From positions 27,959 through 91,958 of IMG/VR virus record IMGVR_UViG_3300032235_000776: a stretch of DNA of 64,000 bases; one strand, given 5' to 3'. A program made the position numbers and the translations under genes. Shown piece by piece: positions 1 through 64,000 of this stretch. The stretch comes from a virus. Positions within the stretch are counted from its first letter, which is position 1; every line of letters begins with the position of its first letter. The notes below the pieces were generated by a model. It saw only the letters and a list, made by a program, of their open reading frames with translations, did no database searches and was not told the origin of the DNA.

Positions 1-788
1 CTAGAACCATGTGTGCTACAATTGAAGGTTTAGATGATGTAAGTGCAGATATTGCTACTTTCTACGAAAACGATACTACTATTAGTGGTGTTGCAGTACA
101 AACAACTGGTACTTCAGCTATCACTTATGAGTTAGTTCAATTATCAGCTCCAGTAACCATTACTAATGGTAACTCAATGGGTATTCCAGTATATGCTCCA
201 ATCCCTGCCTATGTAGGTGGTGTAACTTGGGGTGTATGTCCATGTGCTGCAGCACCTGCTGCTTACACTGGTTGTATTGGTATCAAATTGACTGCTGCTT
301 ATATCGACACTAGATTTGGTAACTGTTCTTTCCGTCCAACTGACTACTACAATGTTCAACCTTTGAAGATCTATGTATCTAAAGTTGACGATGCACAATA
401 CTGCACAGATAACCATACTTCTTGGAGTGTTACTCACAACGTTGAGTCAAAACAAGCCAATGGTTTAGGTGAAACTGTATTGAGAGATTACTTAGTAGCT
501 CTTAACTACAAACAAGAATACTTCGAATGGGATCCACGTTTCCGTGAGGTTATGGACCAACAAGTATTCACTGCTGTTGACAGAACTGCACAATATGACG
601 GTTTATACCTGATTCACTCTATTCCAAACTGGGTTAAAGGACAGAACGTTAAAGCATATGATGAAAAATATGTATTAGCATTCTACTTTAAAGTTGACCC
701 TGCAACTGGTATTTCTCCAAAAGCTACTTTCCAAACTGCTCTTGAGAACTACGCAGCATTGAACGGAGTAGATTTAGAAGTACTTTAA
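1..788 (+). CDS. Major capsid protein, C-terminal part (5'-truncated by the window)
   Basis: Frame is open from the window edge (aga acc atg...). First gene of a crAss-like late block, followed by a strong terminator. C-ending codons (tac, gac, aac, ttc) suggest high expression. GLGETV...Y and YDGLYLIH segments resemble the crAss-like MCP C-terminus. Confidence 0.7.
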   Translation, partial: RTMCATIEGLDDVSADIATFYENDTTISGVAVQTTGTSAITYELVQLSAPVTITNGNSMGIPVYAPIPAYVGGVTWGVCPCAAAPAAYTGCIGIKLTAAYIDTRFGNCSFRPTDYYNVQPLKIYVSKVDDAQYCTDNHTSWSVTHNVESKQANGLGETVLRDYLVALNYKQEYFEWDPRFREVMDQQVFTAVDRTAQYDGLYLIHSIPNWVKGQNVKAYDEKYVLAFYFKVDPATGISPKATFQTALENYAALNGVDLEVL

Positions 789-814
789 TCGATAACTATT
801 TAAACACTGCAACG

Positions 815-846
815 AAGGAGAGGGGGCTAACCTCTCTCCTTTTTTG
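815..846 (+). terminator. Rho-independent terminator after MCP
   Basis: AAGGAGAGGGG-gctaa-CCTCTCTCCTT stem (11 bp, one G-U) followed by TTTTT. Confidence 0.9.
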
Positions 847-860
847 CTAAATATAAACCC

Positions 861-1424
861 ATGGTATTAAGCAAATTAGGACTACAAGTATATGATGACT
901 TCAACTGTAAAGTTATGAGAGTCATGGACATTTCTACATATAACCAATCTTTAGATAAGATTGAATGTGGAAGATTATTAATTACGGTACCAGGTTTTGG
1001 TTACCCAATCATGCATGAAGTAGAACCTGGATTTAACAGGTCTTTCAATGCAATTGATCTAACTTTACAAAGTGGGTTTAATTATGCAGATACAGCGGTA
1101 CTTCCGGATGGTATCTACAAACTAAATTACTCTATAGCACCCAATGATCAAGTGTTTGTAGAGTATAATTATTTAAGACAATGCCAAGCTTACTCTTTAT
1201 ATTATGGTAAAGTTTGTGCCCTTGATTTAAATCCTTGCAATATGTGTGGGGATAGAAAAGAAAAAATTGATCAACTTCAAGAAATTAAATTCATTCTGGA
1301 AGCTGCTAAGGCTTATGCAGAAGAATGTAATGCACCAATTAAAGGTTTGGAATTACAAAATTATGCTGTATCTTTACTTAAGAAGATGGACATAGGATGT
1401 GATTCTTGTAATACATGTAAATAA
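861..1424 (+). CDS. Conserved crAss-like virion protein downstream of MCP (gene-75-like position), Cys-rich C-terminus
   Basis: 187-aa ORF with LPDGIYKLNYS motif. Synteny with the crAss-like head/tail block. Stop overlaps the next start (TAATG). Confidence 0.55.
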   Translation: MVLSKLGLQVYDDFNCKVMRVMDISTYNQSLDKIECGRLLITVPGFGYPIMHEVEPGFNRSFNAIDLTLQSGFNYADTAVLPDGIYKLNYSIAPNDQVFVEYNYLRQCQAYSLYYGKVCALDLNPCNMCGDRKEKIDQLQEIKFILEAAKAYAEECNAPIKGLELQNYAVSLLKKMDIGCDSCNTCK

Positions 1425-1693
1425 TGAGTGCTAAATCAGAATTATATAGCAAAGTAAGTTGTTGTTTTGCAAAGCAAGTTTACTACATGTATCAACAAAA
1501 AAGATACGGAATAAACTATTGTAATAAAGTAGATAAGGATAAAATTCATTCAACAAATCGTTTAATGAATTTATTTAAATTTAAAACTGCTTTTCAACCA
1601 GAATGCTTCTTGGATAACTTTAACACCTATGATTACAAACCAGACGATGTTTGTAACATGGCCACAATAATTGAGAAAATAAATACACTATGA
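1424..1693 (+). CDS. Small structural protein (gene-74-like position)
   Basis: 89-aa ORF translationally coupled on both sides (TAATG, ATGA); RYGI motif; Cys-containing. Confidence 0.5.
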   Translation: MSAKSELYSKVSCCFAKQVYYMYQQKRYGINYCNKVDKDKIHSTNRLMNLFKFKTAFQPECFLDNFNTYDYKPDDVCNMATIIEKINTL

Positions 1694-3654
1694 ACCCAGT
1701 AACAAGTTCTGACCCTAATAAATATACATGCTCTAGTATTATAAGTGCTAGCTGCGTACTTTGGAATTATACTTCACCTACAACTGACTGTATCACTACT
1801 TGTGCTGGAGATAGCGTAGTTGATGTATTAAATAAAACAATTACAAAAGTTTGTGAATTAAATACAACTTTAGATCTAACTAACTTAAACTTAGCTAGTT
1901 GTATTTCAGTTCCACAGATTAAAAATTTACCAAATATATTAACTTCATTAAGTAATAAGATTTGTGCAATTCAAACTCAAGTAAATAACCTACCTACAGA
2001 TGGAAGTGGTTCAACTATTTGTGATCCTATTAATGCATTTACCTTACCTACTTGTTACGCAGACTTTGGTAAAACCGGTTATAGTATTCCAAGTGACACA
2101 ACACTTATTAATGGTTACAATGTTCAGTATGTAGCAGATGCAGTTTGCAGTTTGTATACTTACATGAACGGTAGAATGGATGAACTTTTTGATCAGATTG
2201 CTACATGTTGTGGTTCTAGTTCAGGAAGTGGTACTATTCCAACTGTAACCTCAGATTGTTTATTTAGTGGTGCAATTGCAGTAAATTTAGCATATGAATA
2301 CTTGGATACTGCATTCTGTGCTCAGAAAGCTATCTTAGGTACTAATATAGATCTTACTGCAGCTTTAAATCCTACAGCTCCATGTGTAACATCAATTAAC
2401 TCTTATTTAGGAACTACCTTAGGTACTGCCACTACTCTTGATGAGTCATTGGTTAATATCTATGATGCACTTTGTAAGATGACAGCTAAAGTATCTGCAA
2501 TTTCTACTTTACAATCACAATGTTGTGTATTCACTTGTGATAGTATTGATATTGCTATACTTGGAGAAGTTGTAGATCCAGTTGCAAAAACAGTAGATTT
2601 AGTATTTACATTTAATGGTGCTACAAGCTTACCTGCTTCCTATGATCCAAAATCAGATACAGGTTCTAAAGTAACGTTCACTGATAAAAATGGTTCTTAC
2701 ATTACTGTAAATATTGATTTATTTGATGATGCTTCATATACAGGAATTGACTTAACCGGATTAGATTTTAGTGGAAACATTACAATGTCTGCTAATCTTA
2801 ACTATCAAATTAGTTATGGAGTAGATGGTAGTGGAGATCCAATTCCATATAACTGTAACAAATGTCTTTCTGGTACTCTTATTATAGATTCTAATTGTGC
2901 AGTATGTTCTATTTCTATATTTGGTGGAACAAATATTAATGTTAAAATCACTTACACTTTTGAAGGAAGTACTCATATCATTACAACTACAACTAATGGA
3001 TTGCTTTATATTCCTACTGGTTCTGTAATTACTTCTGTAATTGATGAATCAGATGTAGCACCTACTATTACAACTGAGTGCCCAGGTACTTCAATACCAA
3101 CTCCATCTACACTAACATGTTGGAGATTTGCTATTCCAGGTCACTTATTTTTAAATTCTACAAGTGGAGGTTCAGGAGTTGCTGAGAATGAAACAACTGA
3201 TTTTAACCTAACTGGGATTATTTCAAATGGGGTAAGATATAATTTAGGTTCTACAATACCTTCTCATTTTGGTGTTAAATCAACAGATAATCCAAATGGA
3301 TGTGTAAGCTGTGGAGGGGTAGGCTTAAGTAATGCTAATGAAGCACTTACAACTGTAATAGGAGGTTATCTATCAGGAGGGGTAAATTATAATTACAGCA
3401 CTGTTATGGCATCATACTTAAATACTTTAAATAGTTACATTACAAGTAGTAACCCATATATTAAACAATTTAGTTCTATTTGTACTAATGAGTGTCAGTA
3501 TTGTTGGAATTATAGATTTGTTCATGTAAAAACATATGGCTCTACAGCCCCATTACTAGAAATAACTAATGTAGAGGGTGGTATTACAACTGTAGCTCAA
3601 ATTGTTGCAGAACAAATTACTACTAGTGTGGATTGCAGATGCGAAGGAGAATAA
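1690..3654 (+). CDS. Cys-rich fibre/decoration-like virion protein with helical C-x(n)-C repeats
   Basis: 654 aa, Thr/Ser/Cys-rich. Repeats such as CAGDSVVDVLNKTITKVC and CISVPQIKNLPNILTSLSNKIC, followed by beta-rich domains. Confidence 0.6.
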   Translation: MNPVTSSDPNKYTCSSIISASCVLWNYTSPTTDCITTCAGDSVVDVLNKTITKVCELNTTLDLTNLNLASCISVPQIKNLPNILTSLSNKICAIQTQVNNLPTDGSGSTICDPINAFTLPTCYADFGKTGYSIPSDTTLINGYNVQYVADAVCSLYTYMNGRMDELFDQIATCCGSSSGSGTIPTVTSDCLFSGAIAVNLAYEYLDTAFCAQKAILGTNIDLTAALNPTAPCVTSINSYLGTTLGTATTLDESLVNIYDALCKMTAKVSAISTLQSQCCVFTCDSIDIAILGEVVDPVAKTVDLVFTFNGATSLPASYDPKSDTGSKVTFTDKNGSYITVNIDLFDDASYTGIDLTGLDFSGNITMSANLNYQISYGVDGSGDPIPYNCNKCLSGTLIIDSNCAVCSISIFGGTNINVKITYTFEGSTHIITTTTNGLLYIPTGSVITSVIDESDVAPTITTECPGTSIPTPSTLTCWRFAIPGHLFLNSTSGGSGVAENETTDFNLTGIISNGVRYNLGSTIPSHFGVKSTDNPNGCVSCGGVGLSNANEALTTVIGGYLSGGVNYNYSTVMASYLNTLNSYITSSNPYIKQFSSICTNECQYCWNYRFVHVKTYGSTAPLLEITNVEGGITTVAQIVAEQITTSVDCRCEGE

Positions 3655-3677
3655 TAATTAAAATAAAATAAAATAAA

Positions 3678-4856
3678 ATGAGCTCATATATAAACACAAA
3701 TTGCACCCCATGTACTACTAGTCAAACAGTAATTACTCCATGCGATGGTTGCGCAATGATTTTATCTGATACTTGTGTAGTTCGCAAGACAGATGCAATT
3801 GCATGCTTAGGTATTGCAGTTGATGATACTTTACATACTATGATTGACAAGATTGCTACAAAAATCTGTTCAATTGATGGCAATAACTTTGATACTACTT
3901 GTTTAAGTGTAACTGGTGTTGTTAACGATACAGCAGCAAATGCAATCAATCTATTAATTACCGCAGTATGTGATGCAGTAGTAACATTTCCAACCTTTAA
4001 CACTTCTTGTTTATCAGGTGGTGGAGTAGGTGATTCATTAGCAGATACTATCAATAGATTAATTTCTGCAGCATGTGCTACACCTGAGGAACTTACTTTT
4101 AGTTTAAATTGGACTTGTCTGACTTCTCCGGCTACAACTGGTCTAGAAGATATCCTTCAGAATCTAGTAAATAACATTAAGGCAAATCAATTAAGCTTTG
4201 GTTCTGGATTTACAGTAACTCCGTTATCAAGTGGTTGTGGTTCTATTGTTACTTATGCCGGCCCAGGTTCTCCAGGAATTACTTTAACTTCTACTAATGG
4301 TACTATTACAACTGGTTTACCAGCATCAAGTATTATTGTAAGTGGTAGTGGTACTTCTTATAATGTCCAACCATCTTTTGCTAATGCAACAAGAGTAGTA
4401 TTAACACCTTCAACAGCAGGAATTACTAATCCAGGAACATCTACTACTGTAGGTTCTTATAGAGTTAGGTGGGATAACCACGTAGACTTTGATGGGTATT
4501 TAGCTTTTGGTTCTACAATTGTAAATGCTGCTGCATGGACTATTTCAACAGGAACATTTGATTTATTTAATTTGGGATCAGGAACTACTCCGGATAGAGT
4601 AAAAATATTCCCTGCTCAATTTGAAATTGATGTACCTACTTTACCAAATCCAGGTGATACACTTCCAGAAGATTTTTGCACTTTATTTAATGCAAAAATT
4701 ATAGTATGGAATTTGGCCGGAGGTAATAAAGTAGAATTAGTAGTAAATGATTGTAAAGATATGGTAGTAATGCTTGAAGGTTTTGAAGCTGCATATCCTA
4801 CTGTAGATTTAACAGCTAAAGTTTGGCTTTCACAAGTTCAGTATTACACTGTATAA
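3678..4856 (+). CDS. Cys-rich fibre-like virion protein, paralogous N-terminus to upstream gene
   Basis: 392 aa. CAMILSDTCV resembles CSSIISASCV upstream. Repeats CLGIAVDDTLHTMIDKIATKIC and CLSGGGVGDSLADTINRLISAAC. Beta-rich C-terminal head. Confidence 0.6.
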   Translation: MSSYINTNCTPCTTSQTVITPCDGCAMILSDTCVVRKTDAIACLGIAVDDTLHTMIDKIATKICSIDGNNFDTTCLSVTGVVNDTAANAINLLITAVCDAVVTFPTFNTSCLSGGGVGDSLADTINRLISAACATPEELTFSLNWTCLTSPATTGLEDILQNLVNNIKANQLSFGSGFTVTPLSSGCGSIVTYAGPGSPGITLTSTNGTITTGLPASSIIVSGSGTSYNVQPSFANATRVVLTPSTAGITNPGTSTTVGSYRVRWDNHVDFDGYLAFGSTIVNAAAWTISTGTFDLFNLGSGTTPDRVKIFPAQFEIDVPTLPNPGDTLPEDFCTLFNAKIIVWNLAGGNKVELVVNDCKDMVVMLEGFEAAYPTVDLTAKVWLSQVQYYTV

Positions 4857-4894
4857 AATATACTGCATAAGTTTTTTGGTTTCTTATGTAGAAC

Positions 4895-4925
4895 GGGATG
4901 CCCTCTTCGGAGGGTATCTTTTTTT
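4895..4925 (+). terminator. Rho-independent terminator with cUUCGg tetraloop
   Basis: GGGATGCCCTC-ttcg-GAGGGTATCTT followed by a T run. Confidence 0.9.
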
Positions 4926-4953
4926 GGAAAAACCATAAAAATGTATAACTTTG
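4923..4953 (+). promoter_or_regulatory. Bacteroidota sigma-70-type promoter (-33 TTTG / -7 TAnnTTTG)
   Basis: TTTG (4923-4926), 19-nt spacer, TAACTTTG (4946-4953), just upstream of ATG 4963; matches the established consensus. Confidence 0.75.
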
Positions 4954-4962
4954 TATAACTTT

Positions 4963-6069
4963 ATGAGTAATAACGTAAATAAATTACTGGATCTTTTCAA
5001 AAGAAAAGAATCAGTATTCAAACTATCTAACAAAAGAATTGCCGAAAGGAATCATGTTTCGTTAGAAGATGTATTTGAAGCTAAAGCAATGTTTAAGCTA
5101 CAAAGACATAAGGCACTAATTGACCACTGTGAAGAAAAGGGTTTAGATGTAAATTCAGTAAGTTCTTACTGGCATAAGTCTCAACACTTCAGTATTAATC
5201 TAAAAATGCAAAAAGATTCTCTTGAGGATCTTCAAGCTAAATTTTTAGAGGAAATGAGTAAGTATTCTCCTGTGTATCCTACTTTAAAAAGAAACAAATC
5301 AAAAGATGCGCATCTATTAGTAATTGATCCTGCAGATATACATGTAGGTAAATTATGTAAAGCATTTGAATCCGGAGAGGATTATAATTCTCAAGTAGCA
5401 GTTCAAAGGGTTAAAGAAGGCATTCAGGGATTACTTGATAAATCAGCTGGCTATAACATTGATAAGATATTATTAATTATTGGTAATGATATCCTACACA
5501 TTGATAACCCAAACAGAACAACTACTTCTGGCACTCCTCAGGATACTGATGGCATGTGGTATGAGAATTTCCTAATTGCTCAAAAACTATATGTAGATGT
5601 AATTGAAATGCTATTACCCCTAGCAGATGTACATGTCCAATATGATCCTTCTAATCATGACTATACAAACGGATTCTTCCTGGCCAATACTTTAAAAACT
5701 TGGTTTAGAGAGAATAAGAATGTGACCTTCAATACTGATATAGCACATAGAAAGTATTTTGTATATCATGAAAACATAATTGGAACTACCCATGGGGATG
5801 GAGCTAAAGAACAAGATCTTCCATTACTAATGGCTCAAGAAGCTGCAAAGGATTGGGGAAATTGTAAACATAGATACTTCTATACTCATCACATCCACCA
5901 TAAGAAATCAAAAGACTATGGTTCTGTATGCGTAGAGTCTTTAAGAAGTCCATCTGGTACAGATAGCTGGCACCATAGAAAAGGTTTTACCCACGCCCCT
6001 AAAGCAGTAGAAGCATTTATTCATCATCCTAATCATGGTCAAATTGCTAGGTTTACCCATGTATTTTAA
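4963..6069 (+). CDS. Calcineurin-like metallophosphoesterase with N-terminal HTH-like segment
   Basis: Motifs DIHVG, GNDILH, SNHD, THGD, HHIHH. Start moved from TTG 4951 to ATG 4963 because the TTG lies inside the -7 box. Confidence 0.8.
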   Translation: MSNNVNKLLDLFKRKESVFKLSNKRIAERNHVSLEDVFEAKAMFKLQRHKALIDHCEEKGLDVNSVSSYWHKSQHFSINLKMQKDSLEDLQAKFLEEMSKYSPVYPTLKRNKSKDAHLLVIDPADIHVGKLCKAFESGEDYNSQVAVQRVKEGIQGLLDKSAGYNIDKILLIIGNDILHIDNPNRTTTSGTPQDTDGMWYENFLIAQKLYVDVIEMLLPLADVHVQYDPSNHDYTNGFFLANTLKTWFRENKNVTFNTDIAHRKYFVYHENIIGTTHGDGAKEQDLPLLMAQEAAKDWGNCKHRYFYTHHIHHKKSKDYGSVCVESLRSPSGTDSWHHRKGFTHAPKAVEAFIHHPNHGQIARFTHVF

Positions 6070-6118
6070 GAATAATAATAATAAATATGTTAAATTTTTT
6101 GAGTATATTTAATTAAGT

Positions 6119-6622
6119 ATGTGGGAGAATAATTTAAAGGCCCCTAGATTCAGATCTGATGAAGGAAGAGTTTACTTAGACAACAAAGAAATGGCTAAGG
6201 AATTCTTAAAAGAAAATCCAGAATTAGGATTTACATCAGAGAGACAAGTGCTTGATACTCTGAAGGATATACACATGACTATCCGGAATATTGCACAAGA
6301 GGAAAGAGATGGATTTGAAATCCCTCACTTTGGAGTTCTCAGACATTCTGCAGTTAGTAATCCTAAAATGAAAAAGGATACAGCTAGAGGTATTTCAAAA
6401 GAACAATACATTGATTACCAAACTAGTTTTAAACTTAAGAAAATGGTTAGGTTTACTAATTTTGATACTGATGGTAAAATATTAAAAATTAGGTTAGAAT
6501 ACGGACTTATAAAATATGCAATGAACTTTAGAAGCAATTGGTGCTTCAATCCTTGCAGAGATTATAAAAGAGCTGCATCCAAAGCCTTTAAAAAGAACTA
6601 TAACAAACTAACACAAAAGTAA
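6119..6622 (+). CDS. IHF/HU-like protein of the crAss-like structural block
   Basis: FEIPHFGVL and FNPCRDYKR resemble the HU/IHF core (I..FG.F ... F.P.+.LK); position before ring/tail genes as in crAss-like phages. Confidence 0.6.
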   Translation: MWENNLKAPRFRSDEGRVYLDNKEMAKEFLKENPELGFTSERQVLDTLKDIHMTIRNIAQEERDGFEIPHFGVLRHSAVSNPKMKKDTARGISKEQYIDYQTSFKLKKMVRFTNFDTDGKILKIRLEYGLIKYAMNFRSNWCFNPCRDYKRAASKAFKKNYNKLTQK

Positions 6623-7290
6623 TGGCTCATATATCTATTAGAGAACATATTTCAAGAATAAAAGCAACTCTAAAGTTAAATAACGCTGATGCAAGATTAA
6701 CTGATAGACATATCTACGCTTTAATGAAGAAGCACTCTAGCTTCCTATTAAAGAGAGATTCTAGTTGGTTAAAAGTATCTAGCTCTATTTACCAAACAAT
6801 GGCTAAGATGGATCTAATAGAAGTGGATACAGTAGAGGCATGTAATATCGATACTGATTGTAACATTAAAAGATCCAGGTATAAATTACAAAATATAATT
6901 GAAAACCAAGATGGCCCTATCATTAGAAGGGTAGCATCTTTAGATGGTTCTACAATTGTTACTCCTACAGAATCTTCAGCTTACTTCAGGAAAATTAAAA
7001 AGGCAACAGCTAAGTATGATAAATCAGTTTACTACTGGTACATGAATGGCTATCTTTACTTTCCAAATTTAGAATGGGATGCTGTAAGAATTGAAGCATA
7101 CTTTGAAAACAAAGTAGAAAACGATTGCTGTGAAGAAAAACCATATTGTGGTTATAAGCAAGATGAAATGTTTATTTTACCAGACTTCTTAATATCAGGA
7201 ATGGATCAATTAATTGTCCAAGACTTATCAGTATACTTAAAGATTCCTCAGGATCAATTGATTAACAAATCAGAAAACGATAAAAAATAA
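6622..7290 (+). CDS. Tail ring / tubular protein (crAss-like)
   Basis: 222 aa with YYWYMNGYLYF motif; synteny between IHF-like gene and muzzle gene; coupled stop/start. Confidence 0.55.
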   Translation: MAHISIREHISRIKATLKLNNADARLTDRHIYALMKKHSSFLLKRDSSWLKVSSSIYQTMAKMDLIEVDTVEACNIDTDCNIKRSRYKLQNIIENQDGPIIRRVASLDGSTIVTPTESSAYFRKIKKATAKYDKSVYYWYMNGYLYFPNLEWDAVRIEAYFENKVENDCCEEKPYCGYKQDEMFILPDFLISGMDQLIVQDLSVYLKIPQDQLINKSENDKK

Positions 7291-8228
7291 TGGCAGAACA
7301 ACGTTACAATATAAATTATAAAACCTTTGAGACATTCATGTATGATGTTGCAGATGATCTATCTGCATATGATGATCAAGGTTACCTTAATAATGACAAG
7401 TATATCAAACTTGTTCAGAAAGTAAATGCTGACTTGTCTGTAAGAATTAATCCTACAAAAGAAACTGCTATTCACGTATCAAATTACAAGGCTCAGTTAC
7501 CGGATGATTTTAAATTACTTAATGATGCTTACATTTGTTATGACTACAAAATTAATAGAGATAATGTAGGTATTCAAATTGAGTATGAAAATGTACCGGT
7601 TACTAACATGAATGGTTGCTCTAACTCAATTGGTTGTACATGTAGTAATTGTGTAGATACTTTAAACACTTGTACACCTTCAATAAATACTTGTTTAAAT
7701 GCCGTATGCCAAGATAAAGACAATTACCAGTGTACACCATACCAAGTATGGAGAAAGTCAACTAAGGATGTTGTAAATATCTATGGAGTATTAAGATTAA
7801 GTCTTTCTACAAGAAATTATGCAGCTGAAGGTTGTTACCAAAAAAATCCATGGGATAAAGCAGTTGATGAAATGTCAATTACCAAAGAAGGCGGTTGTTA
7901 CTTTATGAATACTTCTTTTAAAGAAGGAGTAGTTTATATTAACTACGTATCCCACATGGTAGATGACGATAATAATATTTTACTATTGGATCACCCATTG
8001 ACAAACGAGTACTACGAATATGAAGTTAAGGCTCGTATTTATGAAGATCTTTGGTTAAATGGAATTGAAGAAGTAGCTACAAAACTTAAATATGTAAAAG
8101 AAGAACTTCGTAAAGCTAAAATTATTGCAAAGAATTTTGTTAATACCTTTGACTTTGCTGAACTTAAACAAGTACACTTTGCTAATAGACACAGAATGGC
8201 TCGTAAGTACTTTGATAGAATAATGTAA
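7290..8228 (+). CDS. Tail ring / tubular protein with Cys-rich insertion
   Basis: 312 aa; AQLPDDF and TSFKEGVVYINY...DDDN motifs; directly precedes the large tail stabilization gene. Confidence 0.55.
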   Translation: MAEQRYNINYKTFETFMYDVADDLSAYDDQGYLNNDKYIKLVQKVNADLSVRINPTKETAIHVSNYKAQLPDDFKLLNDAYICYDYKINRDNVGIQIEYENVPVTNMNGCSNSIGCTCSNCVDTLNTCTPSINTCLNAVCQDKDNYQCTPYQVWRKSTKDVVNIYGVLRLSLSTRNYAAEGCYQKNPWDKAVDEMSITKEGGCYFMNTSFKEGVVYINYVSHMVDDDNNILLLDHPLTNEYYEYEVKARIYEDLWLNGIEEVATKLKYVKEELRKAKIIAKNFVNTFDFAELKQVHFANRHRMARKYFDRIM

Positions 8229-11200
8229 TGGATAGTTTAGATAACAGTGTAATAACGACCCTTAATGCCGGCATGATAAAAGATGTCGACCCTCAATTAT
8301 TAAAAGAGGGCCAATATACTCATGCAATTAATTCTCAATTAAACTCACACCTTGGTAACTTTTCTTTTATTCAAAATGAACCAGGTAATAGATTATGTCT
8401 TACTTTACCAAATAACCTACAGTTCTTAAATGCTATTGCACTTCAAAACTCAAGGTTTGCTATTCTGTCAACCAACTCAACTACTTCAGAAATAGGTATT
8501 TATGATAGTAGAACATGTACATATACTACAGTAGTTAATGATCCATGTTTAAACTTTCAAAAGACAAATATTCCAAAGGGTATATCAAAAGAAAATTATG
8601 ATTGCTCAGAGACTATTTATTTTGCCGACGATTTAAATCCAAATAGATTTTTAAATTTAGGCAACGTACCTTACAAGTATACTTTTGCAGATGATGCATG
8701 TAAAACAAAGATTTATACTACAGAGTTAGATTGTGATCAAATGTTAATTGATCAATTAATTAATGTCCCATGCGTTACAATATCTAAATCACAAGCCGGT
8801 GGTACATTAGTAAATGGTTCATACCAAGTATGTATGGCTTATTCTATTAATGGTCAAATTGTTACAAACTATTATAGTACTACAAATCCACAGCCTATAT
8901 TTACTCATGAGAATCTTGGACAAGCAATTGATGTAGAATTAACCAATCTTGATCCTGACTTTTCTGAGTATCAATTATTCTTAATTGCAACTGTAGCTCA
9001 ACAAACAACTGTTTACAAAGTTGGAACATATAATATTAACACTACTGCTGTTACTATATCAAGTATAACAGAGAATACAAACGTTCCCCTATCTGATTTA
9101 TTTTTACAAAAAGTAGTTTATACTACCTCAAGAGACATTATTTCTGTAGACAACAGAGCAATGTGGATTGGTGCTAAGACAAAAGTAGAATTAGATTATC
9201 AATTACTTGCAAATCAAGTAACTGCTAAATGGGTTGCATATGCTGTACCGGTAGACTATTATAAGAACGGAGGTTCTATAGTTGGTTACATGAGAGATGA
9301 AACCTATGCTTTTGGTCTTCAGTGGTTATATAACACAGGTGATTATTCACAAGTATATCCTTTGATAGGTAGAGCTGCTGTTCCAAGTGATAGAACTAAA
9401 ATAACAAATAAAGATGCATATGAATTTTTTGCAAAAAACTGTGAACCTGTTAAAGCCGTTGAAAGATGGCAAGCTTACAATACTGCTACAGGAGCCATTC
9501 CAGCCATACCTGCTTCAGATTGTAAGGAGTTTGTTGTTGCTACCGGCAACATGGCCTATGTAGAATCTACAGAAACCTATCCAAATAATACAGCACTCTA
9601 TGGTGATTTAGCATGTACACCAATTAGACACTTTAAATTTCCAGATGAATGTATCGTACCAAGAAAAGTAAATGGTAATGATACTCAGATGATTATACTG
9701 GGTATTCAGTTTGAAAATATCAAACACCCGGTAGATAGTAATGGAAATCCCCTTACCAATATAGTTGGTTATAGAATTGTAAGAAGTGACAGATCAAATA
9801 ACAAAACAATCCTTGGAAAAGGATTAATGTTCAATGCTGGAAAATACGATTTACCTGTATCAGATAAAACTACTATACCAGCTATTTATCCTAACTATCC
9901 ATTCAATGATTTAAGAACAGATAGTTTTCTTTCTAAGACTCCGGTAAAAGGAGGAACAAAAGAAAAAGGATACACTCCAATGGGAGAGTATCTTAATGAC
10001 TACTTCACTTTCCATTCTCCTTCATTCTCATTTGCTAAACCATCTTTTGGAACTGAGTTAGTAATTGAAGCAGAAAACTATGGCCAAACTCATAGTCAAT
10101 TTACAGATGTATATGGTCATCCTAAACATCAAATGCTTACTGATGTAGCTTTTATAGTTGCAGCATTACTTGGTATTGCAGAGGGACTATATGCTACAAA
10201 AGATAAAGAATGTGAAAGTATTGTACTTAAAATGATTAATAACGGTGTAACAGGTACACCCGGAACTAGTGCTGGTAGTCCTGCAATGGGGGCAATTATC
10301 ACTGGTTTAAATAATACTAAAACAACTTTAGATGCTACAAGAACTGCTGGTAATTCAGAGGTAGTTAATAATGCAATTAAATCAGCAGAAAAATCTGCAA
10401 TTGCAAGTGCTGTAGGTGCATTAATTACTCCAGGTTTAGGAGGAGAGGTAACATACACAAGTGAAAAATGTGATTCATTACTTTCATCACTTCCGGAAAT
10501 TTTAAAAATTGCAAATAGTGTTTATCTATTTTCATTTTATTTTCAACAAGGATTTCAAACTGCACTTAATGCAATTAGAAATTTTGGACAATTTCAACAA
10601 TATGCTCTACAAGTAAACTCACATTGTTACTACAACAATCATGCATGTGCAGTAGAAGGTAATAAAAGAAGATATATTGACAATGCAAATTACTTATATC
10701 CGGCAATGCAAGACTTTGAAGGATATAGAGTAAATAACTTTAGAAGAGAAAGTAGTGTATTATTTAAATTGAATGACACTATTAATCCTCCAAGTAATAA
10801 AGATACTTCTAGACAAACTTTAAAAGAATCACAGGCTTGTGATACATTTGAATTTAATGCACAAGCAAGTTCTTACTATGGTTCTATAAGACAAAAATTA
10901 CCTGCACAATATGGTCAAGTAAACTCTATAACTTGGTTAGACACAGGAGCTTGTCATGTAATTGGGACTATTCAAAAATCATATTCAAGTGGACCTGTCT
11001 TTGGTGGAGATACATATCTTAATAGATTTTCTGTTAAGAGACATATGCATTACTTTAACCAAAGTGAGTTTATGGAAAATGATGGTCATGAATTTAATTA
11101 TACAAATTATTATAATTTACCATATGCAAGGTATTGGATGAATACAGAAGCATTTGATATTTCATCATTAATATCTTTGGATCCTAAACTTCCAAATGAT

Positions 11201-12967
11201 TTACATAATTTTAGTAGATGTCATAAGAAGGGTAGAACATCTCAATTAAACTCTCCATTTATTATAAACAATGAGTATTTTTACTTATCAAATAATTCAG
11301 TAATTGATTTCTTTGTAGAGAGTGAAATAAATATTGACTATAGAGATTGGGAAGAACAACCATACTTAAGACACTATGACAGAGATATTTACAATGATTT
11401 AAATACATTATTCAGATCTGATTATCTTGAATATGACAATAGATATCTCTATGATAAATCTTTATCAAAGCAATTAACAGAAAACTATTGCATGACTCAG
11501 GATATTTATTTTGATAAATCTTTATCACAAACTTGTTTCTCAAATTATCCTAATAGAGTATATTGGTCATTACCATATTATAAAGAGCAAATTAAAGATA
11601 GTTGGGGATTTTATTTACCTGGAAACTATTTTGATTTTCCAGGTGTAGCCGGTAAATTAACAGGTGCCAAAGCACTTAACAGAACTAATATATTCTTCTT
11701 ATTTGAAGAGTCTGCTCCTTATTTACATCTTGCTCAGGATACGTTAGAATTAGACTCTGGCCTTAAAGTAACAATTGGAGATGGTGGGTTATTTGCAAAT
11801 CCTCCGGCTCCTATAATGAATACAGATGTTAAATATGGTAACTGTGAATCCAGATTTGCATTAACCAATACCCAACATGGATTATTCTATGCATCTATTA
11901 GACAAGGTAGAATATTTAATGTACAAGCCGGTGGAGGATTAAAAGAAATTTCTCTTGGAGGTATGTCATTCTGGTTTAAGAAAAACATGCCTTATAAATT
12001 ACTTAAGGACTTCCCTAACTACCCATATACCGATAATACTATTATTGGTGTAGGATATCAATCGGCATATGACAATACTGATGAAATCTATTATCTAACA
12101 AAGAAAGATTATAAATTAAGATCTGACTTAGAAGGAACAGCTATCTATGATGTAGCTACCAATAGATTTAGATATACAGTAAGAGGAGTAACTTATACAA
12201 TTAAACTTAGCGATCCAGATTATTTTGATGATGCATCATGGACAATATCTTACTCACCTAAAACAGAGACTTGGATTTCATTTCATGACTGGCACCCAAA
12301 TTCTTTACTCCAGGAAGAAACTAAATTCTGCAGTATCATAACTCCTACAACCGGATCATCAAGTTTATGGAGACATAATGATAGATGCGATGCATACTCT
12401 AATTTTTACAATACTCAATATCCATGGGAAGTAGAATACGTAGTAAATAACGGAATGAAAACTTCTTCTTTACAAAGTATAGAGTACTCATTGGAGTGTT
12501 ACAAATATTACAATGACTGTGATGATAACCATCACCTACTTGATTATAACTTTAATGAAGCTATTATTTCTAATACCGAACAAGTATCTGGTTTATTAAA
12601 ATTAAACCTCCAGGCAAAAAATCAAATGTCTGCAGTGCTTGCTTTTCCAAAAATAAATACTAACTTTATAGATATAGAATATAGTAAAGTAGAACAGAAG
12701 TATAGATTCAATCAATTCTGGGATATTACCAGAGACAGAGGAGAATTCACCGGCAATACAATACAGACATTTATTACAGATGCTGATGGATATCACTCAG
12801 TAATTAATCCTACTTATGTAGATTACAACAAGGCTCCTTTCCAAAGAAAGAAATTCAGACATAACTGGCAAAAAGTTATGCTAAGAAGAACTCACACTGC
12901 GGATGAAGTACAGCCTAAAATGATTCTTAAATTTAATAATAATAAACAAATAATATCACCACGATGA
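8228..12967 (+). CDS. Tail stabilization / muzzle protein (P22 gp10-like position)
   Basis: 1579 aa. Motifs GMIKD, IYFADDLNPNRFLN, GYMRDETYAFG, IRHFKFP, FGGDTY and WTISYSP...WISFHDW are recognisable from crAss-like muzzle proteins. Confidence 0.8.
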   Translation: MDSLDNSVITTLNAGMIKDVDPQLLKEGQYTHAINSQLNSHLGNFSFIQNEPGNRLCLTLPNNLQFLNAIALQNSRFAILSTNSTTSEIGIYDSRTCTYTTVVNDPCLNFQKTNIPKGISKENYDCSETIYFADDLNPNRFLNLGNVPYKYTFADDACKTKIYTTELDCDQMLIDQLINVPCVTISKSQAGGTLVNGSYQVCMAYSINGQIVTNYYSTTNPQPIFTHENLGQAIDVELTNLDPDFSEYQLFLIATVAQQTTVYKVGTYNINTTAVTISSITENTNVPLSDLFLQKVVYTTSRDIISVDNRAMWIGAKTKVELDYQLLANQVTAKWVAYAVPVDYYKNGGSIVGYMRDETYAFGLQWLYNTGDYSQVYPLIGRAAVPSDRTKITNKDAYEFFAKNCEPVKAVERWQAYNTATGAIPAIPASDCKEFVVATGNMAYVESTETYPNNTALYGDLACTPIRHFKFPDECIVPRKVNGNDTQMIILGIQFENIKHPVDSNGNPLTNIVGYRIVRSDRSNNKTILGKGLMFNAGKYDLPVSDKTTIPAIYPNYPFNDLRTDSFLSKTPVKGGTKEKGYTPMGEYLNDYFTFHSPSFSFAKPSFGTELVIEAENYGQTHSQFTDVYGHPKHQMLTDVAFIVAALLGIAEGLYATKDKECESIVLKMINNGVTGTPGTSAGSPAMGAIITGLNNTKTTLDATRTAGNSEVVNNAIKSAEKSAIASAVGALITPGLGGEVTYTSEKCDSLLSSLPEILKIANSVYLFSFYFQQGFQTALNAIRNFGQFQQYALQVNSHCYYNNHACAVEGNKRRYIDNANYLYPAMQDFEGYRVNNFRRESSVLFKLNDTINPPSNKDTSRQTLKESQACDTFEFNAQASSYYGSIRQKLPAQYGQVNSITWLDTGACHVIGTIQKSYSSGPVFGGDTYLNRFSVKRHMHYFNQSEFMENDGHEFNYTNYYNLPYARYWMNTEAFDISSLISLDPKLPNDLHNFSRCHKKGRTSQLNSPFIINNEYFYLSNNSVIDFFVESEINIDYRDWEEQPYLRHYDRDIYNDLNTLFRSDYLEYDNRYLYDKSLSKQLTENYCMTQDIYFDKSLSQTCFSNYPNRVYWSLPYYKEQIKDSWGFYLPGNYFDFPGVAGKLTGAKALNRTNIFFLFEESAPYLHLAQDTLELDSGLKVTIGDGGLFANPPAPIMNTDVKYGNCESRFALTNTQHGLFYASIRQGRIFNVQAGGGLKEISLGGMSFWFKKNMPYKLLKDFPNYPYTDNTIIGVGYQSAYDNTDEIYYLTKKDYKLRSDLEGTAIYDVATNRFRYTVRGVTYTIKLSDPDYFDDASWTISYSPKTETWISFHDWHPNSLLQEETKFCSIITPTTGSSSLWRHNDRCDAYSNFYNTQYPWEVEYVVNNGMKTSSLQSIEYSLECYKYYNDCDDNHHLLDYNFNEAIISNTEQVSGLLKLNLQAKNQMSAVLAFPKINTNFIDIEYSKVEQKYRFNQFWDITRDRGEFTGNTIQTFITDADGYHSVINPTYVDYNKAPFQRKKFRHNWQKVMLRRTHTADEVQPKMILKFNNNKQIISPR

Positions 12968-13488
12968 AAACTTTAAAAAGGATTCTAAAAAATTCATCTA
13001 CAGTAATCACACCTAAGATTGTAGATTTACTGAATTACAGAATTGAACAAGAGGAATATTCTTCTCGTATGTACTTAGCAATGTCTATGTATCTTAATGA
13101 TAAAGGTTACATGGGTGCTGCAAAACTTTGGAAAAAATACTCCGATGAAGAAATGACTCATGCACATTTAGCATATGAGTTTCTTTTAGATATGGGTATT
13201 CAACCTAAGGTACCGGCACTTAAAGCACCACCACAAGATTTTGAAGGACTTGTAGATATTGTATACCAATCTTATGATCATGAGATTGAAGTATACAACC
13301 AATGTTCTGAATTAGCAAAAGTAGCTATGTCAGAAGGAAACATGATGCTATATCCTTTAGCTCTGAGATTAACCGGAGAGCAACAAGAAGAACTTGGTAA
13401 ATTACAAAACTGGATTGACAAAATTGAAACCTTCGGACAAGAGCCTATGCTATTAAGAGAACTTGACGAAGAAATGGGTGAAGCATAA
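12964..13488 (+). CDS. ftnA: Non-heme ferritin (FtnA-like) with short basic N-terminal extension
   Basis: Ferroxidase residues in expected spacing: EQEEYSSRMY, DEEMTHA, HEIEV, EQQEE; 174 aa. Confidence 0.88.
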   Translation: MKTLKRILKNSSTVITPKIVDLLNYRIEQEEYSSRMYLAMSMYLNDKGYMGAAKLWKKYSDEEMTHAHLAYEFLLDMGIQPKVPALKAPPQDFEGLVDIVYQSYDHEIEVYNQCSELAKVAMSEGNMMLYPLALRLTGEQQEELGKLQNWIDKIETFGQEPMLLRELDEEMGEA

Positions 13489-16400
13489 TGAAAAAATTAA
13501 AAAGAGAGATCCCAAAAAACTACTCTTTTTTGGATCTAGTAGCTCCTAGCTATAATCGTGTAAAAATAACTCCTAAATTTGTAGAGGGAGGAGGTACGCC
13601 TATTAAAATGACAGAGCCTACTATGTTTATGCCTCCTCAATCTTTAAACTCAGGTCAGCCAGCATTATTAAATAGTACCAATGAATTTGATTGGAATAAA
13701 CAACGTTTAATAGATCCAGGCAATGCTTTATGGAATGAACATAAAAAGTTATATCCAAATCATAAAGATGGATCAAAATATCATGAGTATTTTTTATGTA
13801 ATTTAAATCCAGATATGTGTGGAGGACCAAATCCACAATTTAGAAATATTAGAAATTCACAAAACCCTGAAATCCAACAACTTGTAAATGAGTTAGATCC
13901 TTTATTTGATAAACCTGATAAAAATTATAGCTATACTTTAGAACAAGCTTTAAGTAGTAGAGCTAGACAATACTATAACAAAGAAGTAGGTTTAGATGCT
14001 GATGAAGTTTTAAATAAATTAAATAAAACAAATTTAACAAGTGATCAACAACAAAAACTACAAAGACTGTATGATTTGTCCCTTAAAGATTCAGGAAATG
14101 AAATTGTATATAATCCAAAAGAAACCAATCCTTATGCTCAATATACTGTAAACTGGAAATCACCATCTCAATGGAATTACCAAAACAAAGCTGCTAAATT
14201 CTATAATGACCAAGAAGCATTTGCAACAGGAATGGACGCTTGGAATAATAGGAATTTAAATACTGATACTGTGCCAAATATTCAAGCACCAGTTGTCAAT
14301 ACACCAACTCCGATTACACCAAAGGTAAATCCAATTAATTTACCTCAAATGCAGTTTCCAAATATGCAATCTAGTAACTTAGAACCTATAGACGATACTA
14401 GAAATACATCTTTAAGAGATTTCAATCCATTTGGAACTCCACAAATTACACCACAAGTACCAAATACTATTGCTACTAATAAAACTACATATCCTATATC
14501 TTTACCTAATTCTCCATTAAATCCAAATTATAAACCACCTGTAAACTCCGGATTTAGTATGACAAATCCATATGATTCTAGTAAAACATATGCAGGAGAT
14601 TGGTTAAATAGATTTAAAGAAACAGAGCGTAATAATAATCCAGAACTATCTCAGGATGAAATAGATAGAATTACTGCGGAAGATAATGCTTTAAATAATA
14701 TTATAGATAGTAACTATGGATTTAATTCTTCTAGTATGCCAAGGGTTAATGAAAATATATCTAATAACCAACTTGCAAATCTTCCTAATCAAAATCAATG
14801 GTCAAATTTACAAGAACCATTACCAGTTCAAAGACCTTCTGAATATGCAGATCCACAGCAAGCAATTATAGGAAGTATTAAAACTGATTTTAAACCAGCA
14901 GATCCTGCAAGTGCAACTTTAGAAAAAACTAAAGACAAAACAGATTCTACAAAAGGATTCAATTATAAAAGGGCTGCTAGAGTTGGAGCATTTAATGCAG
15001 GGTTAAATCTTGCAGGAAACATGTATAACATGTCTAGAATGAGAAATCAAGAAAACTTTAATAGTTTTATTACTCAACAACCAGAAGCTATTTATCCAAA
15101 TAAGAGAATGCTCTATGGGGATAAATCTATGTTTGCAGAATATGGTGGAGAATTTATAAAATATGAAGGGGGAGGAAGTTGGACTGATTATCTAAATCCA
15201 ATGAATTGGGGAGTAGAGGATTATAGTGAATATTCTAAATTTGCTAATGCATATAGAACAGCAAAATCAAATGGTAAGGAAGAATTTCTCTGGAATGGAA
15301 AACGTTATAATACTAAATATGCAGGTACTCCAAGACAAGAAATAGGAATGTATGGGGCAAATGGAAAAAAAGTAAGTCCTAAACAAATGAATAATCCATA
15401 TTTAGTTAACTATTACACTCCAAAATTAGGATATTATTTACCAGGACATATAGAGGCAGCAAATAGAGAAGGGTATGCGGTTAATAATTCATCTAATGGA
15501 AATTCTTCATTTGGAATAGATCCTGCATATGAACCACATAAAGGTAAAAGTTCTTATTTTGTGTATGGGGCTGACTCTGCAAAATTTAGAAACACAGTTA
15601 GTAACTTACCAATGGGAGATTATCAATATCTTTTTGATGAAGAGGAATTAAAAGCTAATAAATTTAATACAGGAAAATCAACATGGAATTTATTAACAAA
15701 TAACTGCGCTGATGGTGTATGTGATGCTTTTGGAATACCTAAATCAGGTAAAGTAACACATCCAGTTTCTACTCTAAGTAAAATATCTAATAAGTATCCT
15801 ACTTTAAATATAACAGGAAGAGATATGGAAACATATGAAAATAAAATAAAAGAATATATAAAAGCAGATAAAAATAATATTTTAAAACAAAGTGAATACT
15901 TTTTAGGTATTGTTAACTCTCCAGAATTTGTAAATGGTAACTCTTCTTATAGAAAGAAAGTTATAAGCGCTATTCAAGATTCTTTACATAAGTCAGGTTA
16001 TAGTTTACCTAATTCACAAAAATCAAATGGTACATTTGATGGAATTATGGGACCAGAAACACAGACTGCGTTACAGAAATATAATCAACAAAGTTCAAAG
16101 AAAAAAGAAAATGGAGGAGAATACCAGGATGAAGATCTTATAGATATATCACATTTAATTCAATTCAAAAAAGGTGGTATTTATATTAAGCCGGAAAACA
16201 AAGGTAAGTTTACCGCATGGGCCCAATCTCACGGAATGTCCGTACAAGAAGCAGCTTCTCATGTAATGGCAAATAAAGAAAAGTATTCTTCTACCACGGT
16301 TAAACGTGCAAACTTTGCAAAAAATGCATCTAAATGGAAACATGAAGATGGTGGACAATATTCTTATGGTGGTCATTATATTCCAATGGATGTTCCATAT

Positions 16401-16685
16401 CTTGCAGGTAAGTTTGTTCCTAACCCAATTGATTTACAAGAATTTAAAAAGGGTGGAATGATTAAGCGTGCAGATGGTTCATATTCTAAAAGAGGATTAT
16501 GGGATAATATCAGAGCTAACAAAGGTTCCGGTAAAAAGCCAACCAAAGAAATGCTTAAGCAAGAAAGAAAAATTAAAAAAGGTTACAAAGCAGGAGGTGA
16601 ATACATGGAAGGTAATGAGTATGAAATCTCTGGAGTAGAATTAGAAAGATTAAGATCTTTAGGATACGATGTAGAAATAATATGA
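13488..16685 (+). CDS. Modular putative internal (cargo) virion protein: GG-delimited modules incl. permuted papain-like domain and peptidoglycan-binding domain
   Basis: 1065 aa. Repeated xxGG motifs, GHIEA...WNLLTNNC, DGIMGPETQTAL (PG_binding_1-like) and basic mini-modules. Confidence 0.65.
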   Translation: MKKLKREIPKNYSFLDLVAPSYNRVKITPKFVEGGGTPIKMTEPTMFMPPQSLNSGQPALLNSTNEFDWNKQRLIDPGNALWNEHKKLYPNHKDGSKYHEYFLCNLNPDMCGGPNPQFRNIRNSQNPEIQQLVNELDPLFDKPDKNYSYTLEQALSSRARQYYNKEVGLDADEVLNKLNKTNLTSDQQQKLQRLYDLSLKDSGNEIVYNPKETNPYAQYTVNWKSPSQWNYQNKAAKFYNDQEAFATGMDAWNNRNLNTDTVPNIQAPVVNTPTPITPKVNPINLPQMQFPNMQSSNLEPIDDTRNTSLRDFNPFGTPQITPQVPNTIATNKTTYPISLPNSPLNPNYKPPVNSGFSMTNPYDSSKTYAGDWLNRFKETERNNNPELSQDEIDRITAEDNALNNIIDSNYGFNSSSMPRVNENISNNQLANLPNQNQWSNLQEPLPVQRPSEYADPQQAIIGSIKTDFKPADPASATLEKTKDKTDSTKGFNYKRAARVGAFNAGLNLAGNMYNMSRMRNQENFNSFITQQPEAIYPNKRMLYGDKSMFAEYGGEFIKYEGGGSWTDYLNPMNWGVEDYSEYSKFANAYRTAKSNGKEEFLWNGKRYNTKYAGTPRQEIGMYGANGKKVSPKQMNNPYLVNYYTPKLGYYLPGHIEAANREGYAVNNSSNGNSSFGIDPAYEPHKGKSSYFVYGADSAKFRNTVSNLPMGDYQYLFDEEELKANKFNTGKSTWNLLTNNCADGVCDAFGIPKSGKVTHPVSTLSKISNKYPTLNITGRDMETYENKIKEYIKADKNNILKQSEYFLGIVNSPEFVNGNSSYRKKVISAIQDSLHKSGYSLPNSQKSNGTFDGIMGPETQTALQKYNQQSSKKKENGGEYQDEDLIDISHLIQFKKGGIYIKPENKGKFTAWAQSHGMSVQEAASHVMANKEKYSSTTVKRANFAKNASKWKHEDGGQYSYGGHYIPMDVPYLAGKFVPNPIDLQEFKKGGMIKRADGSYSKRGLWDNIRANKGSGKKPTKEMLKQERKIKKGYKAGGEYMEGNEYEISGVELERLRSLGYDVEII

Positions 16686-18910
16686 AAAAACTTAAGAAAC
16701 CCAATATTAGAATAGTAGATCACAAGGATGGTGGAATGTCATTCTTTGCAGAAGGTGGAGAAACAGAAAATCCTCCTAAATTATATCCTAACCCTAGTTT
16801 AACATGGGCAAAAGATGTACAAGAATTTGTAAAATCCCAGGATGCTAGAAAAAAAGCTGAAGAAATTGCAAAAGCAGAAGCTGCTAAAACTGCTAATTCT
16901 ACAGAAAGATTTAAACAAAAACCAATTCTAAAAACAGGTAAAACAACAGCATCGGATAATGCAAGAGTAGTGGATCAACAAATAGTAAATCCATATACCC
17001 CAGAAGAATTTGATTATTTTAAAGAAAATAATATCCCAAAAGAATTATATCCATATTATAAAAAACAACTTGATACTTGGAAACAAGGAGATATACAAGA
17101 AGCAGCTAATATAGTCCAAAGAAGAAAAGATGTTGCCGAACAAGCAAAAAAAGATATTGCTAAAGGGCTATATACACAAGCAGTAGCAGAAGATTTATCC
17201 AATGCATACAGAGCATTTCCAGATGATGCAAATAGTTTTTTTGATAATTATATAAATCCTTTTCAACGTGTTTTTAATCCACTTGGAAATATATCTGGAC
17301 ATTTTGCAAGTAATGCAGGACCAATTAATCCATTAGGTTTAGCAATGGATGTTATACCTGCAGCATTGGATATAGCAGGATTAAAAGGAACACAAAGTTT
17401 ATTTAAACCACTTGCAAAAGGTATAAAAAATACTACAACAGGATTTGGAAAAAATGCAGTTAGGTTTAGAAACAACTTACTATCTAATATGGATAGAAGA
17501 CTTACAAATTTTGATAGTGATATTAGTGATGCTGTTTCAAGATATAATAGAAATAGAGTTACTACTATAAATCAACCTAATTTAGAACAAATAAGAAGTG
17601 CATTTCACAATAGAGAAAGAATTTTAAGACCAGAGGAAATAGAACTTATAAACCGTAATGGAGTTGGAATAAGGAGTAATTATGTTTCTACGGATAATAT
17701 TCAATATAATCCGGAAGTTTTTAGAACTAGAGAAAACATTCATACAAATAATCTAAATCAATTAAATTTAGATTCTATTAGTAGACCATTTAATATTTCA
17801 GATGTTATAGATAATGTAAAACCAAAAGTTAGAAATAGATCAGGATTAACAAAAGATGAAGTATTGGAAAAAGCAAATCCTACCAATAAAGATAATATAT
17901 CCAAAATGTCTGAATCACAGTTTGAAAAAACTGTATTAAAACCAAATGGAGAATTAGAAGAATATCAAAATATTATTGAAAATCCATTTGTTGGGAAAAA
18001 TAGTATTTATCCTTTAAACAATGATGATTACGTAGAATTATTTAATTCTAAATTAGATACACTTAATGATATTATAGCTCGTAATAATACATCTGGAATT
18101 GAATATAGAGTTTCAAAATTACAACCTCATGGTGTATTACAATTTGAAACTCCTGCACAAACAATAAAACAAAACATTCCTAATATTAAATATCAAGAAT
18201 TACAAAATTTAAATAAAACAAATAAAAACTTATTAGAAGATTTAAATTACTTAAAAAATAATCCAGATCCTAATGATCCTTGGTATTCAAAAGCACTTGA
18301 TTCTCTAAATAAAAGAATAGAAAAAAATAATAAACTTGTAGAAGAACTTAAAAATGAGCCGGAATATTTATTACAAGATGTAAATATTCCTGCTGGAAAA
18401 AAAGCATGGGGAGTAAATATAAATCCAGGAGAATGGGAAGGAAATGTAGAAGATATTACAAACAAAAGCTACTTAAGAAGAATTCCTGGATTAGAAATGA
18501 ATAATGCTTCTGCTGGGATATTTCCAGATGGTGTAGTAAGAAGAGGAACAAAAGCATATGATTCTATAAATGAATACCTTAAATTATTTAATTTGGGTAG
18601 AGTTAAACCAGGTTTTAATTCTCAGACAGAATATTCTAAAGGATTATGGGAAAATGCTATAAAATCAGGAAAAGCAGTAGGATACTTTAATGATCCTAGC
18701 ACAGTATATGGTTCAATGAAAACAATAGCACCAATTATTGGAGGAGGTCTAATGTACAATTATTTAAATCCAAGTAATACTCCACAAGAAGAATTAGGAG
18801 GAGGAATACAACTTTCAAATAGAATGTATGAGGAAGGCGGAGAGTATGAACTATCCCAAGAAGAAATAGATAGACTTAAGTCACAAGGGTATGACTTAGA
18901 GTTATTATAA
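16682..18910 (+). CDS. Putative cargo/effector virion protein with GNAT-like C-terminal payload
   Basis: 742 aa, no Cys seen. HKDGG/FAEGG at the N-terminus. Shares a C-terminal tag with the upstream protein. RRGTKAY...SQTEYSKGLWE resembles GNAT motifs A/B. Confidence 0.55.
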   Translation: MKKLKKPNIRIVDHKDGGMSFFAEGGETENPPKLYPNPSLTWAKDVQEFVKSQDARKKAEEIAKAEAAKTANSTERFKQKPILKTGKTTASDNARVVDQQIVNPYTPEEFDYFKENNIPKELYPYYKKQLDTWKQGDIQEAANIVQRRKDVAEQAKKDIAKGLYTQAVAEDLSNAYRAFPDDANSFFDNYINPFQRVFNPLGNISGHFASNAGPINPLGLAMDVIPAALDIAGLKGTQSLFKPLAKGIKNTTTGFGKNAVRFRNNLLSNMDRRLTNFDSDISDAVSRYNRNRVTTINQPNLEQIRSAFHNRERILRPEEIELINRNGVGIRSNYVSTDNIQYNPEVFRTRENIHTNNLNQLNLDSISRPFNISDVIDNVKPKVRNRSGLTKDEVLEKANPTNKDNISKMSESQFEKTVLKPNGELEEYQNIIENPFVGKNSIYPLNNDDYVELFNSKLDTLNDIIARNNTSGIEYRVSKLQPHGVLQFETPAQTIKQNIPNIKYQELQNLNKTNKNLLEDLNYLKNNPDPNDPWYSKALDSLNKRIEKNNKLVEELKNEPEYLLQDVNIPAGKKAWGVNINPGEWEGNVEDITNKSYLRRIPGLEMNNASAGIFPDGVVRRGTKAYDSINEYLKLFNLGRVKPGFNSQTEYSKGLWENAIKSGKAVGYFNDPSTVYGSMKTIAPIIGGGLMYNYLNPSNTPQEELGGGIQLSNRMYEEGGEYELSQEEIDRLKSQGYDLELL

Positions 18911-18916
18911 AGAATG

Positions 18917-18948
18917 CTTGGAATACTGAGGTATTTTCCGTATCTTTA
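18917..18948 (+). promoter_or_regulatory. Near-consensus Bacteroidota-type promoter
   Basis: CTTG (18917-18920), 20-nt spacer, TATCTTTA (18941-18948), in an intergenic gap before ATG 18994. Confidence 0.55.
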
Positions 18949-18993
18949 ATTATAATTATTTACCCATAAAAATAAATAATAAAAATTATTAAA

Positions 18994-20982
18994 ATGAATA
19001 AAGTAAAGGTGAAAATAAAGAAACTCCCTATTAGTAATCAGGGTTCACCAAATTTCAATGAAATGGCTTACCAATATACTAGTAGTAATCCTCTGTCTTT
19101 CAAAGACTTAAAGGATTCTACAAGAATGATTGGAGAGGATCAATATGAAATAGGAACTAATTATCCTACAGAAAAAGATCCAAAGAAAGCAAATATAGAA
19201 GCAGAAAAAGGAGAATTAATTCTCACCAAAGACTTTGAACTATATAAAATCAATGGTAAGTCCCATGCAAAAGGAGGTGCTCCATTGTCTGTAAACGAAG
19301 GAGACTTTATCTTTTCTAAAAAATTAGAAGGATCCGGTAAGGATTTTAATAAAATATTTGGTAATTTTGACGAGAAAAAAAAGTACTCATATGCAGATGT
19401 GGCATCACGATTCCTAAAAATGAATGACCACAAAGTTCTTTCTACAGATTCCAATCCTATTGATAGAAAAACTGGAGTTAGAATGTATGAGGATTACAAA
19501 GATAAATTAGGCATGTTAGCATTCTTACAAGAAGTATCAAAAGGTTTACCAAATGGAATTCCGGCAATTGCTGCTCCTATGATTGAGAGATTAACTCAAG
19601 CTCCTATGGGCATGCAACCACAAATGCCACAAGGACCAGTAGAAGGAATGCAACTTCCAATGATGGAAGGACAAGAACCTCCTATACAAGAAATGCCTAC
19701 TGCAGGTCAACAAATGATGAAAAGAGGCGGGCCAATTCTTAAAAAGTATGTAGATGGTGGTGGAGAACAAAAATTAACATCTCAAGAATGGGATAGTAAA
19801 TATTACAAACCTCTTATTCAGTATTTACAAAAAACTTATCCTAATCAACAATTTAATATTGGTAACCACGGTGACTATCAAAGATTAGTAACTAATACTC
19901 CTGAGACATATAATGTATTAAAGGACTATTACACAACTGATAAAATGAAAATTACCAATAAGGGTAGAAAAGCTTTAAAGGCGGCCGGTGTAAAAGATGC
20001 AGATAAAATTGAGTACTATTCTCAATTACCAGATACTTATAAAACAGATGATTTTATTAAAGATCAATTTGTAGACGAGTTAGCTGGTTATAGAGGTGCA
20101 AACTTTATTCCAGAAGAAATTGTAAAGGCCGAGGAACCAATGGTCTATAAACAACCAGAACAAGGTCCAGAATATAACGAATTAGAAAATCCTGACACAG
20201 GAGGAAAACCCGTAGTATCTAATTACAGAAACTTAGGATACAACACAAATGAAAATCTTGCAATGATGAATGCATTACAAGCTATGACTTCTATTCCTTA
20301 TTATGCCCCTACAAGAATGCAAAACTATGGTTTACAAGAAGGCATGGGCCTTGCATCTAACATTATGCCTTATAACTATCAATCATTAATTAATGAAGCC
20401 AATAGATCCGGTATGAGAGGATTTCAAGCAAACAATGCATTTGCTGGTAACCCAAATATTGCAGCAGCTCGTAATGCTATGATAGCAGGTCAACTAGGAG
20501 AACAAACCTCTAAGATTAAAGGAGAAGAATACAATCAAAATGCTAACTTGTATAATACTAACCAAATGCAACTTGCACAAATGGCTGGACTAATTGGTCA
20601 AGATAAAGAACAACAAGGTGACTTGTATAACACAAGAGTAGTTCAAGGTAGAGAAAATAAATGGGCAAATCAACAACTTGCTAATAAACAATTTATTCAA
20701 GAACTTGTAAATGCAAATAATAATAGAACACTTAGAAATACAGTAGACTATTTAATGCAATCTCGTGATCCAAATTATAGATTTGCAAATGCAGATTTAA
20801 TGTCTGGATTTAATCAATTTGCAGATCCATTCTCTTATGTAGGGTCTTCAACTCCCGACGCAACAGGTAGAACTTCTCAGTACATAAAAGATTTTAAAGC
20901 ACTTTCTGGAGCAGGCTTAGGATTGACTCCTGCTGATATAGCAAAAATATTAGGTAATAATTACAAAGACCAAACTCAATAA
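18994..20982 (+). CDS. Conserved crAss-like cargo protein
   Basis: 662 aa. ANIEAEKGE...GKSHAKGG...FIFSKKL domain, MKRGG/YVDGG motifs, N/Q-rich helical C-terminus; lies upstream of the RNAP block. Confidence 0.6.
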   Translation: MNKVKVKIKKLPISNQGSPNFNEMAYQYTSSNPLSFKDLKDSTRMIGEDQYEIGTNYPTEKDPKKANIEAEKGELILTKDFELYKINGKSHAKGGAPLSVNEGDFIFSKKLEGSGKDFNKIFGNFDEKKKYSYADVASRFLKMNDHKVLSTDSNPIDRKTGVRMYEDYKDKLGMLAFLQEVSKGLPNGIPAIAAPMIERLTQAPMGMQPQMPQGPVEGMQLPMMEGQEPPIQEMPTAGQQMMKRGGPILKKYVDGGGEQKLTSQEWDSKYYKPLIQYLQKTYPNQQFNIGNHGDYQRLVTNTPETYNVLKDYYTTDKMKITNKGRKALKAAGVKDADKIEYYSQLPDTYKTDDFIKDQFVDELAGYRGANFIPEEIVKAEEPMVYKQPEQGPEYNELENPDTGGKPVVSNYRNLGYNTNENLAMMNALQAMTSIPYYAPTRMQNYGLQEGMGLASNIMPYNYQSLINEANRSGMRGFQANNAFAGNPNIAAARNAMIAGQLGEQTSKIKGEEYNQNANLYNTNQMQLAQMAGLIGQDKEQQGDLYNTRVVQGRENKWANQQLANKQFIQELVNANNNRTLRNTVDYLMQSRDPNYRFANADLMSGFNQFADPFSYVGSSTPDATGRTSQYIKDFKALSGAGLGLTPADIAKILGNNYKDQTQ

Positions 20983-20984
20983 AA

Positions 20985-23972
20985 ATGGCATCATTCGTAC
21001 CACCTCAAGTAGATCATAATTTATATACACCAATTCTGCCACAGGATAATGTGATGCAGATATTTAGTTTGTTGGATCAAAAGCAACAATTTTATAATCA
21101 AGGTGTTAAAGCAGCTCAGACTAAAATATCTTCAATGCTATCTCTGGAAAAAGATGTTACATCTGAACCAGTAAAAAACATGGTAACTGATTTTAATACT
21201 AAAGCAAATGATCTAATTAAACAATATTCAAATCTTGATTTTTCATTACAGGGTAATGTACAGTTAATTGATAATATCTACGATCCATTATTAGATAATG
21301 AAGTATTTTTAAATGATTACACTGCTACTAAAAATTATAATACACAAGCTCAGAGAGCACTTAGTTACAAAGATTCAACAGATGAAAAAACCAGAAATCT
21401 TTTTAATCAAAAAAATCTTGACATACTAGATATTAAAAGACAAGATTTGGCAGGGGCAAAAACTGAAAAAGATATTAAAGTATATTCTGCTAGACTTGCA
21501 AATACTTCATATACACCATATTACGATTACAATGCTGAGTTAATGGGATATATGAAAGATAACAAGGATATGTTTGAAATGGTAAGAGATGAAAGATCCG
21601 GGGGAGTTATAATAAGTCATAAAAATGGACCACAAAGATATGAGTCCCTTAAATCTTTTGTGGATACTTATCTATCTGATAAAGCCAGAAATCAAATTGA
21701 AATTGAAGAAAGTGTGAATTTTGCAAATTCATTAAGATCTTCAGGATTAACTAAAGAACAATTTTTAAATCAAACTATAACAAATTCCAAAGAGTCTTTA
21801 GAACAAGAAACTCTTCAAAAACAAAAAGAAGTTGATCAAGTTTCTGATTTATTAAAGTCTTATCCTAAAACTAATTTAAATACTAAACAACAAGCTGAAG
21901 TAAATCAGTTAAATGAAATGCTTCAAAAGAGAACTAGCCTACTTGAAAAAAGTCAATCAGTACTTTCTAACTTTAATAACTTCATGCAAAAAGCTACAAA
22001 TGGTGAAGTAGAATTATCTAGATATTATGATGTAGCAGAAAATCTGGTAGTGACTGATAGTATAGAAAAGAAAATAAATAATCTGGCTTATGGTTTAGTT
22101 GGTCCGGAAAGTATTACTATAGCAAGTGATGTAGCATATTGGGAAGGTGTAAAAGAAAGTAGATTAATGAAAGATCTATTACATACAATTGATAATGATG
22201 CTATAAAAAATACTTTAGACGCTAAAAGATTACTTTTAGATGCAGCTAAAGAAGGATTAGTATGGGATCCTAAAACAGAAAGTTATTTACCATCTACATA
22301 TGGAATTACTCAAAGTTTTTATGGAGCATCAACAGCTGAACAAGGTGTAATAACTCCAACAACAACAGACTCTTATAACTCTTCTTTAGAAGAGATAAAT
22401 AATACTCAAAGAGATAATACTATAGAATCTACTATGAAAATAGTAGAGGCACAAGCTTTAGCAAAAAACACTCCTTTAAATAATAGTGAGTTATTATTAT
22501 TAAGAAAAGTAATTACTGAAAATCCTTTAAATACTTCTATTGTAGAGTTGTATAAAAAATATGCTAATGATCAGAGTATAAGATCAGTGTTAACTAAATC
22601 AGGAATAGGCCAAACTAAATTCTTAAAAAATAATTTAGGTGGAGTTTTATCGGGATTAGTTACAGATGCTGAAAATTATGTAAAAAATACTAGTAGAGAT
22701 CAATCTGGTAGTAACGCTGGTAATTATGATTTATTAAACAAAACTTTATCAGATCATTCTATTAAATCTAAAATGATTGATATTGAAAAAACAATTTTAG
22801 TAGATGCATTAAAAAAAGATGTCGAAGAATTTGAAAAACAATTTCCGGAATATAAAGGTAATTTAAAAGTTGATGAAAATGGAAAAATAGTTGTACTTGA
22901 TGAAGATAAAGAAAACGATATAAATCCTATTTTATACTCTCCAACTCCAGCTTATGAATTAGCTAATACAGCTTTAAATTTTTTATTTCCAAAAATACCA
23001 AAAAATACAACTCAAAAATTTAACGAATTCTTAAAAACTCAAAAAGGAGCACTCGGTAATGTTGGAAAATATATGCAAAATACAATTGCTTCTGAACAAG
23101 GTACATTTGATTGGTTAGCTCAAAATAAACAACTATATCTTAATAATCCGGAAAACTATCAATTAACTGAAGAAGAGTATAATATAAGTAACTATAAAAA
23201 AGATGCAGCAGCCTACTGGGACACTGAGTCTACAGAAAGAAATGTATTAAATAGTATTCAAGATCAGTTTTTACAAAGTATTGGCGATGAAAGATTTAAA
23301 CTTGGAAATAAAAACTTAATGTCTGTAGGTTCAAAAGTTATAGAAAGATCAGGATCTACAACTGTATACCCTACAATATCTTATTTAAGATATATTTTTG
23401 GATTAACAGATGCAGAAGGAAAAGCATTAGACATCGAAAGAACTGGAATAGTAGATGATGATAGTTTTGATAAAATGCTGACTGCAGTTTCAAAATATGG
23501 TGTTACTATAAAAACCCCGGGAACTAAAAACAAAAATTCTTTAAATATGCAAACGTATTTAAATGCTGGAAATATAATAGATTTGTCAAAATCTAATGCA
23601 GGTTCAACTGTAGATTTTAAATTAGCACAATCTTCAAATAAAAATAGTTACGCAGTTGAAGGAAAATTTAAATCAGAAGATGACTTTTTCTTTGATAGAT
23701 CATATTTTTATACTGCGGATCCAAATACTAACACTATAAAACCTTATTCTTCACAAGCTAATTATTATAAATTTGATTTAGCTCCTGGACAGTTGGATGA
23801 AAGTATTATTCCACCACTTAACGAAGGAATTGATACTCAGTTATTTTATAATCAAAAAAAGAATAATACAAATACAGTAAGTAATTTTATTAATTACTTA
23901 AAACAAAAAAATATATCTACTGATAAAATTAGTGGAGCAATAATTATGGATTATTTAATTTCACTAAAATAA
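20985..23972 (+). CDS. Putative ejected/cargo virion protein
   Basis: 995 aa, helical/coiled-coil, no Cys seen; YTPYYDY motif; immediately upstream of the giant-protein block. Confidence 0.55.
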   Translation: MASFVPPQVDHNLYTPILPQDNVMQIFSLLDQKQQFYNQGVKAAQTKISSMLSLEKDVTSEPVKNMVTDFNTKANDLIKQYSNLDFSLQGNVQLIDNIYDPLLDNEVFLNDYTATKNYNTQAQRALSYKDSTDEKTRNLFNQKNLDILDIKRQDLAGAKTEKDIKVYSARLANTSYTPYYDYNAELMGYMKDNKDMFEMVRDERSGGVIISHKNGPQRYESLKSFVDTYLSDKARNQIEIEESVNFANSLRSSGLTKEQFLNQTITNSKESLEQETLQKQKEVDQVSDLLKSYPKTNLNTKQQAEVNQLNEMLQKRTSLLEKSQSVLSNFNNFMQKATNGEVELSRYYDVAENLVVTDSIEKKINNLAYGLVGPESITIASDVAYWEGVKESRLMKDLLHTIDNDAIKNTLDAKRLLLDAAKEGLVWDPKTESYLPSTYGITQSFYGASTAEQGVITPTTTDSYNSSLEEINNTQRDNTIESTMKIVEAQALAKNTPLNNSELLLLRKVITENPLNTSIVELYKKYANDQSIRSVLTKSGIGQTKFLKNNLGGVLSGLVTDAENYVKNTSRDQSGSNAGNYDLLNKTLSDHSIKSKMIDIEKTILVDALKKDVEEFEKQFPEYKGNLKVDENGKIVVLDEDKENDINPILYSPTPAYELANTALNFLFPKIPKNTTQKFNEFLKTQKGALGNVGKYMQNTIASEQGTFDWLAQNKQLYLNNPENYQLTEEEYNISNYKKDAAAYWDTESTERNVLNSIQDQFLQSIGDERFKLGNKNLMSVGSKVIERSGSTTVYPTISYLRYIFGLTDAEGKALDIERTGIVDDDSFDKMLTAVSKYGVTIKTPGTKNKNSLNMQTYLNAGNIIDLSKSNAGSTVDFKLAQSSNKNSYAVEGKFKSEDDFFFDRSYFYTADPNTNTIKPYSSQANYYKFDLAPGQLDESIIPPLNEGIDTQLFYNQKKNNTNTVSNFINYLKQKNISTDKISGAIIMDYLISLK

Positions 23973-23973
23973 A

Positions 23974-26900
23974 ATGGATTTTTTAGAATTACCAAAAAAC
24001 AATTCAGGAATTGTAGAGTCAGCTGACAAAAAAGGTTTAGGGCTAAATGATATACTATCAAAACCTTTAACTAAAGAACAAATACTAAATAACCCTTATG
24101 CGGTTATACCTCTAAATAAAATAGAAGGGGTTGGTAGATATTTAAATTCAAGTACTTATAATAAATTAGGATTTTCATTTGATCCTGATTTAGATACTAA
24201 ATATTACAAAGAAACTCCTTGGTATAAGCAAGTAGGTAATGCTACTGGCCAATTTTTTGGACAAGCTGGTGCTGCTTTTGATGCTCAATTCTCAAAATTA
24301 GAACAAATAAAGGAAACATTTGGAACTACTGATGGTGACTACTTAAAAGATGCATTTCAAGCTTCTGAGGATTTAAGAGAGAAGTATCCCGTATTTAAAT
24401 CTTCAAATGAAACTTATGGTATACTAGGTTATATTCCTTTTGTAGGAGATTCATTTTCAAAATGGACAAATTTTATTCCTAATTTAGGTTTTACTGCCGG
24501 TACATTAGGAGGTGTATTTTTAGAAAATGCAGTTGCAACTGCAATTATTGAAGCTACAACTGGTGGATTGGGTACACCATTAGCTACAAGTAAATGGGTA
24601 AAAGACTTATATAGTGGAATTAAATCTATTAAAAGTTTTAATGACATTAAAAAAATGGCGACTTTCGCTAAGGTTGGAGAAGGAATATATGAAGCTGAAA
24701 AAGTATTAGGAAGTGCAGGTAATATTGTTAGGGGAGTAGAAGCAATTAAAGCAGGTAAATCTCTTAAAGGATCCTTACACTCTATATATGGAAGTTATCA
24801 ATTATATTCATCTGCAGCTGCAGAAGCATTAATTGAAAATGCTAACTCAGTAGGTGAAGTTATGAAAGATTTTAAAACTGACTTCATTGATAAAAACGGA
24901 AGAGAACCAAATGGAGAAGAACTTGCAAGAATGCAAGAATCTGCAGAAGGTTTAATATTACCATCTTCACTTGGTAATATAGGTATTTTAATGGCCTCTA
25001 ACGCATTACAAGAAATGAATGCGTTTAAAGCCGGTAAATCATTATCATCATTTGCAATATCAGGTAGTGGTAAAGTTGGAGAAGCAGTTGGTAAAAAAGT
25101 AATATTTGATAAAACTACTGGGTTATATAGAGATAGATTAGCAAGTGAAATTACAAAGGGTAAATGGCTATCAGCTGGTAGATTTTTATTAGGAGTTGGT
25201 TCAGAAGGTTTAGAAGAATCTGCACAAGGAGTAGTAGCAGAGGCTACAAAGAATTATTTTAAAGCAAAGTATTATAATAAACCAATTGGTTGGACCGATG
25301 CTCTTGGACAAGGTTTTGCATATGCAGCATCTGATCAAGGTATGGAAGAATTTTGGGCCGGTGTAGTAACAGGTGGATTATTTTCTGGAGGAGGTAAAGC
25401 AATTAATCAGTATCAATTTAGAAAAGATGAAAAAGCTTTATTTAAAAAAACTGGAAAAACAATTGATCAGTTAGCTCAAGATGAAAGAAAAGATCTTAAT
25501 GAAGAAGTAATACCACTTTTAAAATATAGTTTAGCTACATCTCAATCTTCTGAAAATGTAAAAGTACAAACTGTTGTACAACAAAAAATGAATGAAGCCT
25601 ATTCTCAAGGAAAACAACTTCAAGGAGATATATACAGAGGACAAGGTTTAAATAAAGCAATGTTTACTGCTAAGTATTATGGAAAAGATCAAGAGTTATT
25701 AAATCACTACAAAGAGTTAAATAAACTTGAAAGAAGTGATTTAGCAAAGTATTTAAATGTAGAAGAAAATCAACTAGCTTCACCAGAAGAGTTTGAAGAA
25801 ACTATAAAAGACCTAGAATTTTTATCAGCCAGTATAGATAGAGCAGCAAAAAAAGTACCTAACCCTGGAAAGAAAGTCAATATTTCAGATCCTAAATATG
25901 CAAATATGGATCCTAAAGAAATGCAAGAAGCTTACATAAAAGACAGTGTAATGTTTGAAGCATGGCAAGGTGCTCAAGAATTATTGGTGGCTCAAGAGTT
26001 TCTTCTTTATAAAACAAAAAACAAATATAAAAATCTAAAATTAGATTTAGAATCTACTAATGTATCTTTAGATCTGTTAGCAGCTGTAATGTCTAGAGAT
26101 GATGAGACTTCTGCTTTACAGAAAAAGTTATTTTTCTTACAAACAAGGTTAGAAGAAACAGATGAAAAACTTAAGACGCAAAAAAACAAAAAAGAACTTA
26201 AAAATTTAAAAACTGATAAAGAAGAACTTACAAAAGAAATAGATGAAATAAAGGAAAAAGTAAAAGGTGATCTTCCAAGTAATCCAACAATAAATTACAT
26301 TACTGAATTAACAAAAAGAATACAAGAAAAAACTCAATCTTTACAATCTCTTAAAGAAGCTGAAAAAACAAAAGATCCTTTATATACACAGTATTTAGAA
26401 GAAATAAGAAATCTACAAGAAGAATTTTTAATTGTAGCAGATGAACGTTTAAGTCAAGAAGAAAAACTTACTAGAATTAATGAATTAAGACCAGACGATA
26501 AAAAGTTTAAATTTAACAGAGAGGACTTACTTAGAGAAAGTAATGTAAATAATCTTAATGATGTAATTAATGCATTTGATCTTCTAGGTGAATTAAAAGA
26601 AACTATAGATTATTCTGAAGATGTAATTGGAAACCTTAGTTCTCCAGAAAAAATGCAAAAATATGGTGCATTAATGTTTGATAGAATCTATAGAGCTAGA
26701 AAAGAATTATTCAGTAATATATTAGCAGGAAAAACATCTGAAGATATAGAGGAAGAAGATGAAATTATATCTGAAACAGAAGTAAAAGAAAAAACTAAAG
26801 AAAAAAAGAAAGCCCCTTTTAAACCAGGTAATAAAGTTATTTATCAGGAAAAAGAATATACTCTTGATAAAATAGAATTTAAAGATGGTGAAAGCACTTA

Positions 26901-29900
26901 TATCTTAAAGGATGAAAAAGATAATGTAGTAAGAGTAACTGATGCTAGTGAACTTAGTACGGTAGAGGATAAAGAAAAACTTTCAGATATAGAAAGTTTA
27001 GTTATTACAGAAGAAAATTATAATAATTGGAGTAATGTTAGAGATAGATCTGATTATGATGCTTTTGTAGAGCAAGTCAAATATACTCTAGGTCAATTTG
27101 ATAAGGTACAAGATAAGTCTAAGATAACTCCAGAGACTGTAGAAGAAATGCTTTCATCAGTAAAAGCATTCTCTAATAAAGCAATTAGAGACAAAGTTAT
27201 TCCTTTAATTGTTGCAAAGTATGGTGCAAAAGAAACTTCTGTAGAAGAAGAATTAGTCACTTTAGAAAAACAACCTATTGAGACTAAAGAAGAACTTTCT
27301 CAAGAAGAGAAAATGCATAATGAGATTTTGTCCGCTCTTGCAAATGCTTTAGATGAAGCAGCTTTTACTGGAGCAAGAAAGTTGACAGAAGAAGAAAAAG
27401 CACTTGAACAAGAAATTATAAAAACTATTCAAGCTAAATATGGAATAAAAGAAAAAACCCCAGAACAAAAACTTAACTTCTTAAATAATAACGAGGGAAG
27501 GGTAGTTAAAATAAATGGCATCCAAGGTGTACTTACAAAAGTAAATGAAAATCTTTTTGAATTAGAGACTCCTAATAGAATTTATGAATTAAGTCCGGAA
27601 GATATAAAAACTTTTGAGCAAGGTTCAAAACCAAAATCATTGGCTAAGTATAAAGTTAAGAATGTAACTGAAACTGAAGTAGTTGTAAATGATGTTAAGT
27701 ACAAAATTAATACAGATACTAAAGGAAACATTATATCATTATCTCCTGAAAACAAACCAACTCAGGAAATTAAAAATGAAAAATTATTAATTGCAGTAGA
27801 GATTGAAAGAAACAAAAAGAAAGTAGCAGATACTACTAAAACAAATCAAAGAGTAGATAAATTAGAGAGTTTATATCCTACTTTAAATAAAATGCTGGAT
27901 AAGATGTGGGATGTAAATATGACTGATACTATTGCAGTTGCTCTAGATAAGTTATATGACAATAAACCTATAACTGAATCTGAAGCATTACAAACTGCTA
28001 TTTGGTTAAAAGATGTATTTGAAAGAATTGCAGAATTTATTAAACCAAGTAATACTAAAGAAGAAAATGATGTAATTCTAGAGGCCTATAACATAGCTGA
28101 GGGTATAAACTCTTTGCTTTATGATAATAATAATATTACAACCAATTATGAAGAAAACAGTAAAACAGCAACAGATGTTGAAGAAGTTAAAAGTAATGTC
28201 TCTACCAAAAGAGATCCTTCAAGAAATCGACGCAAAAATAAAGTAGAAGAAACTACTGAAAAAGAAAAAGGACAGAAAGAAAAACTAATTGAATCCTTAA
28301 AACAAGCTAAGGAGTTAGTAAGTAAAATAAAAGACCTCAAGGTAGATCTTAAAGAAATATTTACACTTATTAAAAAGAGAAGCTATAATAGTTGGAAAAA
28401 TAGTTTGGACTCTGATAAATTAACTTTGGATTTAGAAGACGTAGCTTTACCTTGGAATGACCAAGCTGCTAATGACATAGAAATAACTAAGTATTTAATA
28501 AACAGATACATAGAAACTGAGTTAAATATGTTAGGAGAATCTGGCTTAGGAGAAAAGAAAGAAGAAGAAGTTATTAAAACCGAACCTGGAAATTCTGGAA
28601 ACTTAAATGTTTCAGATGCTTTAGAAACTTTAGATCCGGTATCTAAAGAAGATGAAAAAGAACCTATAAAAACAAAGGAAGATTTTATCCTAGAGCTCGC
28701 TCAAAAAATTGCAGATAAAATAGGCCAAGGTAAAAAGTATAGATTTACTAAAGTAGAAAAAGAATTCTATGAAAATAACAAGAATGAAATTAACTATTTA
28801 GTAGAGCAACTTACAAATCCGGTAATTGAATCAAAAGAAGAAGAAATAACTAAAGAATCATTTATAGATTTATTTAACAAGTTACTTTTAATCTCTGGAA
28901 AAAGCATAGATAAAGATAGTAACCCTATTTATAGTATTCTAAGAAGAATAAAATTTTCTATTGCAGACTCCTGGTTTAAATTTAAAACTAAAGAAGTATC
29001 TTATAACCTTAAGAAAGTATTAGAAAAATTATCAAAGACTTATACTAATGTAACCTTTAATAACATTCCTAAGAAATACTTTTCAAAAGGAGAAGAAACA
29101 CAAGGAGCAGAAACTTATGTAAATAGAATAGTAAATAAAAATGTACAAAAAGAATATGATGAATTTAAATTATTTGAACATCAGCATTCTTTACATTTAG
29201 ATATTACTAAAGAAAATACAGAAGCCATTATGAATATATTAATGGACTTTGCAAATAACAATGATGTGTACATACTTATTGGTAGTGCTTACAATATTGC
29301 TCGTCCAGATAATATAAGAATTTATTCTAAAGGAGAAAAAATCTCAACAGAAAAATTGGATGAGTTATTAAGTAGATTTACTACCCTAACAAGTAGCACA
29401 ATAGATAATCCAGTTATTAATGATATTCAATATGAAAGACTACCAAGTACTCAAGAATTAATTGATTTTTTAAAGACTGTAGATGAGGATATTAAAGAAC
29501 AAATACTTAATTACTTAGGTCTTTATGAAAAAGACAGAGACTTTTTAAAGAAGGGATCCCGTAAAGACTATAAAAACGGACTATCATTAAACTCATTAGC
29601 ATCTGCTAAAATACTAGTAAAAGCCTATAACAAGTTTAAACAAACCGGTAAACTTAATAATAGAGATATTATAGAACCAGTTATTAAACAACAACTTAAA
29701 AAAGCAGCTTTCTATGGTGAGGTATCTGATCTTTATAATGAGTTATTAAGTAATGACATATTTAAACAAATCAGTAATACTGACTACTTTAAATCTTTAG
29801 TAGAAGAAGCAAAAGCTAAAATGGATAAATTATCCGTGTTTAATTTTGCAAATCGCACACTATCTATAGGCACTGTTCTTTATGATAAAGACAATGAATA

Positions 29901-31899
29901 TACTATCATAGATAATACAATCCTTGGTAAAAATTTAACTGACTTAAAAAATAAAGACCTTAAGTTTATTAAAGTATTAAAGCTAAGAAACAATCTAACA
30001 AAAGAAGAATCTTTTATAAATCAATTTGAATTTAAAAATAATTATTCTACAGAACCAATTGTAGCTATTGCAAGTCCGGAAGATTTAAAGAAAGAAAAAG
30101 AAAATCAGTCACAAGAAGACGAATTCAATAGATTACCATTTGATTTATTTACTACAATAAGTAATGATGATGATATCTTCTTTATACAAGCTGGAGCAAG
30201 AAGAGAAAGAAAAGAAGTAGTTGATGAGAATGCTGCAGTAGGAAGATTAGTAGTTCAAAGATTAGCAGAACAATATAGTACTGAATCAGATAATGATGCT
30301 AAAATAAAATTTGAAACTCCTTCTTATGATGACCCTGAATCTCCATTCTATTTACAGCCAGGTGTTTCAAATCCTAATGTACCGGAAAGAATACAAGAGT
30401 TTATACTAGAAAAACTTAATGGTAAGAAATTCAGTGAGTTAAGTCCCGAGGAATTAAAAGAAATAAAAACATTCTTTGGTAAAACAGGTGCCATGGTAGA
30501 TAATGTAGGAAACTATATAACCTATGATAAAAATGGTTTCCCAAATAAAAATGGAATAATTCCAATGTTCTTTGTTCCTAAAGGAGAATTAAAAATATCA
30601 GGAGACAGTATTTCTTATGGTGGAAGAGAGTTAGTACCTATTTCTAAAATGAGTAAGAAATTAGATATGACAGAAGAAGAGGTTAAACAAAGAGCCAAAA
30701 CACAAGCTGCTTTCTTAGATAAATTGCATTCAAATGAAAAGCCTGATTATATTACTATATCAAATATATCACAGGGAGTAAAGAACCCTGAAGATACTTT
30801 AACATATGAAGATGTAAAAAGATTTGATGAAGAATCAAAACTAAAATTTGAAATGTCCAGAACTAAAAAGGAAAAAGGACAAATCTATATGAATTTAAAT
30901 GGAAGTACTACTAAATTAGAACAAAAAGCTATTGGAGAAGATGTAGCTCTTGCTATACTTGCATATCTTGGAGTTGAAGATGGTTATTTCTTAAGTAGAG
31001 GATTTAAAGTTGGTAAAGGAATAAAATCTCGTTACTCTGAGTTATTGAAGAAGGTAAATAATGCAAGTAATAACTTAGAGAAATTTAAAGCCAAAAAAGA
31101 ATATGTAGATTTCTTAAATAGAACCTTATTTACCGGTCTAAAAAACTTTAACGTATTATTTGATGTATATTTCATGATGGATAGTAATCCAGAAATCTTT
31201 GATGCTATTTCTTTAATGGATTATAACACAGATAAAACATCTAAAGAAGGTATTCCAAATTTATTTGAAATAGGTAATACTTGGAAAAGAGTAAATAATA
31301 ATAAAAATAATGACGATTATTATTCGTATCTTGATACTGTGACAAGTATGCTCTCAAAATTAGTTTTTGATACTAGCCCTGATTTTGTAGAATCAACTTA
31401 TAATGATAACTTTGTAACTAAGAACGAGACATTAAACATTGAAAAAGTTTACGTAAAAGAATACCTAATGGAAAAATATTCAGTAAACGGAATCATTGTA
31501 AATGACTCTTTATTAAACTCAATGAATAGATATTTATATTTAAAACCACGTATAGACGAAGAGGTATTACCTACAGAACCAGTTAATTTTGAAGAACTAG
31601 ATCTTGAATCAATGATCAATAGTCTAATAGATGCAGAAATGAAATCTGAGTTACCATCAAGAAAAGCTATTTCAAAAGAAGTAAAAACTTCTGCAAGAAA
31701 TGAAGAATTACCTGCTACAGATGATTTTAAAAATAAAGCAATGTCTGAAATTAGAAATGCATTAAAAGCAGTAAATGCTATATTACCAGAAGCAGAATCT
31801 AAAAAGATGAAGTCAGAAATTAAGAAGGCTAAGACTATGTCAGATGTAAACAAAATTAAAATGGAGATTTTTGAAAGATATAATTGTAAAATAAAATGA
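23974..31899 (+). CDS. Giant ejected virion protein 1 (RNAP-associated block)
   Basis: 2641 aa. Gly/Ala-rich hydrophobic N-terminal region with SEGLEESAQG motif typical of phage ejection proteins; long charged coiled coils. Confidence 0.7.
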   Translation: MDFLELPKNNSGIVESADKKGLGLNDILSKPLTKEQILNNPYAVIPLNKIEGVGRYLNSSTYNKLGFSFDPDLDTKYYKETPWYKQVGNATGQFFGQAGAAFDAQFSKLEQIKETFGTTDGDYLKDAFQASEDLREKYPVFKSSNETYGILGYIPFVGDSFSKWTNFIPNLGFTAGTLGGVFLENAVATAIIEATTGGLGTPLATSKWVKDLYSGIKSIKSFNDIKKMATFAKVGEGIYEAEKVLGSAGNIVRGVEAIKAGKSLKGSLHSIYGSYQLYSSAAAEALIENANSVGEVMKDFKTDFIDKNGREPNGEELARMQESAEGLILPSSLGNIGILMASNALQEMNAFKAGKSLSSFAISGSGKVGEAVGKKVIFDKTTGLYRDRLASEITKGKWLSAGRFLLGVGSEGLEESAQGVVAEATKNYFKAKYYNKPIGWTDALGQGFAYAASDQGMEEFWAGVVTGGLFSGGGKAINQYQFRKDEKALFKKTGKTIDQLAQDERKDLNEEVIPLLKYSLATSQSSENVKVQTVVQQKMNEAYSQGKQLQGDIYRGQGLNKAMFTAKYYGKDQELLNHYKELNKLERSDLAKYLNVEENQLASPEEFEETIKDLEFLSASIDRAAKKVPNPGKKVNISDPKYANMDPKEMQEAYIKDSVMFEAWQGAQELLVAQEFLLYKTKNKYKNLKLDLESTNVSLDLLAAVMSRDDETSALQKKLFFLQTRLEETDEKLKTQKNKKELKNLKTDKEELTKEIDEIKEKVKGDLPSNPTINYITELTKRIQEKTQSLQSLKEAEKTKDPLYTQYLEEIRNLQEEFLIVADERLSQEEKLTRINELRPDDKKFKFNREDLLRESNVNNLNDVINAFDLLGELKETIDYSEDVIGNLSSPEKMQKYGALMFDRIYRARKELFSNILAGKTSEDIEEEDEIISETEVKEKTKEKKKAPFKPGNKVIYQEKEYTLDKIEFKDGESTYILKDEKDNVVRVTDASELSTVEDKEKLSDIESLVITEENYNNWSNVRDRSDYDAFVEQVKYTLGQFDKVQDKSKITPETVEEMLSSVKAFSNKAIRDKVIPLIVAKYGAKETSVEEELVTLEKQPIETKEELSQEEKMHNEILSALANALDEAAFTGARKLTEEEKALEQEIIKTIQAKYGIKEKTPEQKLNFLNNNEGRVVKINGIQGVLTKVNENLFELETPNRIYELSPEDIKTFEQGSKPKSLAKYKVKNVTETEVVVNDVKYKINTDTKGNIISLSPENKPTQEIKNEKLLIAVEIERNKKKVADTTKTNQRVDKLESLYPTLNKMLDKMWDVNMTDTIAVALDKLYDNKPITESEALQTAIWLKDVFERIAEFIKPSNTKEENDVILEAYNIAEGINSLLYDNNNITTNYEENSKTATDVEEVKSNVSTKRDPSRNRRKNKVEETTEKEKGQKEKLIESLKQAKELVSKIKDLKVDLKEIFTLIKKRSYNSWKNSLDSDKLTLDLEDVALPWNDQAANDIEITKYLINRYIETELNMLGESGLGEKKEEEVIKTEPGNSGNLNVSDALETLDPVSKEDEKEPIKTKEDFILELAQKIADKIGQGKKYRFTKVEKEFYENNKNEINYLVEQLTNPVIESKEEEITKESFIDLFNKLLLISGKSIDKDSNPIYSILRRIKFSIADSWFKFKTKEVSYNLKKVLEKLSKTYTNVTFNNIPKKYFSKGEETQGAETYVNRIVNKNVQKEYDEFKLFEHQHSLHLDITKENTEAIMNILMDFANNNDVYILIGSAYNIARPDNIRIYSKGEKISTEKLDELLSRFTTLTSSTIDNPVINDIQYERLPSTQELIDFLKTVDEDIKEQILNYLGLYEKDRDFLKKGSRKDYKNGLSLNSLASAKILVKAYNKFKQTGKLNNRDIIEPVIKQQLKKAAFYGEVSDLYNELLSNDIFKQISNTDYFKSLVEEAKAKMDKLSVFNFANRTLSIGTVLYDKDNEYTIIDNTILGKNLTDLKNKDLKFIKVLKLRNNLTKEESFINQFEFKNNYSTEPIVAIASPEDLKKEKENQSQEDEFNRLPFDLFTTISNDDDIFFIQAGARRERKEVVDENAAVGRLVVQRLAEQYSTESDNDAKIKFETPSYDDPESPFYLQPGVSNPNVPERIQEFILEKLNGKKFSELSPEELKEIKTFFGKTGAMVDNVGNYITYDKNGFPNKNGIIPMFFVPKGELKISGDSISYGGRELVPISKMSKKLDMTEEEVKQRAKTQAAFLDKLHSNEKPDYITISNISQGVKNPEDTLTYEDVKRFDEESKLKFEMSRTKKEKGQIYMNLNGSTTKLEQKAIGEDVALAILAYLGVEDGYFLSRGFKVGKGIKSRYSELLKKVNNASNNLEKFKAKKEYVDFLNRTLFTGLKNFNVLFDVYFMMDSNPEIFDAISLMDYNTDKTSKEGIPNLFEIGNTWKRVNNNKNNDDYYSYLDTVTSMLSKLVFDTSPDFVESTYNDNFVTKNETLNIEKVYVKEYLMEKYSVNGIIVNDSLLNSMNRYLYLKPRIDEEVLPTEPVNFEELDLESMINSLIDAEMKSELPSRKAISKEVKTSARNEELPATDDFKNKAMSEIRNALKAVNAILPEAESKKMKSEIKKAKTMSDVNKIKMEIFERYNCKIK

Positions 31900-34800
31900 G
31901 TTTAAATTGTATAAGCGCAGATCAGATTAAAGATCTTGAAATAAAATATGGAATAACAAATTTAAGTATATTTTCTACTTTAACTCAAATAGAATTACTT
32001 GATGATTATTTAGGTAAGGTATCTTTAAAAGATATAAAAGAAAAAGAAAAAGAAGCAGTAAGAAAAAATCTAAGAGAAGATATACTTGATTTACTTAATG
32101 CATTAAATTCTAATGTTGAAGGAGAATCTACATCTATTAATAAAAATAGTTTTTATGTTCAATTAAAAACAGGAACTGAGGATAAAGATGTAGAAAAAGG
32201 ATTTAGTAGATTTGATCTAGGTGATTTCTCTGAGATGTTTAACTCTGCTTTTATATCTCTATATAATTCAGCATCTTTATTTCAATTGTTAAATGATGAA
32301 AAGAAAGCTGCAGGAGTAAAAAGATCAGAGTTTAAAAATGAAAACTTAACTAAAGTATTTTATAAGTTTTTAAAGCAAATAGATGAAATTACTAAGAAAG
32401 AGAATATATTTAGATTAAATGCTATTAAAGAAGTATTTAAGAACGAGGATGCTCCCTTTAAAAATTATGAAAAAGATGTTGAGACTAAGATGTTCTATGT
32501 AGAACAGGTCTTTCCATTTATGATTGATTTTCTTAGAATGTATTATCAAGAATACTTTAAACCAAATATTTGGGCCCCAAAATTTGCAGAAGCAAAAGTG
32601 GGTAATGCAGCAAATAGTACTATTGATGAACTTGTAAGAATAAACCCAGAGTTTGGTGCTTTATCTAGAAGTAAAGATATTCTTGTAGGAACAAATAGAG
32701 CCTTTATTGAGTTAGAAGAAGAACTATCTAAAAAGGGTCTAACAGTAGAAAAGAAGATAGAAATCATAAACAACTCTCCTTTTAATAAAGTTGCAGATGT
32801 ATTAATGGAGGCTTTCAGGTATAATGACAAGTCTTTTGGAGGAATGCAAGATGTTAATAGTGAGGAAATTGCAGAGACAGATGAGGAAAATAATATTCAA
32901 TCTTCTGATGATACTAAAATTACTAGAGAAGGATTCTCTTCTTCTGGTAATGAAAAATCAGGTTTTGATTCTGCAAGCAGTGAAACAAAATTAGTATTAT
33001 CTTCTTTATTTGATATTGGTCCGGAAGGAATGGTTACTGATATCTATGGACTTCCAACATTATTAAATGAAGTAGATACTTTTAAACAATTAAGCAAGCT
33101 ACTGAGAGGTAAAATAGATTACTCAGTTTTCTATAAAACTCTTCAAGAAAATAGAGAAAAGTATCCATTTATTAAACAATTACTTAGTGATTATTTACCA
33201 ATTGATCCATCTAAAGATATTGAAGAATTCTTTGATGATCCAAAATATAATGACAGTAAAAGAAAGTATTTATATAGAGTTAAACAGGCTTTCTTACAGG
33301 ACCTATCTAAGGATAGATTAGAGGCTAAGGAGATCAATTTATTCTTAAAAAAGAAATGGAAGAAAAACGGAACTTCTTATAATGCAATTAGAGCAGAAGT
33401 AAATAACGCTAAACAGAAAACACAAGTTTCCATAAAAAGAGATGCAACTACTCGTTTCCACCAAAAATATTTTAAAGAGAAACAAAAAGTATTTGGGGAA
33501 GCACTAGTAGGTAGTAATCAAAAAATAAGATTAGAGACTTTAGTAAAAGCGGCTTTAAAGTTTAAAAAAGTAAGTACTCAGTCCCTGGATGACATAAACT
33601 TAAAAGATGTGCTAGATATACTAGCTGTTTTTGGTATTGTACCTTCTAGAAGTGTAAAATCATTAAGAGGTATAAAGAGATTAATAACCGAAGAGAAAAA
33701 GGGTAAAAAAAGCATAGAAAGATTTTTTAGTTTACTACCACTTGAAGATAACTCCTTGTTTAAAGCAATAGTCACGGATACAAGTAAAAAAAGAATACCA
33801 GAAGAAGTAAAGTATTTACAAAAAATAATTTTATCAAAAATAAAAGAATTTGAGAATAAACCTCAAAGTCTAGAAAATACTCAAGATCTTATTGCTGCCT
33901 TAAAGAATCCAGAGTTTATAAATGCAACTCTTAAATCATTAAAGGTAATAGAAGAAACAAATAATTATACTCTTCAAAATGCAATTAATACAAATAACAA
34001 AGTTAAATCATTAGTTGAAGGGTATATAACCTTAATAACAGATAGATTTATAGATAGTAAAAAAATATCTTCATCCAAAGAAAAAGGTAAGATATCTTTA
34101 ACTGCAAAAGAATTAGAAAATAACTTACTTGATGAATTTGAAGCACTAAATAGAAGAGAGTTAAATGATGAGCTTACAAATAAAATTTCTTCAGCTGAAG
34201 AAGCAGACAAACTATTTGATAAACTTACAAACTTAACAGACCCTATGAATCAATTACAAGACATCATGGATGGATTGTATAAAAGTTATTATGCTTTGGA
34301 AGGTGATTACGTATTAGAAGATGATGGTATTACAGATTTTTCCGGTAAACCAAGGCACTTAATTCAATCTCTTAATAACTTAAAAATTAAAGAAAACGAT
34401 TTAAATGAAAGAAGTAATAAATTATTAGTTCGTTTCCCTGAGTTGGACCCTAAAAGAAATCCTTTAATTAAGAGTTCTTTTATATTTAATTTACTTTATG
34501 ATATTGATGCTGATGGAAATATAAAACCAAAATCCCAAAGCAATCTTAAAATAAGTATTAACAGTATCTTAGGGGTTAAATTAGAAAGTAAAGATGTAAA
34601 CTCTGGAGGATTATCCATTAATAGTCAGTATGAACAGGACCAAATATTATCTTCAATGATATTATTGTTATTTAATGGTCACGAAGAAAGTATGAACGTA
34701 GATAAAGAAGCTGCGTATAACATATTATTTAAAGGATTGAATCCTACTGAATATCTTGGTACTACTGAAAAAGTCACAATGACAAAAGACTTTTTACCAA

Positions 34801-37800
34801 TACCTTCTTCTATTATTTCCAATTTTTTTACCGGAGTATCCGTGGAAGAATTACAAAGTGATAAAACTATAAAGGTTAAAAAGTATTTAAATTATGCTAA
34901 GGGTAACAAAGGGTTAAAAGCAATTGAACCAATTGCAGGATTGTATAAAAACTACTTAACTCACTATCTATTAATGTATTATAAAATTGAAAAAGGAGAT
35001 TTACAATATGTTAAAGATGAATATGAAAATTTAGGTAAAAACTATAAAGGCTTAGGATTATTCGAAAAAGATAGTTCTAAAGATCCTAAAAACTATATAA
35101 TTGATGCTAAATTAAAAGAACAACTGAAACAATCAGTACTAGAATTAAATTTAGAAGGTAAATCTTTAGGTGAGATGACTCAAGAAATTGAGAATGTAAT
35201 TCTTAATTCAAAAGGTAAAACCAAAACAAAAAGTGGCTACATGGATTTCCAACAAGGATTATTTAACCACTTTGTAAATCAAGTAGAAGATTTAGTTGAT
35301 TCTTTAAGAACATACTCTAAAAATTATAGTGAACTTGACAATCTAATAAAACTATTTGAAGGAAATGGAAGTGAAGATGCCAAAAATCCTCTACCATATA
35401 TAAGCGATCTTATAGATACTGCAGATGGTTTTAGACCGGATAATACATCTTTATTAAAAGGATTATTACTAAACTATATAGTTAACTATGAAATATTAGC
35501 TCAGGAAAAACTGTTATTATTTTATGGTGACCCAATGTTTTTAAAAGAGTCATCCTATGTTAAAAGAGCAAGTTCTCCTGGCTCTACAGGTACGTTTGCT
35601 AATTTAGATCAATGGGATCTAGATTATTTTAACAATCCTAAAAATAAATCAGCATTTGCATTTGCTAAAGCATTAAATGAAAAATTAATAAAGGAAAAGA
35701 AAACTCCTTTAAATATGGACCTTCATAAACTAGATTATAAGTTTAGATATGGCCAAGTGGAAGATAATATTATAAAGTCTGCAGTTTATAATCAATTATT
35801 AGATGGGTTTAAACAATCCATTAAACAAAGATTTGGTGATAAATTTAGTGAAAAAGAAATTGATGAAAAAGCCAAAGTAGCTTTAGCAGCATATAATAAA
35901 CTAAATGAAGCGGATGGTTATGGAGTTATAACTTTAGATTGGTATAAGATACTTTCTGAATTAACAAAAACTTGGGGACCAGAACAAGATTATGTTTATG
36001 ACTTACTAGCAGCCGGAAAAGAAGTTCCTTACTCTTTATTATCAGTTACATTCCCAGTTAGAAAGTTCCAGTATACTGGATCTATATTTAAAGATGATCA
36101 AGCTATTCCAGCAGATGGATTGCATAAATTTTCACTTGCTCCTATATTACCGGGCTCAGATAATAATTTACAAACAAAAGCTGAGAACTTAATGAAAGAA
36201 GGAAAGGCCTATGAGATCTTTTCAAGTGCAAATAAAAAAGAAAAACTTTTAAATCCAAGTGGTGAAAAAGATTACTTTTATGATGGGAATCAGACAGATA
36301 GAATAATTAAACCATTAGAAGCCAGAAAAGTAAATGGTAAAATGGTTTATGACTCAGGTAAACAAGTTATTTATGGTGTTACTAACTTAATAAAAGACCA
36401 AGTACATATTGATACTGCAGTAAAAGATAAAGTTATCTTAGCAAGACAGTTAAAACGTGTTGGTAAAACTGACTTATTTGAAAATGGTATCCCATTTGAC
36501 TTTAAAGGTAATGAAAAAAGTGCATTACCATTAAAACAACAATGGGATTCACTTACTCAAAAACAAAAGAAAAATGCTTCTAAGACATATAAAATTTATA
36601 GAGGTATTGTAGATGATATAAGTAGTTTAATTGAGATTGAGCAAAATAACATTTTAGAACAATTAGGTTTTGAAATGACTGAAGAAAATGGAAAAACAAA
36701 GATTAATCTAATTCCTGGAGTAGGTAGACAAAAACTAATTGATACTCTTAAAAAGGAATTAAGAAAGAGAACTGTCCAGCAAAAATCAGGAAGTGGAAAT
36801 GTTTATTTAAAATTACTCAGTATTGAATCTAAAAATAAAGACGTTGAATTAGAAGCATTTGTAAACCAAAAAACTCTCAAGAGTATAATGGTATCTATTA
36901 TAAATAAAAATACTCGCTTTAGAAAATTCAATGGATCTAACTTAATTCAGGCTCCAGTAACCGGTATGGAATCAGCTTCTTTTACAAAAGATAATATTGG
37001 AGTTGATCAAACAGGTTACCTTAAAACATATACTTATGGAGAAAATGTTAATTCTGAAAGAATACAACAATTAGAAAAAGAAAAACAAGCTGAGTTAGAT
37101 GCTACAAAATCAAAAAATAAAAGAGCAGAAATAACTGAATTATATGATGCTAAAATAAATGCCTTAAAAGCAACTAGAATGTCTGAGGTAATGATGACCT
37201 TTACTCCAGAATGGGAATACTTATTAGGGTTATATCATAAGGGTTATGAAATCGGTACATTGGAAAATCTCAATAAAATTATAAGAACTGATAAAGAATG
37301 GGTAGAAGAGAACAAAGATAAATTAAGTATATTAGCAGTAAGGATTCCTATTCAAGATCCAAACTCAATTGAGGCATTTATAGTAAAAGAATTTCTACCA
37401 ATGTCAGTAGGTGCTAAAATTGTAGTTCCATCTGAAATCGTAGCTAAATCCGGGGGTGACTTTGACATTGATAAACTTATGGTTTATTACTATAATGTAG
37501 ATAAAGAAACTGGTGAAATACCATTTGATAACAGTACTGCAGGTTTAGAAAATAGAATCATAAAAGGTTACCTAGACTTGTTACTTTTACCAGAAATGTT
37601 CTACAAACTTATAACAGCTAATAGTATTGCTGTTTTAAAGGATGAAGAAAAAGATGAAAATGATAATACTCCTAATGGACAAATTGTAGATGAATTAAAT
37701 TATTATAAAGGCCAAAGTATTCTTAGATATGATAATACAGATTTAAGAATGCCTTTGTTTAACTTAAGGCAAAAAACAATTTTACAAATTGCGAAGAAAT

Positions 37801-40598
37801 TACTTGGGCATGCTGCTACTATACGTTCAAACTTTGAAGAATTAAAACATGCCGGGTTAACACTTGCAGATGCATATCGTGTAACTCTATATAAAGGATT
37901 AACTAAAAAAGAAAGAAAGTTAATTAAAGATAATGTGTTACTAGAGTCTTTGACAAAAATTGAAAATACAAAATCTAAAATTAGGCTTCCATTTATAATG
38001 GAAGATGGGTCACTCGCATATAATACTACTGAAGAAAATAAAATAAATGTATCTGAATCATTCAATAAAGATAATGTATCTATTACTGAGATTATATCAG
38101 CTGTAATGAACGGGTTAGTTGACGTAGCAAGTAAACCATGGATTGTTATCTTCAGTATGAATGAAGAGTTAACTTCATATAACTTCCTAATGCTTTTATC
38201 CGGTGTACCTGCTAGAATGGTATTTAAAGTTAATAATCAAAGGATTATAAAAGACTTTATTGATAATAAATTGGCTTTAAAACAATCTTTATATAAGAGA
38301 ATATTAAACCAAAATAACTCTCAGAAAACAAGTAGATTATTAGAAGATACTTTTATAAATATTATAGAAGAGCATGTAACTATAAAAAATGGTAAAAGAG
38401 AACTTAGTTTGGATAACTTACAAAAGTTAGAGAATTCATTTAGAGAATTAGGGGCATCTGATACAAAAGATAAATACATATTTGATTATTTAAATACGTA
38501 TATCAAAACAGATGCAAATAAAGAAGCAAAAGAAGTAAATGACTTAGTATTCAGAACAAATATAGAATCTTTTTTATTTGACTTACAAAATAACTTAGAT
38601 GAAAGTAAATTCTTAACTGATAAAGAATTGACTACTACTCTTAATAAAACCTATGCTGAAATGAGTAAAGAAGAGTTGGGTAATCAAATTAAGTTATTAG
38701 CCTTTACTCTATTCATGAAACCAGTAGGAGAAGGCCTAACAAGTGCTTTAGAAGCAATTGATTATGATAAAACTCAAAGTGAAAACATACATGATGAGTA
38801 CACTAAAGTGAGTAATTTAAAATTAATTAAATCAAAGGGTTACTTTGATAAAAAATCTTTTACTAGCTTACAAAACTTACATATTGCTCGACCATATAAT
38901 TTGTCAAATCTGACAAAAGCAGCAGCAAGTATAGTTGCTCCTATAACAGAAAACAGTCAGATTAATAAATTTGCAATATCCCTGGCCAAATTACTTAAGA
39001 AAAAATTCTTTATAGTATCGGATAAAGAAGATTCGTTAATTAACTCGTTTAAATCTGACTTTATAAATTACATAGTACAAAACTTTGGTACTATTGAAGG
39101 GTTAGACAAAGATGGTAAATCTACCGGTAAAGAAAATATTGTTGAATACTTTATCAAAAACGGTGTTTTTATTGATAAAAGAGTAGAGTCTTATTCTGGT
39201 AAAGAATACTTATCTACTAAAATAGAAGATAAATCACTACCAAATCAATTGTTTACATTGATTGAGACCTTTGATAAATTTAATTCTTTAGATGTCTTTT
39301 CAAATTATTTAATTCCAGTAAAAGGAAAAAAGATAGAAAATTCAGAAGAAGACGAACAAGACACACTTGATTATATTTACAAAGTAGGTAGGATCTTTAG
39401 AAACTTAAACCCTTCAGAATTAGATAATTACAATAAACAAATTAAAACATTTGGACAAACAAATATCAATATCAAAGATGTTTTATTTGCAATTGAACAA
39501 AATGGCCCTGAAGTATTAGAAAAGTACGTATCAGAAGATAACATTTCTTTTGATGATGTTTATAATACTTTAAAAGATTTACAGTCTAAATATAAATTAG
39601 GTAGTTTTTCAAACATAACTAATGGTATCTTAAACAAAGAAGCTCCCGAGATTAACAAACTTTTAGTTGATTTTAAAAGGAAAGCAAATCAAGTTAAGAA
39701 TGATGTATCTTATTTACTACCATATTTAAGTTTATTACAGTCTACTGCCTTGTATTCTACTGCCTCTATAACAAATATGTTTGTTAGTGATAACTACAAA
39801 ATTGCTAAAGACGCAATTGTTAACTTTAGAAATGAAGTTAATATTAATAATCCAGATGAATTTTTAGATTTACTTAAGAACTTTACTGTATTATTTTTAA
39901 TAAATAACATTAAGTTACTTACTTCAGATAAGAGAGTAGAACTTTTAAAAATGATAGCCGGTAGAGATGCATTAACAAATACTAGAAATGACTTTGACGA
40001 AAATGCTATTATTACAAACTCAAACTATTTTAACAACTATTATAAGAAAATCTTTTCTATAATGGACAGAAATAGTAACTTTGCTGAAGCAGATAATATT
40101 ATCGAACTAATACGTACAGAAGGTATGGAAGAATCTTTCCTTTATGAGTTTTTAGAATTAAAACCATCTGAAATTCTGGAAGAAGATACAAATGACGATG
40201 TTGATGATATAGATGTAATAGAAACTCAATTTGAAATTGGAGATGAAAATAAAGAACCAGATGAAGAAGTATTTAATGTAGTTAATTTGCGAAATAATAG
40301 CTATGTTATATCAGTAAGTGACCAAGAAGTAAAAGATTTGGATGGTAAAAGAATAACAGGTAATCTTAAAAATGAAGTACTTGCAAACTATTATAGTTCA
40401 ATAGATCAATTAAAGATTTCACATGTAGGAGATGATATGTACTATATAGCAGGTAGTAAAATAATGAAAGTTACTGAAGATAAAGAAACTGGTACCTACA
40501 CTTATAAAAATATAAAACCAAATATTGCAGAAAGAAGTAAAATACTTGATCTAGCATTTGAGCATACTCTAAAACCTTGTAACACAAAAACCTCGTAA
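31896..40598 (+). CDS. Virion-packaged single-chain DNA-dependent RNA polymerase (crAss-like two-barrel RNAP)
   Basis: 2900 aa. RIPIQ...IVVPSEIVAKSGGDFDIDKL with catalytic DxDxD at 37458-37472. Upstream DGYGVI and LHKFS beta-like motifs. Confidence 0.9.
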   Translation: MSLNCISADQIKDLEIKYGITNLSIFSTLTQIELLDDYLGKVSLKDIKEKEKEAVRKNLREDILDLLNALNSNVEGESTSINKNSFYVQLKTGTEDKDVEKGFSRFDLGDFSEMFNSAFISLYNSASLFQLLNDEKKAAGVKRSEFKNENLTKVFYKFLKQIDEITKKENIFRLNAIKEVFKNEDAPFKNYEKDVETKMFYVEQVFPFMIDFLRMYYQEYFKPNIWAPKFAEAKVGNAANSTIDELVRINPEFGALSRSKDILVGTNRAFIELEEELSKKGLTVEKKIEIINNSPFNKVADVLMEAFRYNDKSFGGMQDVNSEEIAETDEENNIQSSDDTKITREGFSSSGNEKSGFDSASSETKLVLSSLFDIGPEGMVTDIYGLPTLLNEVDTFKQLSKLLRGKIDYSVFYKTLQENREKYPFIKQLLSDYLPIDPSKDIEEFFDDPKYNDSKRKYLYRVKQAFLQDLSKDRLEAKEINLFLKKKWKKNGTSYNAIRAEVNNAKQKTQVSIKRDATTRFHQKYFKEKQKVFGEALVGSNQKIRLETLVKAALKFKKVSTQSLDDINLKDVLDILAVFGIVPSRSVKSLRGIKRLITEEKKGKKSIERFFSLLPLEDNSLFKAIVTDTSKKRIPEEVKYLQKIILSKIKEFENKPQSLENTQDLIAALKNPEFINATLKSLKVIEETNNYTLQNAINTNNKVKSLVEGYITLITDRFIDSKKISSSKEKGKISLTAKELENNLLDEFEALNRRELNDELTNKISSAEEADKLFDKLTNLTDPMNQLQDIMDGLYKSYYALEGDYVLEDDGITDFSGKPRHLIQSLNNLKIKENDLNERSNKLLVRFPELDPKRNPLIKSSFIFNLLYDIDADGNIKPKSQSNLKISINSILGVKLESKDVNSGGLSINSQYEQDQILSSMILLLFNGHEESMNVDKEAAYNILFKGLNPTEYLGTTEKVTMTKDFLPIPSSIISNFFTGVSVEELQSDKTIKVKKYLNYAKGNKGLKAIEPIAGLYKNYLTHYLLMYYKIEKGDLQYVKDEYENLGKNYKGLGLFEKDSSKDPKNYIIDAKLKEQLKQSVLELNLEGKSLGEMTQEIENVILNSKGKTKTKSGYMDFQQGLFNHFVNQVEDLVDSLRTYSKNYSELDNLIKLFEGNGSEDAKNPLPYISDLIDTADGFRPDNTSLLKGLLLNYIVNYEILAQEKLLLFYGDPMFLKESSYVKRASSPGSTGTFANLDQWDLDYFNNPKNKSAFAFAKALNEKLIKEKKTPLNMDLHKLDYKFRYGQVEDNIIKSAVYNQLLDGFKQSIKQRFGDKFSEKEIDEKAKVALAAYNKLNEADGYGVITLDWYKILSELTKTWGPEQDYVYDLLAAGKEVPYSLLSVTFPVRKFQYTGSIFKDDQAIPADGLHKFSLAPILPGSDNNLQTKAENLMKEGKAYEIFSSANKKEKLLNPSGEKDYFYDGNQTDRIIKPLEARKVNGKMVYDSGKQVIYGVTNLIKDQVHIDTAVKDKVILARQLKRVGKTDLFENGIPFDFKGNEKSALPLKQQWDSLTQKQKKNASKTYKIYRGIVDDISSLIEIEQNNILEQLGFEMTEENGKTKINLIPGVGRQKLIDTLKKELRKRTVQQKSGSGNVYLKLLSIESKNKDVELEAFVNQKTLKSIMVSIINKNTRFRKFNGSNLIQAPVTGMESASFTKDNIGVDQTGYLKTYTYGENVNSERIQQLEKEKQAELDATKSKNKRAEITELYDAKINALKATRMSEVMMTFTPEWEYLLGLYHKGYEIGTLENLNKIIRTDKEWVEENKDKLSILAVRIPIQDPNSIEAFIVKEFLPMSVGAKIVVPSEIVAKSGGDFDIDKLMVYYYNVDKETGEIPFDNSTAGLENRIIKGYLDLLLLPEMFYKLITANSIAVLKDEEKDENDNTPNGQIVDELNYYKGQSILRYDNTDLRMPLFNLRQKTILQIAKKLLGHAATIRSNFEELKHAGLTLADAYRVTLYKGLTKKERKLIKDNVLLESLTKIENTKSKIRLPFIMEDGSLAYNTTEENKINVSESFNKDNVSITEIISAVMNGLVDVASKPWIVIFSMNEELTSYNFLMLLSGVPARMVFKVNNQRIIKDFIDNKLALKQSLYKRILNQNNSQKTSRLLEDTFINIIEEHVTIKNGKRELSLDNLQKLENSFRELGASDTKDKYIFDYLNTYIKTDANKEAKEVNDLVFRTNIESFLFDLQNNLDESKFLTDKELTTTLNKTYAEMSKEELGNQIKLLAFTLFMKPVGEGLTSALEAIDYDKTQSENIHDEYTKVSNLKLIKSKGYFDKKSFTSLQNLHIARPYNLSNLTKAAASIVAPITENSQINKFAISLAKLLKKKFFIVSDKEDSLINSFKSDFINYIVQNFGTIEGLDKDGKSTGKENIVEYFIKNGVFIDKRVESYSGKEYLSTKIEDKSLPNQLFTLIETFDKFNSLDVFSNYLIPVKGKKIENSEEDEQDTLDYIYKVGRIFRNLNPSELDNYNKQIKTFGQTNINIKDVLFAIEQNGPEVLEKYVSEDNISFDDVYNTLKDLQSKYKLGSFSNITNGILNKEAPEINKLLVDFKRKANQVKNDVSYLLPYLSLLQSTALYSTASITNMFVSDNYKIAKDAIVNFRNEVNINNPDEFLDLLKNFTVLFLINNIKLLTSDKRVELLKMIAGRDALTNTRNDFDENAIITNSNYFNNYYKKIFSIMDRNSNFAEADNIIELIRTEGMEESFLYEFLELKPSEILEEDTNDDVDDIDVIETQFEIGDENKEPDEEVFNVVNLRNNSYVISVSDQEVKDLDGKRITGNLKNEVLANYYSSIDQLKISHVGDDMYYIAGSKIMKVTEDKETGTYTYKNIKPNIAERSKILDLAFEHTLKPCNTKTS

Positions 40599-40603
40599 CA
40601 CAA

Positions 40604-43600
40604 ATGGCTTGTAAAATAACAATAAAAGAAGGAATCAATAAAAAAATTGACGCAGAAGTTGCTCCAGGAGCAGTATATTCTGAATCTGCTGTTAGAAATT
40701 CTGCAGATAAATTAAATAATTTATGGGGAGAAGAATTAAAAATTGTATCCCCCCATGTATATAATAATGGTGCAGCAACTCTTATAAAAAATGAAGTAAA
40801 TATTAATAGAGCTGTTGAATTAGAATATAATAAACAAATAAGTTCTGAAAAGGGCCTTACTAATACATATGATTTAGAACGTATAAAAAATTCCTCAAGA
40901 GCTGAAGATATTAAGACTATTTTTGACACAAATCCTATAATTGAAAAAGTAGGATCCTTTCAAGATTACTTAAATTTTATTGAGCAAGAATTTCCGGAAA
41001 AATCAATTTCAGATATTGCCACATATAAATACTTAAGTGCCTTTGAGTTATATATGAAAGGTGGATATGAGCAATTTAATCCATTGAATAGTGATTTTTT
41101 TAATATATTAGAAAAATATAATGCTGATTCTATGGGAGTTATACACCCAGAAGATAGAAAAGAGTTTACTTATTCTAAGTTACAAGAAGATCTTAACAAA
41201 GAATTTGGAGATATCTTTGTAGTAAAAGTAAAAGAGGATAATTCTTATTACGTAAGTAGAATAAATTCTGATGAAAACGTAGTAGAAGAAGAAGGTAATA
41301 AAGTAATTTCAAAAGCTTTTTCAACTTCAATAAGTGATGAATCAGGTGTACCTTCACAAGTAGTAAATTTAGCAAATAAACTTGCAAATAGATTTGATGT
41401 TAGAGTAAAAATTATTTCTGAAAAACAAGCCAGAGAAATAAGACCTAATTATAGATCCGGAAGTCAAGGCTTTTACGATCCTGAAACTAACTCTGCTTAC
41501 ATCATATATGAGAGAATGAGTAATACTACTGTATTACACGAGGCTTTTTCTCACCCTTTTTTAATTTATATAAAGCAGAATTACTCAGGTCTATATAAAA
41601 CATTACTAGCAAAAGCAAAAGCAAATTCTAAAGTTGTTTCGGAGGTAAATGCATATTACAGTAAATATCCATCTGATGCAAAGGATATGGAGTATATAAC
41701 CCATGCTATTGATTTAGAGTATAATAATCAATTAGAAGATCAGTCTTTAGTAAAAAGTATTCAAAGATTTTGGGAAAGAATATTAGCCTACATTAAAGAT
41801 GTATTAGGTATAAAACAGGATATCAATAAGTTAACTACTTTTAAAGATTTAGTAAAGTTTGCATTGAATTCAAAAGAAAAGATTGATCTTTCAAATGTTG
41901 AATTAATGGGACTACCTATTATGGACTCATATGTAAATATGAACCAAGATGTTGATATGGACAATATTAATGAGCCAAACCTTGAAAGTAGATCTGTAAT
42001 CGATACTATTAGAGAAGATGTATCAGATACTATAACAAAAATGCATGACTCTGTTCAAAAAATGAAAGAGGCTATAAATAATGGTGAAGTAGAGATAACT
42101 CCTGGGCAAAAAGAACAATTAGATACTATTACTGCTAGAGTAAATACTTTATCAAAAGATCTTTGGAATTATAGTATTACTGAAAAAGTATTAAAAACTG
42201 ATAAAAATCTTTCTACAGCTATACAGTATTTTAGCGGAATTGTAAAAAATACAATTAATTCTGATACAGGTTTAACTCAGATTCAAGAAATGTTAAAATC
42301 AGTTTCTCATATTTCTCAAATTATGGAGGAAGCTCTTGTTTTAACCAGATACATTAAAGATCAAATTAATGTATTACAAGAGTCAGATCTTAAATTAGAA
42401 GAAAAGCAAAGAGGAATCCATCAGTATTATCAAATAATGCAAGCAATGGAATCTTCTTTAAAAGAATTATATGATTTCTATGTAAAAGGCGAAAATAAAG
42501 ATCAAAAAGGTTTAAATCCTGTTGTAGATGTAATAAATGCAATCTTCAGCGATATAAGAAACGTAAAAGATATTCATTCTAAATATGTCTTAGACTACTG
42601 GGCAGAAAGAATTACTACTGCTATAGGCAGTGATGTAAATGAAGTGATTCAGGAAGAAATAAATTATTTAAAAGAAAAAATTAAAGACATTGCTGTTAGA
42701 ATGGAAAGAAGCAATGATCCTAAAAGAAAAGAGTATTTAAATAAAGAAATTACTGAAGTTAATTTAGAAATAGAAAGAAATGAAAAAGCAAAAGTTACAA
42801 AAGAAAATGTAAAAGCTATTATTAACGGGGACTATGGTGATAGTAGTTACTTATATTATAAGTTTATGGCTGCATTTAATAGCCCAGACTTAGTAGTAGC
42901 AGGAGTAGATATGGTAATTGAAAAGTATTTTATGACTGCAAGTGATGATACTTTGATAGCATCTACAAAAATGAATATGCTTCTTAGAGATTTTATGGCC
43001 GCAACTGGCCAAACAGAAGCTGATAAGTTTAATGTAGAAAAATTTTCAAAACCATTAATTAGAAAAGCTATATTAAATGTAGTAAACTATAATACTAAAT
43101 ATTTAAATAAAGTTGATCCAGAAACAGGAGAAGTAACTCAAGAAACAGTATATGAAGAAAATTTAGAAGAAGTTCAAGAGGATGTTCTCTTAAGTAAATT
43201 TATGGTTCAAGAACTGAATGCAAAATTAAAAGAATATCAATTCTATGTGGACCAAGCAAGAAAAAAAGGTAATTCTGCAGAGTTACAAAAAGCTTTAAAA
43301 GACCAGCATGACTTTAGAAAAAAATACTTTATAACCCCTGTAACTGAAGAGTTTGATAAAAGAACAATTAATTCAAATCTAATTACAGAAGAAGATATTA
43401 AAGAGCTCTATGATGAAAGTGGAAATCCCTTATCTCTAAAAACAGATCCAGATTTAGTATATGCAGCAAGAACAGTACTTGCACCTTTATATGAACAACA
43501 AGATGCATTCTTTACAATTGCTATTGCAAGAGTACCAACAGAACTTGAAATAGAAGAATATGAAGAGAATGAAAGAAAAATAAAAGCAGCTGCTTCTTTT

Positions 43601-46600
43601 GAAATACTTGGTACTACTATTAAGAAAACAGGAAAAGAATTGGCTATTGCCAGAGCTATTAATAGATCTAGAGAGTTAAAAAGAGGTGTATTTAAATATA
43701 CATTACATGAATCAGCAAACTCAAAGTATAAAGATAGATATGTAAGACAAAAAACATTTATTCAAGAAGAAATAAATGCCGGTAGAGTTACTGTGGAAGA
43801 AGGTAAGAGAATGATGGATAATTGGCATAAGTTACATAGTCAATTAACTATTTCTCAGGAGTATTTTAATTTAAGAAATGAAAAAAGAAAACTAATTGAC
43901 GAAGCATTTAATAAATTACTGGAAAATAAAGAAGTATACAAGTTAATTGAAGCATTTGGGTTTGAAGATAAATCTAAAACTAAAAAACAAACTCTAACTG
44001 TATTATGGAATGAACTATATGATTACATAAAACCTTTAAGAGACGTCGAAAATAGTGTAAATGGTACAATAGCTGATAAAGATTTACAGGTTAAAATAAA
44101 AGAGTTAATACAAAGAATTAATGATTATCAATCTAGTAAAGAATATTTAGTTAAATTAACTGATAATAAAGAAAGAGAAAATTACTTAAGCATTGTAAAA
44201 GGAGTAAGAGCTCTTTCAAGTAAAAATAATAGATTACTAATAGAAAATTTTGGTAATAAAAAAGAAACCACTTTCAGAACACAATCTTTAACAGCAAAAT
44301 ATAATAAAAATGGATTTAGTACTTTAAAAGATGTACTTAATAGCGTAAAGTCTGCTTTTAAAGAAGTAATTGAAAGAGGAGAAGAAGTAGATAAAGAATT
44401 AACTCCAGAAGAAACTAAAGTTTTACAGACTTATTTATTTAGAAGTAGTCCATATGCAGAAAATTTTGCATTCTTAAAGAAAATGGAATTAGCTGAAGAC
44501 AGTTCTTTAAGTCCAAGTGAGAGAAAGAAAAAACTTTATGAGGCTCTTGATGAAGAAATGGCCTATGTAATGCAAGATCAAACTACTTTTTCTAATGCTG
44601 AAAGTGTAGATTCAGAAACTAGACTAAATAATGAATATGCTTTTAAAGCCTTACAGACTTATAATGAAGAAGTCAATGATTTATTTAGTGAGTTAGCAAA
44701 ACTTTCAGAAAGAATACCTACTTCATATTATGATATGACAGTAGAAAGCATGAAACAAAAAATTTATAATGAGAATTATGATGAAATTGTAAAAATGCTA
44801 AAAGATTTTGTGGGATACTCTTCTATGGAAGAAGATGAAAAATTAAAAATGGACGATACTTTTGAAGATTTAAAGATGACCAGTCTTAAATCATTAAAAG
44901 ATAAATATCCGGATGTAATTAAATTTGTAGATGAGAAATTTAAACAAACAGATTGGTATAAAAACAACCACTACAAAAAAACTATTTCTGGAAAAGGATC
45001 CGCTACTGAAGATGTTCCTACTCCATTGTGGACTGAGTCAAGACCTGTAGATGAAAAGTATATGAGTATAGAACCAAATAACTCATATAAAACAAGATCT
45101 ATTAATGAGTTCTTACTGGATGAAAATGGAAATCCTACTGATATCCGTTTAAAAAGAGGAGATACAAAAATAAAAGTAAAAGCCGGAGATACTCTAGAAA
45201 CACTTGCCCAGTATTATAATCTTTCAGTTTCAGAGATTAAAAAAATGAATCCTGCTTTAGTTGGAGATCTTGATGAAGGAGAAGAAGTTATAATAAAAAA
45301 ATTCGGAGACAGAGCATTTGGTAATAAAGAACCAAGAGAATATCTGGAAGATGGAACGTTATCTGACTACATTGATCCGGAATACAGAAGATTAGAATCT
45401 CAGAATCCTGCATTAATAAAAGTAATCGATGGATTAAATGATATTTATTATGAATATCAACTTAAATCAGGAATGAGAGGTCTTCAAGGTCTTTTACAAT
45501 CTATGCCAAGAATAGAAACAGTTGGTTGGGAAACATATTTAGATGAAACCGGACCAACTCCTAAGAAAAGCTGGAGAAAAGTAAAAAATTTAGTAGCTGT
45601 AACTCCTCAAGATAGAGATAGTGGTTACACTGTAGCTGACTTTGCAGATAAAAAAATGGAAAATATTCCACTTAAATTTTTATCAGATGTTCCATATGAG
45701 ATAAGAAGTAGAGATGTATTTGGGGTACTTATGAAATTTATTGCCCATGCAAATGAAATATCTGAATTAAATAAGATATTTCCATCAACTAAAGAACTAC
45801 ATAGAATACTTGATGAAAACTCACCTGCAGTTAAAGAAGAGCAAAGAATAAAAATGAGAAAACTAATTGGGTTTGAAAAAGGAATTCCAATTAGACAAAG
45901 ATCAGGTAATACTAGAGCAGAGCATATATTACACTTAATAAACTCTAAACTTTTATATCAAAAAAGAAAAGGTTTATACATAGGAAATTGGAATGTTACT
46001 AAAACACTTGATAGTGTAAGTGCTGCCACTTCATTTGGAGCTTTAGCAGGTATGATAACTCCAAATATAGTAATGAACTATATAGTTGGTAAAGTACAAA
46101 TTTGGATTGAAGTTTGGTCTGGAGGAGTAATTAATAGAGAAGATTATAATAACGGATTAAAAAGACTTTATAAATATTTCTTTTCAGAATTTAATAGTGA
46201 TTTCTATAAGCTTGGAGAAAAAAGCTTACAGGGTCAATTACTTTTAAGATATAACTCATCCGCAAAAGATGTAATGGAATTATATGGTAATGAATTAAAA
46301 AAGACACCTATAAAAGATTATTTATCTTTTGATGTATTCTTTAAAACAAGAAGATTAGCAGAATTTGAATTGGCTGCCGGAACTACTTTTGCTTACTTAG
46401 ATAGGTATAAAGTACTTGATGGAGATAATGAAGTTGCTCTTATAGATGCATATGAATTAGATAAGGACGGTAATCTAAAACTAAAAGATGGTCTTAAAAA
46501 ATTAAATGGAGAAGATTTTACTAAAGATGATGAAGATAGAATAAGAATAAAAACAGCTCAAATGAATATGATTCTTCAGGGTAACTATTCTTCTCATCAC

Positions 46601-47329
46601 AAAACTCAATTTGATACAACTGTATTTGGGCCTTTAGTTATGTTTTTTAGAAAACATTTACCATCTTATGCAGAAAAAGCATTTTCAGCTAGACACTTTA
46701 ACTATGCAATGGGAACTTATGTAGAAGGTTATCAAAGAAAACTTTGGTTAACTGCTATTCAATTAGGAAAAGCAATTAGAAGAAATAGTAGAGAAGATTG
46801 GGAATCAGCTATGAAAGAAGCAAGAAAAAACTTTAAAGGAGATCCAACATTTAAAAAAGGTATAGTACACAATAGTATACTATCTATGATCTATGTATTG
46901 TTAATGATTATAGATTCAGAGGATGATGACGATAAAGCAAAAACACATAGCTATGATTCTTTAATTGCAAAAGCTATGATTTACCAATTGATGAGATTAA
47001 AATCAGACCTTGAGTTAATTTCTGCAATTCCTTTTGTTGCAGGATTGAATGAAAGTTTAAATATTATTAAGAGTCCTTCGATTGTAGTAGATAAAACAAT
47101 TGTTAGTTTAGTAAAGTTAACTTCTCACATAATTGATTATGGAGAATATAAATTAGGTATGATTCCGGAAAAAGATGTAGTACTTCAAAGAGACTATTAT
47201 TCTTTTAATAAAGGAGATCTTAAAATATTAAAAGATTTAGGAGGCCTAATAGGAGTTACAGGTGCTACTTTCAACCCAGATCAAATGGTTGATAAACTTA
47301 AAAATATTAACAGCGCTTTGTTTAGATAA
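40604..47329 (+). CDS. Giant ejected virion protein 3 with zincin-like and LysM domains
   Basis: 2241 aa. GFYD...VLHEAFSHPF (41537-41554), LysM VKAGDTLETLAQYYNLSVSEIKKMN (about 45170-45295), hydrophobic C-terminal helices. Confidence 0.75.
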   Translation: MACKITIKEGINKKIDAEVAPGAVYSESAVRNSADKLNNLWGEELKIVSPHVYNNGAATLIKNEVNINRAVELEYNKQISSEKGLTNTYDLERIKNSSRAEDIKTIFDTNPIIEKVGSFQDYLNFIEQEFPEKSISDIATYKYLSAFELYMKGGYEQFNPLNSDFFNILEKYNADSMGVIHPEDRKEFTYSKLQEDLNKEFGDIFVVKVKEDNSYYVSRINSDENVVEEEGNKVISKAFSTSISDESGVPSQVVNLANKLANRFDVRVKIISEKQAREIRPNYRSGSQGFYDPETNSAYIIYERMSNTTVLHEAFSHPFLIYIKQNYSGLYKTLLAKAKANSKVVSEVNAYYSKYPSDAKDMEYITHAIDLEYNNQLEDQSLVKSIQRFWERILAYIKDVLGIKQDINKLTTFKDLVKFALNSKEKIDLSNVELMGLPIMDSYVNMNQDVDMDNINEPNLESRSVIDTIREDVSDTITKMHDSVQKMKEAINNGEVEITPGQKEQLDTITARVNTLSKDLWNYSITEKVLKTDKNLSTAIQYFSGIVKNTINSDTGLTQIQEMLKSVSHISQIMEEALVLTRYIKDQINVLQESDLKLEEKQRGIHQYYQIMQAMESSLKELYDFYVKGENKDQKGLNPVVDVINAIFSDIRNVKDIHSKYVLDYWAERITTAIGSDVNEVIQEEINYLKEKIKDIAVRMERSNDPKRKEYLNKEITEVNLEIERNEKAKVTKENVKAIINGDYGDSSYLYYKFMAAFNSPDLVVAGVDMVIEKYFMTASDDTLIASTKMNMLLRDFMAATGQTEADKFNVEKFSKPLIRKAILNVVNYNTKYLNKVDPETGEVTQETVYEENLEEVQEDVLLSKFMVQELNAKLKEYQFYVDQARKKGNSAELQKALKDQHDFRKKYFITPVTEEFDKRTINSNLITEEDIKELYDESGNPLSLKTDPDLVYAARTVLAPLYEQQDAFFTIAIARVPTELEIEEYEENERKIKAAASFEILGTTIKKTGKELAIARAINRSRELKRGVFKYTLHESANSKYKDRYVRQKTFIQEEINAGRVTVEEGKRMMDNWHKLHSQLTISQEYFNLRNEKRKLIDEAFNKLLENKEVYKLIEAFGFEDKSKTKKQTLTVLWNELYDYIKPLRDVENSVNGTIADKDLQVKIKELIQRINDYQSSKEYLVKLTDNKERENYLSIVKGVRALSSKNNRLLIENFGNKKETTFRTQSLTAKYNKNGFSTLKDVLNSVKSAFKEVIERGEEVDKELTPEETKVLQTYLFRSSPYAENFAFLKKMELAEDSSLSPSERKKKLYEALDEEMAYVMQDQTTFSNAESVDSETRLNNEYAFKALQTYNEEVNDLFSELAKLSERIPTSYYDMTVESMKQKIYNENYDEIVKMLKDFVGYSSMEEDEKLKMDDTFEDLKMTSLKSLKDKYPDVIKFVDEKFKQTDWYKNNHYKKTISGKGSATEDVPTPLWTESRPVDEKYMSIEPNNSYKTRSINEFLLDENGNPTDIRLKRGDTKIKVKAGDTLETLAQYYNLSVSEIKKMNPALVGDLDEGEEVIIKKFGDRAFGNKEPREYLEDGTLSDYIDPEYRRLESQNPALIKVIDGLNDIYYEYQLKSGMRGLQGLLQSMPRIETVGWETYLDETGPTPKKSWRKVKNLVAVTPQDRDSGYTVADFADKKMENIPLKFLSDVPYEIRSRDVFGVLMKFIAHANEISELNKIFPSTKELHRILDENSPAVKEEQRIKMRKLIGFEKGIPIRQRSGNTRAEHILHLINSKLLYQKRKGLYIGNWNVTKTLDSVSAATSFGALAGMITPNIVMNYIVGKVQIWIEVWSGGVINREDYNNGLKRLYKYFFSEFNSDFYKLGEKSLQGQLLLRYNSSAKDVMELYGNELKKTPIKDYLSFDVFFKTRRLAEFELAAGTTFAYLDRYKVLDGDNEVALIDAYELDKDGNLKLKDGLKKLNGEDFTKDDEDRIRIKTAQMNMILQGNYSSHHKTQFDTTVFGPLVMFFRKHLPSYAEKAFSARHFNYAMGTYVEGYQRKLWLTAIQLGKAIRRNSREDWESAMKEARKNFKGDPTFKKGIVHNSILSMIYVLLMIIDSEDDDDKAKTHSYDSLIAKAMIYQLMRLKSDLELISAIPFVAGLNESLNIIKSPSIVVDKTIVSLVKLTSHIIDYGEYKLGMIPEKDVVLQRDYYSFNKGDLKILKDLGGLIGVTGATFNPDQMVDKLKNINSALFR

Positions 47330-47339
47330 TCAAAAATAA

Positions 47340-47393
47340 TTCGTATATTTATATATCAGGCAGAAATAACTCTGCGGATATATAAATATCGAA
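47340..47393. repeat. Long imperfect inverted repeat (hairpin) in intergenic gap
   Basis: TTCG-t-ATATTTATATATC-ag-GCAGA-aataac-TCTGC-g-GATATATAAATAT-CGAA: 22 paired bases. Confidence 0.85.
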
Positions 47394-47395
47394 CT

Positions 47396-47728
47396 ATGGA
47401 TTTACAAAGAGCCTTTGACGAAGCTAACAAAAGACTTCGTACCTTAAACGACCAAATCTGCTGCCTTACCGATGCAGTAGCAGCAGGTACTTACAATAGT
47501 ATTAGTACCCAATCTTTAATTGCCGGTAACTCTGCTTCTTATGGAGTTAATGCTATACATTCTATAGCCTGGGAATTAGAATCAGGAGCAGGATTAACTA
47601 TAGATAATGGAGTTACTACTCCAGTTACTTATTATAGTAATGGTAATATAGAATTCAGTACAAAAAATGCACAGTCTCTTACTCTTACTGCAGTAACTGG
47701 TGGAGTAAAACTATTAAGTATACTTTAA
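47396..47728 (+). CDS. Small virion/fibre-associated protein
   Basis: 110 aa; N-terminal helix ending ICC, then a beta-rich domain; coupled to the next gene. Confidence 0.5.
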   Translation: MDLQRAFDEANKRLRTLNDQICCLTDAVAAGTYNSISTQSLIAGNSASYGVNAIHSIAWELESGAGLTIDNGVTTPVTYYSNGNIEFSTKNAQSLTLTAVTGGVKLLSIL

Positions 47729-48789
47729 TGGCAAGAGTAGAATTTATAAGCGGAGGAGGAGCCTCATTTGCTCCAGGTGTAGTATCAACTTTTACAGCTA
47801 ATACTATTCCTTATATTAATGGTAGTCAAGTAGTATCACAAGATACTAATTTTACTTACCAATCAAGTCAACTAGGAATAGGAATCTCTTCTTCATTAGG
47901 AGCTAGAGTACATATTAAAGGTGATAATGACTCTACAGGATCAGCCTTAAAGGTGCAATCTGCAACCTATGAAATACTAAACATCTATAATAATAGACAA
48001 GTAATTATGGGTGGAGGTAGTGCAATTGCAAGTACTGATTATACCCTTAGAGGTTTTACAACTTCAAGTTCAGGATATTCTTTCCACATAGCAAATTCTA
48101 CAGGAGATAATGCTGTTAGAATCAATAATTCTACGGGTACTGCTGCAGGAGTAGAAATATATAGAACAGATTTAAGTAGTCGCCATGCTTTAAGTATTTT
48201 TGGAAGTACTACAAGAACTTTTGTAATAAAATCAGTAGGTTCTATATTCTTTCCATATGCTAGTACTGTAGATGATTTAACAGCAGATTCTACAGGACCT
48301 GTTATTGGATATAGTAATGATGCAACTTATCCAGGATTATATATTCATGCGGGAAGTAGACAGGCTACAGTAATTAGATGCGAAGGTGCATTAAACAATA
48401 GTGGTTCTAAATTAAGATTAGCCGGTAGTATGGGATCTGGAGACCCTGTCCCATTTGGTGGTATGTTAAAAATAGAACCTACTTACAACTGGACAGCAGG
48501 TGCCGCAAATATTGCAGGTATAGATTACAACCCAACTGTAACAAGCTTATCTGGAGGTGTTCACTACGGTATACTTATAAGAAGTGGATTATCAGGATTT
48601 GGACTTGGTTCTACATTACCAGTAGCTCATGTACATATAGCAGCCGGTACAACAGGAATTCCTCAAATGAAATTTGAAAGTAGCGCAGCTCCCACTGGCG
48701 GTGCATTGACAAATGGTACCTTCTGGTATGATGGTACAGATTTAAAATTTAGAACAGGTGGAGTAACAAGAACAGTAACATTAGCATAA
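47728..48789 (+). CDS. Tail fibre / receptor-binding protein
   Basis: 353 aa, Gly/Ser/Thr-rich. LGIG...ARVHIKG and FGLG..LPVAHVHI repeats; NGTFWYDGTDLKFR C-terminal motif typical of phage fibres. Confidence 0.65.
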   Translation: MARVEFISGGGASFAPGVVSTFTANTIPYINGSQVVSQDTNFTYQSSQLGIGISSSLGARVHIKGDNDSTGSALKVQSATYEILNIYNNRQVIMGGGSAIASTDYTLRGFTTSSSGYSFHIANSTGDNAVRINNSTGTAAGVEIYRTDLSSRHALSIFGSTTRTFVIKSVGSIFFPYASTVDDLTADSTGPVIGYSNDATYPGLYIHAGSRQATVIRCEGALNNSGSKLRLAGSMGSGDPVPFGGMLKIEPTYNWTAGAANIAGIDYNPTVTSLSGGVHYGILIRSGLSGFGLGSTLPVAHVHIAAGTTGIPQMKFESSAAPTGGALTNGTFWYDGTDLKFRTGGVTRTVTLA

Positions 48790-49298
48790 TGAAAAATATA
48801 TTACAGCTTTCAACAGCACAAGACATACAAGCATGGGCAGATTATTTCTTAGTAGTAAAGAGTCCAGACATTGCAGTAGATCCTGCAACAAATTTAGATA
48901 GAGCAGCAATAGTTAAAGGATTAGAAATCTATCCTGAAGCCACTACTTTATATATAAACACAGTTTTATACTTATTAGAAGTAGATGGAACTCCTTTAAA
49001 TGTATTTGTAAATCCTCAGGAAAGTAAAAACATTTTCCCAGTGGAGATTAAAATCCCTGCAACCAATGAAAATTACATTAATTTACAAACTTTAGCTATT
49101 ACTAGTATTACTGGTTTAACAGAGGGAGTAGATTATTTAAACCCTACACATTGTGAACCTATTTCAAATATGTCTGAATTACCTGGAACAGTTTATGTTC
49201 TTCCGGAATTTGAAGCATATAGAATAATGGCAAAATCAAGTGCAATTGATTTATTTGCTCTAATGACAAACGCAATTATTACATCAACCAAAATATAA
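48789..49298 (+). CDS. Hypothetical protein, probably fibre-associated
   Basis: 169-aa ORF coupled to the fibre gene. Confidence 0.5.
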   Translation: MKNILQLSTAQDIQAWADYFLVVKSPDIAVDPATNLDRAAIVKGLEIYPEATTLYINTVLYLLEVDGTPLNVFVNPQESKNIFPVEIKIPATNENYINLQTLAITSITGLTEGVDYLNPTHCEPISNMSELPGTVYVLPEFEAYRIMAKSSAIDLFALMTNAIITSTKI

Positions 49299-49447
49299 TG
49301 GAAAACAAAAACCAAGCCTTAGAAGTATTAAAACAAGCCCTTAACGTAGCTACTATGAAAGGTGCTTTTAATTTAATGGATACACAAAACATCCTTGAAG
49401 CAATTAAAATTTTAGAAACCCCAGATACACCCCCTGAAAAAGAATGA
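49298..49447 (+). CDS. Small hypothetical protein (49 aa), not in ORF track
   Basis: MENKNQALEVLKQALNVATMKGAFNLMDTQNILEAIKILETPDTPPEKE; fills the gap exactly, with TAATG and ATGA overlaps. Confidence 0.7.
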   Translation: MENKNQALEVLKQALNVATMKGAFNLMDTQNILEAIKILETPDTPPEKE

Positions 49448-49941
49448 AACTAGATGTCGAAAAAATAGATTGGTCATTTGTAGGAGTATGTAAAGCATTG
49501 TTTTACTACATTGCTTTATTTGCCTCGACGTTACTTAACTATGCAGAAGTAAAAAAAGAAGTAGTCTTTGCACTTAGTATAGCTATGATTTTTGATACCA
49601 TTACCGGTATTGCAAAATCCTATAGACTCGGTAAAAAGATTACCTCCAGAGAAGGAAAGAAAGGTATTATTGAAAAGACTTTAATGTTACTTGGCCTTTT
49701 ATTCCTTGGAATCATAGGCAAACTACTTGGTATAGATTTATCCTGGTTAGTAGTAAACTCTTTAATTCTACTTACTATATTTGAAGTCTATTCATTTTTC
49801 GGAAACATCGGCACCATTCGTAGTGGTATAGAAACACAAGAGTTTGATGCAGTATCTGCAGTAATTAAATTTGTACAAACAGCACTTAAAACAATTATAG
49901 AAAAAATCTTAAATCAAAAACCAAAAGATGACAAGAACTGA
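49444..49941 (+). CDS. Holin (phage holin family 4 / TcdE-like)
   Basis: Several TM segments; FDTITG...ITSREGKKGI...FEVYSFFGNI signature; directly upstream of the endolysin. Confidence 0.8.
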   Translation: MKLDVEKIDWSFVGVCKALFYYIALFASTLLNYAEVKKEVVFALSIAMIFDTITGIAKSYRLGKKITSREGKKGIIEKTLMLLGLLFLGIIGKLLGIDLSWLVVNSLILLTIFEVYSFFGNIGTIRSGIETQEFDAVSAVIKFVQTALKTIIEKILNQKPKDDKN

Positions 49942-50443
49942 TTTCGTAAAAAAATATTATAACTACGCAAAAGAAGCAGAGACCAATACTAAGGTCCCTG
50001 CTATCTTTATTTTAGCACAATGTGCATTAGAAACAGGCTGGGGTAAAAAAGCTCCAGGTAATATGATGTTTGGTATTAAAGATACAGATGGTATCAATGG
50101 TAATGAACAATTAATTACCACTACTGAATATCTTAAGAATCCAAATGCTAAGTTCCCGGTAATTATTTCCAAAGTATTTTTACCAGCAAAGAAACTATAT
50201 AAGTACATTGTAAAAACCTGGTTTAGAAAATATAATTCTCCAAAAGAATCATTTGAAGACCACGGTAAATTCTTTATTGAAAACAAAAGATACCATGATA
50301 ACTTTGGAACATGTAAGTTAGATTGGAAATGTTGGTGTATAGAAGTAGCTGCTGATGGATATGCAACAGGTACAGACTATGCAAATACTTTAATCCAAGT
50401 AGGTAATGGCATAGAAAAAACAATTAAAGATTTAAAACTATGA
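49928..50443 (+). CDS. Endolysin, GH73 glucosaminidase (FlgJ-like)
   Basis: ILAQCALETGWG, NMMFGIK, FRKYNSPKESFEDH and GYAT motifs. Confidence 0.9.
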   Translation: MTRTDFVKKYYNYAKEAETNTKVPAIFILAQCALETGWGKKAPGNMMFGIKDTDGINGNEQLITTTEYLKNPNAKFPVIISKVFLPAKKLYKYIVKTWFRKYNSPKESFEDHGKFFIENKRYHDNFGTCKLDWKCWCIEVAADGYATGTDYANTLIQVGNGIEKTIKDLKL

Positions 50444-51048
50444 AAGCACAAGAATATGCTCTAATTATAATCCTGGGATTAGTATCTCTAATTGCATTTA
50501 AAGGATGTCAACAAAATAAATTGGAAAAAGAACTACGTTCATACCAAGATAGACTTGATAACCAATGGGATTCAACACTTCATTATAAAGATAAATTCAA
50601 TAAAGAACATGCTGTAGCTGAAAGAGTAACAGTAGAAAAATATGTTTTACAGAATGAATTAAAATGGATCTCTGAAGAGTTAAGAATAAAGCCTAAGCAA
50701 ATAAAAGGAACTGCAAGAGTAGTTACCAACATTGATACATTCTTTAAGGTAGATAGTTTTTACCAAGATCCTTACATTCAAATTGTAAAGATAAAAGATA
50801 CTGTAAAGTTAAAACTAACTGATACTCTGCAGGTTGTAGATTATTGGAAAAGAAAATGGATACTGGCTCCTAAAAAATACTATGTAGATATTAAGAACTC
50901 AAATCCATATGTAAAGACAACTAGTATACTAGCTAGAGAAATAAAAGTAAAGAAACCAACAATACTAATAGGGCCCTCTGTAAACTTTAATGGTAATTTA
51001 TCAGTAGGAATTAGTATATTATATTATCCATTAACATTAAAATTATGA
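50440..51048 (+). CDS. Spanin-like lipoprotein
   Basis: Hydrophobic leader ending FKGC (lipobox-like), coiled coil, C-terminal amphipathic beta-hairpin; follows holin and endolysin. Confidence 0.6.
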   Translation: MKAQEYALIIILGLVSLIAFKGCQQNKLEKELRSYQDRLDNQWDSTLHYKDKFNKEHAVAERVTVEKYVLQNELKWISEELRIKPKQIKGTARVVTNIDTFFKVDSFYQDPYIQIVKIKDTVKLKLTDTLQVVDYWKRKWILAPKKYYVDIKNSNPYVKTTSILAREIKVKKPTILIGPSVNFNGNLSVGISILYYPLTLKL

Positions 51049-51200
51049 AATTTATAAACTCATGGACTTCTAAAGTCAAGCAATCCGATAAATACGAAAT
51101 TGTAATTAGACTCGGAAAATTAACTCTATTTAAACTTAGCTGGGATACTTCAAGAAAGTCTCATGCTATTATGATCTTTAACTTAGGACTATCATTCTAA
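51045..51200 (+). CDS. Small beta-rich protein (51 aa), not in ORF track
   Basis: MKFINSWTSKVKQSDKYEIVIRLGKLTLFKLSWDTSRKSHAIMIFNLGLSF; ATGA overlap with the spanin-like gene. Confidence 0.65.
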   Translation: MKFINSWTSKVKQSDKYEIVIRLGKLTLFKLSWDTSRKSHAIMIFNLGLSF

Positions 51201-51201
51201 T

Positions 51202-51357
51202 ATGGCAAAAAAACCAACGGCTTCGGCTACAATAAAAAAATTCTTAGCAAGACCTAAGAAAAAACGTAAAGGCATTCATGCTAAGACCAAACATTCTCAC
51301 TCTAAAAGAGGAAAAAACTATTCTAAATCTTATAAAGGCCAAGGTAAAAAACGATAA
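51202..51357 (+). CDS. Small highly basic protein ending YKGQGKKR (51 aa), not in ORF track
   Basis: MAKKPTASATIKKFLARPKKKRKGIHAKTKHSHSKRGKNYSKSYKGQGKKR; fills the gap; Y(R/K)GQG-type basic phage peptide. Confidence 0.7.
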   Translation: MAKKPTASATIKKFLARPKKKRKGIHAKTKHSHSKRGKNYSKSYKGQGKKR

Positions 51358-51362
51358 ACATT

Positions 51363-53552
51363 ATGAAAAAATATATATTTCTACTGCTAATAACAGTAAA
51401 TTTCCTTGCATGCTATGCTCAACCAGTAGCAGCTCCGGACACGGTTAAACTATCTGACACAAATACTGTCGGATTTTCTCTTCTACAAAATGACAGAGGT
51501 ACTAAAATAGTAGTATCTCACTATGTGATAAATGGAGTAAGATATCTACCAAGTAACTCTAGCAGAGTTATTAGAAATTTTGGTACTATACTAATTAAAA
51601 CAAATGGTACAGGATCATTTAAACCTGCAGTATCTGTTACAAGTGGATTGGTAAACTACACTATAAAAGATTCAAGGGGTAGAGTATCAAGCTCAAGATT
51701 AGTATTTATAACTCCAGCTGTTGTTCCACCAGTAACTCCTGCTCCAGTAGCTTTTAGTTATTCCTGGAAAGGTAATATAGGAAATACCGGAGATTCATCT
51801 TGGGGTACTTACAAATTTAAAGGACTTAGAGCACCTACTTCTTTGGCAGAACTAAATGGTTTCTTATATGTAACAACTGGTTTTACAGAAGGTAACGGCC
51901 CTATCTTTAAAACACTTCTATCCAATCCAAAGATTAAGTATGAAGTAGGTAGATCACCTAATGGCTATGATAAAATGTTAGAGGGAACTTGGGGTGTATC
52001 AGATGGTACCAAATATTACATGGTAGGTTTTGATCCCTTTGGTTACACCGCAAATGGTGGAACAGGTTACACTTCAAAAATTGACTGTGCTATTGTAGCA
52101 TATGACATTAATGATAATCTAGTAAATTTCTCAGCCGGCACAAGTTTTAGTAATTCATTACAGGATATCCCTTACTCATCTGGTATTGTTGTAACAAGAA
52201 ATGACAGTACTCAAAAACCTAAAAGACTTGAAGTAGATGCTAATTATCTTTATGTGTATACTAAAGACAGTGTTAAAAGATTTAATAAAATTACAGGGGC
52301 CAGAGTTTCAGCAAGTGCTTATACAGCTCCTGCCGGTGTAATCTCTACTTATACTAGAAATGGAGTAACAATAACTATGACTGCTTCTTCTATTGTATAT
52401 AATGGAGTAACCTTAGCTACAGCTTATAATAGTCCAGCTATTAATAACTATAAATACGTACCTCGTGATTTTAACTTTCACAAATACCAAGGTTGTGTTT
52501 ATATTGCAACAGATGGTACATTTTGGGTAATTGATGCCGGTAATGGTAGAATCTTACATTATAACAATGCAGGTGTTTACATTAACCAAGTTGCTTATGT
52601 TCCTATGAACTATAACTGCTCAGTAGATAGAAATGACCCTACAAGATTATTTGCAGGCTTCTTAGAGTATAAAATTACTTACCCTAATTTAACCTGGGAA
52701 TTAGTAAATAACTGGTCCTATAACATTAACTCTAACTATAGACCCCGTGGTACATATGAAAATGCAGTAAATGTTTTAAGAAATGTAGTTACAACTTCTT
52801 CAGGTACTTTTGGATTACTTGATTCAGTAATCTTATATGAAGGCTACAGTATGGCATATCCTTGTAAGGTAAAACTTACCTCTACAGGATTAGTTAGAAC
52901 CAAATCATATGATGCTTTTGAAAATGTATGGTTTGATCTTAATGGAGATGAATACATAGCAGTTTGCGGTAATGAACTGGGTTCTAGAAATACTCTTTAT
53001 AAAAATGGAGTACAAGTAGAACAATCACCTATCATTACAACAGAATCAGCTTCCTATTTAGATGATGGTGGATTTGCTGTTACTTCAGATGGTCACTATG
53101 TAGTATTTAATAACATGAACAATGCAAAGGCCAACTACCACTTAGAATGGATTAAAAACGGAGTAGTAGTTTCAAGAGCAGCACAATCTATTGCTGGTTC
53201 TCAAAGTTCATATCCTACAACAGATAGATTTATGGTTGATGGAGTAGGTGGTTTACCAGCTTCAAAAAAGATTTCTGTGGTTGATAGTATAGTAGTATTT
53301 ATGTATTCCGGAGAAGGTTTTCAGAATGCACAAACAACTAAACTACATATTTACAAAAATAGACAGTTCTCTAGAATAATTGGTAAAACATATGCAGAAG
53401 CCGTTACAGCTTCAGGTACTACAAATAGTCCTAAAGAATTTGCCGGCAACTCTTTTGCTGGAGATTTAGTTAAAGTAAGTGGTAAATATTATTACTTCTT
53501 CAATGATGAACACGGAGGTGCTTTACATTGTTTTATAATAAATGGACTCTAA
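51363..53552 (+). CDS. Secreted protein: signal peptide + Ig/cadherin-like domain + Pro linker + NHL-like beta-propeller
   Basis: MKKYIFLLLITVNFLACYA|Q leader; PVAAPD...LLQND...YTIKDSRG; TPAVVPPVTPAP; IATDGTFWVIDAGNGRILHY. Confidence 0.7.
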   Translation: MKKYIFLLLITVNFLACYAQPVAAPDTVKLSDTNTVGFSLLQNDRGTKIVVSHYVINGVRYLPSNSSRVIRNFGTILIKTNGTGSFKPAVSVTSGLVNYTIKDSRGRVSSSRLVFITPAVVPPVTPAPVAFSYSWKGNIGNTGDSSWGTYKFKGLRAPTSLAELNGFLYVTTGFTEGNGPIFKTLLSNPKIKYEVGRSPNGYDKMLEGTWGVSDGTKYYMVGFDPFGYTANGGTGYTSKIDCAIVAYDINDNLVNFSAGTSFSNSLQDIPYSSGIVVTRNDSTQKPKRLEVDANYLYVYTKDSVKRFNKITGARVSASAYTAPAGVISTYTRNGVTITMTASSIVYNGVTLATAYNSPAINNYKYVPRDFNFHKYQGCVYIATDGTFWVIDAGNGRILHYNNAGVYINQVAYVPMNYNCSVDRNDPTRLFAGFLEYKITYPNLTWELVNNWSYNINSNYRPRGTYENAVNVLRNVVTTSSGTFGLLDSVILYEGYSMAYPCKVKLTSTGLVRTKSYDAFENVWFDLNGDEYIAVCGNELGSRNTLYKNGVQVEQSPIITTESASYLDDGGFAVTSDGHYVVFNNMNNAKANYHLEWIKNGVVVSRAAQSIAGSQSSYPTTDRFMVDGVGGLPASKKISVVDSIVVFMYSGEGFQNAQTTKLHIYKNRQFSRIIGKTYAEAVTASGTTNSPKEFAGNSFAGDLVKVSGKYYYFFNDEHGGALHCFIINGL

Positions 53553-53787
53553 ATTTAAAATTGGAGATTTAGTTAACGTAGATATCTTAGATACTTTTGG
53601 AAAAATTGTATCTATAGAACAAGCATCTAGTAAACTAAAGAAAGTAGTAGGTGTAAATGGGGATTTGTTTCTGTATAGAATAGATATTGGTAATGGAATT
53701 TTCATTACCACAACAGAAGATTCTTTGGAAGAAATAAAGGTAGAACAAGCTCCAAATGATAATTTAGAGCAGAAATTAAATACTTAG
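53542..53787 (+). CDS. Small SH3/KOW-like hypothetical protein
   Basis: 81 aa, KFKIGDLV N-terminal motif. Confidence 0.55.
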   Translation: MDSKFKIGDLVNVDILDTFGKIVSIEQASSKLKKVVGVNGDLFLYRIDIGNGIFITTTEDSLEEIKVEQAPNDNLEQKLNT

Positions 53788-53813
53788 CCATAGTATTTTA
53801 AAATTTATAACTA

Positions 53814-53845
53814 CTTGAATTTTAATTATTAGTTATATATCTTTG
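53814..53845 (+). promoter_or_regulatory. Bacteroidota sigma-70-type promoter
   Basis: CTTG (53814-53817), 20-nt spacer, TATCTTTG (53838-53845), just before ATG 53855. Confidence 0.7.
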
Positions 53846-53854
53846 AATTAATTA

Positions 53855-54103
53855 ATGTTTATAGAAAACGGCTATGGTAAGACGATACATCTAAGAATCG
53901 AAGATTATTTAGATATGTCCGATGAAGATTGGCAGGAGATCATAGCTTCAGGTCATGGAGAATTTATCGAAAATCCATGGGTAGACTATACCGGAATTAC
54001 AAAAGAAAAAGTTATGCCGATTGAAGATTTAGATGGCACAATTGAATTTGTAGAATTGGATATAGATATGGCTGTAGACGATATTAGTGAAGAATATGAC
54101 TAA
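53855..54103 (+). CDS. Small acidic hypothetical protein
   Basis: 82 aa, D/E-rich, behind its own promoter. Confidence 0.6.
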   Translation: MFIENGYGKTIHLRIEDYLDMSDEDWQEIIASGHGEFIENPWVDYTGITKEKVMPIEDLDGTIEFVELDIDMAVDDISEEYD

Positions 54104-54554
54104 ACCAAAAAATAGAAAAGGCAAGGCTAAAGCTTATAGTCAAAAAGCCAAGAGTAAGAATTTAAAAAAAGATACAGTAATGAATAACCAAAAACAAGTA
54201 ATTAGAAAAGCAACTTGGTCAGCATCTGACAAGTTCATGATTTCAGGTGAAGAATATCAAGCCTTAAGTCAATTTGCAAATTTAGTAGCTCCTTTAGTAG
54301 AGATGTCAAGTAGAATCATGGGTCAAGCAGAGCTTGATGAAAAATTAGCATTTGTTTACGCATATGCTGATGGCTCAGAAGTTGAACCTGAAGTTGCAAC
54401 TCAATATGAGCAAGAAAGAATTGAGAAATTGGAAAAAAGAAGAGCAGAAATCCAAAAATATATGGAGCTCTTACAGGCACAAAACGCAGCAGTAACTGCT
54501 GAGTTAGCAAAAGTTGCACCTGAACCGGCTGAAGAAGTGCCGACAACAAATTAA
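54096..54554 (+). CDS. Hypothetical protein, basic N-terminus and coiled-coil C-terminus
   Basis: ORF track gives GTG 54087; ATG 54096 (or 54180) is a more likely start. Confidence 0.6.
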   Translation: MTKPKNRKGKAKAYSQKAKSKNLKKDTVMNNQKQVIRKATWSASDKFMISGEEYQALSQFANLVAPLVEMSSRIMGQAELDEKLAFVYAYADGSEVEPEVATQYEQERIEKLEKRRAEIQKYMELLQAQNAAVTAELAKVAPEPAEEVPTTN

Positions 54555-54611
54555 AAAACCAAAATTTAATTTAAAATAAAACCAAATTTTAATTTTAATT
54601 TTAAGACAAAG

Positions 54612-54640
54612 AAAAGGGGAGTATTTAACTCCCCTTTTTT
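54612..54640. terminator. Bidirectional Rho-independent terminator between convergent arms
   Basis: AAAAGGGGAGT-attta-ACTCCCCTTTT, with an A tract before and a T tract after. Confidence 0.9.
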
Positions 54641-54643
54641 ATT

Positions 54644-55597
54644 TTATATGGTAATGGTTTTGTCAGTTTCCCATTGTTCCATAGTGTAATCCCACACATC
54701 AAATGTAATATGCCACTTTAATCTATCAATTGCTTGATTAAAACCTTCATAAGTTTTGTGTTCTACATTACCACCATTAAGTCCTATTTCAAATGTTTCC
54801 GGGGAAACTTTAAAAATCAAGGGACTACCTTGGTATTTAGAGCTTTCCACTACAAAATGAAATGGAAGAACTGTAAAGTCTTTTAATGCAGAAAAATTCT
54901 CCTCATGCTCTATCCAATATTTAAGAGCAAGAGTATAGGAGGCAGCTTGAAAATCATATCTTCTTTTCCAGAATGAATATTGAAAACTTCCAGTACTATC
55001 GCCAATTGTTTTAATATCAATTGGAAGAATAGTTTTGGCTTTGTAATCAATAACTATGAAGTCAAGTTTAGACTTCATATCTACTCCATTATGGTTCCAC
55101 ATAATTTCTAACTGAGAAACTATTTGATTATCTACTGTCTTTTTAATAAGAGATTGATACTCTTTAAATTCAGAAAAAGATTTTACAATTTCAGTAATAG
55201 TTTCATAAACAGTAGGATCCAATATAGTCTTACCTTCCTTTAAACAATTAAAGTAAGCTTTATTATCATCCTCTTCCAACTTAGCTTTGAACCATTCAAT
55301 TTTATACTTAGCAGAATTTACGATTTCAAATGCTTTATCAGCATCTTCTTCATTCTTATAATAAGCATCGATGAATTGTTTAATTTGGCCGGTTGGTGCT
55401 TTAGTAGAAAGAATATAAAAGAGATCCTGAAACTTTTCCGGCTCTGTCATTAGGCAATCTACTGCATTACCAATAGTGAAATGAATTTTGTCATCATCAT
55501 CAATCATTGGATTTTTACTCATGTACATTCTTGGATGTACAAGGATTTTTTTAAGTCTGGATTGACTTATGCGGTCTGTTATATCAAAATAATTCAT
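54644..55597 (-). CDS. PD-(D/E)xK exonuclease (RecE/ExoVIII-like)
   Basis: ISQSRLK, GNAVDCL, KSKLDF...IDIKT and YDFQAASY motifs. Confidence 0.8.
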   Translation of the reverse strand: MNYFDITDRISQSRLKKILVHPRMYMSKNPMIDDDDKIHFTIGNAVDCLMTEPEKFQDLFYILSTKAPTGQIKQFIDAYYKNEEDADKAFEIVNSAKYKIEWFKAKLEEDDNKAYFNCLKEGKTILDPTVYETITEIVKSFSEFKEYQSLIKKTVDNQIVSQLEIMWNHNGVDMKSKLDFIVIDYKAKTILPIDIKTIGDSTGSFQYSFWKRRYDFQAASYTLALKYWIEHEENFSALKDFTVLPFHFVVESSKYQGSPLIFKVSPETFEIGLNGGNVEHKTYEGFNQAIDRLKWHITFDVWDYTMEQWETDKTITI

Positions 55598-55841
55598 TGT
55601 AAAATTTTACTATCTCATTTATATCTGAGCTTTCTCTTCTTTCATCGTAGTCTTTTCGATTCTTTAAAATAGCATTTGCTCCAGGAGTTCTAGCAGCAAG
55701 TACATACTTTTCTTTATCATCTGAAACTTCAATCATAAATTCTCCATCTGTACTGATTTTACGTACAGAATTAGGATTGTAGCTGGAAACTAAAGTATAG
55801 AATCCATCTACAACCAAATTATTTAGGGGTTTTACGCTCAT
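55584..55841 (-). CDS. Hypothetical protein
   Basis: 85-aa ORF overlapping neighbours in the operon. Confidence 0.55.
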   Translation of the reverse strand: MSVKPLNNLVVDGFYTLVSSYNPNSVRKISTDGEFMIEVSDDKEKYVLAARTPGANAILKNRKDYDERRESSDINEIVKFYNELF

Positions 55842-56875
55842 AGAAATCCCATTTTAGAAGGAGCAGATGCAAAGCCTTCTTCTTCAAAGTTATAAATATC
55901 ACCAATTGTCATAGGCCCTGTTATATTAACTTTTAAACCTTGTTTATCAGCTAATTCTTGAGCTTCTTCTTTAGATAGTTTATCAAAGTAATGTTTATAC
56001 TTTAATCTACCCTTTCTAAGTAATGCCGGATCAATTAACTTATCATCAGCATTATAAGTAGCTACTACAGATATCTTAAGAATATCACCAAGTAAACCAT
56101 CTGTGATATTTAATACAGTTGATACCATTCCAGTACTGCCGGTACCTCTAACTTTTAGGCAATCTTCAGCATCCTCAATAATAAGTACTGAGTTACTGTG
56201 TTCACTCAAAAAGTTTATGAATGCCGGATTATCCAAACTATTTACCATGGTATTTGGGATATAAATAAACTGTCTATTAATAGTATTTGCTAAGTGATTT
56301 ACAAAAGAAGTCTTACCAGTACCTGGAAGGCCAGAAAATAAATATAAACCTTTAGAGTAATTAGTGAGGTCATCCTTAATTTTAGGAATATCTTCTCTAA
56401 ACTTTTTACAATAGTTATAACTAATATCCTGTTCTACAATTCCGGAATCCTGATAAATTAATTTAAATTCATGTTGATCCTGAGCAAGAATAGCAACACC
56501 ATAGTCATTACTAACTATATTTTCTCCTATAGATTTATAAAATTCATTTACTTTAGACTCCGGATAATCCTCAGGATAATAATAAGAAACTCTATATAAT
56601 AATTGCTTTACTCCTTTAGTCATTCTAGAGTCCTGATAATTAATATCTAAGAATCCTCTATCAAGATATAACAACATGTAACTTAAATTACCCTTAGCAT
56701 TATAATTTTTTTCCATTGTAATACCTGCAAGCTCTTTAATTTGTTCTTCAGTTACTACTTTATTAAAGTGTAATTTTGTTATAGTCCCACAATTAAAATT
56801 AGTTTGAATATATTTGGAAGGATTAAAATGTCCTTCTACTTCATATTTTGACCAATCAAATAAATCTTCTCTCAT
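55838..56875 (-). CDS. AAA+ ATPase
   Basis: Walker A GLPGTGKT, Walker B LIIEDAE, SRH DPALLRKGRL. Confidence 0.88.
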   Translation of the reverse strand: MREDLFDWSKYEVEGHFNPSKYIQTNFNCGTITKLHFNKVVTEEQIKELAGITMEKNYNAKGNLSYMLLYLDRGFLDINYQDSRMTKGVKQLLYRVSYYYPEDYPESKVNEFYKSIGENIVSNDYGVAILAQDQHEFKLIYQDSGIVEQDISYNYCKKFREDIPKIKDDLTNYSKGLYLFSGLPGTGKTSFVNHLANTINRQFIYIPNTMVNSLDNPAFINFLSEHSNSVLIIEDAEDCLKVRGTGSTGMVSTVLNITDGLLGDILKISVVATYNADDKLIDPALLRKGRLKYKHYFDKLSKEEAQELADKQGLKVNITGPMTIGDIYNFEEEGFASAPSKMGFL

Positions 56876-57069
56876 AAGTATTCTTTTAAATTTTTAAAAT
56901 CCTGTTTAATAATTTCGTCATGACTTATCTTGACATTTACAATGTTGTCATGACTATCTGTAAAGAAAAAGATAACATGGTCTCCTCTTCTATTTCTTCC
57001 TCTATAATGAGGATCTCTTTCTAACATATGAGTTAGACTATCAATTAATTCCCCGATCATGTATTTCAA
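56872..57069 (-). CDS. Hypothetical protein
   Basis: 65-aa ORF with ATGA coupling downstream. Confidence 0.5.
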   Translation of the reverse strand: MKYMIGELIDSLTHMLERDPHYRGRNRRGDHVIFFFTDSHDNIVNVKISHDEIIKQDFKNLKEYL

Positions 57070-57286
57070 TTGTTATTTCTTCTGTGTTGTAAGTTAAATC
57101 ATATGTATTAGATCTATTGTCATGAATCCATCCAAAGTTTTTAAATCGGAAAATTATTAATTCTTCTTGTCCTTTCCAACAATGAATGGCATTTGTAGCA
57201 TAATCAAGGTGTAAACCAATAAGTTTTCCTTCCTCAAATATAGTCTTAAATTCTTTAAGTTCCTCTTTATTAATTATTATTTTCAT
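57041..57286 (-). CDS. Hypothetical protein
   Basis: 81-aa ORF in a tightly packed operon. Confidence 0.5.
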   Translation of the reverse strand: MKIIINKEELKEFKTIFEEGKLIGLHLDYATNAIHCWKGQEELIIFRFKNFGWIHDNRSNTYDLTYNTEEITIEIHDRGIN

Positions 57287-57899
57287 CTACTTTCTTTATG
57301 TCGTAATAATAAGAATTACCATCTTCTGTAACCCATCTATCTGATTTATTTTCAACAGATATTATCTCTGTATCAACTTTAAATTGTTTAAGATTTTCAG
57401 GAAGAGGCTTAGTAATCCAATTGCTATCTCTCCAGAAAATTCTATTATTTGGTTGACAAAGTAAATACCCGTCATCAGATTCAAATATATGCCCACATTT
57501 ATAATCAGAAGGCTCATCACTATATGAATTGCTATACCAATCTACAGTAAACATATATGTTCCCCATACTTTGGTACCATCTCTTAAAACAATTTCAGCC
57601 CTATGAAACCCAAGAAAATCATATTCTATTACAGATACATTTTCACTGAAGCAATCCCAAAGCTGTTTAAAGTTAAAAGGAATATCTTCAGTAGGAATAT
57701 GAGTATAAATTTCAGAAATTGGTACTCTACTACGAAGCATCCCGGTATCAGTCATGACATGAAAAGATAAAATTTGACCTGCACAAGATTGTAAACCAAA
57801 TACATATACAGGATAATAATCTGTGTCTGCAGGGTCTTTAGTAAAATAAGACTTTTTAACAAAACCTTTAAACGACGGTATGTTTGAATTTAGTTTCAT
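57270..57899 (-). CDS. Conserved phage protein of unknown function
   Basis: 209 aa; LNSNIP, QLWDCFS, YMFTVDW and CQPNNRI motifs recur in aquatic phage proteins. Confidence 0.6.
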   Translation of the reverse strand: MKLNSNIPSFKGFVKKSYFTKDPADTDYYPVYVFGLQSCAGQILSFHVMTDTGMLRSRVPISEIYTHIPTEDIPFNFKQLWDCFSENVSVIEYDFLGFHRAEIVLRDGTKVWGTYMFTVDWYSNSYSDEPSDYKCGHIFESDDGYLLCQPNNRIFWRDSNWITKPLPENLKQFKVDTEIISVENKSDRWVTEDGNSYYYDIKKVDENNN

Positions 57900-59101
57900 T
57901 AATTGCTTAAGGGTGCTTTAATTGTTGGGTGTGATTTATAATTTTCTATTTGAAAATCTGTTGGGTCCAAATGACCAAACAAACTAACATCAAATCCATT
58001 CCAAAAATCGTCCGTCTTTGATAATTTTAGTTTTGGTAATTCAAAAGGTTCTCTTGAATGGTATGGTATTTTGTTTGCTTCATAATACTCACTCAATCCA
58101 CCACCGAAAGGAACTTGTTCGTCAACTGCTGTTTGATAGAAATCACCCATGGCAGTTTTTAACAATTCATGTCTTTCTTCTGGTGTGTATAGTCTACCAA
58201 TCTGTTCTTTCGCTTGCTCAATGTGGTTTGAATATAAATGAGTATCCCCTAAATTACCTATCAATTCATCAGGAACCATATTAACTGCTTTAGCAATGAT
58301 TTCTAATAGCAAACCATAAGAAGCAATGTTGAATGGTAAACCTAAGAATGTATCTACTGAACGTTGATTCCACATTAATGAGATTGCTCTTGTTGGTATT
58401 CCTCTATTGTCAAAATCTTCTTTAGTATAACACTCTGGTGTACATCTATCTTTAAATCTTTTAAAATGTTCATTATATCTTTCATCATGACTCAACTCTC
58501 TTGTATAAACTTGGAAACCATAATGACACGGTGGAAGAACCATTTGGTCTAATTCTCCTACATTCCAAGCATTAACCATTAATCGTCTTGAGTCTGGATT
58601 TGTTTTAAGGTCGTTGATTAGGTTTGCGATTTGGTCTATCTGATTTATTTGATATGGTTCAGGTCTTGGGAATGAGGTCGGGTATATGTTAGTCCATCTT
58701 CTCCATTGCTTACCATAAATAGGACCCAGTTCACCATAGACAGAAGAAAAATCAGAATCTCTTTTAATTTTTTCAATAAACTCTTCAATAATTAAAGGAT
58801 TATTGCCGGCCCATTTTAAATAATTCTTATAAGCATCTCCATTCCAAATGTTACAGCCATTATCTAAAAGATATTTAATATTGGTATCTCCTTTAAGAAA
58901 CCAAACTAACTCAGTAGTAATAGAAGGCCAGTGTAATTTTTTGGTTGTTAACATCGGAAAACCATCTTTCATACTATGACGAATCTGCCTTCCAAATACA
59001 GATAATGTACCGGTACCAGTTCTATCTTTTTTCTTTACTCCATTATCTAATAAATCCTGAAGTAAATTCTGATATTGTTTATCCAGGTTGTTCATTTTCA
59101 A
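57899..59101 (-). CDS. thyA: Thymidylate synthase with two insertions
   Basis: DRTGTGT, ELGPIYGKQWR, PDSRR, LPPCH, QRSVD, GLPFNIASY and GDTHLY motifs. Confidence 0.95.
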   Translation of the reverse strand: MKMNNLDKQYQNLLQDLLDNGVKKKDRTGTGTLSVFGRQIRHSMKDGFPMLTTKKLHWPSITTELVWFLKGDTNIKYLLDNGCNIWNGDAYKNYLKWAGNNPLIIEEFIEKIKRDSDFSSVYGELGPIYGKQWRRWTNIYPTSFPRPEPYQINQIDQIANLINDLKTNPDSRRLMVNAWNVGELDQMVLPPCHYGFQVYTRELSHDERYNEHFKRFKDRCTPECYTKEDFDNRGIPTRAISLMWNQRSVDTFLGLPFNIASYGLLLEIIAKAVNMVPDELIGNLGDTHLYSNHIEQAKEQIGRLYTPEERHELLKTAMGDFYQTAVDEQVPFGGGLSEYYEANKIPYHSREPFELPKLKLSKTDDFWNGFDVSLFGHLDPTDFQIENYKSHPTIKAPLSN

Positions 59102-59408
59102 ATTTTTCTTTAAGTTTTAAATACGTATCATATTGCATTTTTAAGACTCTTTTTTTTGAATCTTCAATATCTTGCAATCTTTTTTGAAATTCTTGATCTG
59201 TTTCTTTAACCCATCTTACTACAGAAATAATATAACCATTTTCATTACCATTTTCATCAGCATCCTCATACATAGCTATAATATCATCATCTTGAAGATC
59301 AAGGTGCTTAATATCTTTCCAAGTAGGAGGCTCATCAGTTACTGTCCAAAAAATTTCTTTTTCGTATTTTGTTTTTTCTTTGCTTTGTGGTTCTAAATAT
59401 CTTTTCAT
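59079..59408 (-). CDS. Hypothetical protein
   Basis: 109 aa; ETDQEFQKR...YLKLKEKFE coiled-coil C-terminus. Confidence 0.55.
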   Translation of the reverse strand: MKRYLEPQSKEKTKYEKEIFWTVTDEPPTWKDIKHLDLQDDDIIAMYEDADENGNENGYIISVVRWVKETDQEFQKRLQDIEDSKKRVLKMQYDTYLKLKEKFENEQPG

Positions 59409-59740
59409 TTTTCTTCTCTATTATCACCATCACCATGTAAAGTTCCGGTAGCTCTTCGGGCCATAAGTTTATTGTAGTTAGTTTCCATAACTTCTTCAAG
59501 AGTAAAACCCAATTGTCCAGATAATGCAGTAATATACCAGAGTACATCTCCGATTTCTTTTTTAACTGCTTCTTTAAATTCTTCGGTTACTACTCCATTT
59601 TGATCTCTGAATAACTTTTTAACCTTCTCAGCTACTTCACCAGATTCACCGCAAAGACCTAATGTACAATACATTAGGCCTATCTCATCAGAAAATACTG
59701 CGGTCTTTTTAATTATTTCCTGATATTCTTGTAAATTCAT
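59405..59740 (-). CDS. MazG-like nucleoside triphosphate pyrophosphohydrolase
   Basis: LGLCGESGEVAEKVKK...KKEIGDVLWY signature. Confidence 0.88.
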   Translation of the reverse strand: MNLQEYQEIIKKTAVFSDEIGLMYCTLGLCGESGEVAEKVKKLFRDQNGVVTEEFKEAVKKEIGDVLWYITALSGQLGFTLEEVMETNYNKLMARRATGTLHGDGDNREEK

Positions 59741-60057
59741 TGATTTAATCTATCTTGAATAGATGCATGTAACAAAGCTATATAAGTACCCAAGTCCCCA
59801 AGCTTTTCATCAAGCATAGCCTGAGTAGGCAACTTACCTTTGTTAACATCATCTATAATATCCATGGTGCTTACAAGATGTTTTAGAGCAAAACCAAATA
59901 AGGCTTTTTCTCTACACTCTCCTGTAATACCGGATGCTCTGTTAAAATTGTGCAACCTATCTGCGTCACTGGCATACTCTTTAGCCTTAGCTAAAAGGTT
60001 AGAGTTTATTTGACCAATGTGTTTCTCAATTGCTTCTTTAAATTTCTCTGTGTTCAT
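59737..60057 (-). CDS. All-alpha NTP-PPase-like / DUF1599 (Nmad1)-like protein
   Basis: KAKEYASDADRLHNF...KHLVS...EKLGDLGTY. Start reassigned to ATG 60057, which gives an ATGA overlap with the upstream stop. Confidence 0.55.
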   Translation of the reverse strand: MNTEKFKEAIEKHIGQINSNLLAKAKEYASDADRLHNFNRASGITGECREKALFGFALKHLVSTMDIIDDVNKGKLPTQAMLDEKLGDLGTYIALLHASIQDRLNQ

Positions 60058-60467
60058 TGTACTAACTCTCTTCCTGCTAATGAATAATAAAGGTTCTGTA
60101 TTTGATGTACATACTTTGCTTTTGCACCTGTACAAAATGCACAATCCCCATTATCAAGTCCTTTAGCACTATCTGAAATACAAACAGTTAAATCATCCAT
60201 ATATATGCATAGAAGACCTAAATTCTTATCTTCCAATACTGCTCTATTATGGTTAGGATCATAAGTAAAACCAAGTTTCTCCAGTCTTTTAGGAGTCACT
60301 GGAATTGGTTTAATATCCGTGTACATAGCATGGATCTCTAAAGTTTCTCCATTTATAGTGGTCTCTAAAAAGATTTTCTTTTTATCTAAACCTATTACTT
60401 TGGCTTTTTTATCTCCACCATGAGATAAAATAACCCTATTGTTAATTTTAAAATCGTTATTTTTCAT
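60054..60467 (-). CDS. Conserved Bacteroidota-phage hypothetical protein
   Basis: IKPIPVT...LEKLGF and KYVHQIQNLYYSL motifs. Confidence 0.6.
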   Translation of the reverse strand: MKNNDFKINNRVILSHGGDKKAKVIGLDKKKIFLETTINGETLEIHAMYTDIKPIPVTPKRLEKLGFTYDPNHNRAVLEDKNLGLLCIYMDDLTVCISDSAKGLDNGDCAFCTGAKAKYVHQIQNLYYSLAGRELVQ

Positions 60468-60639
60468 TCATTTTTACGTATCTATTTGGTTTAAGTTTGT
60501 TAATCGATGTGTCTATGTTAAAATATTGATCATAAACACTGAGTAACTGTCTATCCCTTTCATATGAAGGGTTAGTATGATCAAAAGCTCTGTCTTCTAA
60601 AAGCTTTCTAAAATTCATTATTTTTTCTTCTAATTTCAT
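60457..60639 (-). CDS. Hypothetical protein
   Basis: 60-aa ORF directly behind a promoter-like box. Confidence 0.5.
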   Translation of the reverse strand: MKLEEKIMNFRKLLEDRAFDHTNPSYERDRQLLSVYDQYFNIDTSINKLKPNRYVKMNEK

Positions 60640-60640
60640 A

Positions 60641-60651
60641 TTGCAAATCTA
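60641..60651 (-). promoter_or_regulatory. Bacteroidota -7 promoter element TAGATTTG(CAA)
   Basis: Minus strand reads TAGATTTGCAA just upstream of ATG 60639; no clear -33 box. Confidence 0.55.
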
Positions 60652-60653
60652 AT

Positions 60654-60709
60654 AAAAAATCCCCAGGTTATGTCACAATTATACAATATAATTGTGACAT
60701 TCTGAGGAT
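60654..60709 (-). terminator. Long hairpin terminator containing a perfect 14-bp inverted repeat
   Basis: Minus strand: ATCCTCAG-a-ATGTCACAATTATA-ttg-TATAATTGTGACAT-aac-CTGGGGAT-TTTTT. Confidence 0.7.
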
Positions 60710-60713
60710 GGGA

Positions 60714-60929
60714 TTACTTCACGTAATTAACTCCTGCCATAGGAGTTTTAATTTGGTTTGAAGCTCTCATTTGAGCTAAAGCTCGATCTACAGTTCTAGT
60801 AGATAATTTGGTTTTTTCGGCAATACCTTTAATGTTAATAGATACTTTACCAGTCTTTCTAGAACTGTTTTTTGACATTACTTTGAAAATCTTAGTAATG
60901 TTGTCGGGTTTTACTTTTACGTTATTCAT
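60714..60929 (-). CDS. Small helix-turn-helix DNA-binding protein
   Basis: IKGIAEKTKLSTRTVDRALAQM (winged-HTH-like). Confidence 0.7.
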   Translation of the reverse strand: MNNVKVKPDNITKIFKVMSKNSSRKTGKVSINIKGIAEKTKLSTRTVDRALAQMRASNQIKTPMAGVNYVK

Positions 60930-61263
60930 TTGGTTTTGAAATTTCTGTGTGAAACATCATCTCTGCCCAAATAACAGTATCATTAATCAACTTATACATT
61001 CGATCATCTGATATGTCCTTTAGAGAGAGATTTACTTGTGTATATTCATCTTTTTCAGAATCATAGTGCCACTCAAAATAAAATTTGGGTTTTATAATTT
61101 CTTCTAAAACATACTCGGGTGAATATACAATATCCCCTTGTAAGTCATTAATTAGATTTGTAATTTCTTTGAGGACAACTCCTCTAAAATAGTTTAATTT
61201 ATTAATTGATTTGGGAATGTGAACCTTGGTTATGCTATTCCGATTTAAACTATTGATATCCAT
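60922..61263 (-). CDS. NinB/Orf-like recombination protein
   Basis: NYFRGVV...K.KF...SLKDIS...INDTVIWA...ISKP pattern. Confidence 0.5.
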   Translation of the reverse strand: MDINSLNRNSITKVHIPKSINKLNYFRGVVLKEITNLINDLQGDIVYSPEYVLEEIIKPKFYFEWHYDSEKDEYTQVNLSLKDISDDRMYKLINDTVIWAEMMFHTEISKPNE

Positions 61264-61535
61264 TACAACTCTAATTTTAATTGATCCGGTGAATCTTGGA
61301 TTTTAGTCTCCAGATACTCAATTGCTGCTTCTATTTCCATGTCAAGATTATCAACCATGACATTTACTTTATTGACTAAATTACCTTTCATGTAATTCCT
61401 TATTTCTTCACATGTCATGTTTCTAGAGTCATCCATAATCTTCTGGAAAAACTCTGTAAGTTCTTCCGGAGTTTTCTTTGGTCGACTCATAAAATCAATG
61501 ACGTATTTTCCTACTACAAATCTATTTCTGTTCAT
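61263..61535 (-). CDS. Hypothetical protein
   Basis: About 90 aa, ending QLKLEL. Confidence 0.55.
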   Translation of the reverse strand: MNRNRFVVGKYVIDFMSRPKKTPEELTEFFQKIMDDSRNMTCEEIRNYMKGNLVNKVNVMVDNLDMEIEAAIEYLETKIQDSPDQLKLEL

Positions 61536-61677
61536 CAAGTATATCTTTAATTTTGATAACTACTTTTAGTAATTCAACAGCAGTATGATGCTCTGAATCT
61601 TTAATTTGTCCAGTAGACTTTATTTTTTGCATTGAATCTCTCTGCAATTCATCTAGATATATTTCTAGTTTCTTCAT
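61522..61677 (-). CDS. Small hypothetical protein (51 aa), not in ORF track
   Basis: MKKLEIYLDELQRDSMQKIKSTGQIKDSEHHTAVELLKVVIKIKDILDEQK; ATGA overlap with the primase stop; fills the gap. Confidence 0.65.
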   Translation of the reverse strand: MKKLEIYLDELQRDSMQKIKSTGQIKDSEHHTAVELLKVVIKIKDILDEQK

Positions 61678-62639
61678 TCTGCGGTAATTTTAATTATTTC
61701 TTCGTTAACCCACTTTTCATATTCCTCTTTATTGGTTTTAATCCAATCAGATGCATCCTTAGGTTTATCAAGAGGATTGTATATGTTGGGAATATCAAAT
61801 GTAGAACTTATCTTAGCATTCATTTCCAATCCTGTAGTGTCATTATCCATATAGGATATTATATATTTGAATCTATTCTTTAACAAATTAAGTGCATTAG
61901 CACTAATTAGAGTAGTTTCACTTCTAACACCAACAGAAGGTATTCCCAAAGAATATAAGGCCATTACATCCTTTCTTGACTTTGTTATGATGCAATACTT
62001 TCCCTGCGATGGTAATTGGTTCCAGCCTTCTAATAAACCACCATAGTAATTATTCCTAAACTTTTCCCTTCTATGAGCAAAGGGCCGGTATATTTTGATT
62101 TTATCTTTTTCTTTATACCTGTAAGTAGGATTTCCTTTAGTGTCTATAGAAAATATGTTACCATTAATCCATGTGGTACAGCATTTCCTTACATCAAATA
62201 ACTCTAAAATTTCCTTTGAAATGTTATATTGAGCCCAATAGTCCAGATCACTCTGGTCAAAAGGGCAGAGCTTACATTGTATTAGAGAAGGAACAGGCTC
62301 TACAATACTATGTTTATACTCTACTATCTTTTGACTTGAGTGGGGACTTACAATTTTATAGAAAATTTCATCAAATAACTGTTCATCTCTTAAACCGGTT
62401 CTCAATCTTGCGATATCAATACAGTTGAAATAAACTTTACTTGTCGCATAATCATAAAATAACAATATACCATTTCTGGAATATTTAAAGAAACAATCTG
62501 CATTTTTATCTGGTCTAAATGGATTTTTATATTTTTTACCAATCTTCACGTACTCACCAAAGTAGTGAGCCATAATCTCATCTTGATGCTTGAAAGCATC
62601 TTCGATAGTTACCTTTTGGTAAATAGCATTTAAATCCAT
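61674..62639 (-). CDS. DnaG-type primase (crAss-like)
   Basis: NPFRPDKNADC N-terminal domain; DLDYWAQY; TOPRIM-like IITKSRKDVMAL...SE...YMDNDTTG. Confidence 0.8.
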   Translation of the reverse strand: MDLNAIYQKVTIEDAFKHQDEIMAHYFGEYVKIGKKYKNPFRPDKNADCFFKYSRNGILLFYDYATSKVYFNCIDIARLRTGLRDEQLFDEIFYKIVSPHSSQKIVEYKHSIVEPVPSLIQCKLCPFDQSDLDYWAQYNISKEILELFDVRKCCTTWINGNIFSIDTKGNPTYRYKEKDKIKIYRPFAHRREKFRNNYYGGLLEGWNQLPSQGKYCIITKSRKDVMALYSLGIPSVGVRSETTLISANALNLLKNRFKYIISYMDNDTTGLEMNAKISSTFDIPNIYNPLDKPKDASDWIKTNKEEYEKWVNEEIIKITAE

Positions 62640-62645
62640 AGAGCA

Positions 62646-63449
62646 TTACCAAGGTAAATCGTCAGATCCTGATGCGGTTGCAGTTGCTTCTTCTTCAATC
62701 CCTGCAGGGGCAGCTTCTTGAATGTATTCTCTAAAGGAAAGGTCATTACCCCATTCACCTTTATATGGATAATCTGGATTGGTTGCTTTCTTAACTAAGT
62801 ACTGCTCTGACTTAGATGTAAAGATAGCTGGTAAGAACATACCTGTCCATGCATCTTGATACTTACCATCTTTAACACCTAATAGCATATGAAATACTCT
62901 TTCTTTCTCAATTGCTGCATCCAATACATCTTTCAATTCCTTGATAGATCCCATTGCAATCTTTTGAAAACTTTCAAATTGAGGAAATGGCTTGCTTAGG
63001 GCTGCGTTAAACAAAGCAATTAGAAACTCATATAATGTAGCTTCACCTTTCTTTGCAATTCTTAAGCCATCCATTTTCATCTTTTGCCATTCTGCAGTTG
63101 CTGCCTCATTCTTAGCTTTTACAGCATCAACATTTGCAAAATAACCAGTTTTACCAAATGCATTGATATACTGGAAATTACCTGATTGCTTACTAACTAC
63201 ATCTTCATTTGAGATAAAGATTGAAAACTTAAAGAATTTATTGATTGAATCCTCACGGCACCAGAAATCCAATCTGTAGTTATCACCATTCTCATAGGTG
63301 ATATCTCTTTCAATCTCAGTACCTAAAATCTTACCAAGTTGTTCCTTGGTTGGATTTACAGCTACTGGAGTTAATTTTGCTAAACCTTGATACAATTTTC
63401 TTGAGCTACCAGAGCTCACTACGCTTTCTTCGATTTGATCTAATTTCAT
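62646..63449 (-). CDS. Putative single-stranded DNA-binding protein
   Basis: Acidic tail ending DDLPW; located between Sak4-like ATPase and primase. Confidence 0.6.
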   Translation of the reverse strand: MKLDQIEESVVSSGSSRKLYQGLAKLTPVAVNPTKEQLGKILGTEIERDITYENGDNYRLDFWCREDSINKFFKFSIFISNEDVVSKQSGNFQYINAFGKTGYFANVDAVKAKNEAATAEWQKMKMDGLRIAKKGEATLYEFLIALFNAALSKPFPQFESFQKIAMGSIKELKDVLDAAIEKERVFHMLLGVKDGKYQDAWTGMFLPAIFTSKSEQYLVKKATNPDYPYKGEWGNDLSFREYIQEAAPAGIEEEATATASGSDDLPW

Positions 63450-64000
63450 TTTACTTTTAAGTTATTATATACATTTTCCCAATACGTCTCTATTACATCT
63501 CCTACTTTATCAGAGATTAATATTTTACCAGTCAGGTGTGGGGCCCTAGAACCGGCAATTAATGAATCGTTGTCGTTTTCAAAGGAAAGATATCTCTTAT
63601 CTCCTTCTGCGATCAACTTACTGATTGTGCTTACTCTTGCAGCAAGCATGTTTTTGATTTTACCTGTTAGGTTCATCTCGCTTCCAATGATAGTTTCCTG
63701 AGTCACTGTATCCTTGATAAACTTATCCTTAATATGGACAATCCATATTCTGTAAGGAACAAGATTCATAATCTCTTGGATTTGATTCATAAACCATTCT
63801 CTTGGAAATCTCCATCCGGTACCTTCGCCTAAAGTAGTTACACTTTTCCATTCTGGATGAGTATGAGTATACATAACTCCTTTTTCATCCCTATTAAACT
63901 TTTTACCTTGGGTAGTCTTCATGTAGAAATACGTGCCGGCAATGTCGGCCCATTCGTCTAAGACACTTAAATTATCAATTGCAAGATAATCTATTTGTCC
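63446..64000 (-). CDS. AAA_24/Sak4-like ATPase, 5'-truncated by the window
   Basis: Frame open to the window edge: GQIDYLAIDNLSVLDEWADIAGTYFYM (Walker B-like YLAIDN); GTGW, IVHIKDK, LTGKIK and GSRAPHL motifs. Confidence 0.65.
   Translation of the reverse strand, partial: GQIDYLAIDNLSVLDEWADIAGTYFYMKTTQGKKFNRDEKGVMYTHTHPEWKSVTTLGEGTGWRFPREWFMNQIQEIMNLVPYRIWIVHIKDKFIKDTVTQETIIGSEMNLTGKIKNMLAARVSTISKLIAEGDKRYLSFENDNDSLIAGSRAPHLTGKILISDKVGDVIETYWENVYNNLKVK

Follow-up and report, generated by a model that had tools for sequence, protein, structure and literature searches.

Conserved aromatic-x-x-Gly-Gly motif at module borders of likely cargo proteins in a crAss-like phage

Three consecutive ORFs (A, B, and C) within a 64-kb window (the whole stretch of viral DNA analysed, 64,000 nucleotides) encode large proteins in which a short Gly-Gly-ending motif recurs, and the locus raises the question of whether these copies are cut, act as docking sites, or join the modules between which they lie. 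The original prediction counted about 14 copies in the three ORFs, and each listed copy was found at its coordinates. The phage is crAss-like, the genome showing Pfam matches to crAss_MUZ, CrAss_Ring_2 and Crass_capsid and PHROGs matches to portal and terminase. The features of the window referred to below are:

3..788, + strand, C-terminal half of an ORF of the virion block (536 aa) with a terminal G-V-D-L-E-V-L that resembles the cargo tag
6622..7290, + strand, tail-barrel ring protein 2 (Pfam CrAss_Ring_2, E 5.1e-23)
8228..12967, + strand, muzzle protein of 1579 aa, anchoring the cargo block on its upstream side (Pfam crAss_MUZ, E 1.6e-32)
12964..13488, + strand, ferritin-like protein, 174 aa, between muzzle and cargo genes (Pfam Ferritin, E 9.6e-22)
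13488-16685, + strand, cargo protein A, 1065 aa, 10 GG sites (ORF; mosaic homologues)
15153..16103, + strand, module 2 of A, aa 556-872, YEGGG to KENGG, tentative papain-like hydrolase plus PG_binding_1-like domain
16173..16355, + strand, mini-domain M3 of A, aa 896-956, basic, helical, flanked by FKKGG and HEDGG (phrog_20603)
16452..16598, + strand, mini-domain M4 of A, aa 989-1037, flanked by FKKGG and YKAGG, conserved in relatives
16593..16682, + strand, C-terminal tag of A, YKAGG-EY to G-Y-D-V-E-I-I, shared with B
16682-18910, + strand, cargo protein B, 742 aa, 5 GG sites (ORF)
18994-20982, + strand, cargo protein C, 662 aa, C1-like core, 4 GG sites (hhalign, family alignment)
20985..23972, + strand, ORF D, 995 aa, C2 (gp46) position, assigned by position only
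23974..47329, + strand, three giant ORFs, 2641, 2900 and 2241 aa, slot of virion RNA polymerase proteins, assigned by position

The genes follow one another in the order muzzle, ferritin-like protein, A, B, the C1-like C, D at the C2 position, and the three giant ORFs, and the slot of A, B, and C, from the muzzle to the giant proteins of putative virion-RNAP type, is that of cargo proteins C1 and C2 in crAss001. The block from A to D together with the giant ORFs is best explained as the cargo-protein block of a crAss-like phage, and A, B, and C are most likely carried in the particle and injected; the proposal of a head-loaded set agrees with this position. The nearest cultured relatives of the muzzle protein (tblastn) were muzzle-type structural proteins from Flavobacterium and Cellulophaga phages (26-28% identity), and the ferritin-like ORF overlaps both adjoining ORFs at its ends. 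ORF D, which showed no significant BLASTP match to gp46-like protein, contained two GG sites and no flanked motif copies, and the giant ORFs contained 0.1-0.2 GG sites per 100 aa, LysM in the third being their only Pfam match. The 536-aa ORF showed neither a family nor a phage match, and its homologue in L005 ends in N-V-E-L-E-T-Y; it was ruled out as major capsid protein, Pfam Crass_capsid matching another ORF (genome 23106-24719).

The pattern of the original prediction, [FYHMK]xxGG, was found 14 times in A, B, and C compared to 8 times in all other ORFs of the window. A pattern derived from the family-wide logo, [YMFH]xxGG, was found 13 times in the 2,469 aa of A, B, and C compared to 11 times in the 24,688 aa of all other phage proteins, so that the proposed check against the remaining proteome gave an 11.8-fold enrichment (Fisher p 2.7e-8); in 5,000 composition-preserving shuffles this pattern occurred 1.6 times on average and 7 times at most. 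Enrichment of plain GG was significant for A only (10 vs. 4.9, p 0.009; B, p 0.11; C, p 0.63), which shows that the signal is the flanked motif and not glycine content. The consensus is [Y/F/M/H]-x-x-G-G-x-[I/L/M/V], frequently doubled 4-7 residues apart, and doubled GGs enclose a conserved hydrophobic/aromatic mini-strand or single helical turn. Family-wide, 1,945 GG sites were observed compared to 1,131 expected, and in the family logo position -3 was Y/M/F/H in 55% of sites and position +2 was I/L/M/V. Three families retrieved with three separate queries showed the same -3 bias (56, 38, and 64% vs. 13% background), and position-specific biases around GG were 3-5-fold in all of them. The Gly codons of the motif copies are mixed and a DNA-level repeat is absent, and conservation therefore acts at the protein level. 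The number of copies per protein ranged from 4 to 20; a copy was found inside the first 12 residues in 32/120 relatives, and the C-terminus was G-G-W-L-D-K-Y plus 0-1 residue in 52/308 relatives. The aromatic-x-x-Gly-Gly junction motif is real and widespread, and apparently undescribed. Two other sites were rejected as junction copies, MCGG (aa 112 of A) and HAKGG (aa 94 of C), the latter lying inside a fold.

Protein A consists of an N-terminal region with an N/P/Q/S/T-rich stretch (54% of residues 255-450), a hydrolase and PG-binding module, M3, M4, and the C-terminal tag. The predicted peptidase and PG-binding unit was recovered in part: the peptidase half appeared as a weakly matching, tentative His...Cys papain-like hydrolase (weak leads TseH, IcsB_M, and CLN5), and PG_binding_1 was seen under Pfam's cut-off (window 15963-16088, 19.7 bits, E 8.5e-5). 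A probably carries a wall-hydrolase domain. M3 (predicted pLDDT ~90) and the very basic M4 (15 K+R in 48 aa) were flanked by GG on both sides in 92/120 and 94/120 relatives, respectively, among the matches listed, with x-x-G-G at the M3 borders. M3 is also present in crAss001 gp45 (residues 373-428), residues 815-971 of A matching crAss001-type gp45, and in L012 as a lone 72-aa ORF without GG flanks. The tag, predicted to form a short helix (pLDDT ~79), was located at the extreme C-terminus in 14/14 relatives. Protein B has an N-terminal GG doublet (HKDGG, FAEGG) followed by modules of unknown fold and by GGG sites, and it shares its C-terminal tag with A (YEEGG-EY ... G-Y-D-L-E-L-L, 18836-18907). 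No family match to B was found in Pfam and PHROG, and an ESM Atlas lead to P22 gp16 was weak (0.78); a GNAT-like domain, also predicted, was not supported by Pfam and ESM Atlas searches. Protein C contains a domain homologous to the portal-binding domain (aa ~57-204), a GG doublet (MKRGG...YVDGGG, 19717-19764), a hypervariable middle, and a conserved C-terminal domain. hhalign of C (aa 82-185) against crAss_CARG1-bearing proteins gave a probability of 86% (E 4.7e-6) and identified in C a distant relative of the C1 portal-binding domain; the Pfam CARG1 model itself did not match C.

The motif was located at module borders, as predicted, and steps in homologue coverage (8/10 GG sites of A), ends of matched stretches (5/5 of B) and edges of conserved domains (3/4 of C) agreed on this. 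The median distance between BLAST HSP ends and a GG site was 8 aa, compared to 24 aa for random positions; B also has internal boundaries without GG at about aa 260, 296, 378, and 565. In the family alignment A1 of C, G245, G246, and G256 were at least 90% conserved and adjoin the hypervariable stretch. In AlphaFold models, which were of low overall confidence (mean pLDDT 60), all GG copies of A residues 540-1065 fell at pLDDT <50 between modules of 70-90. The module folds do not include the motif: in cr127 and P0009, M3 and M4 begin ORFs without it, and in L012 M3 occurs alone without it.

Comparison of homologous loci, also suggested beforehand, showed that relatives keep the motif at module borders and differ in the payload between copies. 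The proteins are built of discrete modules, and close relatives differ by insertions of whole modules exactly at the motif. Module 2 was entirely missing in the close relatives P0002, P0003, and P0018, the flanks of which were 83-87% identical, and residues 565-873 of A formed a clean insertion between GG units compared to P0002 and P0003. Insertions of 190-280 aa were found within the HEDGG/YSYGG doublet of P0004, P0006, and P0008, and in L004 the payload slot was reduced to a 163-aa ORF retaining a GG doublet and the tag. The 652 homologues of A had mosaic architectures, B had 205 representative homologues (E<=1e-3), and the module of B aa 378-690 was found at variable positions in proteins of 163-2525 aa. 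Among the relatives of A and B, domains of the ART-PolyVal, ADPrib_exo_Tox, SLT, glucosaminidase, YkuD, and SET types were present and their order was shuffled. Both A and B are mosaics made up of mobile modules.

Our preferred, although tentative, reading is that the motif copies are uncut couplers and exchange points, which we regard as quite possible. Alignments and structural models show the couplers to be conserved and placed in predicted disorder between folded modules, and to mark the exact points where relatives gain, lose, and swap modules. A, B, and C would resemble beads on a string, each bead being an autonomous module (wall hydrolase with PG-binding domain, basic helical mini-domain, portal-binding domain, or unknown fold), and each coupler would be attached C-terminally to one module and lead into the next as a flexible, uncut joint. 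A Gly-Gly hinge with hydrophobic caps may allow the modules to fold and unfold independently, and the chain could then be kept in an extended state and pass through portal and tail by threading, as has been suggested for crAss001 gp45. If insertions are tolerated at the seams only, the seams would become exchange points. Head loading would depend on dedicated elements and not on the GG motif, namely a portal-binding domain of C1 type in C and, probably, the tag common to A and B. However, strict retention of Gly-Gly, a -3 aromatic, and a +2 hydrophobic residue would be unnecessary in a passive hinge, and their conservation in otherwise unlike proteins suggests recognition by a partner or enzyme. 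Copies in the first 12 residues have nothing to join, D and the giant proteins must also thread out yet lack the motif, and disorder in a monomer model is also expected of a docking peptide.

The seams might instead be multivalent docking handles ('stickers'), i.e., short aromatic peptides between Gly-Gly spacers with binding sites on the portal, the muzzle, the lumen of the tail barrel, or one another, so that the flanked modules are recruited into the cargo mass at assembly and kept in order for ejection. We consider this rather unlikely. In its favour, each of the two resolved pieces of crAss001 gp45 has a copy at its start or shortly before it: helix 214-245, which is bound to the barrel, starts four residues past Y-G-G (209-210), and the portal-bound domain 425-552 starts A-F-G-G-W-L. 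Copies at the extreme N- and C-termini (including the G-G-W-L-D-K-Y unit), the high valency, the conserved hydrophobic/aromatic peptide between doubled GGs, and strong conservation in predicted disorder, typical of linear motifs, also point to docking. The lack of the motif in D and the three giants, also expected cargo, shows it to be no general loading code, the C1-like FpV4 gp30 has just 4 GG sites, and the strict tie to module borders is more in keeping with a joint than with a free-standing handle. Docking is known to involve the C1 portal-binding domain, a distant homologue of which is present in C. That the pattern has no function, having arisen through low-complexity, glycine-rich linkers or because a few repeats share their ancestry, is highly improbable and close to refuted: the modest plain GG enrichment in B and C is in line with it, but the positional biases in three families, the near-invariant GG columns adjoining hypervariable sequence, the mixed Gly codons, and the Fisher test all oppose it.

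Gly-Gly-directed cutting is known from the adenovirus protease ((M/I/L)XGG-X), ASFV pS273R, and coronavirus PLpro (LXGG), and double-glycine leaders are cut by C39 peptidases. Such sites resemble the present motif in being short, Gly-Gly-ending, hydrophobic before the glycines, and repeated in virion polyproteins or leaders, and a phage, virion, or host protease cutting after Gly-Gly might release the modules in head or host, as in adenovirus/ASFV polyprotein maturation or double-glycine leader removal. The motif is common to unrelated modules each ending in G-G, short N-terminal leaders end in GG and tails of 5-6 residues follow the last GG, the cr127 and P0009 ORFs begin exactly where a post-cut module would, and A contains the tentative His...Cys papain-like module. 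A further hint came from re-analysis of published crAss001 MALDI peak lists, in which gp45 was undetectable in gel bands 3-9 (gp47 band downward), where portal, tailspike, muzzle, and gp47 were detectable. Processing is nevertheless unlikely, and cleavage at Gly-Gly is unsupported. No GG-protease or prohead-protease family (C5, C48, C39, C97, S78) was found in the genome record, which is ~75% complete so that a protease could be missing from it, and no peptidase family was found in 76 sampled relatives. The papain-like module is missing from most motif-bearing proteins, including crAss001 gp45, and it adjoins a PG-binding domain at a place where relatives have SLT or glucosaminidase domains, which points to wall hydrolysis. 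Compared to LXGG and (M/I/L)XGG sites, the hydrophobic residue is one position farther (P5, not P4), and A-F-G-G-W (425-429) is uncut, lying inside the continuous model of gp45 (PDB 7QOG). Neither the crAss001 structure paper (PMC10172136) nor the 2023 Crassvirales review mentions proteolysis.

Among described systems, crAss001 cargo protein 1 (gp45; PDB 7QOG and other entries; Pfam PF25725 crAss_CARG1; PMC10172136) occupies the same slot after the muzzle and has M3 in common with A and, distantly, the portal-binding domain in common with C. Its own sequence abounds in aromatic-x-x-GG, with 20 GG sites of which several mark the start of a domain; its published description (PMC10172136) does not mention a Gly-Gly motif. 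In contrast to gp45, the functions here are divided among three ORFs, which add further payloads and a C-terminal tag, and a TM or glycine-zipper segment is absent (best 19-residue hydropathy 1.25). The polyvalent proteins of phages and conjugative elements (Iyer, Burroughs, Anand, de Souza, Aravind 2017; PMC5512222) are, like A, B, and C, large, multi-module, and delivered with DNA; processing by zincin-like metallopeptidases was proposed for them, whereas no zincin-like MPTase was seen here, and neither glycine junctions nor crAss-like phages are mentioned. The original claim that no mechanism had been described is only half right, as it holds for the junction motif, absent from both papers, which is the new part; swappable injected effectors were essentially known as cargo or polyvalent proteins (PMC10172136, PMC5512222). 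Podovirus ejection proteins (T7 gp14/15/16, P22 gp7/16/20) are cited as a functional analogy in PMC10172136. They are likewise internal virion proteins ejected before DNA, and one has a wall-hydrolase domain, as A probably does. To our knowledge, they show no such junction motif or module shuffling. In T4-type gp38 adhesins, glycine-rich motifs delimit hypervariable segments, and as in A, B, and C exchangeable segments are enclosed by conserved Gly-rich peptides at which recombination borders lie; the gp38 motifs belong to one small adhesin fold for receptor binding, whereas the motifs found here join whole domains of proteins that are most likely injected.

A conserved junction peptide marks the borders of the modules that make up three putative cargo proteins, A, B and C, encoded by consecutive + strand ORFs (window 13488–16685, 16682–18910 and 18994–20982). 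This peptide, an aromatic-x-x-Gly-Gly motif ([YMFH]xxGG) that is often doubled, is here called the seam. Several family matches assign the region 13488–20982 to the virion genes of a crAss-like phage. The window has a G+C content of ~30%, and its genes form a single long run on the + strand in which Pfam searches identified tail ring protein 2 at 6622–7290 and the crassvirus muzzle protein at 8228–12967 (crAss_MUZ, E 1.6e-32). In the upstream part of the 91,958-bp record, the crassvirus major capsid protein was found at genome 23106–24719 (Pfam, Crass_capsid), and the portal (genome 19056–21800) and large terminase were recognised by PHROGs. Judged by the muzzle protein, the closest cultured relatives were the Flavobacterium psychrophilum phages FpV4 and Fpv1 and the Cellulophaga phages phi4:1 and phi17:2 (26–28% identity), and a megablast search of the region against phage records gave no match. 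The muzzle gene is followed by ferritin, A (1065 aa), B (742 aa), C (662 aa), D (20985–23972, 995 aa) and three giant genes (2641, 2900, and 2241 aa). The same gene order was found in four related loci (L001, L004, L007, and L008), and proteins identical to A and C were also present on a 133,960-bp contig. In crAss001, the muzzle is followed by the cargo proteins C1 (gp45) and C2 (gp46) and then by virion RNA polymerase proteins (PMC10172136); A–C likewise lie downstream of the muzzle and upstream of the C2 position and the giant RNA polymerase-type genes.

None of the proteins A–D matched a Pfam family, and the only PHROG contact was that of a basic mini-domain of A (M3) with an uncharacterised family. 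For A, 652 homologues were found in a metagenomic protein collection, nearly all of which matched pieces only, and the steps in their coverage divided A (+ strand) into the following segments:

aa 1–540: N-terminal part with few relatives and an N/P/Q/S/T-rich stretch
aa 556–872: module 2, between the motif copies YEGGG and KENGG
aa 896–956: basic mini-domain M3
aa 989–1036: basic mini-domain M4
aa 1036–1065: C-terminal tag, shared with B

Comparison with relatives showed that the motif is kept at module borders while the payload between copies varies, as seen at the mini-domain flanks, at the ends of BLAST HSPs and at insertions. Both M3 and M4 had x-x-G-G before and after them in more than 90 proteins each, the other parts of which differed. 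In all-vs-all BLAST comparisons, internal HSP ends lay at a median distance of 8 residues from a GG compared to 24 for random positions, and starts clustered immediately ahead of the GG and ends immediately behind it. Three close relatives (P0002, P0003, and P0018) run from F-A-E-Y-G-G through two more GG units to Y-K-K-G-G and M3 without a break, and compared to these, A contains a complete 309-aa module 2 inserted between two GG units. In P0004, P0006, and P0008, insertions of 190–280 aa were found within the H-E-D-G-G/Y-S-Y-G-G doublet. The M-K-x-G-G ... Y-x-x-G-G doublet of the C family hardly varies and stands exactly where conservation collapses. The slot between the muzzle and C in the distant relative phage L004 holds a single 163-aa ORF, which ends in a GG doublet and a tag as in A and B. 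The seam is also separate from the folds of the modules: M3 or M4 opens an ORF without a seam in cr127 and P0009, M3 can also close an ORF without one, and in an AlphaFold model of A 540–1065 (overall mean pLDDT only 60) every seam copy had a pLDDT below 50, with ~90 for M3 and ~79 for the tag.

All motif copies listed in the original prediction, which read them as Gly-Gly processing sites or capsid-docking sites of swappable effectors, were found at their stated coordinates, and the pattern used there had 14 copies in A+B+C vs 8 elsewhere in the window. The pattern [YMFH]xxGG was taken from the logo of 119 relatives to avoid a post-hoc pattern, and the enrichment held: 13 copies in 2,469 aa compared to 11 in 24,688 aa of the rest of the proteome (11.8-fold, Fisher p 2.7e-8). 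Shuffled A+B+C sequences contained a mean of 1.6 copies and never more than seven, and it is extremely improbable that the pattern is an artefact. The seam glycines are encoded by a mixture of GGA, GGT, GGC, and GGG, which shows that the repeat works at the level of the protein rather than of the DNA; repeated DNA sequence or microhomology as the source of the seams was thereby ruled out.

The logo, built from 1,377 unique contexts, showed Y/M/F/H at position −3 in 55%, A/K/E/Q at −2 and I/L/M/V at +2. The relatives contained 1,945 GG sites vs 1,131 expected, and the −3 bias was common to three families retrieved with separate queries (56, 38, and 64% vs a background of 13%). GG pairs were frequent, spaced by 4–7 residues, and the intervening peptide was itself patterned (Y-M-Y-A-E, x-V-K-Y-x-x, or W-L-D-K-Y-x-x). 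The form G-G-W-L-D-K-Y was found internally 90 times, at the extreme C-terminus in 52 of 308 proteins, and at 21 N-termini after the initiator Met and a few residues. At chain ends, the W-L-D-K-Y unit might connect one cargo protein to the next or serve as a signal at the terminus. Many relatives (among P0010–P0038 and P0162–P0213) end with N-G-G-W-L-D-K-Y-K and/or start with M-K-K-W-L-D-K-Y-x-x-G-G, and some proteins do both; the ends of the window's own proteins are without the unit. Of the C1-like proteins from cultured phages, crAss001 gp45 had 20 GG sites, Cellulophaga phi4:1 gp040 had 14 and FpV4 gp30 only 4, and phi4:1 gp040 and gp041 are annotated as virion proteins from MS/MS.

The tag of A and B consists of G-G-E-Y, a short helix and a G-Y-D-x-E-x-x end; it was terminal in all relatives and is kept in L004. 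We infer that the likelier loading elements are this tag and, in C, the CARG1-like domain described below. A 536-aa ORF of the virion block (window 3–788, genome 27136–28746), for which no family and no phage match was found, ends with G-V-D-L-E-V-L, compared to G-Y-D-V-E-I-I in A and G-Y-D-L-E-L-L in B. Its L004 homologue ends with N-V-E-L-E-T-Y beside a cargo tag ending with G-Y-E-F-E-M-L-S. This ORF was considered as the major capsid protein and rejected, as Crass_capsid matches genome 23106–24719 instead.

Module 2 had been predicted as a peptidase with a peptidoglycan-binding unit. A PG_binding_1-like domain was indeed found after its hydrolase-like part, with a score below the cut-off (19.7 bits, E 8.5e-5). 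That the module is a papain-like hydrolase is weakly suggested by the order of a His (PGHIE) before a Cys (N-N-C-A-D-G), by weak ESM Atlas leads (IcsB_M, TseH, and CLN5, score 0.84) and by a comparison of TseH (6v98) with the module 2 model (Z 4.3 over 103 residues; a low-confidence model with a mean pLDDT of 60). Profiles of PPPDE (PF05903), NlpC/P60 (PF00877), and TseH (PF25218) gave no match to the module, and the TseH control search was likewise without a match. The HMM of the module 2 family found nothing among PDB sequences, a Foldseek search with the A 540–1065 model gave nothing at E ≤ 0.001, and a wide VIA search with module 2 returned generic helical matches and TseH only. The equivalent place in relatives is taken by SLT or glucosaminidase domains, and together with the PG_binding_1-like neighbour this makes wall hydrolysis a likelier role for module 2 than protein processing. 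In addition, A 815–971 matched a gp45-type protein of crAss001-like phages, and M3 alone recurs in many crassvirus proteins.

For B, 205 representatives were found at E ≤ 1e-3, and its module at aa 378–690 occurs at any position in proteins of 163–2525 aa, beside YkuD, LysM, SET, DUF5754, and others; tblastn of B against phage records gave no match. The predicted GNAT-like domain found no support in family searches of B or in the ESM Atlas: B had no Pfam or PHROG family, and its ESM Atlas leads were P22 gp16, LPD22, and LPD14 (all ≤0.78) with no GNAT among them. The C family is compact, with conserved N- and C-terminal domains around a hypervariable middle. Aligned as a family profile (hhalign), C 82–185 matched proteins bearing crAss_CARG1, the portal-binding domain (probability 86%, E 4.7e-6); the Pfam model of crAss_CARG1 itself (PF25725; gp45 425–552) matched none of A, B, and C at E ≤ 0.01. 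Pairwise BLASTP was not significant for C vs gp45 or for D vs gp46, and neither C (phmmer) nor the C family profile matched PDB sequences. With C alone as query no related locus was found in viral contigs, and with the C alignment only one. The N-terminal transmembrane or glycine-zipper segment of crassvirus C1 proteins was not seen in a crude hydropathy scan that is not a transmembrane predictor (best 19-residue Kyte-Doolittle means of 0.47 for A, 1.25 for B, and 1.02 for C).

As to what the seams do, the reading that we place first, with somewhat less than even confidence, is that they are uncut couplers and points of exchange. In the cryo-EM structure of crAss001, the portal-bound model of gp45 spans residues 425–552, a range that in the deposited sequence opens with A-F-G-G-W-L-x-x-x-G-G, which means that this copy, at least, is ordered and has not been cut. 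The same opening also fits seams that act as multivalent docking handles, as does the barrel-bound helix of gp45 (214–245), which begins four residues past a Y-G-G; nevertheless, we regard docking as rather unlikely. Cleavage at the seams appears less likely again. In a six-frame search of the 91,958-bp record, which covers ~75% of the genome by CheckV, no C5 adenain, C48 Ulp1-like, C39, or C97 PPPDE protease was found at E ≤ 0.1. The HK97-type prohead protease family was also absent from this record, none of these families was found among the genes between portal and capsid, and Pfam models detected no peptidase family (including zincin-like MPTase and assemblin-like) in A–D, the giants or 76 sampled relatives, all of which argues against processing. 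The consensus of GG processing has a hydrophobic residue at P4 (LXGG or (M/I/L)XGG), whereas the Y/M/F/H of the seam logo stands three residues ahead of the first Gly, which is P5. To our knowledge, large DNA viruses of eukaryotes are the only ones for which Gly-Gly maturation of true polyproteins has been described. Proteases are mentioned neither in the crAss001 structure paper (PMC10172136) nor in a 2023 review.

A purely passive hinge, on the other hand, is at odds with the strict sequence constraint, with motif copies at chain termini, and with the absence of the motif from D and the giants, which likewise need ejection. The seam could be a recognition code, either the cut site of a Gly-Gly-specific maturation activity, in which case crAss-like cargo proteins would be true polyproteins, or a multivalent 'sticker' that recruits any module flanked by it to the cargo mass around the portal, although we consider this doubtful and continue to prefer uncut couplers. 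Published mass spectrometry of the crAss001 virion covered one excised band, with no sizes given (PMC10172136). Peptide masses were re-analysed from the MALDI peak lists of a 2018 crAss001 gel (PMC6235969, supplement 14; bands 3–9), with PhiCrAssBcn9 sequences as proxies. The controls were recovered: band 3 yielded gp47, band 4 the muzzle protein, band 5 the portal protein and bands 6–7 the 92-kDa tailspike. With these proxy sequences, gp45 (91 kDa, said to have ~12 copies) matched at no more than chance level throughout bands 3–9, and bands 8 and 9 had no assignment among the proteins tried.

The original prediction knew of no described mechanism for such a system. Swappable injected modules are in fact known from crassvirus cargo proteins and polyvalent proteins, and it is the conserved junction peptide for which no description was found in the literature searched. 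Like polyvalent proteins (Iyer et al., 2017), A joins a hydrolase-like module, a PG-binding domain, M3 and M4 in one polypeptide, and relatives vary their order; unlike in polyvalent proteins, no embedded processing peptidase was found by Pfam models. For polyvalent proteins, processing by zincin peptidases has been proposed, in a paper that makes no mention of glycine junctions (PMC5512222). A/B relatives carry SLT, glucosaminidase and LysM domains, and their payload domains, among them ART-PolyVal, ADPrib_exo_Tox, YkuD L,D-transpeptidase, SET, YDG, DUF192, DUF5754, and DUF5872, form a pool of candidate injected effectors in uncultured crAss-like phages.

Crassvirales are among the most abundant gut phages and are common in marine Bacteroidota, and the protein that they load and eject amounts to megadaltons. 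The junction peptide is short and universal, occurs in hundreds to thousands of such proteins, and could serve to find cargo genes in phages that have not been cultured. Since the seams map module borders, unknown payloads such as ADP-ribosyltransferases, SET domains, wall hydrolases, and the conserved basic mini-domains could be expressed singly. The seams are also a specific mutational target for distinguishing cutting of gp45-type proteins from the proposed threading of the intact chain through the portal. If the seam were a recognition code, it would be a portable tag deciding what a crassvirus injects, and if it served loading or processing, foreign proteins could be loaded into crass-like virions of laboratory strains.

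Some further features of the window were noted. The ferritin-like gene between the muzzle and the cargo genes is intact (12964–13488; Pfam Ferritin, E 9.6e-22), and its start and stop codons overlap its neighbours. This position is empty in L004, FpV4 and phi4:1, and the annotation of PhiCrAssBcn9 has a DpsA-like gene elsewhere in the genome. The third giant ORF (40604–47329, 2241 aa) contains a LysM domain at aa 1524–1554 (E 4.2e-6), which was unexpected in the virion RNA polymerase slot. Directly after the giants, a 353-aa ORF (47728–48789) without a Pfam family has 13.6% glycine and six GG sites, two of them with Phe at −3, a GG count as expected from its glycine content (shuffle p 0.5).

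M3 and M4 (window 16173–16598) were 60–90% identical between otherwise unrelated proteins, and 15 of 48 residues in M4 are K or R. Conservation of this degree suggests a target that does not vary, which may be nucleic acid, the envelope or a component of the virion. M3 was also found as a lone 72-aa ORF without GG flanks, after a Ser/Lys-rich leader, on a deltaproteobacterial MAG chromosome (OY970341.1; locus L012, 5950–6168). The surroundings resemble a prophage and contain collagen-like fibre genes as well as a lysozyme-like gene, the latter recognised by eye only. This lone ORF indicates that M3 is an autonomous mobile unit that extends beyond Bacteroidota phages.

Follow-up and report, generated by a model that had tools for sequence, protein, structure and literature searches.

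Terminal cysteines of the giant cargo proteins of crass-like phages: a candidate head-to-tail disulfide chain

Cargo proteins of crassviruses and other podoviruses

No phages are more abundant in the human gut than crassviruses. The question at stake here is how a podovirus moves a near-megadalton mass of folded protein through a channel of 25-50 Å, and in what order.

The closest described relatives of the locus analysed in this study are the gene block g067-g066-g065 of phage phi14:2 (gp66 RNAP, Drobysheva et al.) and the corresponding genes of PhicrAss001 (Bayfield et al., PMC10172136). The products of g067, g066 and g065 were found in phi14:2 virions by proteomics, and gp47, gp50 and gp49 in crAss001 virions by mass spectrometry (PMC10172136). 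In both phages the RNA polymerase (RNAP) is known to be packaged in the virion, injected into the host and engaged in the transcription of early genes (PMC10172136; phi14:2 preprint). The maps of crAss001 do not resolve the cargo, and the virions of this phage contain disulfides elsewhere in the particle (PMC10172136). The phi14:2 preprint mentions, citing Yutin et al., that the crAss RNAP block also occurs fused into polyproteins.

Two further systems are relevant. Cryo-EM of the cyanopodophage A4 revealed, in the pre-ejectosome, a disulfide between Cys1715 of gp27 and Cys5 of gp26; that study describes a pentameric ring stabilised by this bond, the C-terminal helix of gp27 being placed in a cleft of gp26 (PMC12002296). 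Lokareddy et al. reported a Cys content of 0.00075% in homologues of the virion RNAP, and cited the idea that a low Cys content avoids disulfide formation en route (PMC11445570). Our literature search found no paper on terminal cysteines in crAss cargo proteins, and the word "cysteine" does not occur in PMC10172136 or in the text of the phi14:2 preprint.

Cysteines and predicted functions of the giant proteins

The window, i.e. the whole stretch of DNA that was analysed (64,000 nucleotides; positions 27,959 to 91,958 of the IMG/VR virus record IMGVR_UViG_3300032235_000776), contains three giant ORFs, designated P1, RNAP and P3 (Table 1). The start of the RNAP gene overlaps the stop codon of P1 (ATGA).

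Table 1. Features of the cargo locus (positions refer to the window)
Feature	Position	Strand	Description
Three consecutive ORFs	16682-23972	+	742, 662 and 995 aa; immediately upstream of P1; no Cys
P1	23974-31899	+	2641 aa; sole Cys at residue 2638; N-terminus without Cys
P1 Cys2638 codon (TGT)	31885-31887	+	4th residue from the C-terminus, context ...YNCKIK
RNAP	31896-40598	+	2900 aa; Cys at residues 5 and 2895 only
RNAP Cys5 codon (TGT)	31908-31910	+	context MSLNC
RNAP catalytic motif GGDFDIDK	37452-37475	+	residues 1853-1860; two-barrel RNAP, predicted
RNAP Cys2895 codon (TGT)	40578-40580	+	6th residue from the C-terminus, context ...KPCNTKTS
P3	40604-47329	+	2241 aa; Cys at residue 3 only; C-terminus without Cys
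P3 Cys3 codon (TGT)	40610-40612	+	context MAC
P3 zincin-like motif HEAFSH	41537-41554	+	residues H312-H317
P3 LysM (peptidoglycan-binding)	45173-45265	+	residues 1524-1554; PF01476, E 4e-6, above the curated cut-off

An exact scan of the ORF translations revealed that the 7,782 aa of the three proteins include only four Cys, none of them internal. This is precisely the set named in the preliminary description (P1 C2638, RNAP C5 and C2895, and P3 C3), and its statement that the outer ends of the trio, i.e. the N-terminus of P1 and the C-terminus of P3, are free of Cys was borne out by the translations of both ORFs. The remaining 31 ORFs of the window encode 164 Cys in 10,059 aa (1.63%), a background at which about 127 Cys would be expected in the trio; the Poisson probability of finding four or fewer is approximately 9e-49. 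With terminal windows defined as the first 8 or the last 10 residues of a protein, the chance that four Cys would fall one into each inner terminal window is about 4e-11. By the same definition, an N-terminal Cys is present in 2 and a C-terminal Cys in 3 of the 31 other ORFs. The four Cys codons lie at most 20 nt from gene boundaries.

Judged by its sequence, the central protein is a virion RNA polymerase of the two-barrel type, orthologous to phi14:2 gp66 and crAss001 gp50. Residues G1853, D1855, D1857, D1859 and K1860 of its catalytic motif are invariant in an alignment of 38 sequences (A1), and the profile A1, with the window RNAP as its first sequence, matches gp66 (E 1.6e-75) and gp50 (E 4e-54). 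A tblastn search with the window RNAP gave matches in the RNAP genes of 19 crAss records. Based on orthology and synteny, we infer that this protein is packaged in the virion, injected and used to transcribe early genes. P3, the last member of the proposed chain, is an orthologue of crAss001 gp49 (phmmer, E 6e-25) and phi14:2 gp65; a second profile (A2, 42 sequences) matches them with E values of 2e-85 and 3e-49, respectively. Its zincin-like motif has the form HE(A/V/G)FSHP in the window protein and its five closest relatives, which is one residue longer than HExxH, and most other homologues carry HEFSHP or HEFAHP. P1, the first member of the chain, is the positional counterpart of phi14:2 gp67 and crAss001 gp47. 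Single-sequence phmmer searches of the PDB gave no match for RNAP or P3, PHROGs offered no family match for the trio or for the ORFs preceding it, and Pfam detected only the LysM of P3.

The three Cys-free ORFs upstream of P1 occupy the position of crAss001 gp45/gp46, and Cys-free ORFs are likewise present upstream in related loci, in crAss001 (gp46) and in cr1_1. They probably encode cargo or ejection proteins that are not linked to the trio.

Conservation, fusion and fission across Crassvirales

The preliminary description had proposed to look for the terminal Cys in homologues, and they proved to be conserved there. A Cys at residues 3-6 together with another in the last 1-9 residues is present in 53 of 59 RNAP homologues (23-52% identity), 42 of which have no further Cys. 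The pattern is also retained in 8/8 homologues of P3 and in 5/5 homologues of P1 (P0068-P0072), each of the latter with a single Cys, located within the last 1-3 residues. In alignment A1, whose mean column identity is 14%, RNAP C5 and C2895 are each at least 90% conserved, and P3 C3 is one of only four invariant columns of A2. Across lineages, with homologues down to about 20% identity, the Cys remain confined to residues 3-7 and to the last 1-10 residues, mostly the last 1-3. The same arrangement is found in phi14:2 g067-g066-g065 and in PhicrAss001 gp47, gp50 and gp49, the RNAPs of which share the DFDID motif with that of the window; the proteins of the window are larger than these counterparts and about 20% identical to them. 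In crAss001, gp47 ends in ...ALRCNS, gp50 begins with MSKRC and ends in ...KICGANTLYEL, and gp49 begins with MAKKC. The rule also holds in crAss001 and IAS virus for P1 genes situated on the strand opposite to that of the RNAP gene.

The absence of internal Cys, on which the preliminary description had also relied, was confirmed in the window and in most homologues and fails in a few relatives: for example, the RNAP of IAS virus contains 10 Cys, which breaks the strict form of the rule, and the fused protein of the TAG-recoded cr273_1 contains 14, the nearest of which to the C-terminus is 50 residues from the end. The depletion is thus strong, although not absolute.

A search of IMG/VR with the single RNAP sequence retrieved no relatives; an alignment-based scan yielded 80 loci, of which 74 had usable RNAP cores, forming 33 clusters at 50% core identity. 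Of the junctions beside a giant ORF in these 80 loci, 142 have Cys on both sides, 29 have none on either side, and 5 have Cys on one side only. Four of the five mismatched junctions adjoin small inserted ORFs with internal Cys, and the remaining one lies where the chain of locus L081 ends. Internal Cys in the giant proteins number 32 in 504,881 aa (0.006%). In the related loci the chains comprise from 2 to at least 5 members, their outer ends never carry Cys, C-terminal and N-terminal Cys are equal in number, and the total (2, 4, 6 or more) follows the number of junctions. Pfam detected nothing in ten small chain members of these loci.

The preliminary description had further asked whether the junction Cys is lost where genes are fused, and this is what we found; where genes are split, Cys occur at both new ends. 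Seven proteins with the RNAP motif have no Cys at the N-terminus and are preceded by a Cys-free ORF (L054, L060, L066, L067, L071, L080 and L081). A fusion of P1 with RNAP, without junction Cys, was confirmed by homology in five of them (L060, L066, L071, L080 and L081): the N-terminus of L071 shares homology with P1 proteins that stand alone as well as with the N-termini of L060, L066 and L081, and L080 is tied to this group via L066. The N-terminus of L054 matched L053 only and that of L067 gave no match, so these two are fusions by architecture alone. The 4551-aa protein of cr1_1 also fits the pattern of a P1-RNAP fusion that lacks the N-terminal Cys. Split or additional chain proteins have Cys at both ends and none inside. 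For example, a 583-aa protein of L008 with Cys at both ends aligns to residues 2-563 of the P3 of L027 (E 1e-114), which is not split and has no Cys at the matching position, and a 655-aa protein of L021 aligns to residues 3405-3899 of the RNAP of L019 (E 2e-128), a protein free of internal Cys. The sequence rule is therefore conserved and co-varies with gene fusion and fission. The conserved terminal Cys, their loss on fusion and their gain on splitting support the pairing of each C-terminus with the N-terminus of the next protein, as the preliminary description had proposed.

Proposed chain and rival explanations

We consider it probable that the ejected cargo P1-RNAP-P3 is concatenated head-to-tail by disulfides, and this is our best reading of the data. 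According to this model, the three proteins would be packaged in the capsid and delivered into the host, and selection would have purged all of their Cys except four. Two virion disulfides, P1 C2638-RNAP C5 and RNAP C2895-P3 C3, would create a linear chain without branches, about 7,800 residues long and with an estimated mass of roughly 0.9 MDa. The joined proteins may then pass unfolded, one after another, through the narrow portal and tail channel: the links are placed only a few residues from the chain ends, which makes serial unfolded passage possible, and with no other Cys there would be no cross-links to jam it. The thiol reductants of the cytoplasm would subsequently separate the members of the chain. 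We infer the threading and ordering role and the reductive release with less confidence than the concatenation itself. By analogy with A4, and with the other disulfides of crAss001 virions, a disulfide is the most likely form of the link. Two considerations count against it: we know of no disulfide observed between these cargo proteins in any crassvirus, and virions assemble in a reducing cytoplasm, with gut crassviruses inhabiting anoxic sites.

The Cys might alternatively form genuine disulfides that staple a static assembly (cargo or pre-ejectosome) within the capsid, favouring co-packaging and stability with no serial thread. This is unlikely, though it is the strongest of the alternatives: the gp27-gp26 bond of A4 was described in such terms, and the sequences themselves carry no sign of threading. 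However, a staple could be placed anywhere on a protein surface, whereas the Cys considered here occur, in all lineages, only at residues 3-7 or in the last 1-10, always join a C-terminus to an N-terminus in gene order, and are accompanied by no others, as would be expected if the cargo had to be linear. Both roles are in any case compatible with each other. A bridge through a metal ion (Zn, Cu or Fe) in place of the disulfide appears improbable. Cys thiolates are good ligands, such a bridge could form in the reducing cytoplasm during assembly, and the C-terminal Cys often follows acidic residues (DPFKC, DDLDC); yet each terminus provides a single Cys with no conserved His or second Cys nearby, and the equivalent signature in A4 was seen as a disulfide. 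A single Zn(Cys)4 knot of the four termini is ruled out, because the number of Cys scales with the number of junctions.

Still less probable is a different pairing, in which the ends of RNAP close on each other while P1 is linked to P3, or P1-P1 and P3-P3 homodimers are formed. Partners are not assignable from sequence alone, and a three-member set permits several combinations; nevertheless, only junction-wise pairing brings chains of two, four and five members, all internal members of which carry both Cys, under a single rule, and homodimers would give no reason for exact parity or for Cys-free outer ends. We give the least credence to the view that the terminal Cys are unpaired, acting as lone modification sites or as portal or capsid anchors, or arising as by-products of nucleotide signals at gene junctions. 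The proximity of the Cys codons of the window to gene boundaries speaks for the last variant, which is excluded by the observance of the rule by P1 and RNAP genes that are non-adjacent and on opposite strands. Unpaired Cys are also difficult to reconcile with positions that vary across lineages of such low identity, with the co-variation across junctions (only 5 mismatches against 142 with both and 29 with neither), and with N-terminal Cys in no signal peptide or lipobox context, an observation that likewise eliminates Cys of the lipoprotein type. Two other candidates were rejected: intein- or ligation-type chemistry, since no domain has the size of an intein and the Cys frequently ends the protein, and remnants of polyprotein cleavage sites, since the joints of fused forms contain no Cys.

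The head-to-tail disulfide chain might be generalized to the whole order as a "terminal cysteine code", a proposal that we make tentatively and regard as slightly more doubtful than probable. Proteins with terminal Cys only would join one redox-cleavable linear disulfide thread, which would be drawn through the tail following the order of the genes and come apart in the cytoplasm; evolution would exchange peptide bonds and disulfides upon gene fission or fusion, and further cargo would be recruited by gaining terminal Cys. If head-to-tail linkage is correct, a covalent but reversible bond would provide a mechanism, open to direct testing, by which the proteins are packaged together, kept at a fixed stoichiometry and ejected serially. 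It would also explain the intolerance of other cysteines and would suggest, for laboratory phage-host systems, a simple route by which foreign cargo could be attached to the ejection chain. For annotation, the rule may be used (i) to flag ORFs of injected cargo in uncultured crAss-like genomes, (ii) to fix the true starts and ends of these ORFs, and (iii) to predict the order of the cargo even when its genes are scattered, as in crAss001.

Comparison with known systems

The preliminary description knew of no account of such a mechanism. This stands for crassviruses, as far as the literature search reached, but A4 is a structural precedent for one link. Phage A4 (Anabaena phage A-4L) resembles the trio in that adjacent genes encode large internal or ejection proteins, of which the upstream one has a C-terminal and the downstream one an N-terminal Cys, both being otherwise Cys-free: gp27 (1717 aa) contains only Cys1715, the third residue from its end, and gp26 (1114 aa) only Cys5. 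The bond joins C-terminus to N-terminus inside the capsid. It is, however, a single link, compared with the predicted chains of 2 to at least 5 members in crassviruses, and forms part of a ring; it was presented neither as a rule nor as a device for threading, RNA polymerase plays no part in it, and the neighbouring gp28 retains two Cys. Profiles A1 and A2 gave no match at E<=1 to gp26, gp27 or gp28 of A-4L. With no detectable homology of gp26 and gp27 to the crAss proteins, the analogy is convergent at best, and the resemblance appears to lie in the mechanism, not in the protein family.

In the fused polyprotein form of the crAss RNAP block, identical modules are covalently joined as proposed for the trio, but through a peptide bond; the window encodes them as separate genes, and their link would be post-translational and reversible. 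The tail-exiting proteins of N4-like phages (N4 gp50-52, DEV gp71-73) and of T7 (gp15/gp16) share with those of crassviruses a strong suppression of Cys, and we found none in N4 gp50, gp51 and gp52 or in T7 gp15 and gp16. These proteins exhibit depletion only, without conserved pairs of terminal Cys, whereas the crAss proteins add a positive signal in the form of a single Cys at every inner end.

Cysteine content and identity of the giant proteins

Direct translation of P1, RNAP and P3, three consecutive giant ORFs of the window that are presumed to encode packaged, injected cargo proteins, bore out as written the preliminary description, according to which their only cysteines are four terminal ones (4 Cys per 7,782 residues). 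The average Cys content of 31 other ORFs of the window is 1.63%, so approximately 127 Cys would be expected in the three giants. The probability of finding four or fewer is ~9e-49 and, given four Cys, the chance of one residing in each inner terminal window is ~4e-11. The start of the RNAP ORF overlaps the P1 stop (ATGA).

Features of the three giant ORFs and their coordinates in the window
Feature	Window coordinates	Orientation	Protein position or size	Remarks
P1	23974-31899	co-directional with RNAP, P3	2641 aa	Cys only C2638 (...YNCKIK)
RNAP	31896-40598	co-directional with P1, P3	2900 aa	Cys only C5 (MSLNC) and C2895 (...KPCNTKTS)
P3	40604-47329	co-directional with P1, RNAP	2241 aa	Cys only C3 (MAC)
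Zincin-like motif HEAFSH	41537-41554		P3 residues 312-317	non-canonical in the clade
LysM peptidoglycan-binding domain	45173-45265		P3 residues 1524-1554	Pfam E 4e-6

The three ORFs directly upstream of P1 (742, 662 and 995 aa) are Cys-free and gave no family match; their products, comparable to gp45/gp46 of crAss001, are probably cargo that is not linked or ejection proteins that form a channel. The region 16682-47329 comprises six consecutive ORFs (10,181 aa), whose sole Cys are the four terminal ones. This block contrasts sharply with the Cys-rich ORFs located just upstream (861-4856 and 7290-12967; 3.5-5.4% Cys), among which a 654-aa ORF holds 32 Cys.

The window, with a GC content of 30.6%, represents a distant crAss-like phage. 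Its RNAP matched, by tblastn, RNAP genes in 19 Crassvirales records, and the RNAP alignment profile matches the crystallised RNAP gp66 of phi14:2 (E 1.6e-75) and gp50 of crAss001 (E 4e-54). A G-x-D-F-D-I-D-K block (residues 1853-1860) is invariant in the alignment with 37 homologues. The P3 profile matches gp49 of crAss001 (2e-85) and gp65 of phi14:2 (3e-49). P1, which gave no family match, was assigned by position. An upstream ORF of 1579 aa has matches among the crAss "virion structural protein" families and is probably the muzzle protein, and the gene order is therefore that of crAss001 (gp44 muzzle, gp45/46 cargo, RNAP block). All three orthologues were detected by mass spectrometry in virions of phi14:2 (preprint) and crAss001 (PMC10172136), and in both phages the RNAP is injected (same sources).

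The LysM domain suggests a cell-wall step for the injected P3. HEAFSH is the form of the motif in the window and in the five relatives closest to it; HEFSHP or HEFAHP, one residue shorter, is present in most P3 homologues. The metal site may be altered or inactive in the clade of the window.

Conservation of the terminal cysteines

A search of 5.8 billion proteins yielded 59 RNAP homologues (23-52% identity), 53 of which carry one Cys at residues 3-6 and a second within the last 1-9 residues, with no further Cys in 42 of these 53. The other six lack one terminal Cys; most of them appear truncated or of doubtful start. Conservation of C5 and C2895 reaches at least 90% in the alignment with 37 homologues, whose mean column identity is 14%, and the P3 alignment has four invariant columns, among them C3. 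P3 homologues have an N-terminal Cys (8/8) and no C-terminal one (0/8), and all five P1 homologues contain a single Cys within the last 1-3 residues. Many distant homologues (P0022, P0030, P0031, P0033, P0045 and others) carry extra enzyme domains on the RNAP polypeptide (ART-PolyVal ADP-ribosyltransferase, PF08719, PF13532, DUF7831) and still have only the two terminal Cys.

The counterparts in cultured crassviruses show the following Cys: in phi14:2, (i) only the last residue of g067, (ii) Cys3 and Cys2179 of the 2180 residues of g066 and (iii) only Cys3 of g065; in crAss001, (i) one Cys in gp47, 3 residues from the end, (ii) Cys5, a single internal Cys and a third located 9 residues from the C-terminus in gp50 and (iii) only Cys5 in gp49. 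The P1 and RNAP genes occupy opposite strands in both crAss001 and IAS virus; the rule is therefore a property of the proteins and not of the DNA at gene junctions.

Internal Cys depletion is relaxed in two gut crassviruses, IAS virus and cr273_1. The RNAP of IAS virus contains 10 Cys, and the fused 5,794-aa protein of cr273_1 contains 14, of which the most C-terminal lies within a low-complexity tail, at 50 residues from the end; Cys3 is retained in P3 of cr273_1. TAG is a sense codon in cr273_1 (36 in-frame TAG in one gene).

We also surveyed 80 IMG/VR loci; clustering of their 74 usable RNAP cores gave 33 groups at 50% core identity and 15 groups at 40%. Junctions adjoining a giant ORF were scored for Cys in the last 10 residues (C-terminal) and the first 8 (N-terminal): 142 had Cys on both sides, 29 on neither, and 5 were mismatched. 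Four of the mismatched junctions adjoin small inserted ORFs with internal Cys, and the fifth is the chain end of L081, beside a 714-aa Cys-containing ORF. Internal Cys of the giants number 32 per 504,881 aa (0.006%). The N-terminal Cys occupies residues 3-7, never residue 2 (149 cases, chain members of L002-L081), and the C-terminal one lies 1-10, mostly 1-3, residues from the end. In every chain the first member lacks the N-terminal Cys and the last member the C-terminal Cys; the ORFs downstream are of ordinary Cys content.

The P3 start motif M-x-x-C-P-N-x-x-S-x-E-W-K is conserved in many loci and absent from the clade of the window (MACKITIK), and D-P-F-K-C is a frequent RNAP ending (L002-L081). 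Between chain members of L053 and L070 lie inserted small ORFs (161-229 aa) of ordinary Cys content, perhaps mobile elements (e.g. homing endonucleases), which disrupt gene adjacency and leave the Cys rule intact.

Gene fusions and splits

Seven loci encode a 3,800-4,800-aa protein with the RNAP motif, lacking the N-terminal Cys and preceded by a Cys-free ORF. The N-terminus of the L071 protein shares homology with the free-standing P1 of L003, L008 and L061 as well as with the N-terminal parts of the L060, L066 and L081 proteins, and that of L080 matches L066; these five are therefore true P1-RNAP fusions. All have a Cys-free joint, in agreement with the loss of terminal Cys upon gene fusion that the preliminary description had named as a check. 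L054 and L067 resemble fusions in architecture only: the L054 N-terminus matched only L053, and that of L067 matched nothing in the N-terminal comparison. The same fused pattern, with no Cys at the joint, is present in cr1_1.

Splits show the reverse. A 583-aa protein of L008, with a Cys at each end and none internal, can be aligned over its full length with residues 2-563 of the undivided L027 P3 (E 1e-114), a region devoid of Cys. The 655-aa protein of L021 corresponds to residues 3405-3899 of the L019 RNAP (alignment E 2e-128), a protein free of internal Cys, and a 1326-aa protein of L026, bearing a Cys at either end, represents part of P1. These fusion and fission cases indicate that a Cys pair flanks every polypeptide break and none is present at any joint.

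Ten loci (L026, L032, L045, L047, L050, L055, L057, L063, L070, L073) encode proteins of 165-506 aa between RNAP and P3, with Cys at both ends, none inside and no Pfam match; they are apparently additional members of the chain. Mosaics occur among them, e.g. the 289-aa (L047) and 304-aa (L063) members, in which the N-terminus is of P3 type and the C-terminus of RNAP type.

Proposed linkage and comparison with other phages

Judging from these sequence patterns and the analogy with the cyanopodophage A4 (Anabaena phage A-4L), it is probable that P1, RNAP and P3 are chained head to tail in the virion by two disulfides, one per junction. Metal bridging, which the preliminary description had also considered, other pairing topologies and unpaired roles of the terminal Cys are less likely; breaks with a Cys pair and joints without one are as predicted if each C-terminus pairs with the N-terminus that follows it.

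The function of such a chain is a more tentative matter. It could serve serial threading, in which the linked cargo would pass the tail in series and be freed by reduction in the cytoplasm, a proposal to which we give slightly less than an even chance. A purely structural staple is described for A4, whose pre-ejectosome contains, by cryo-EM, a disulfide between gp27 Cys1715 and gp26 Cys5 (PMC12002296). For the crAss cargo such a staple seems less likely; a linear, unbranched thread is favoured because every Cys is extreme-terminal and no other is tolerated. Several disulfides occur in the tail and portal vertex of crAss001 virions (PMC10172136).

The single link of A4 is a known precedent (PMC12002296); the terminal-Cys rule of crAss cargo is without a description found in our full-text literature search, and cysteine is unmentioned in the crAss001 atlas (PMC10172136) and the phi14:2 preprint. 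Ejected proteins of N4-like phages are also Cys-suppressed, which has been attributed to the avoidance of disulfides in transit (PMC11445570), and we found no Cys in N4 gp50-52 or T7 gp15 and gp16; unlike in crAss phages, the suppression in N4-like phages occurs without terminal pairs. In the A-4L genome, the only Cys of gp27 (1717 aa) is Cys1715 and that of gp26 (1114 aa), encoded by the next gene, is Cys5. Although these proteins have no detectable relationship to those of crAss phages, their terminal Cys signature is identical.
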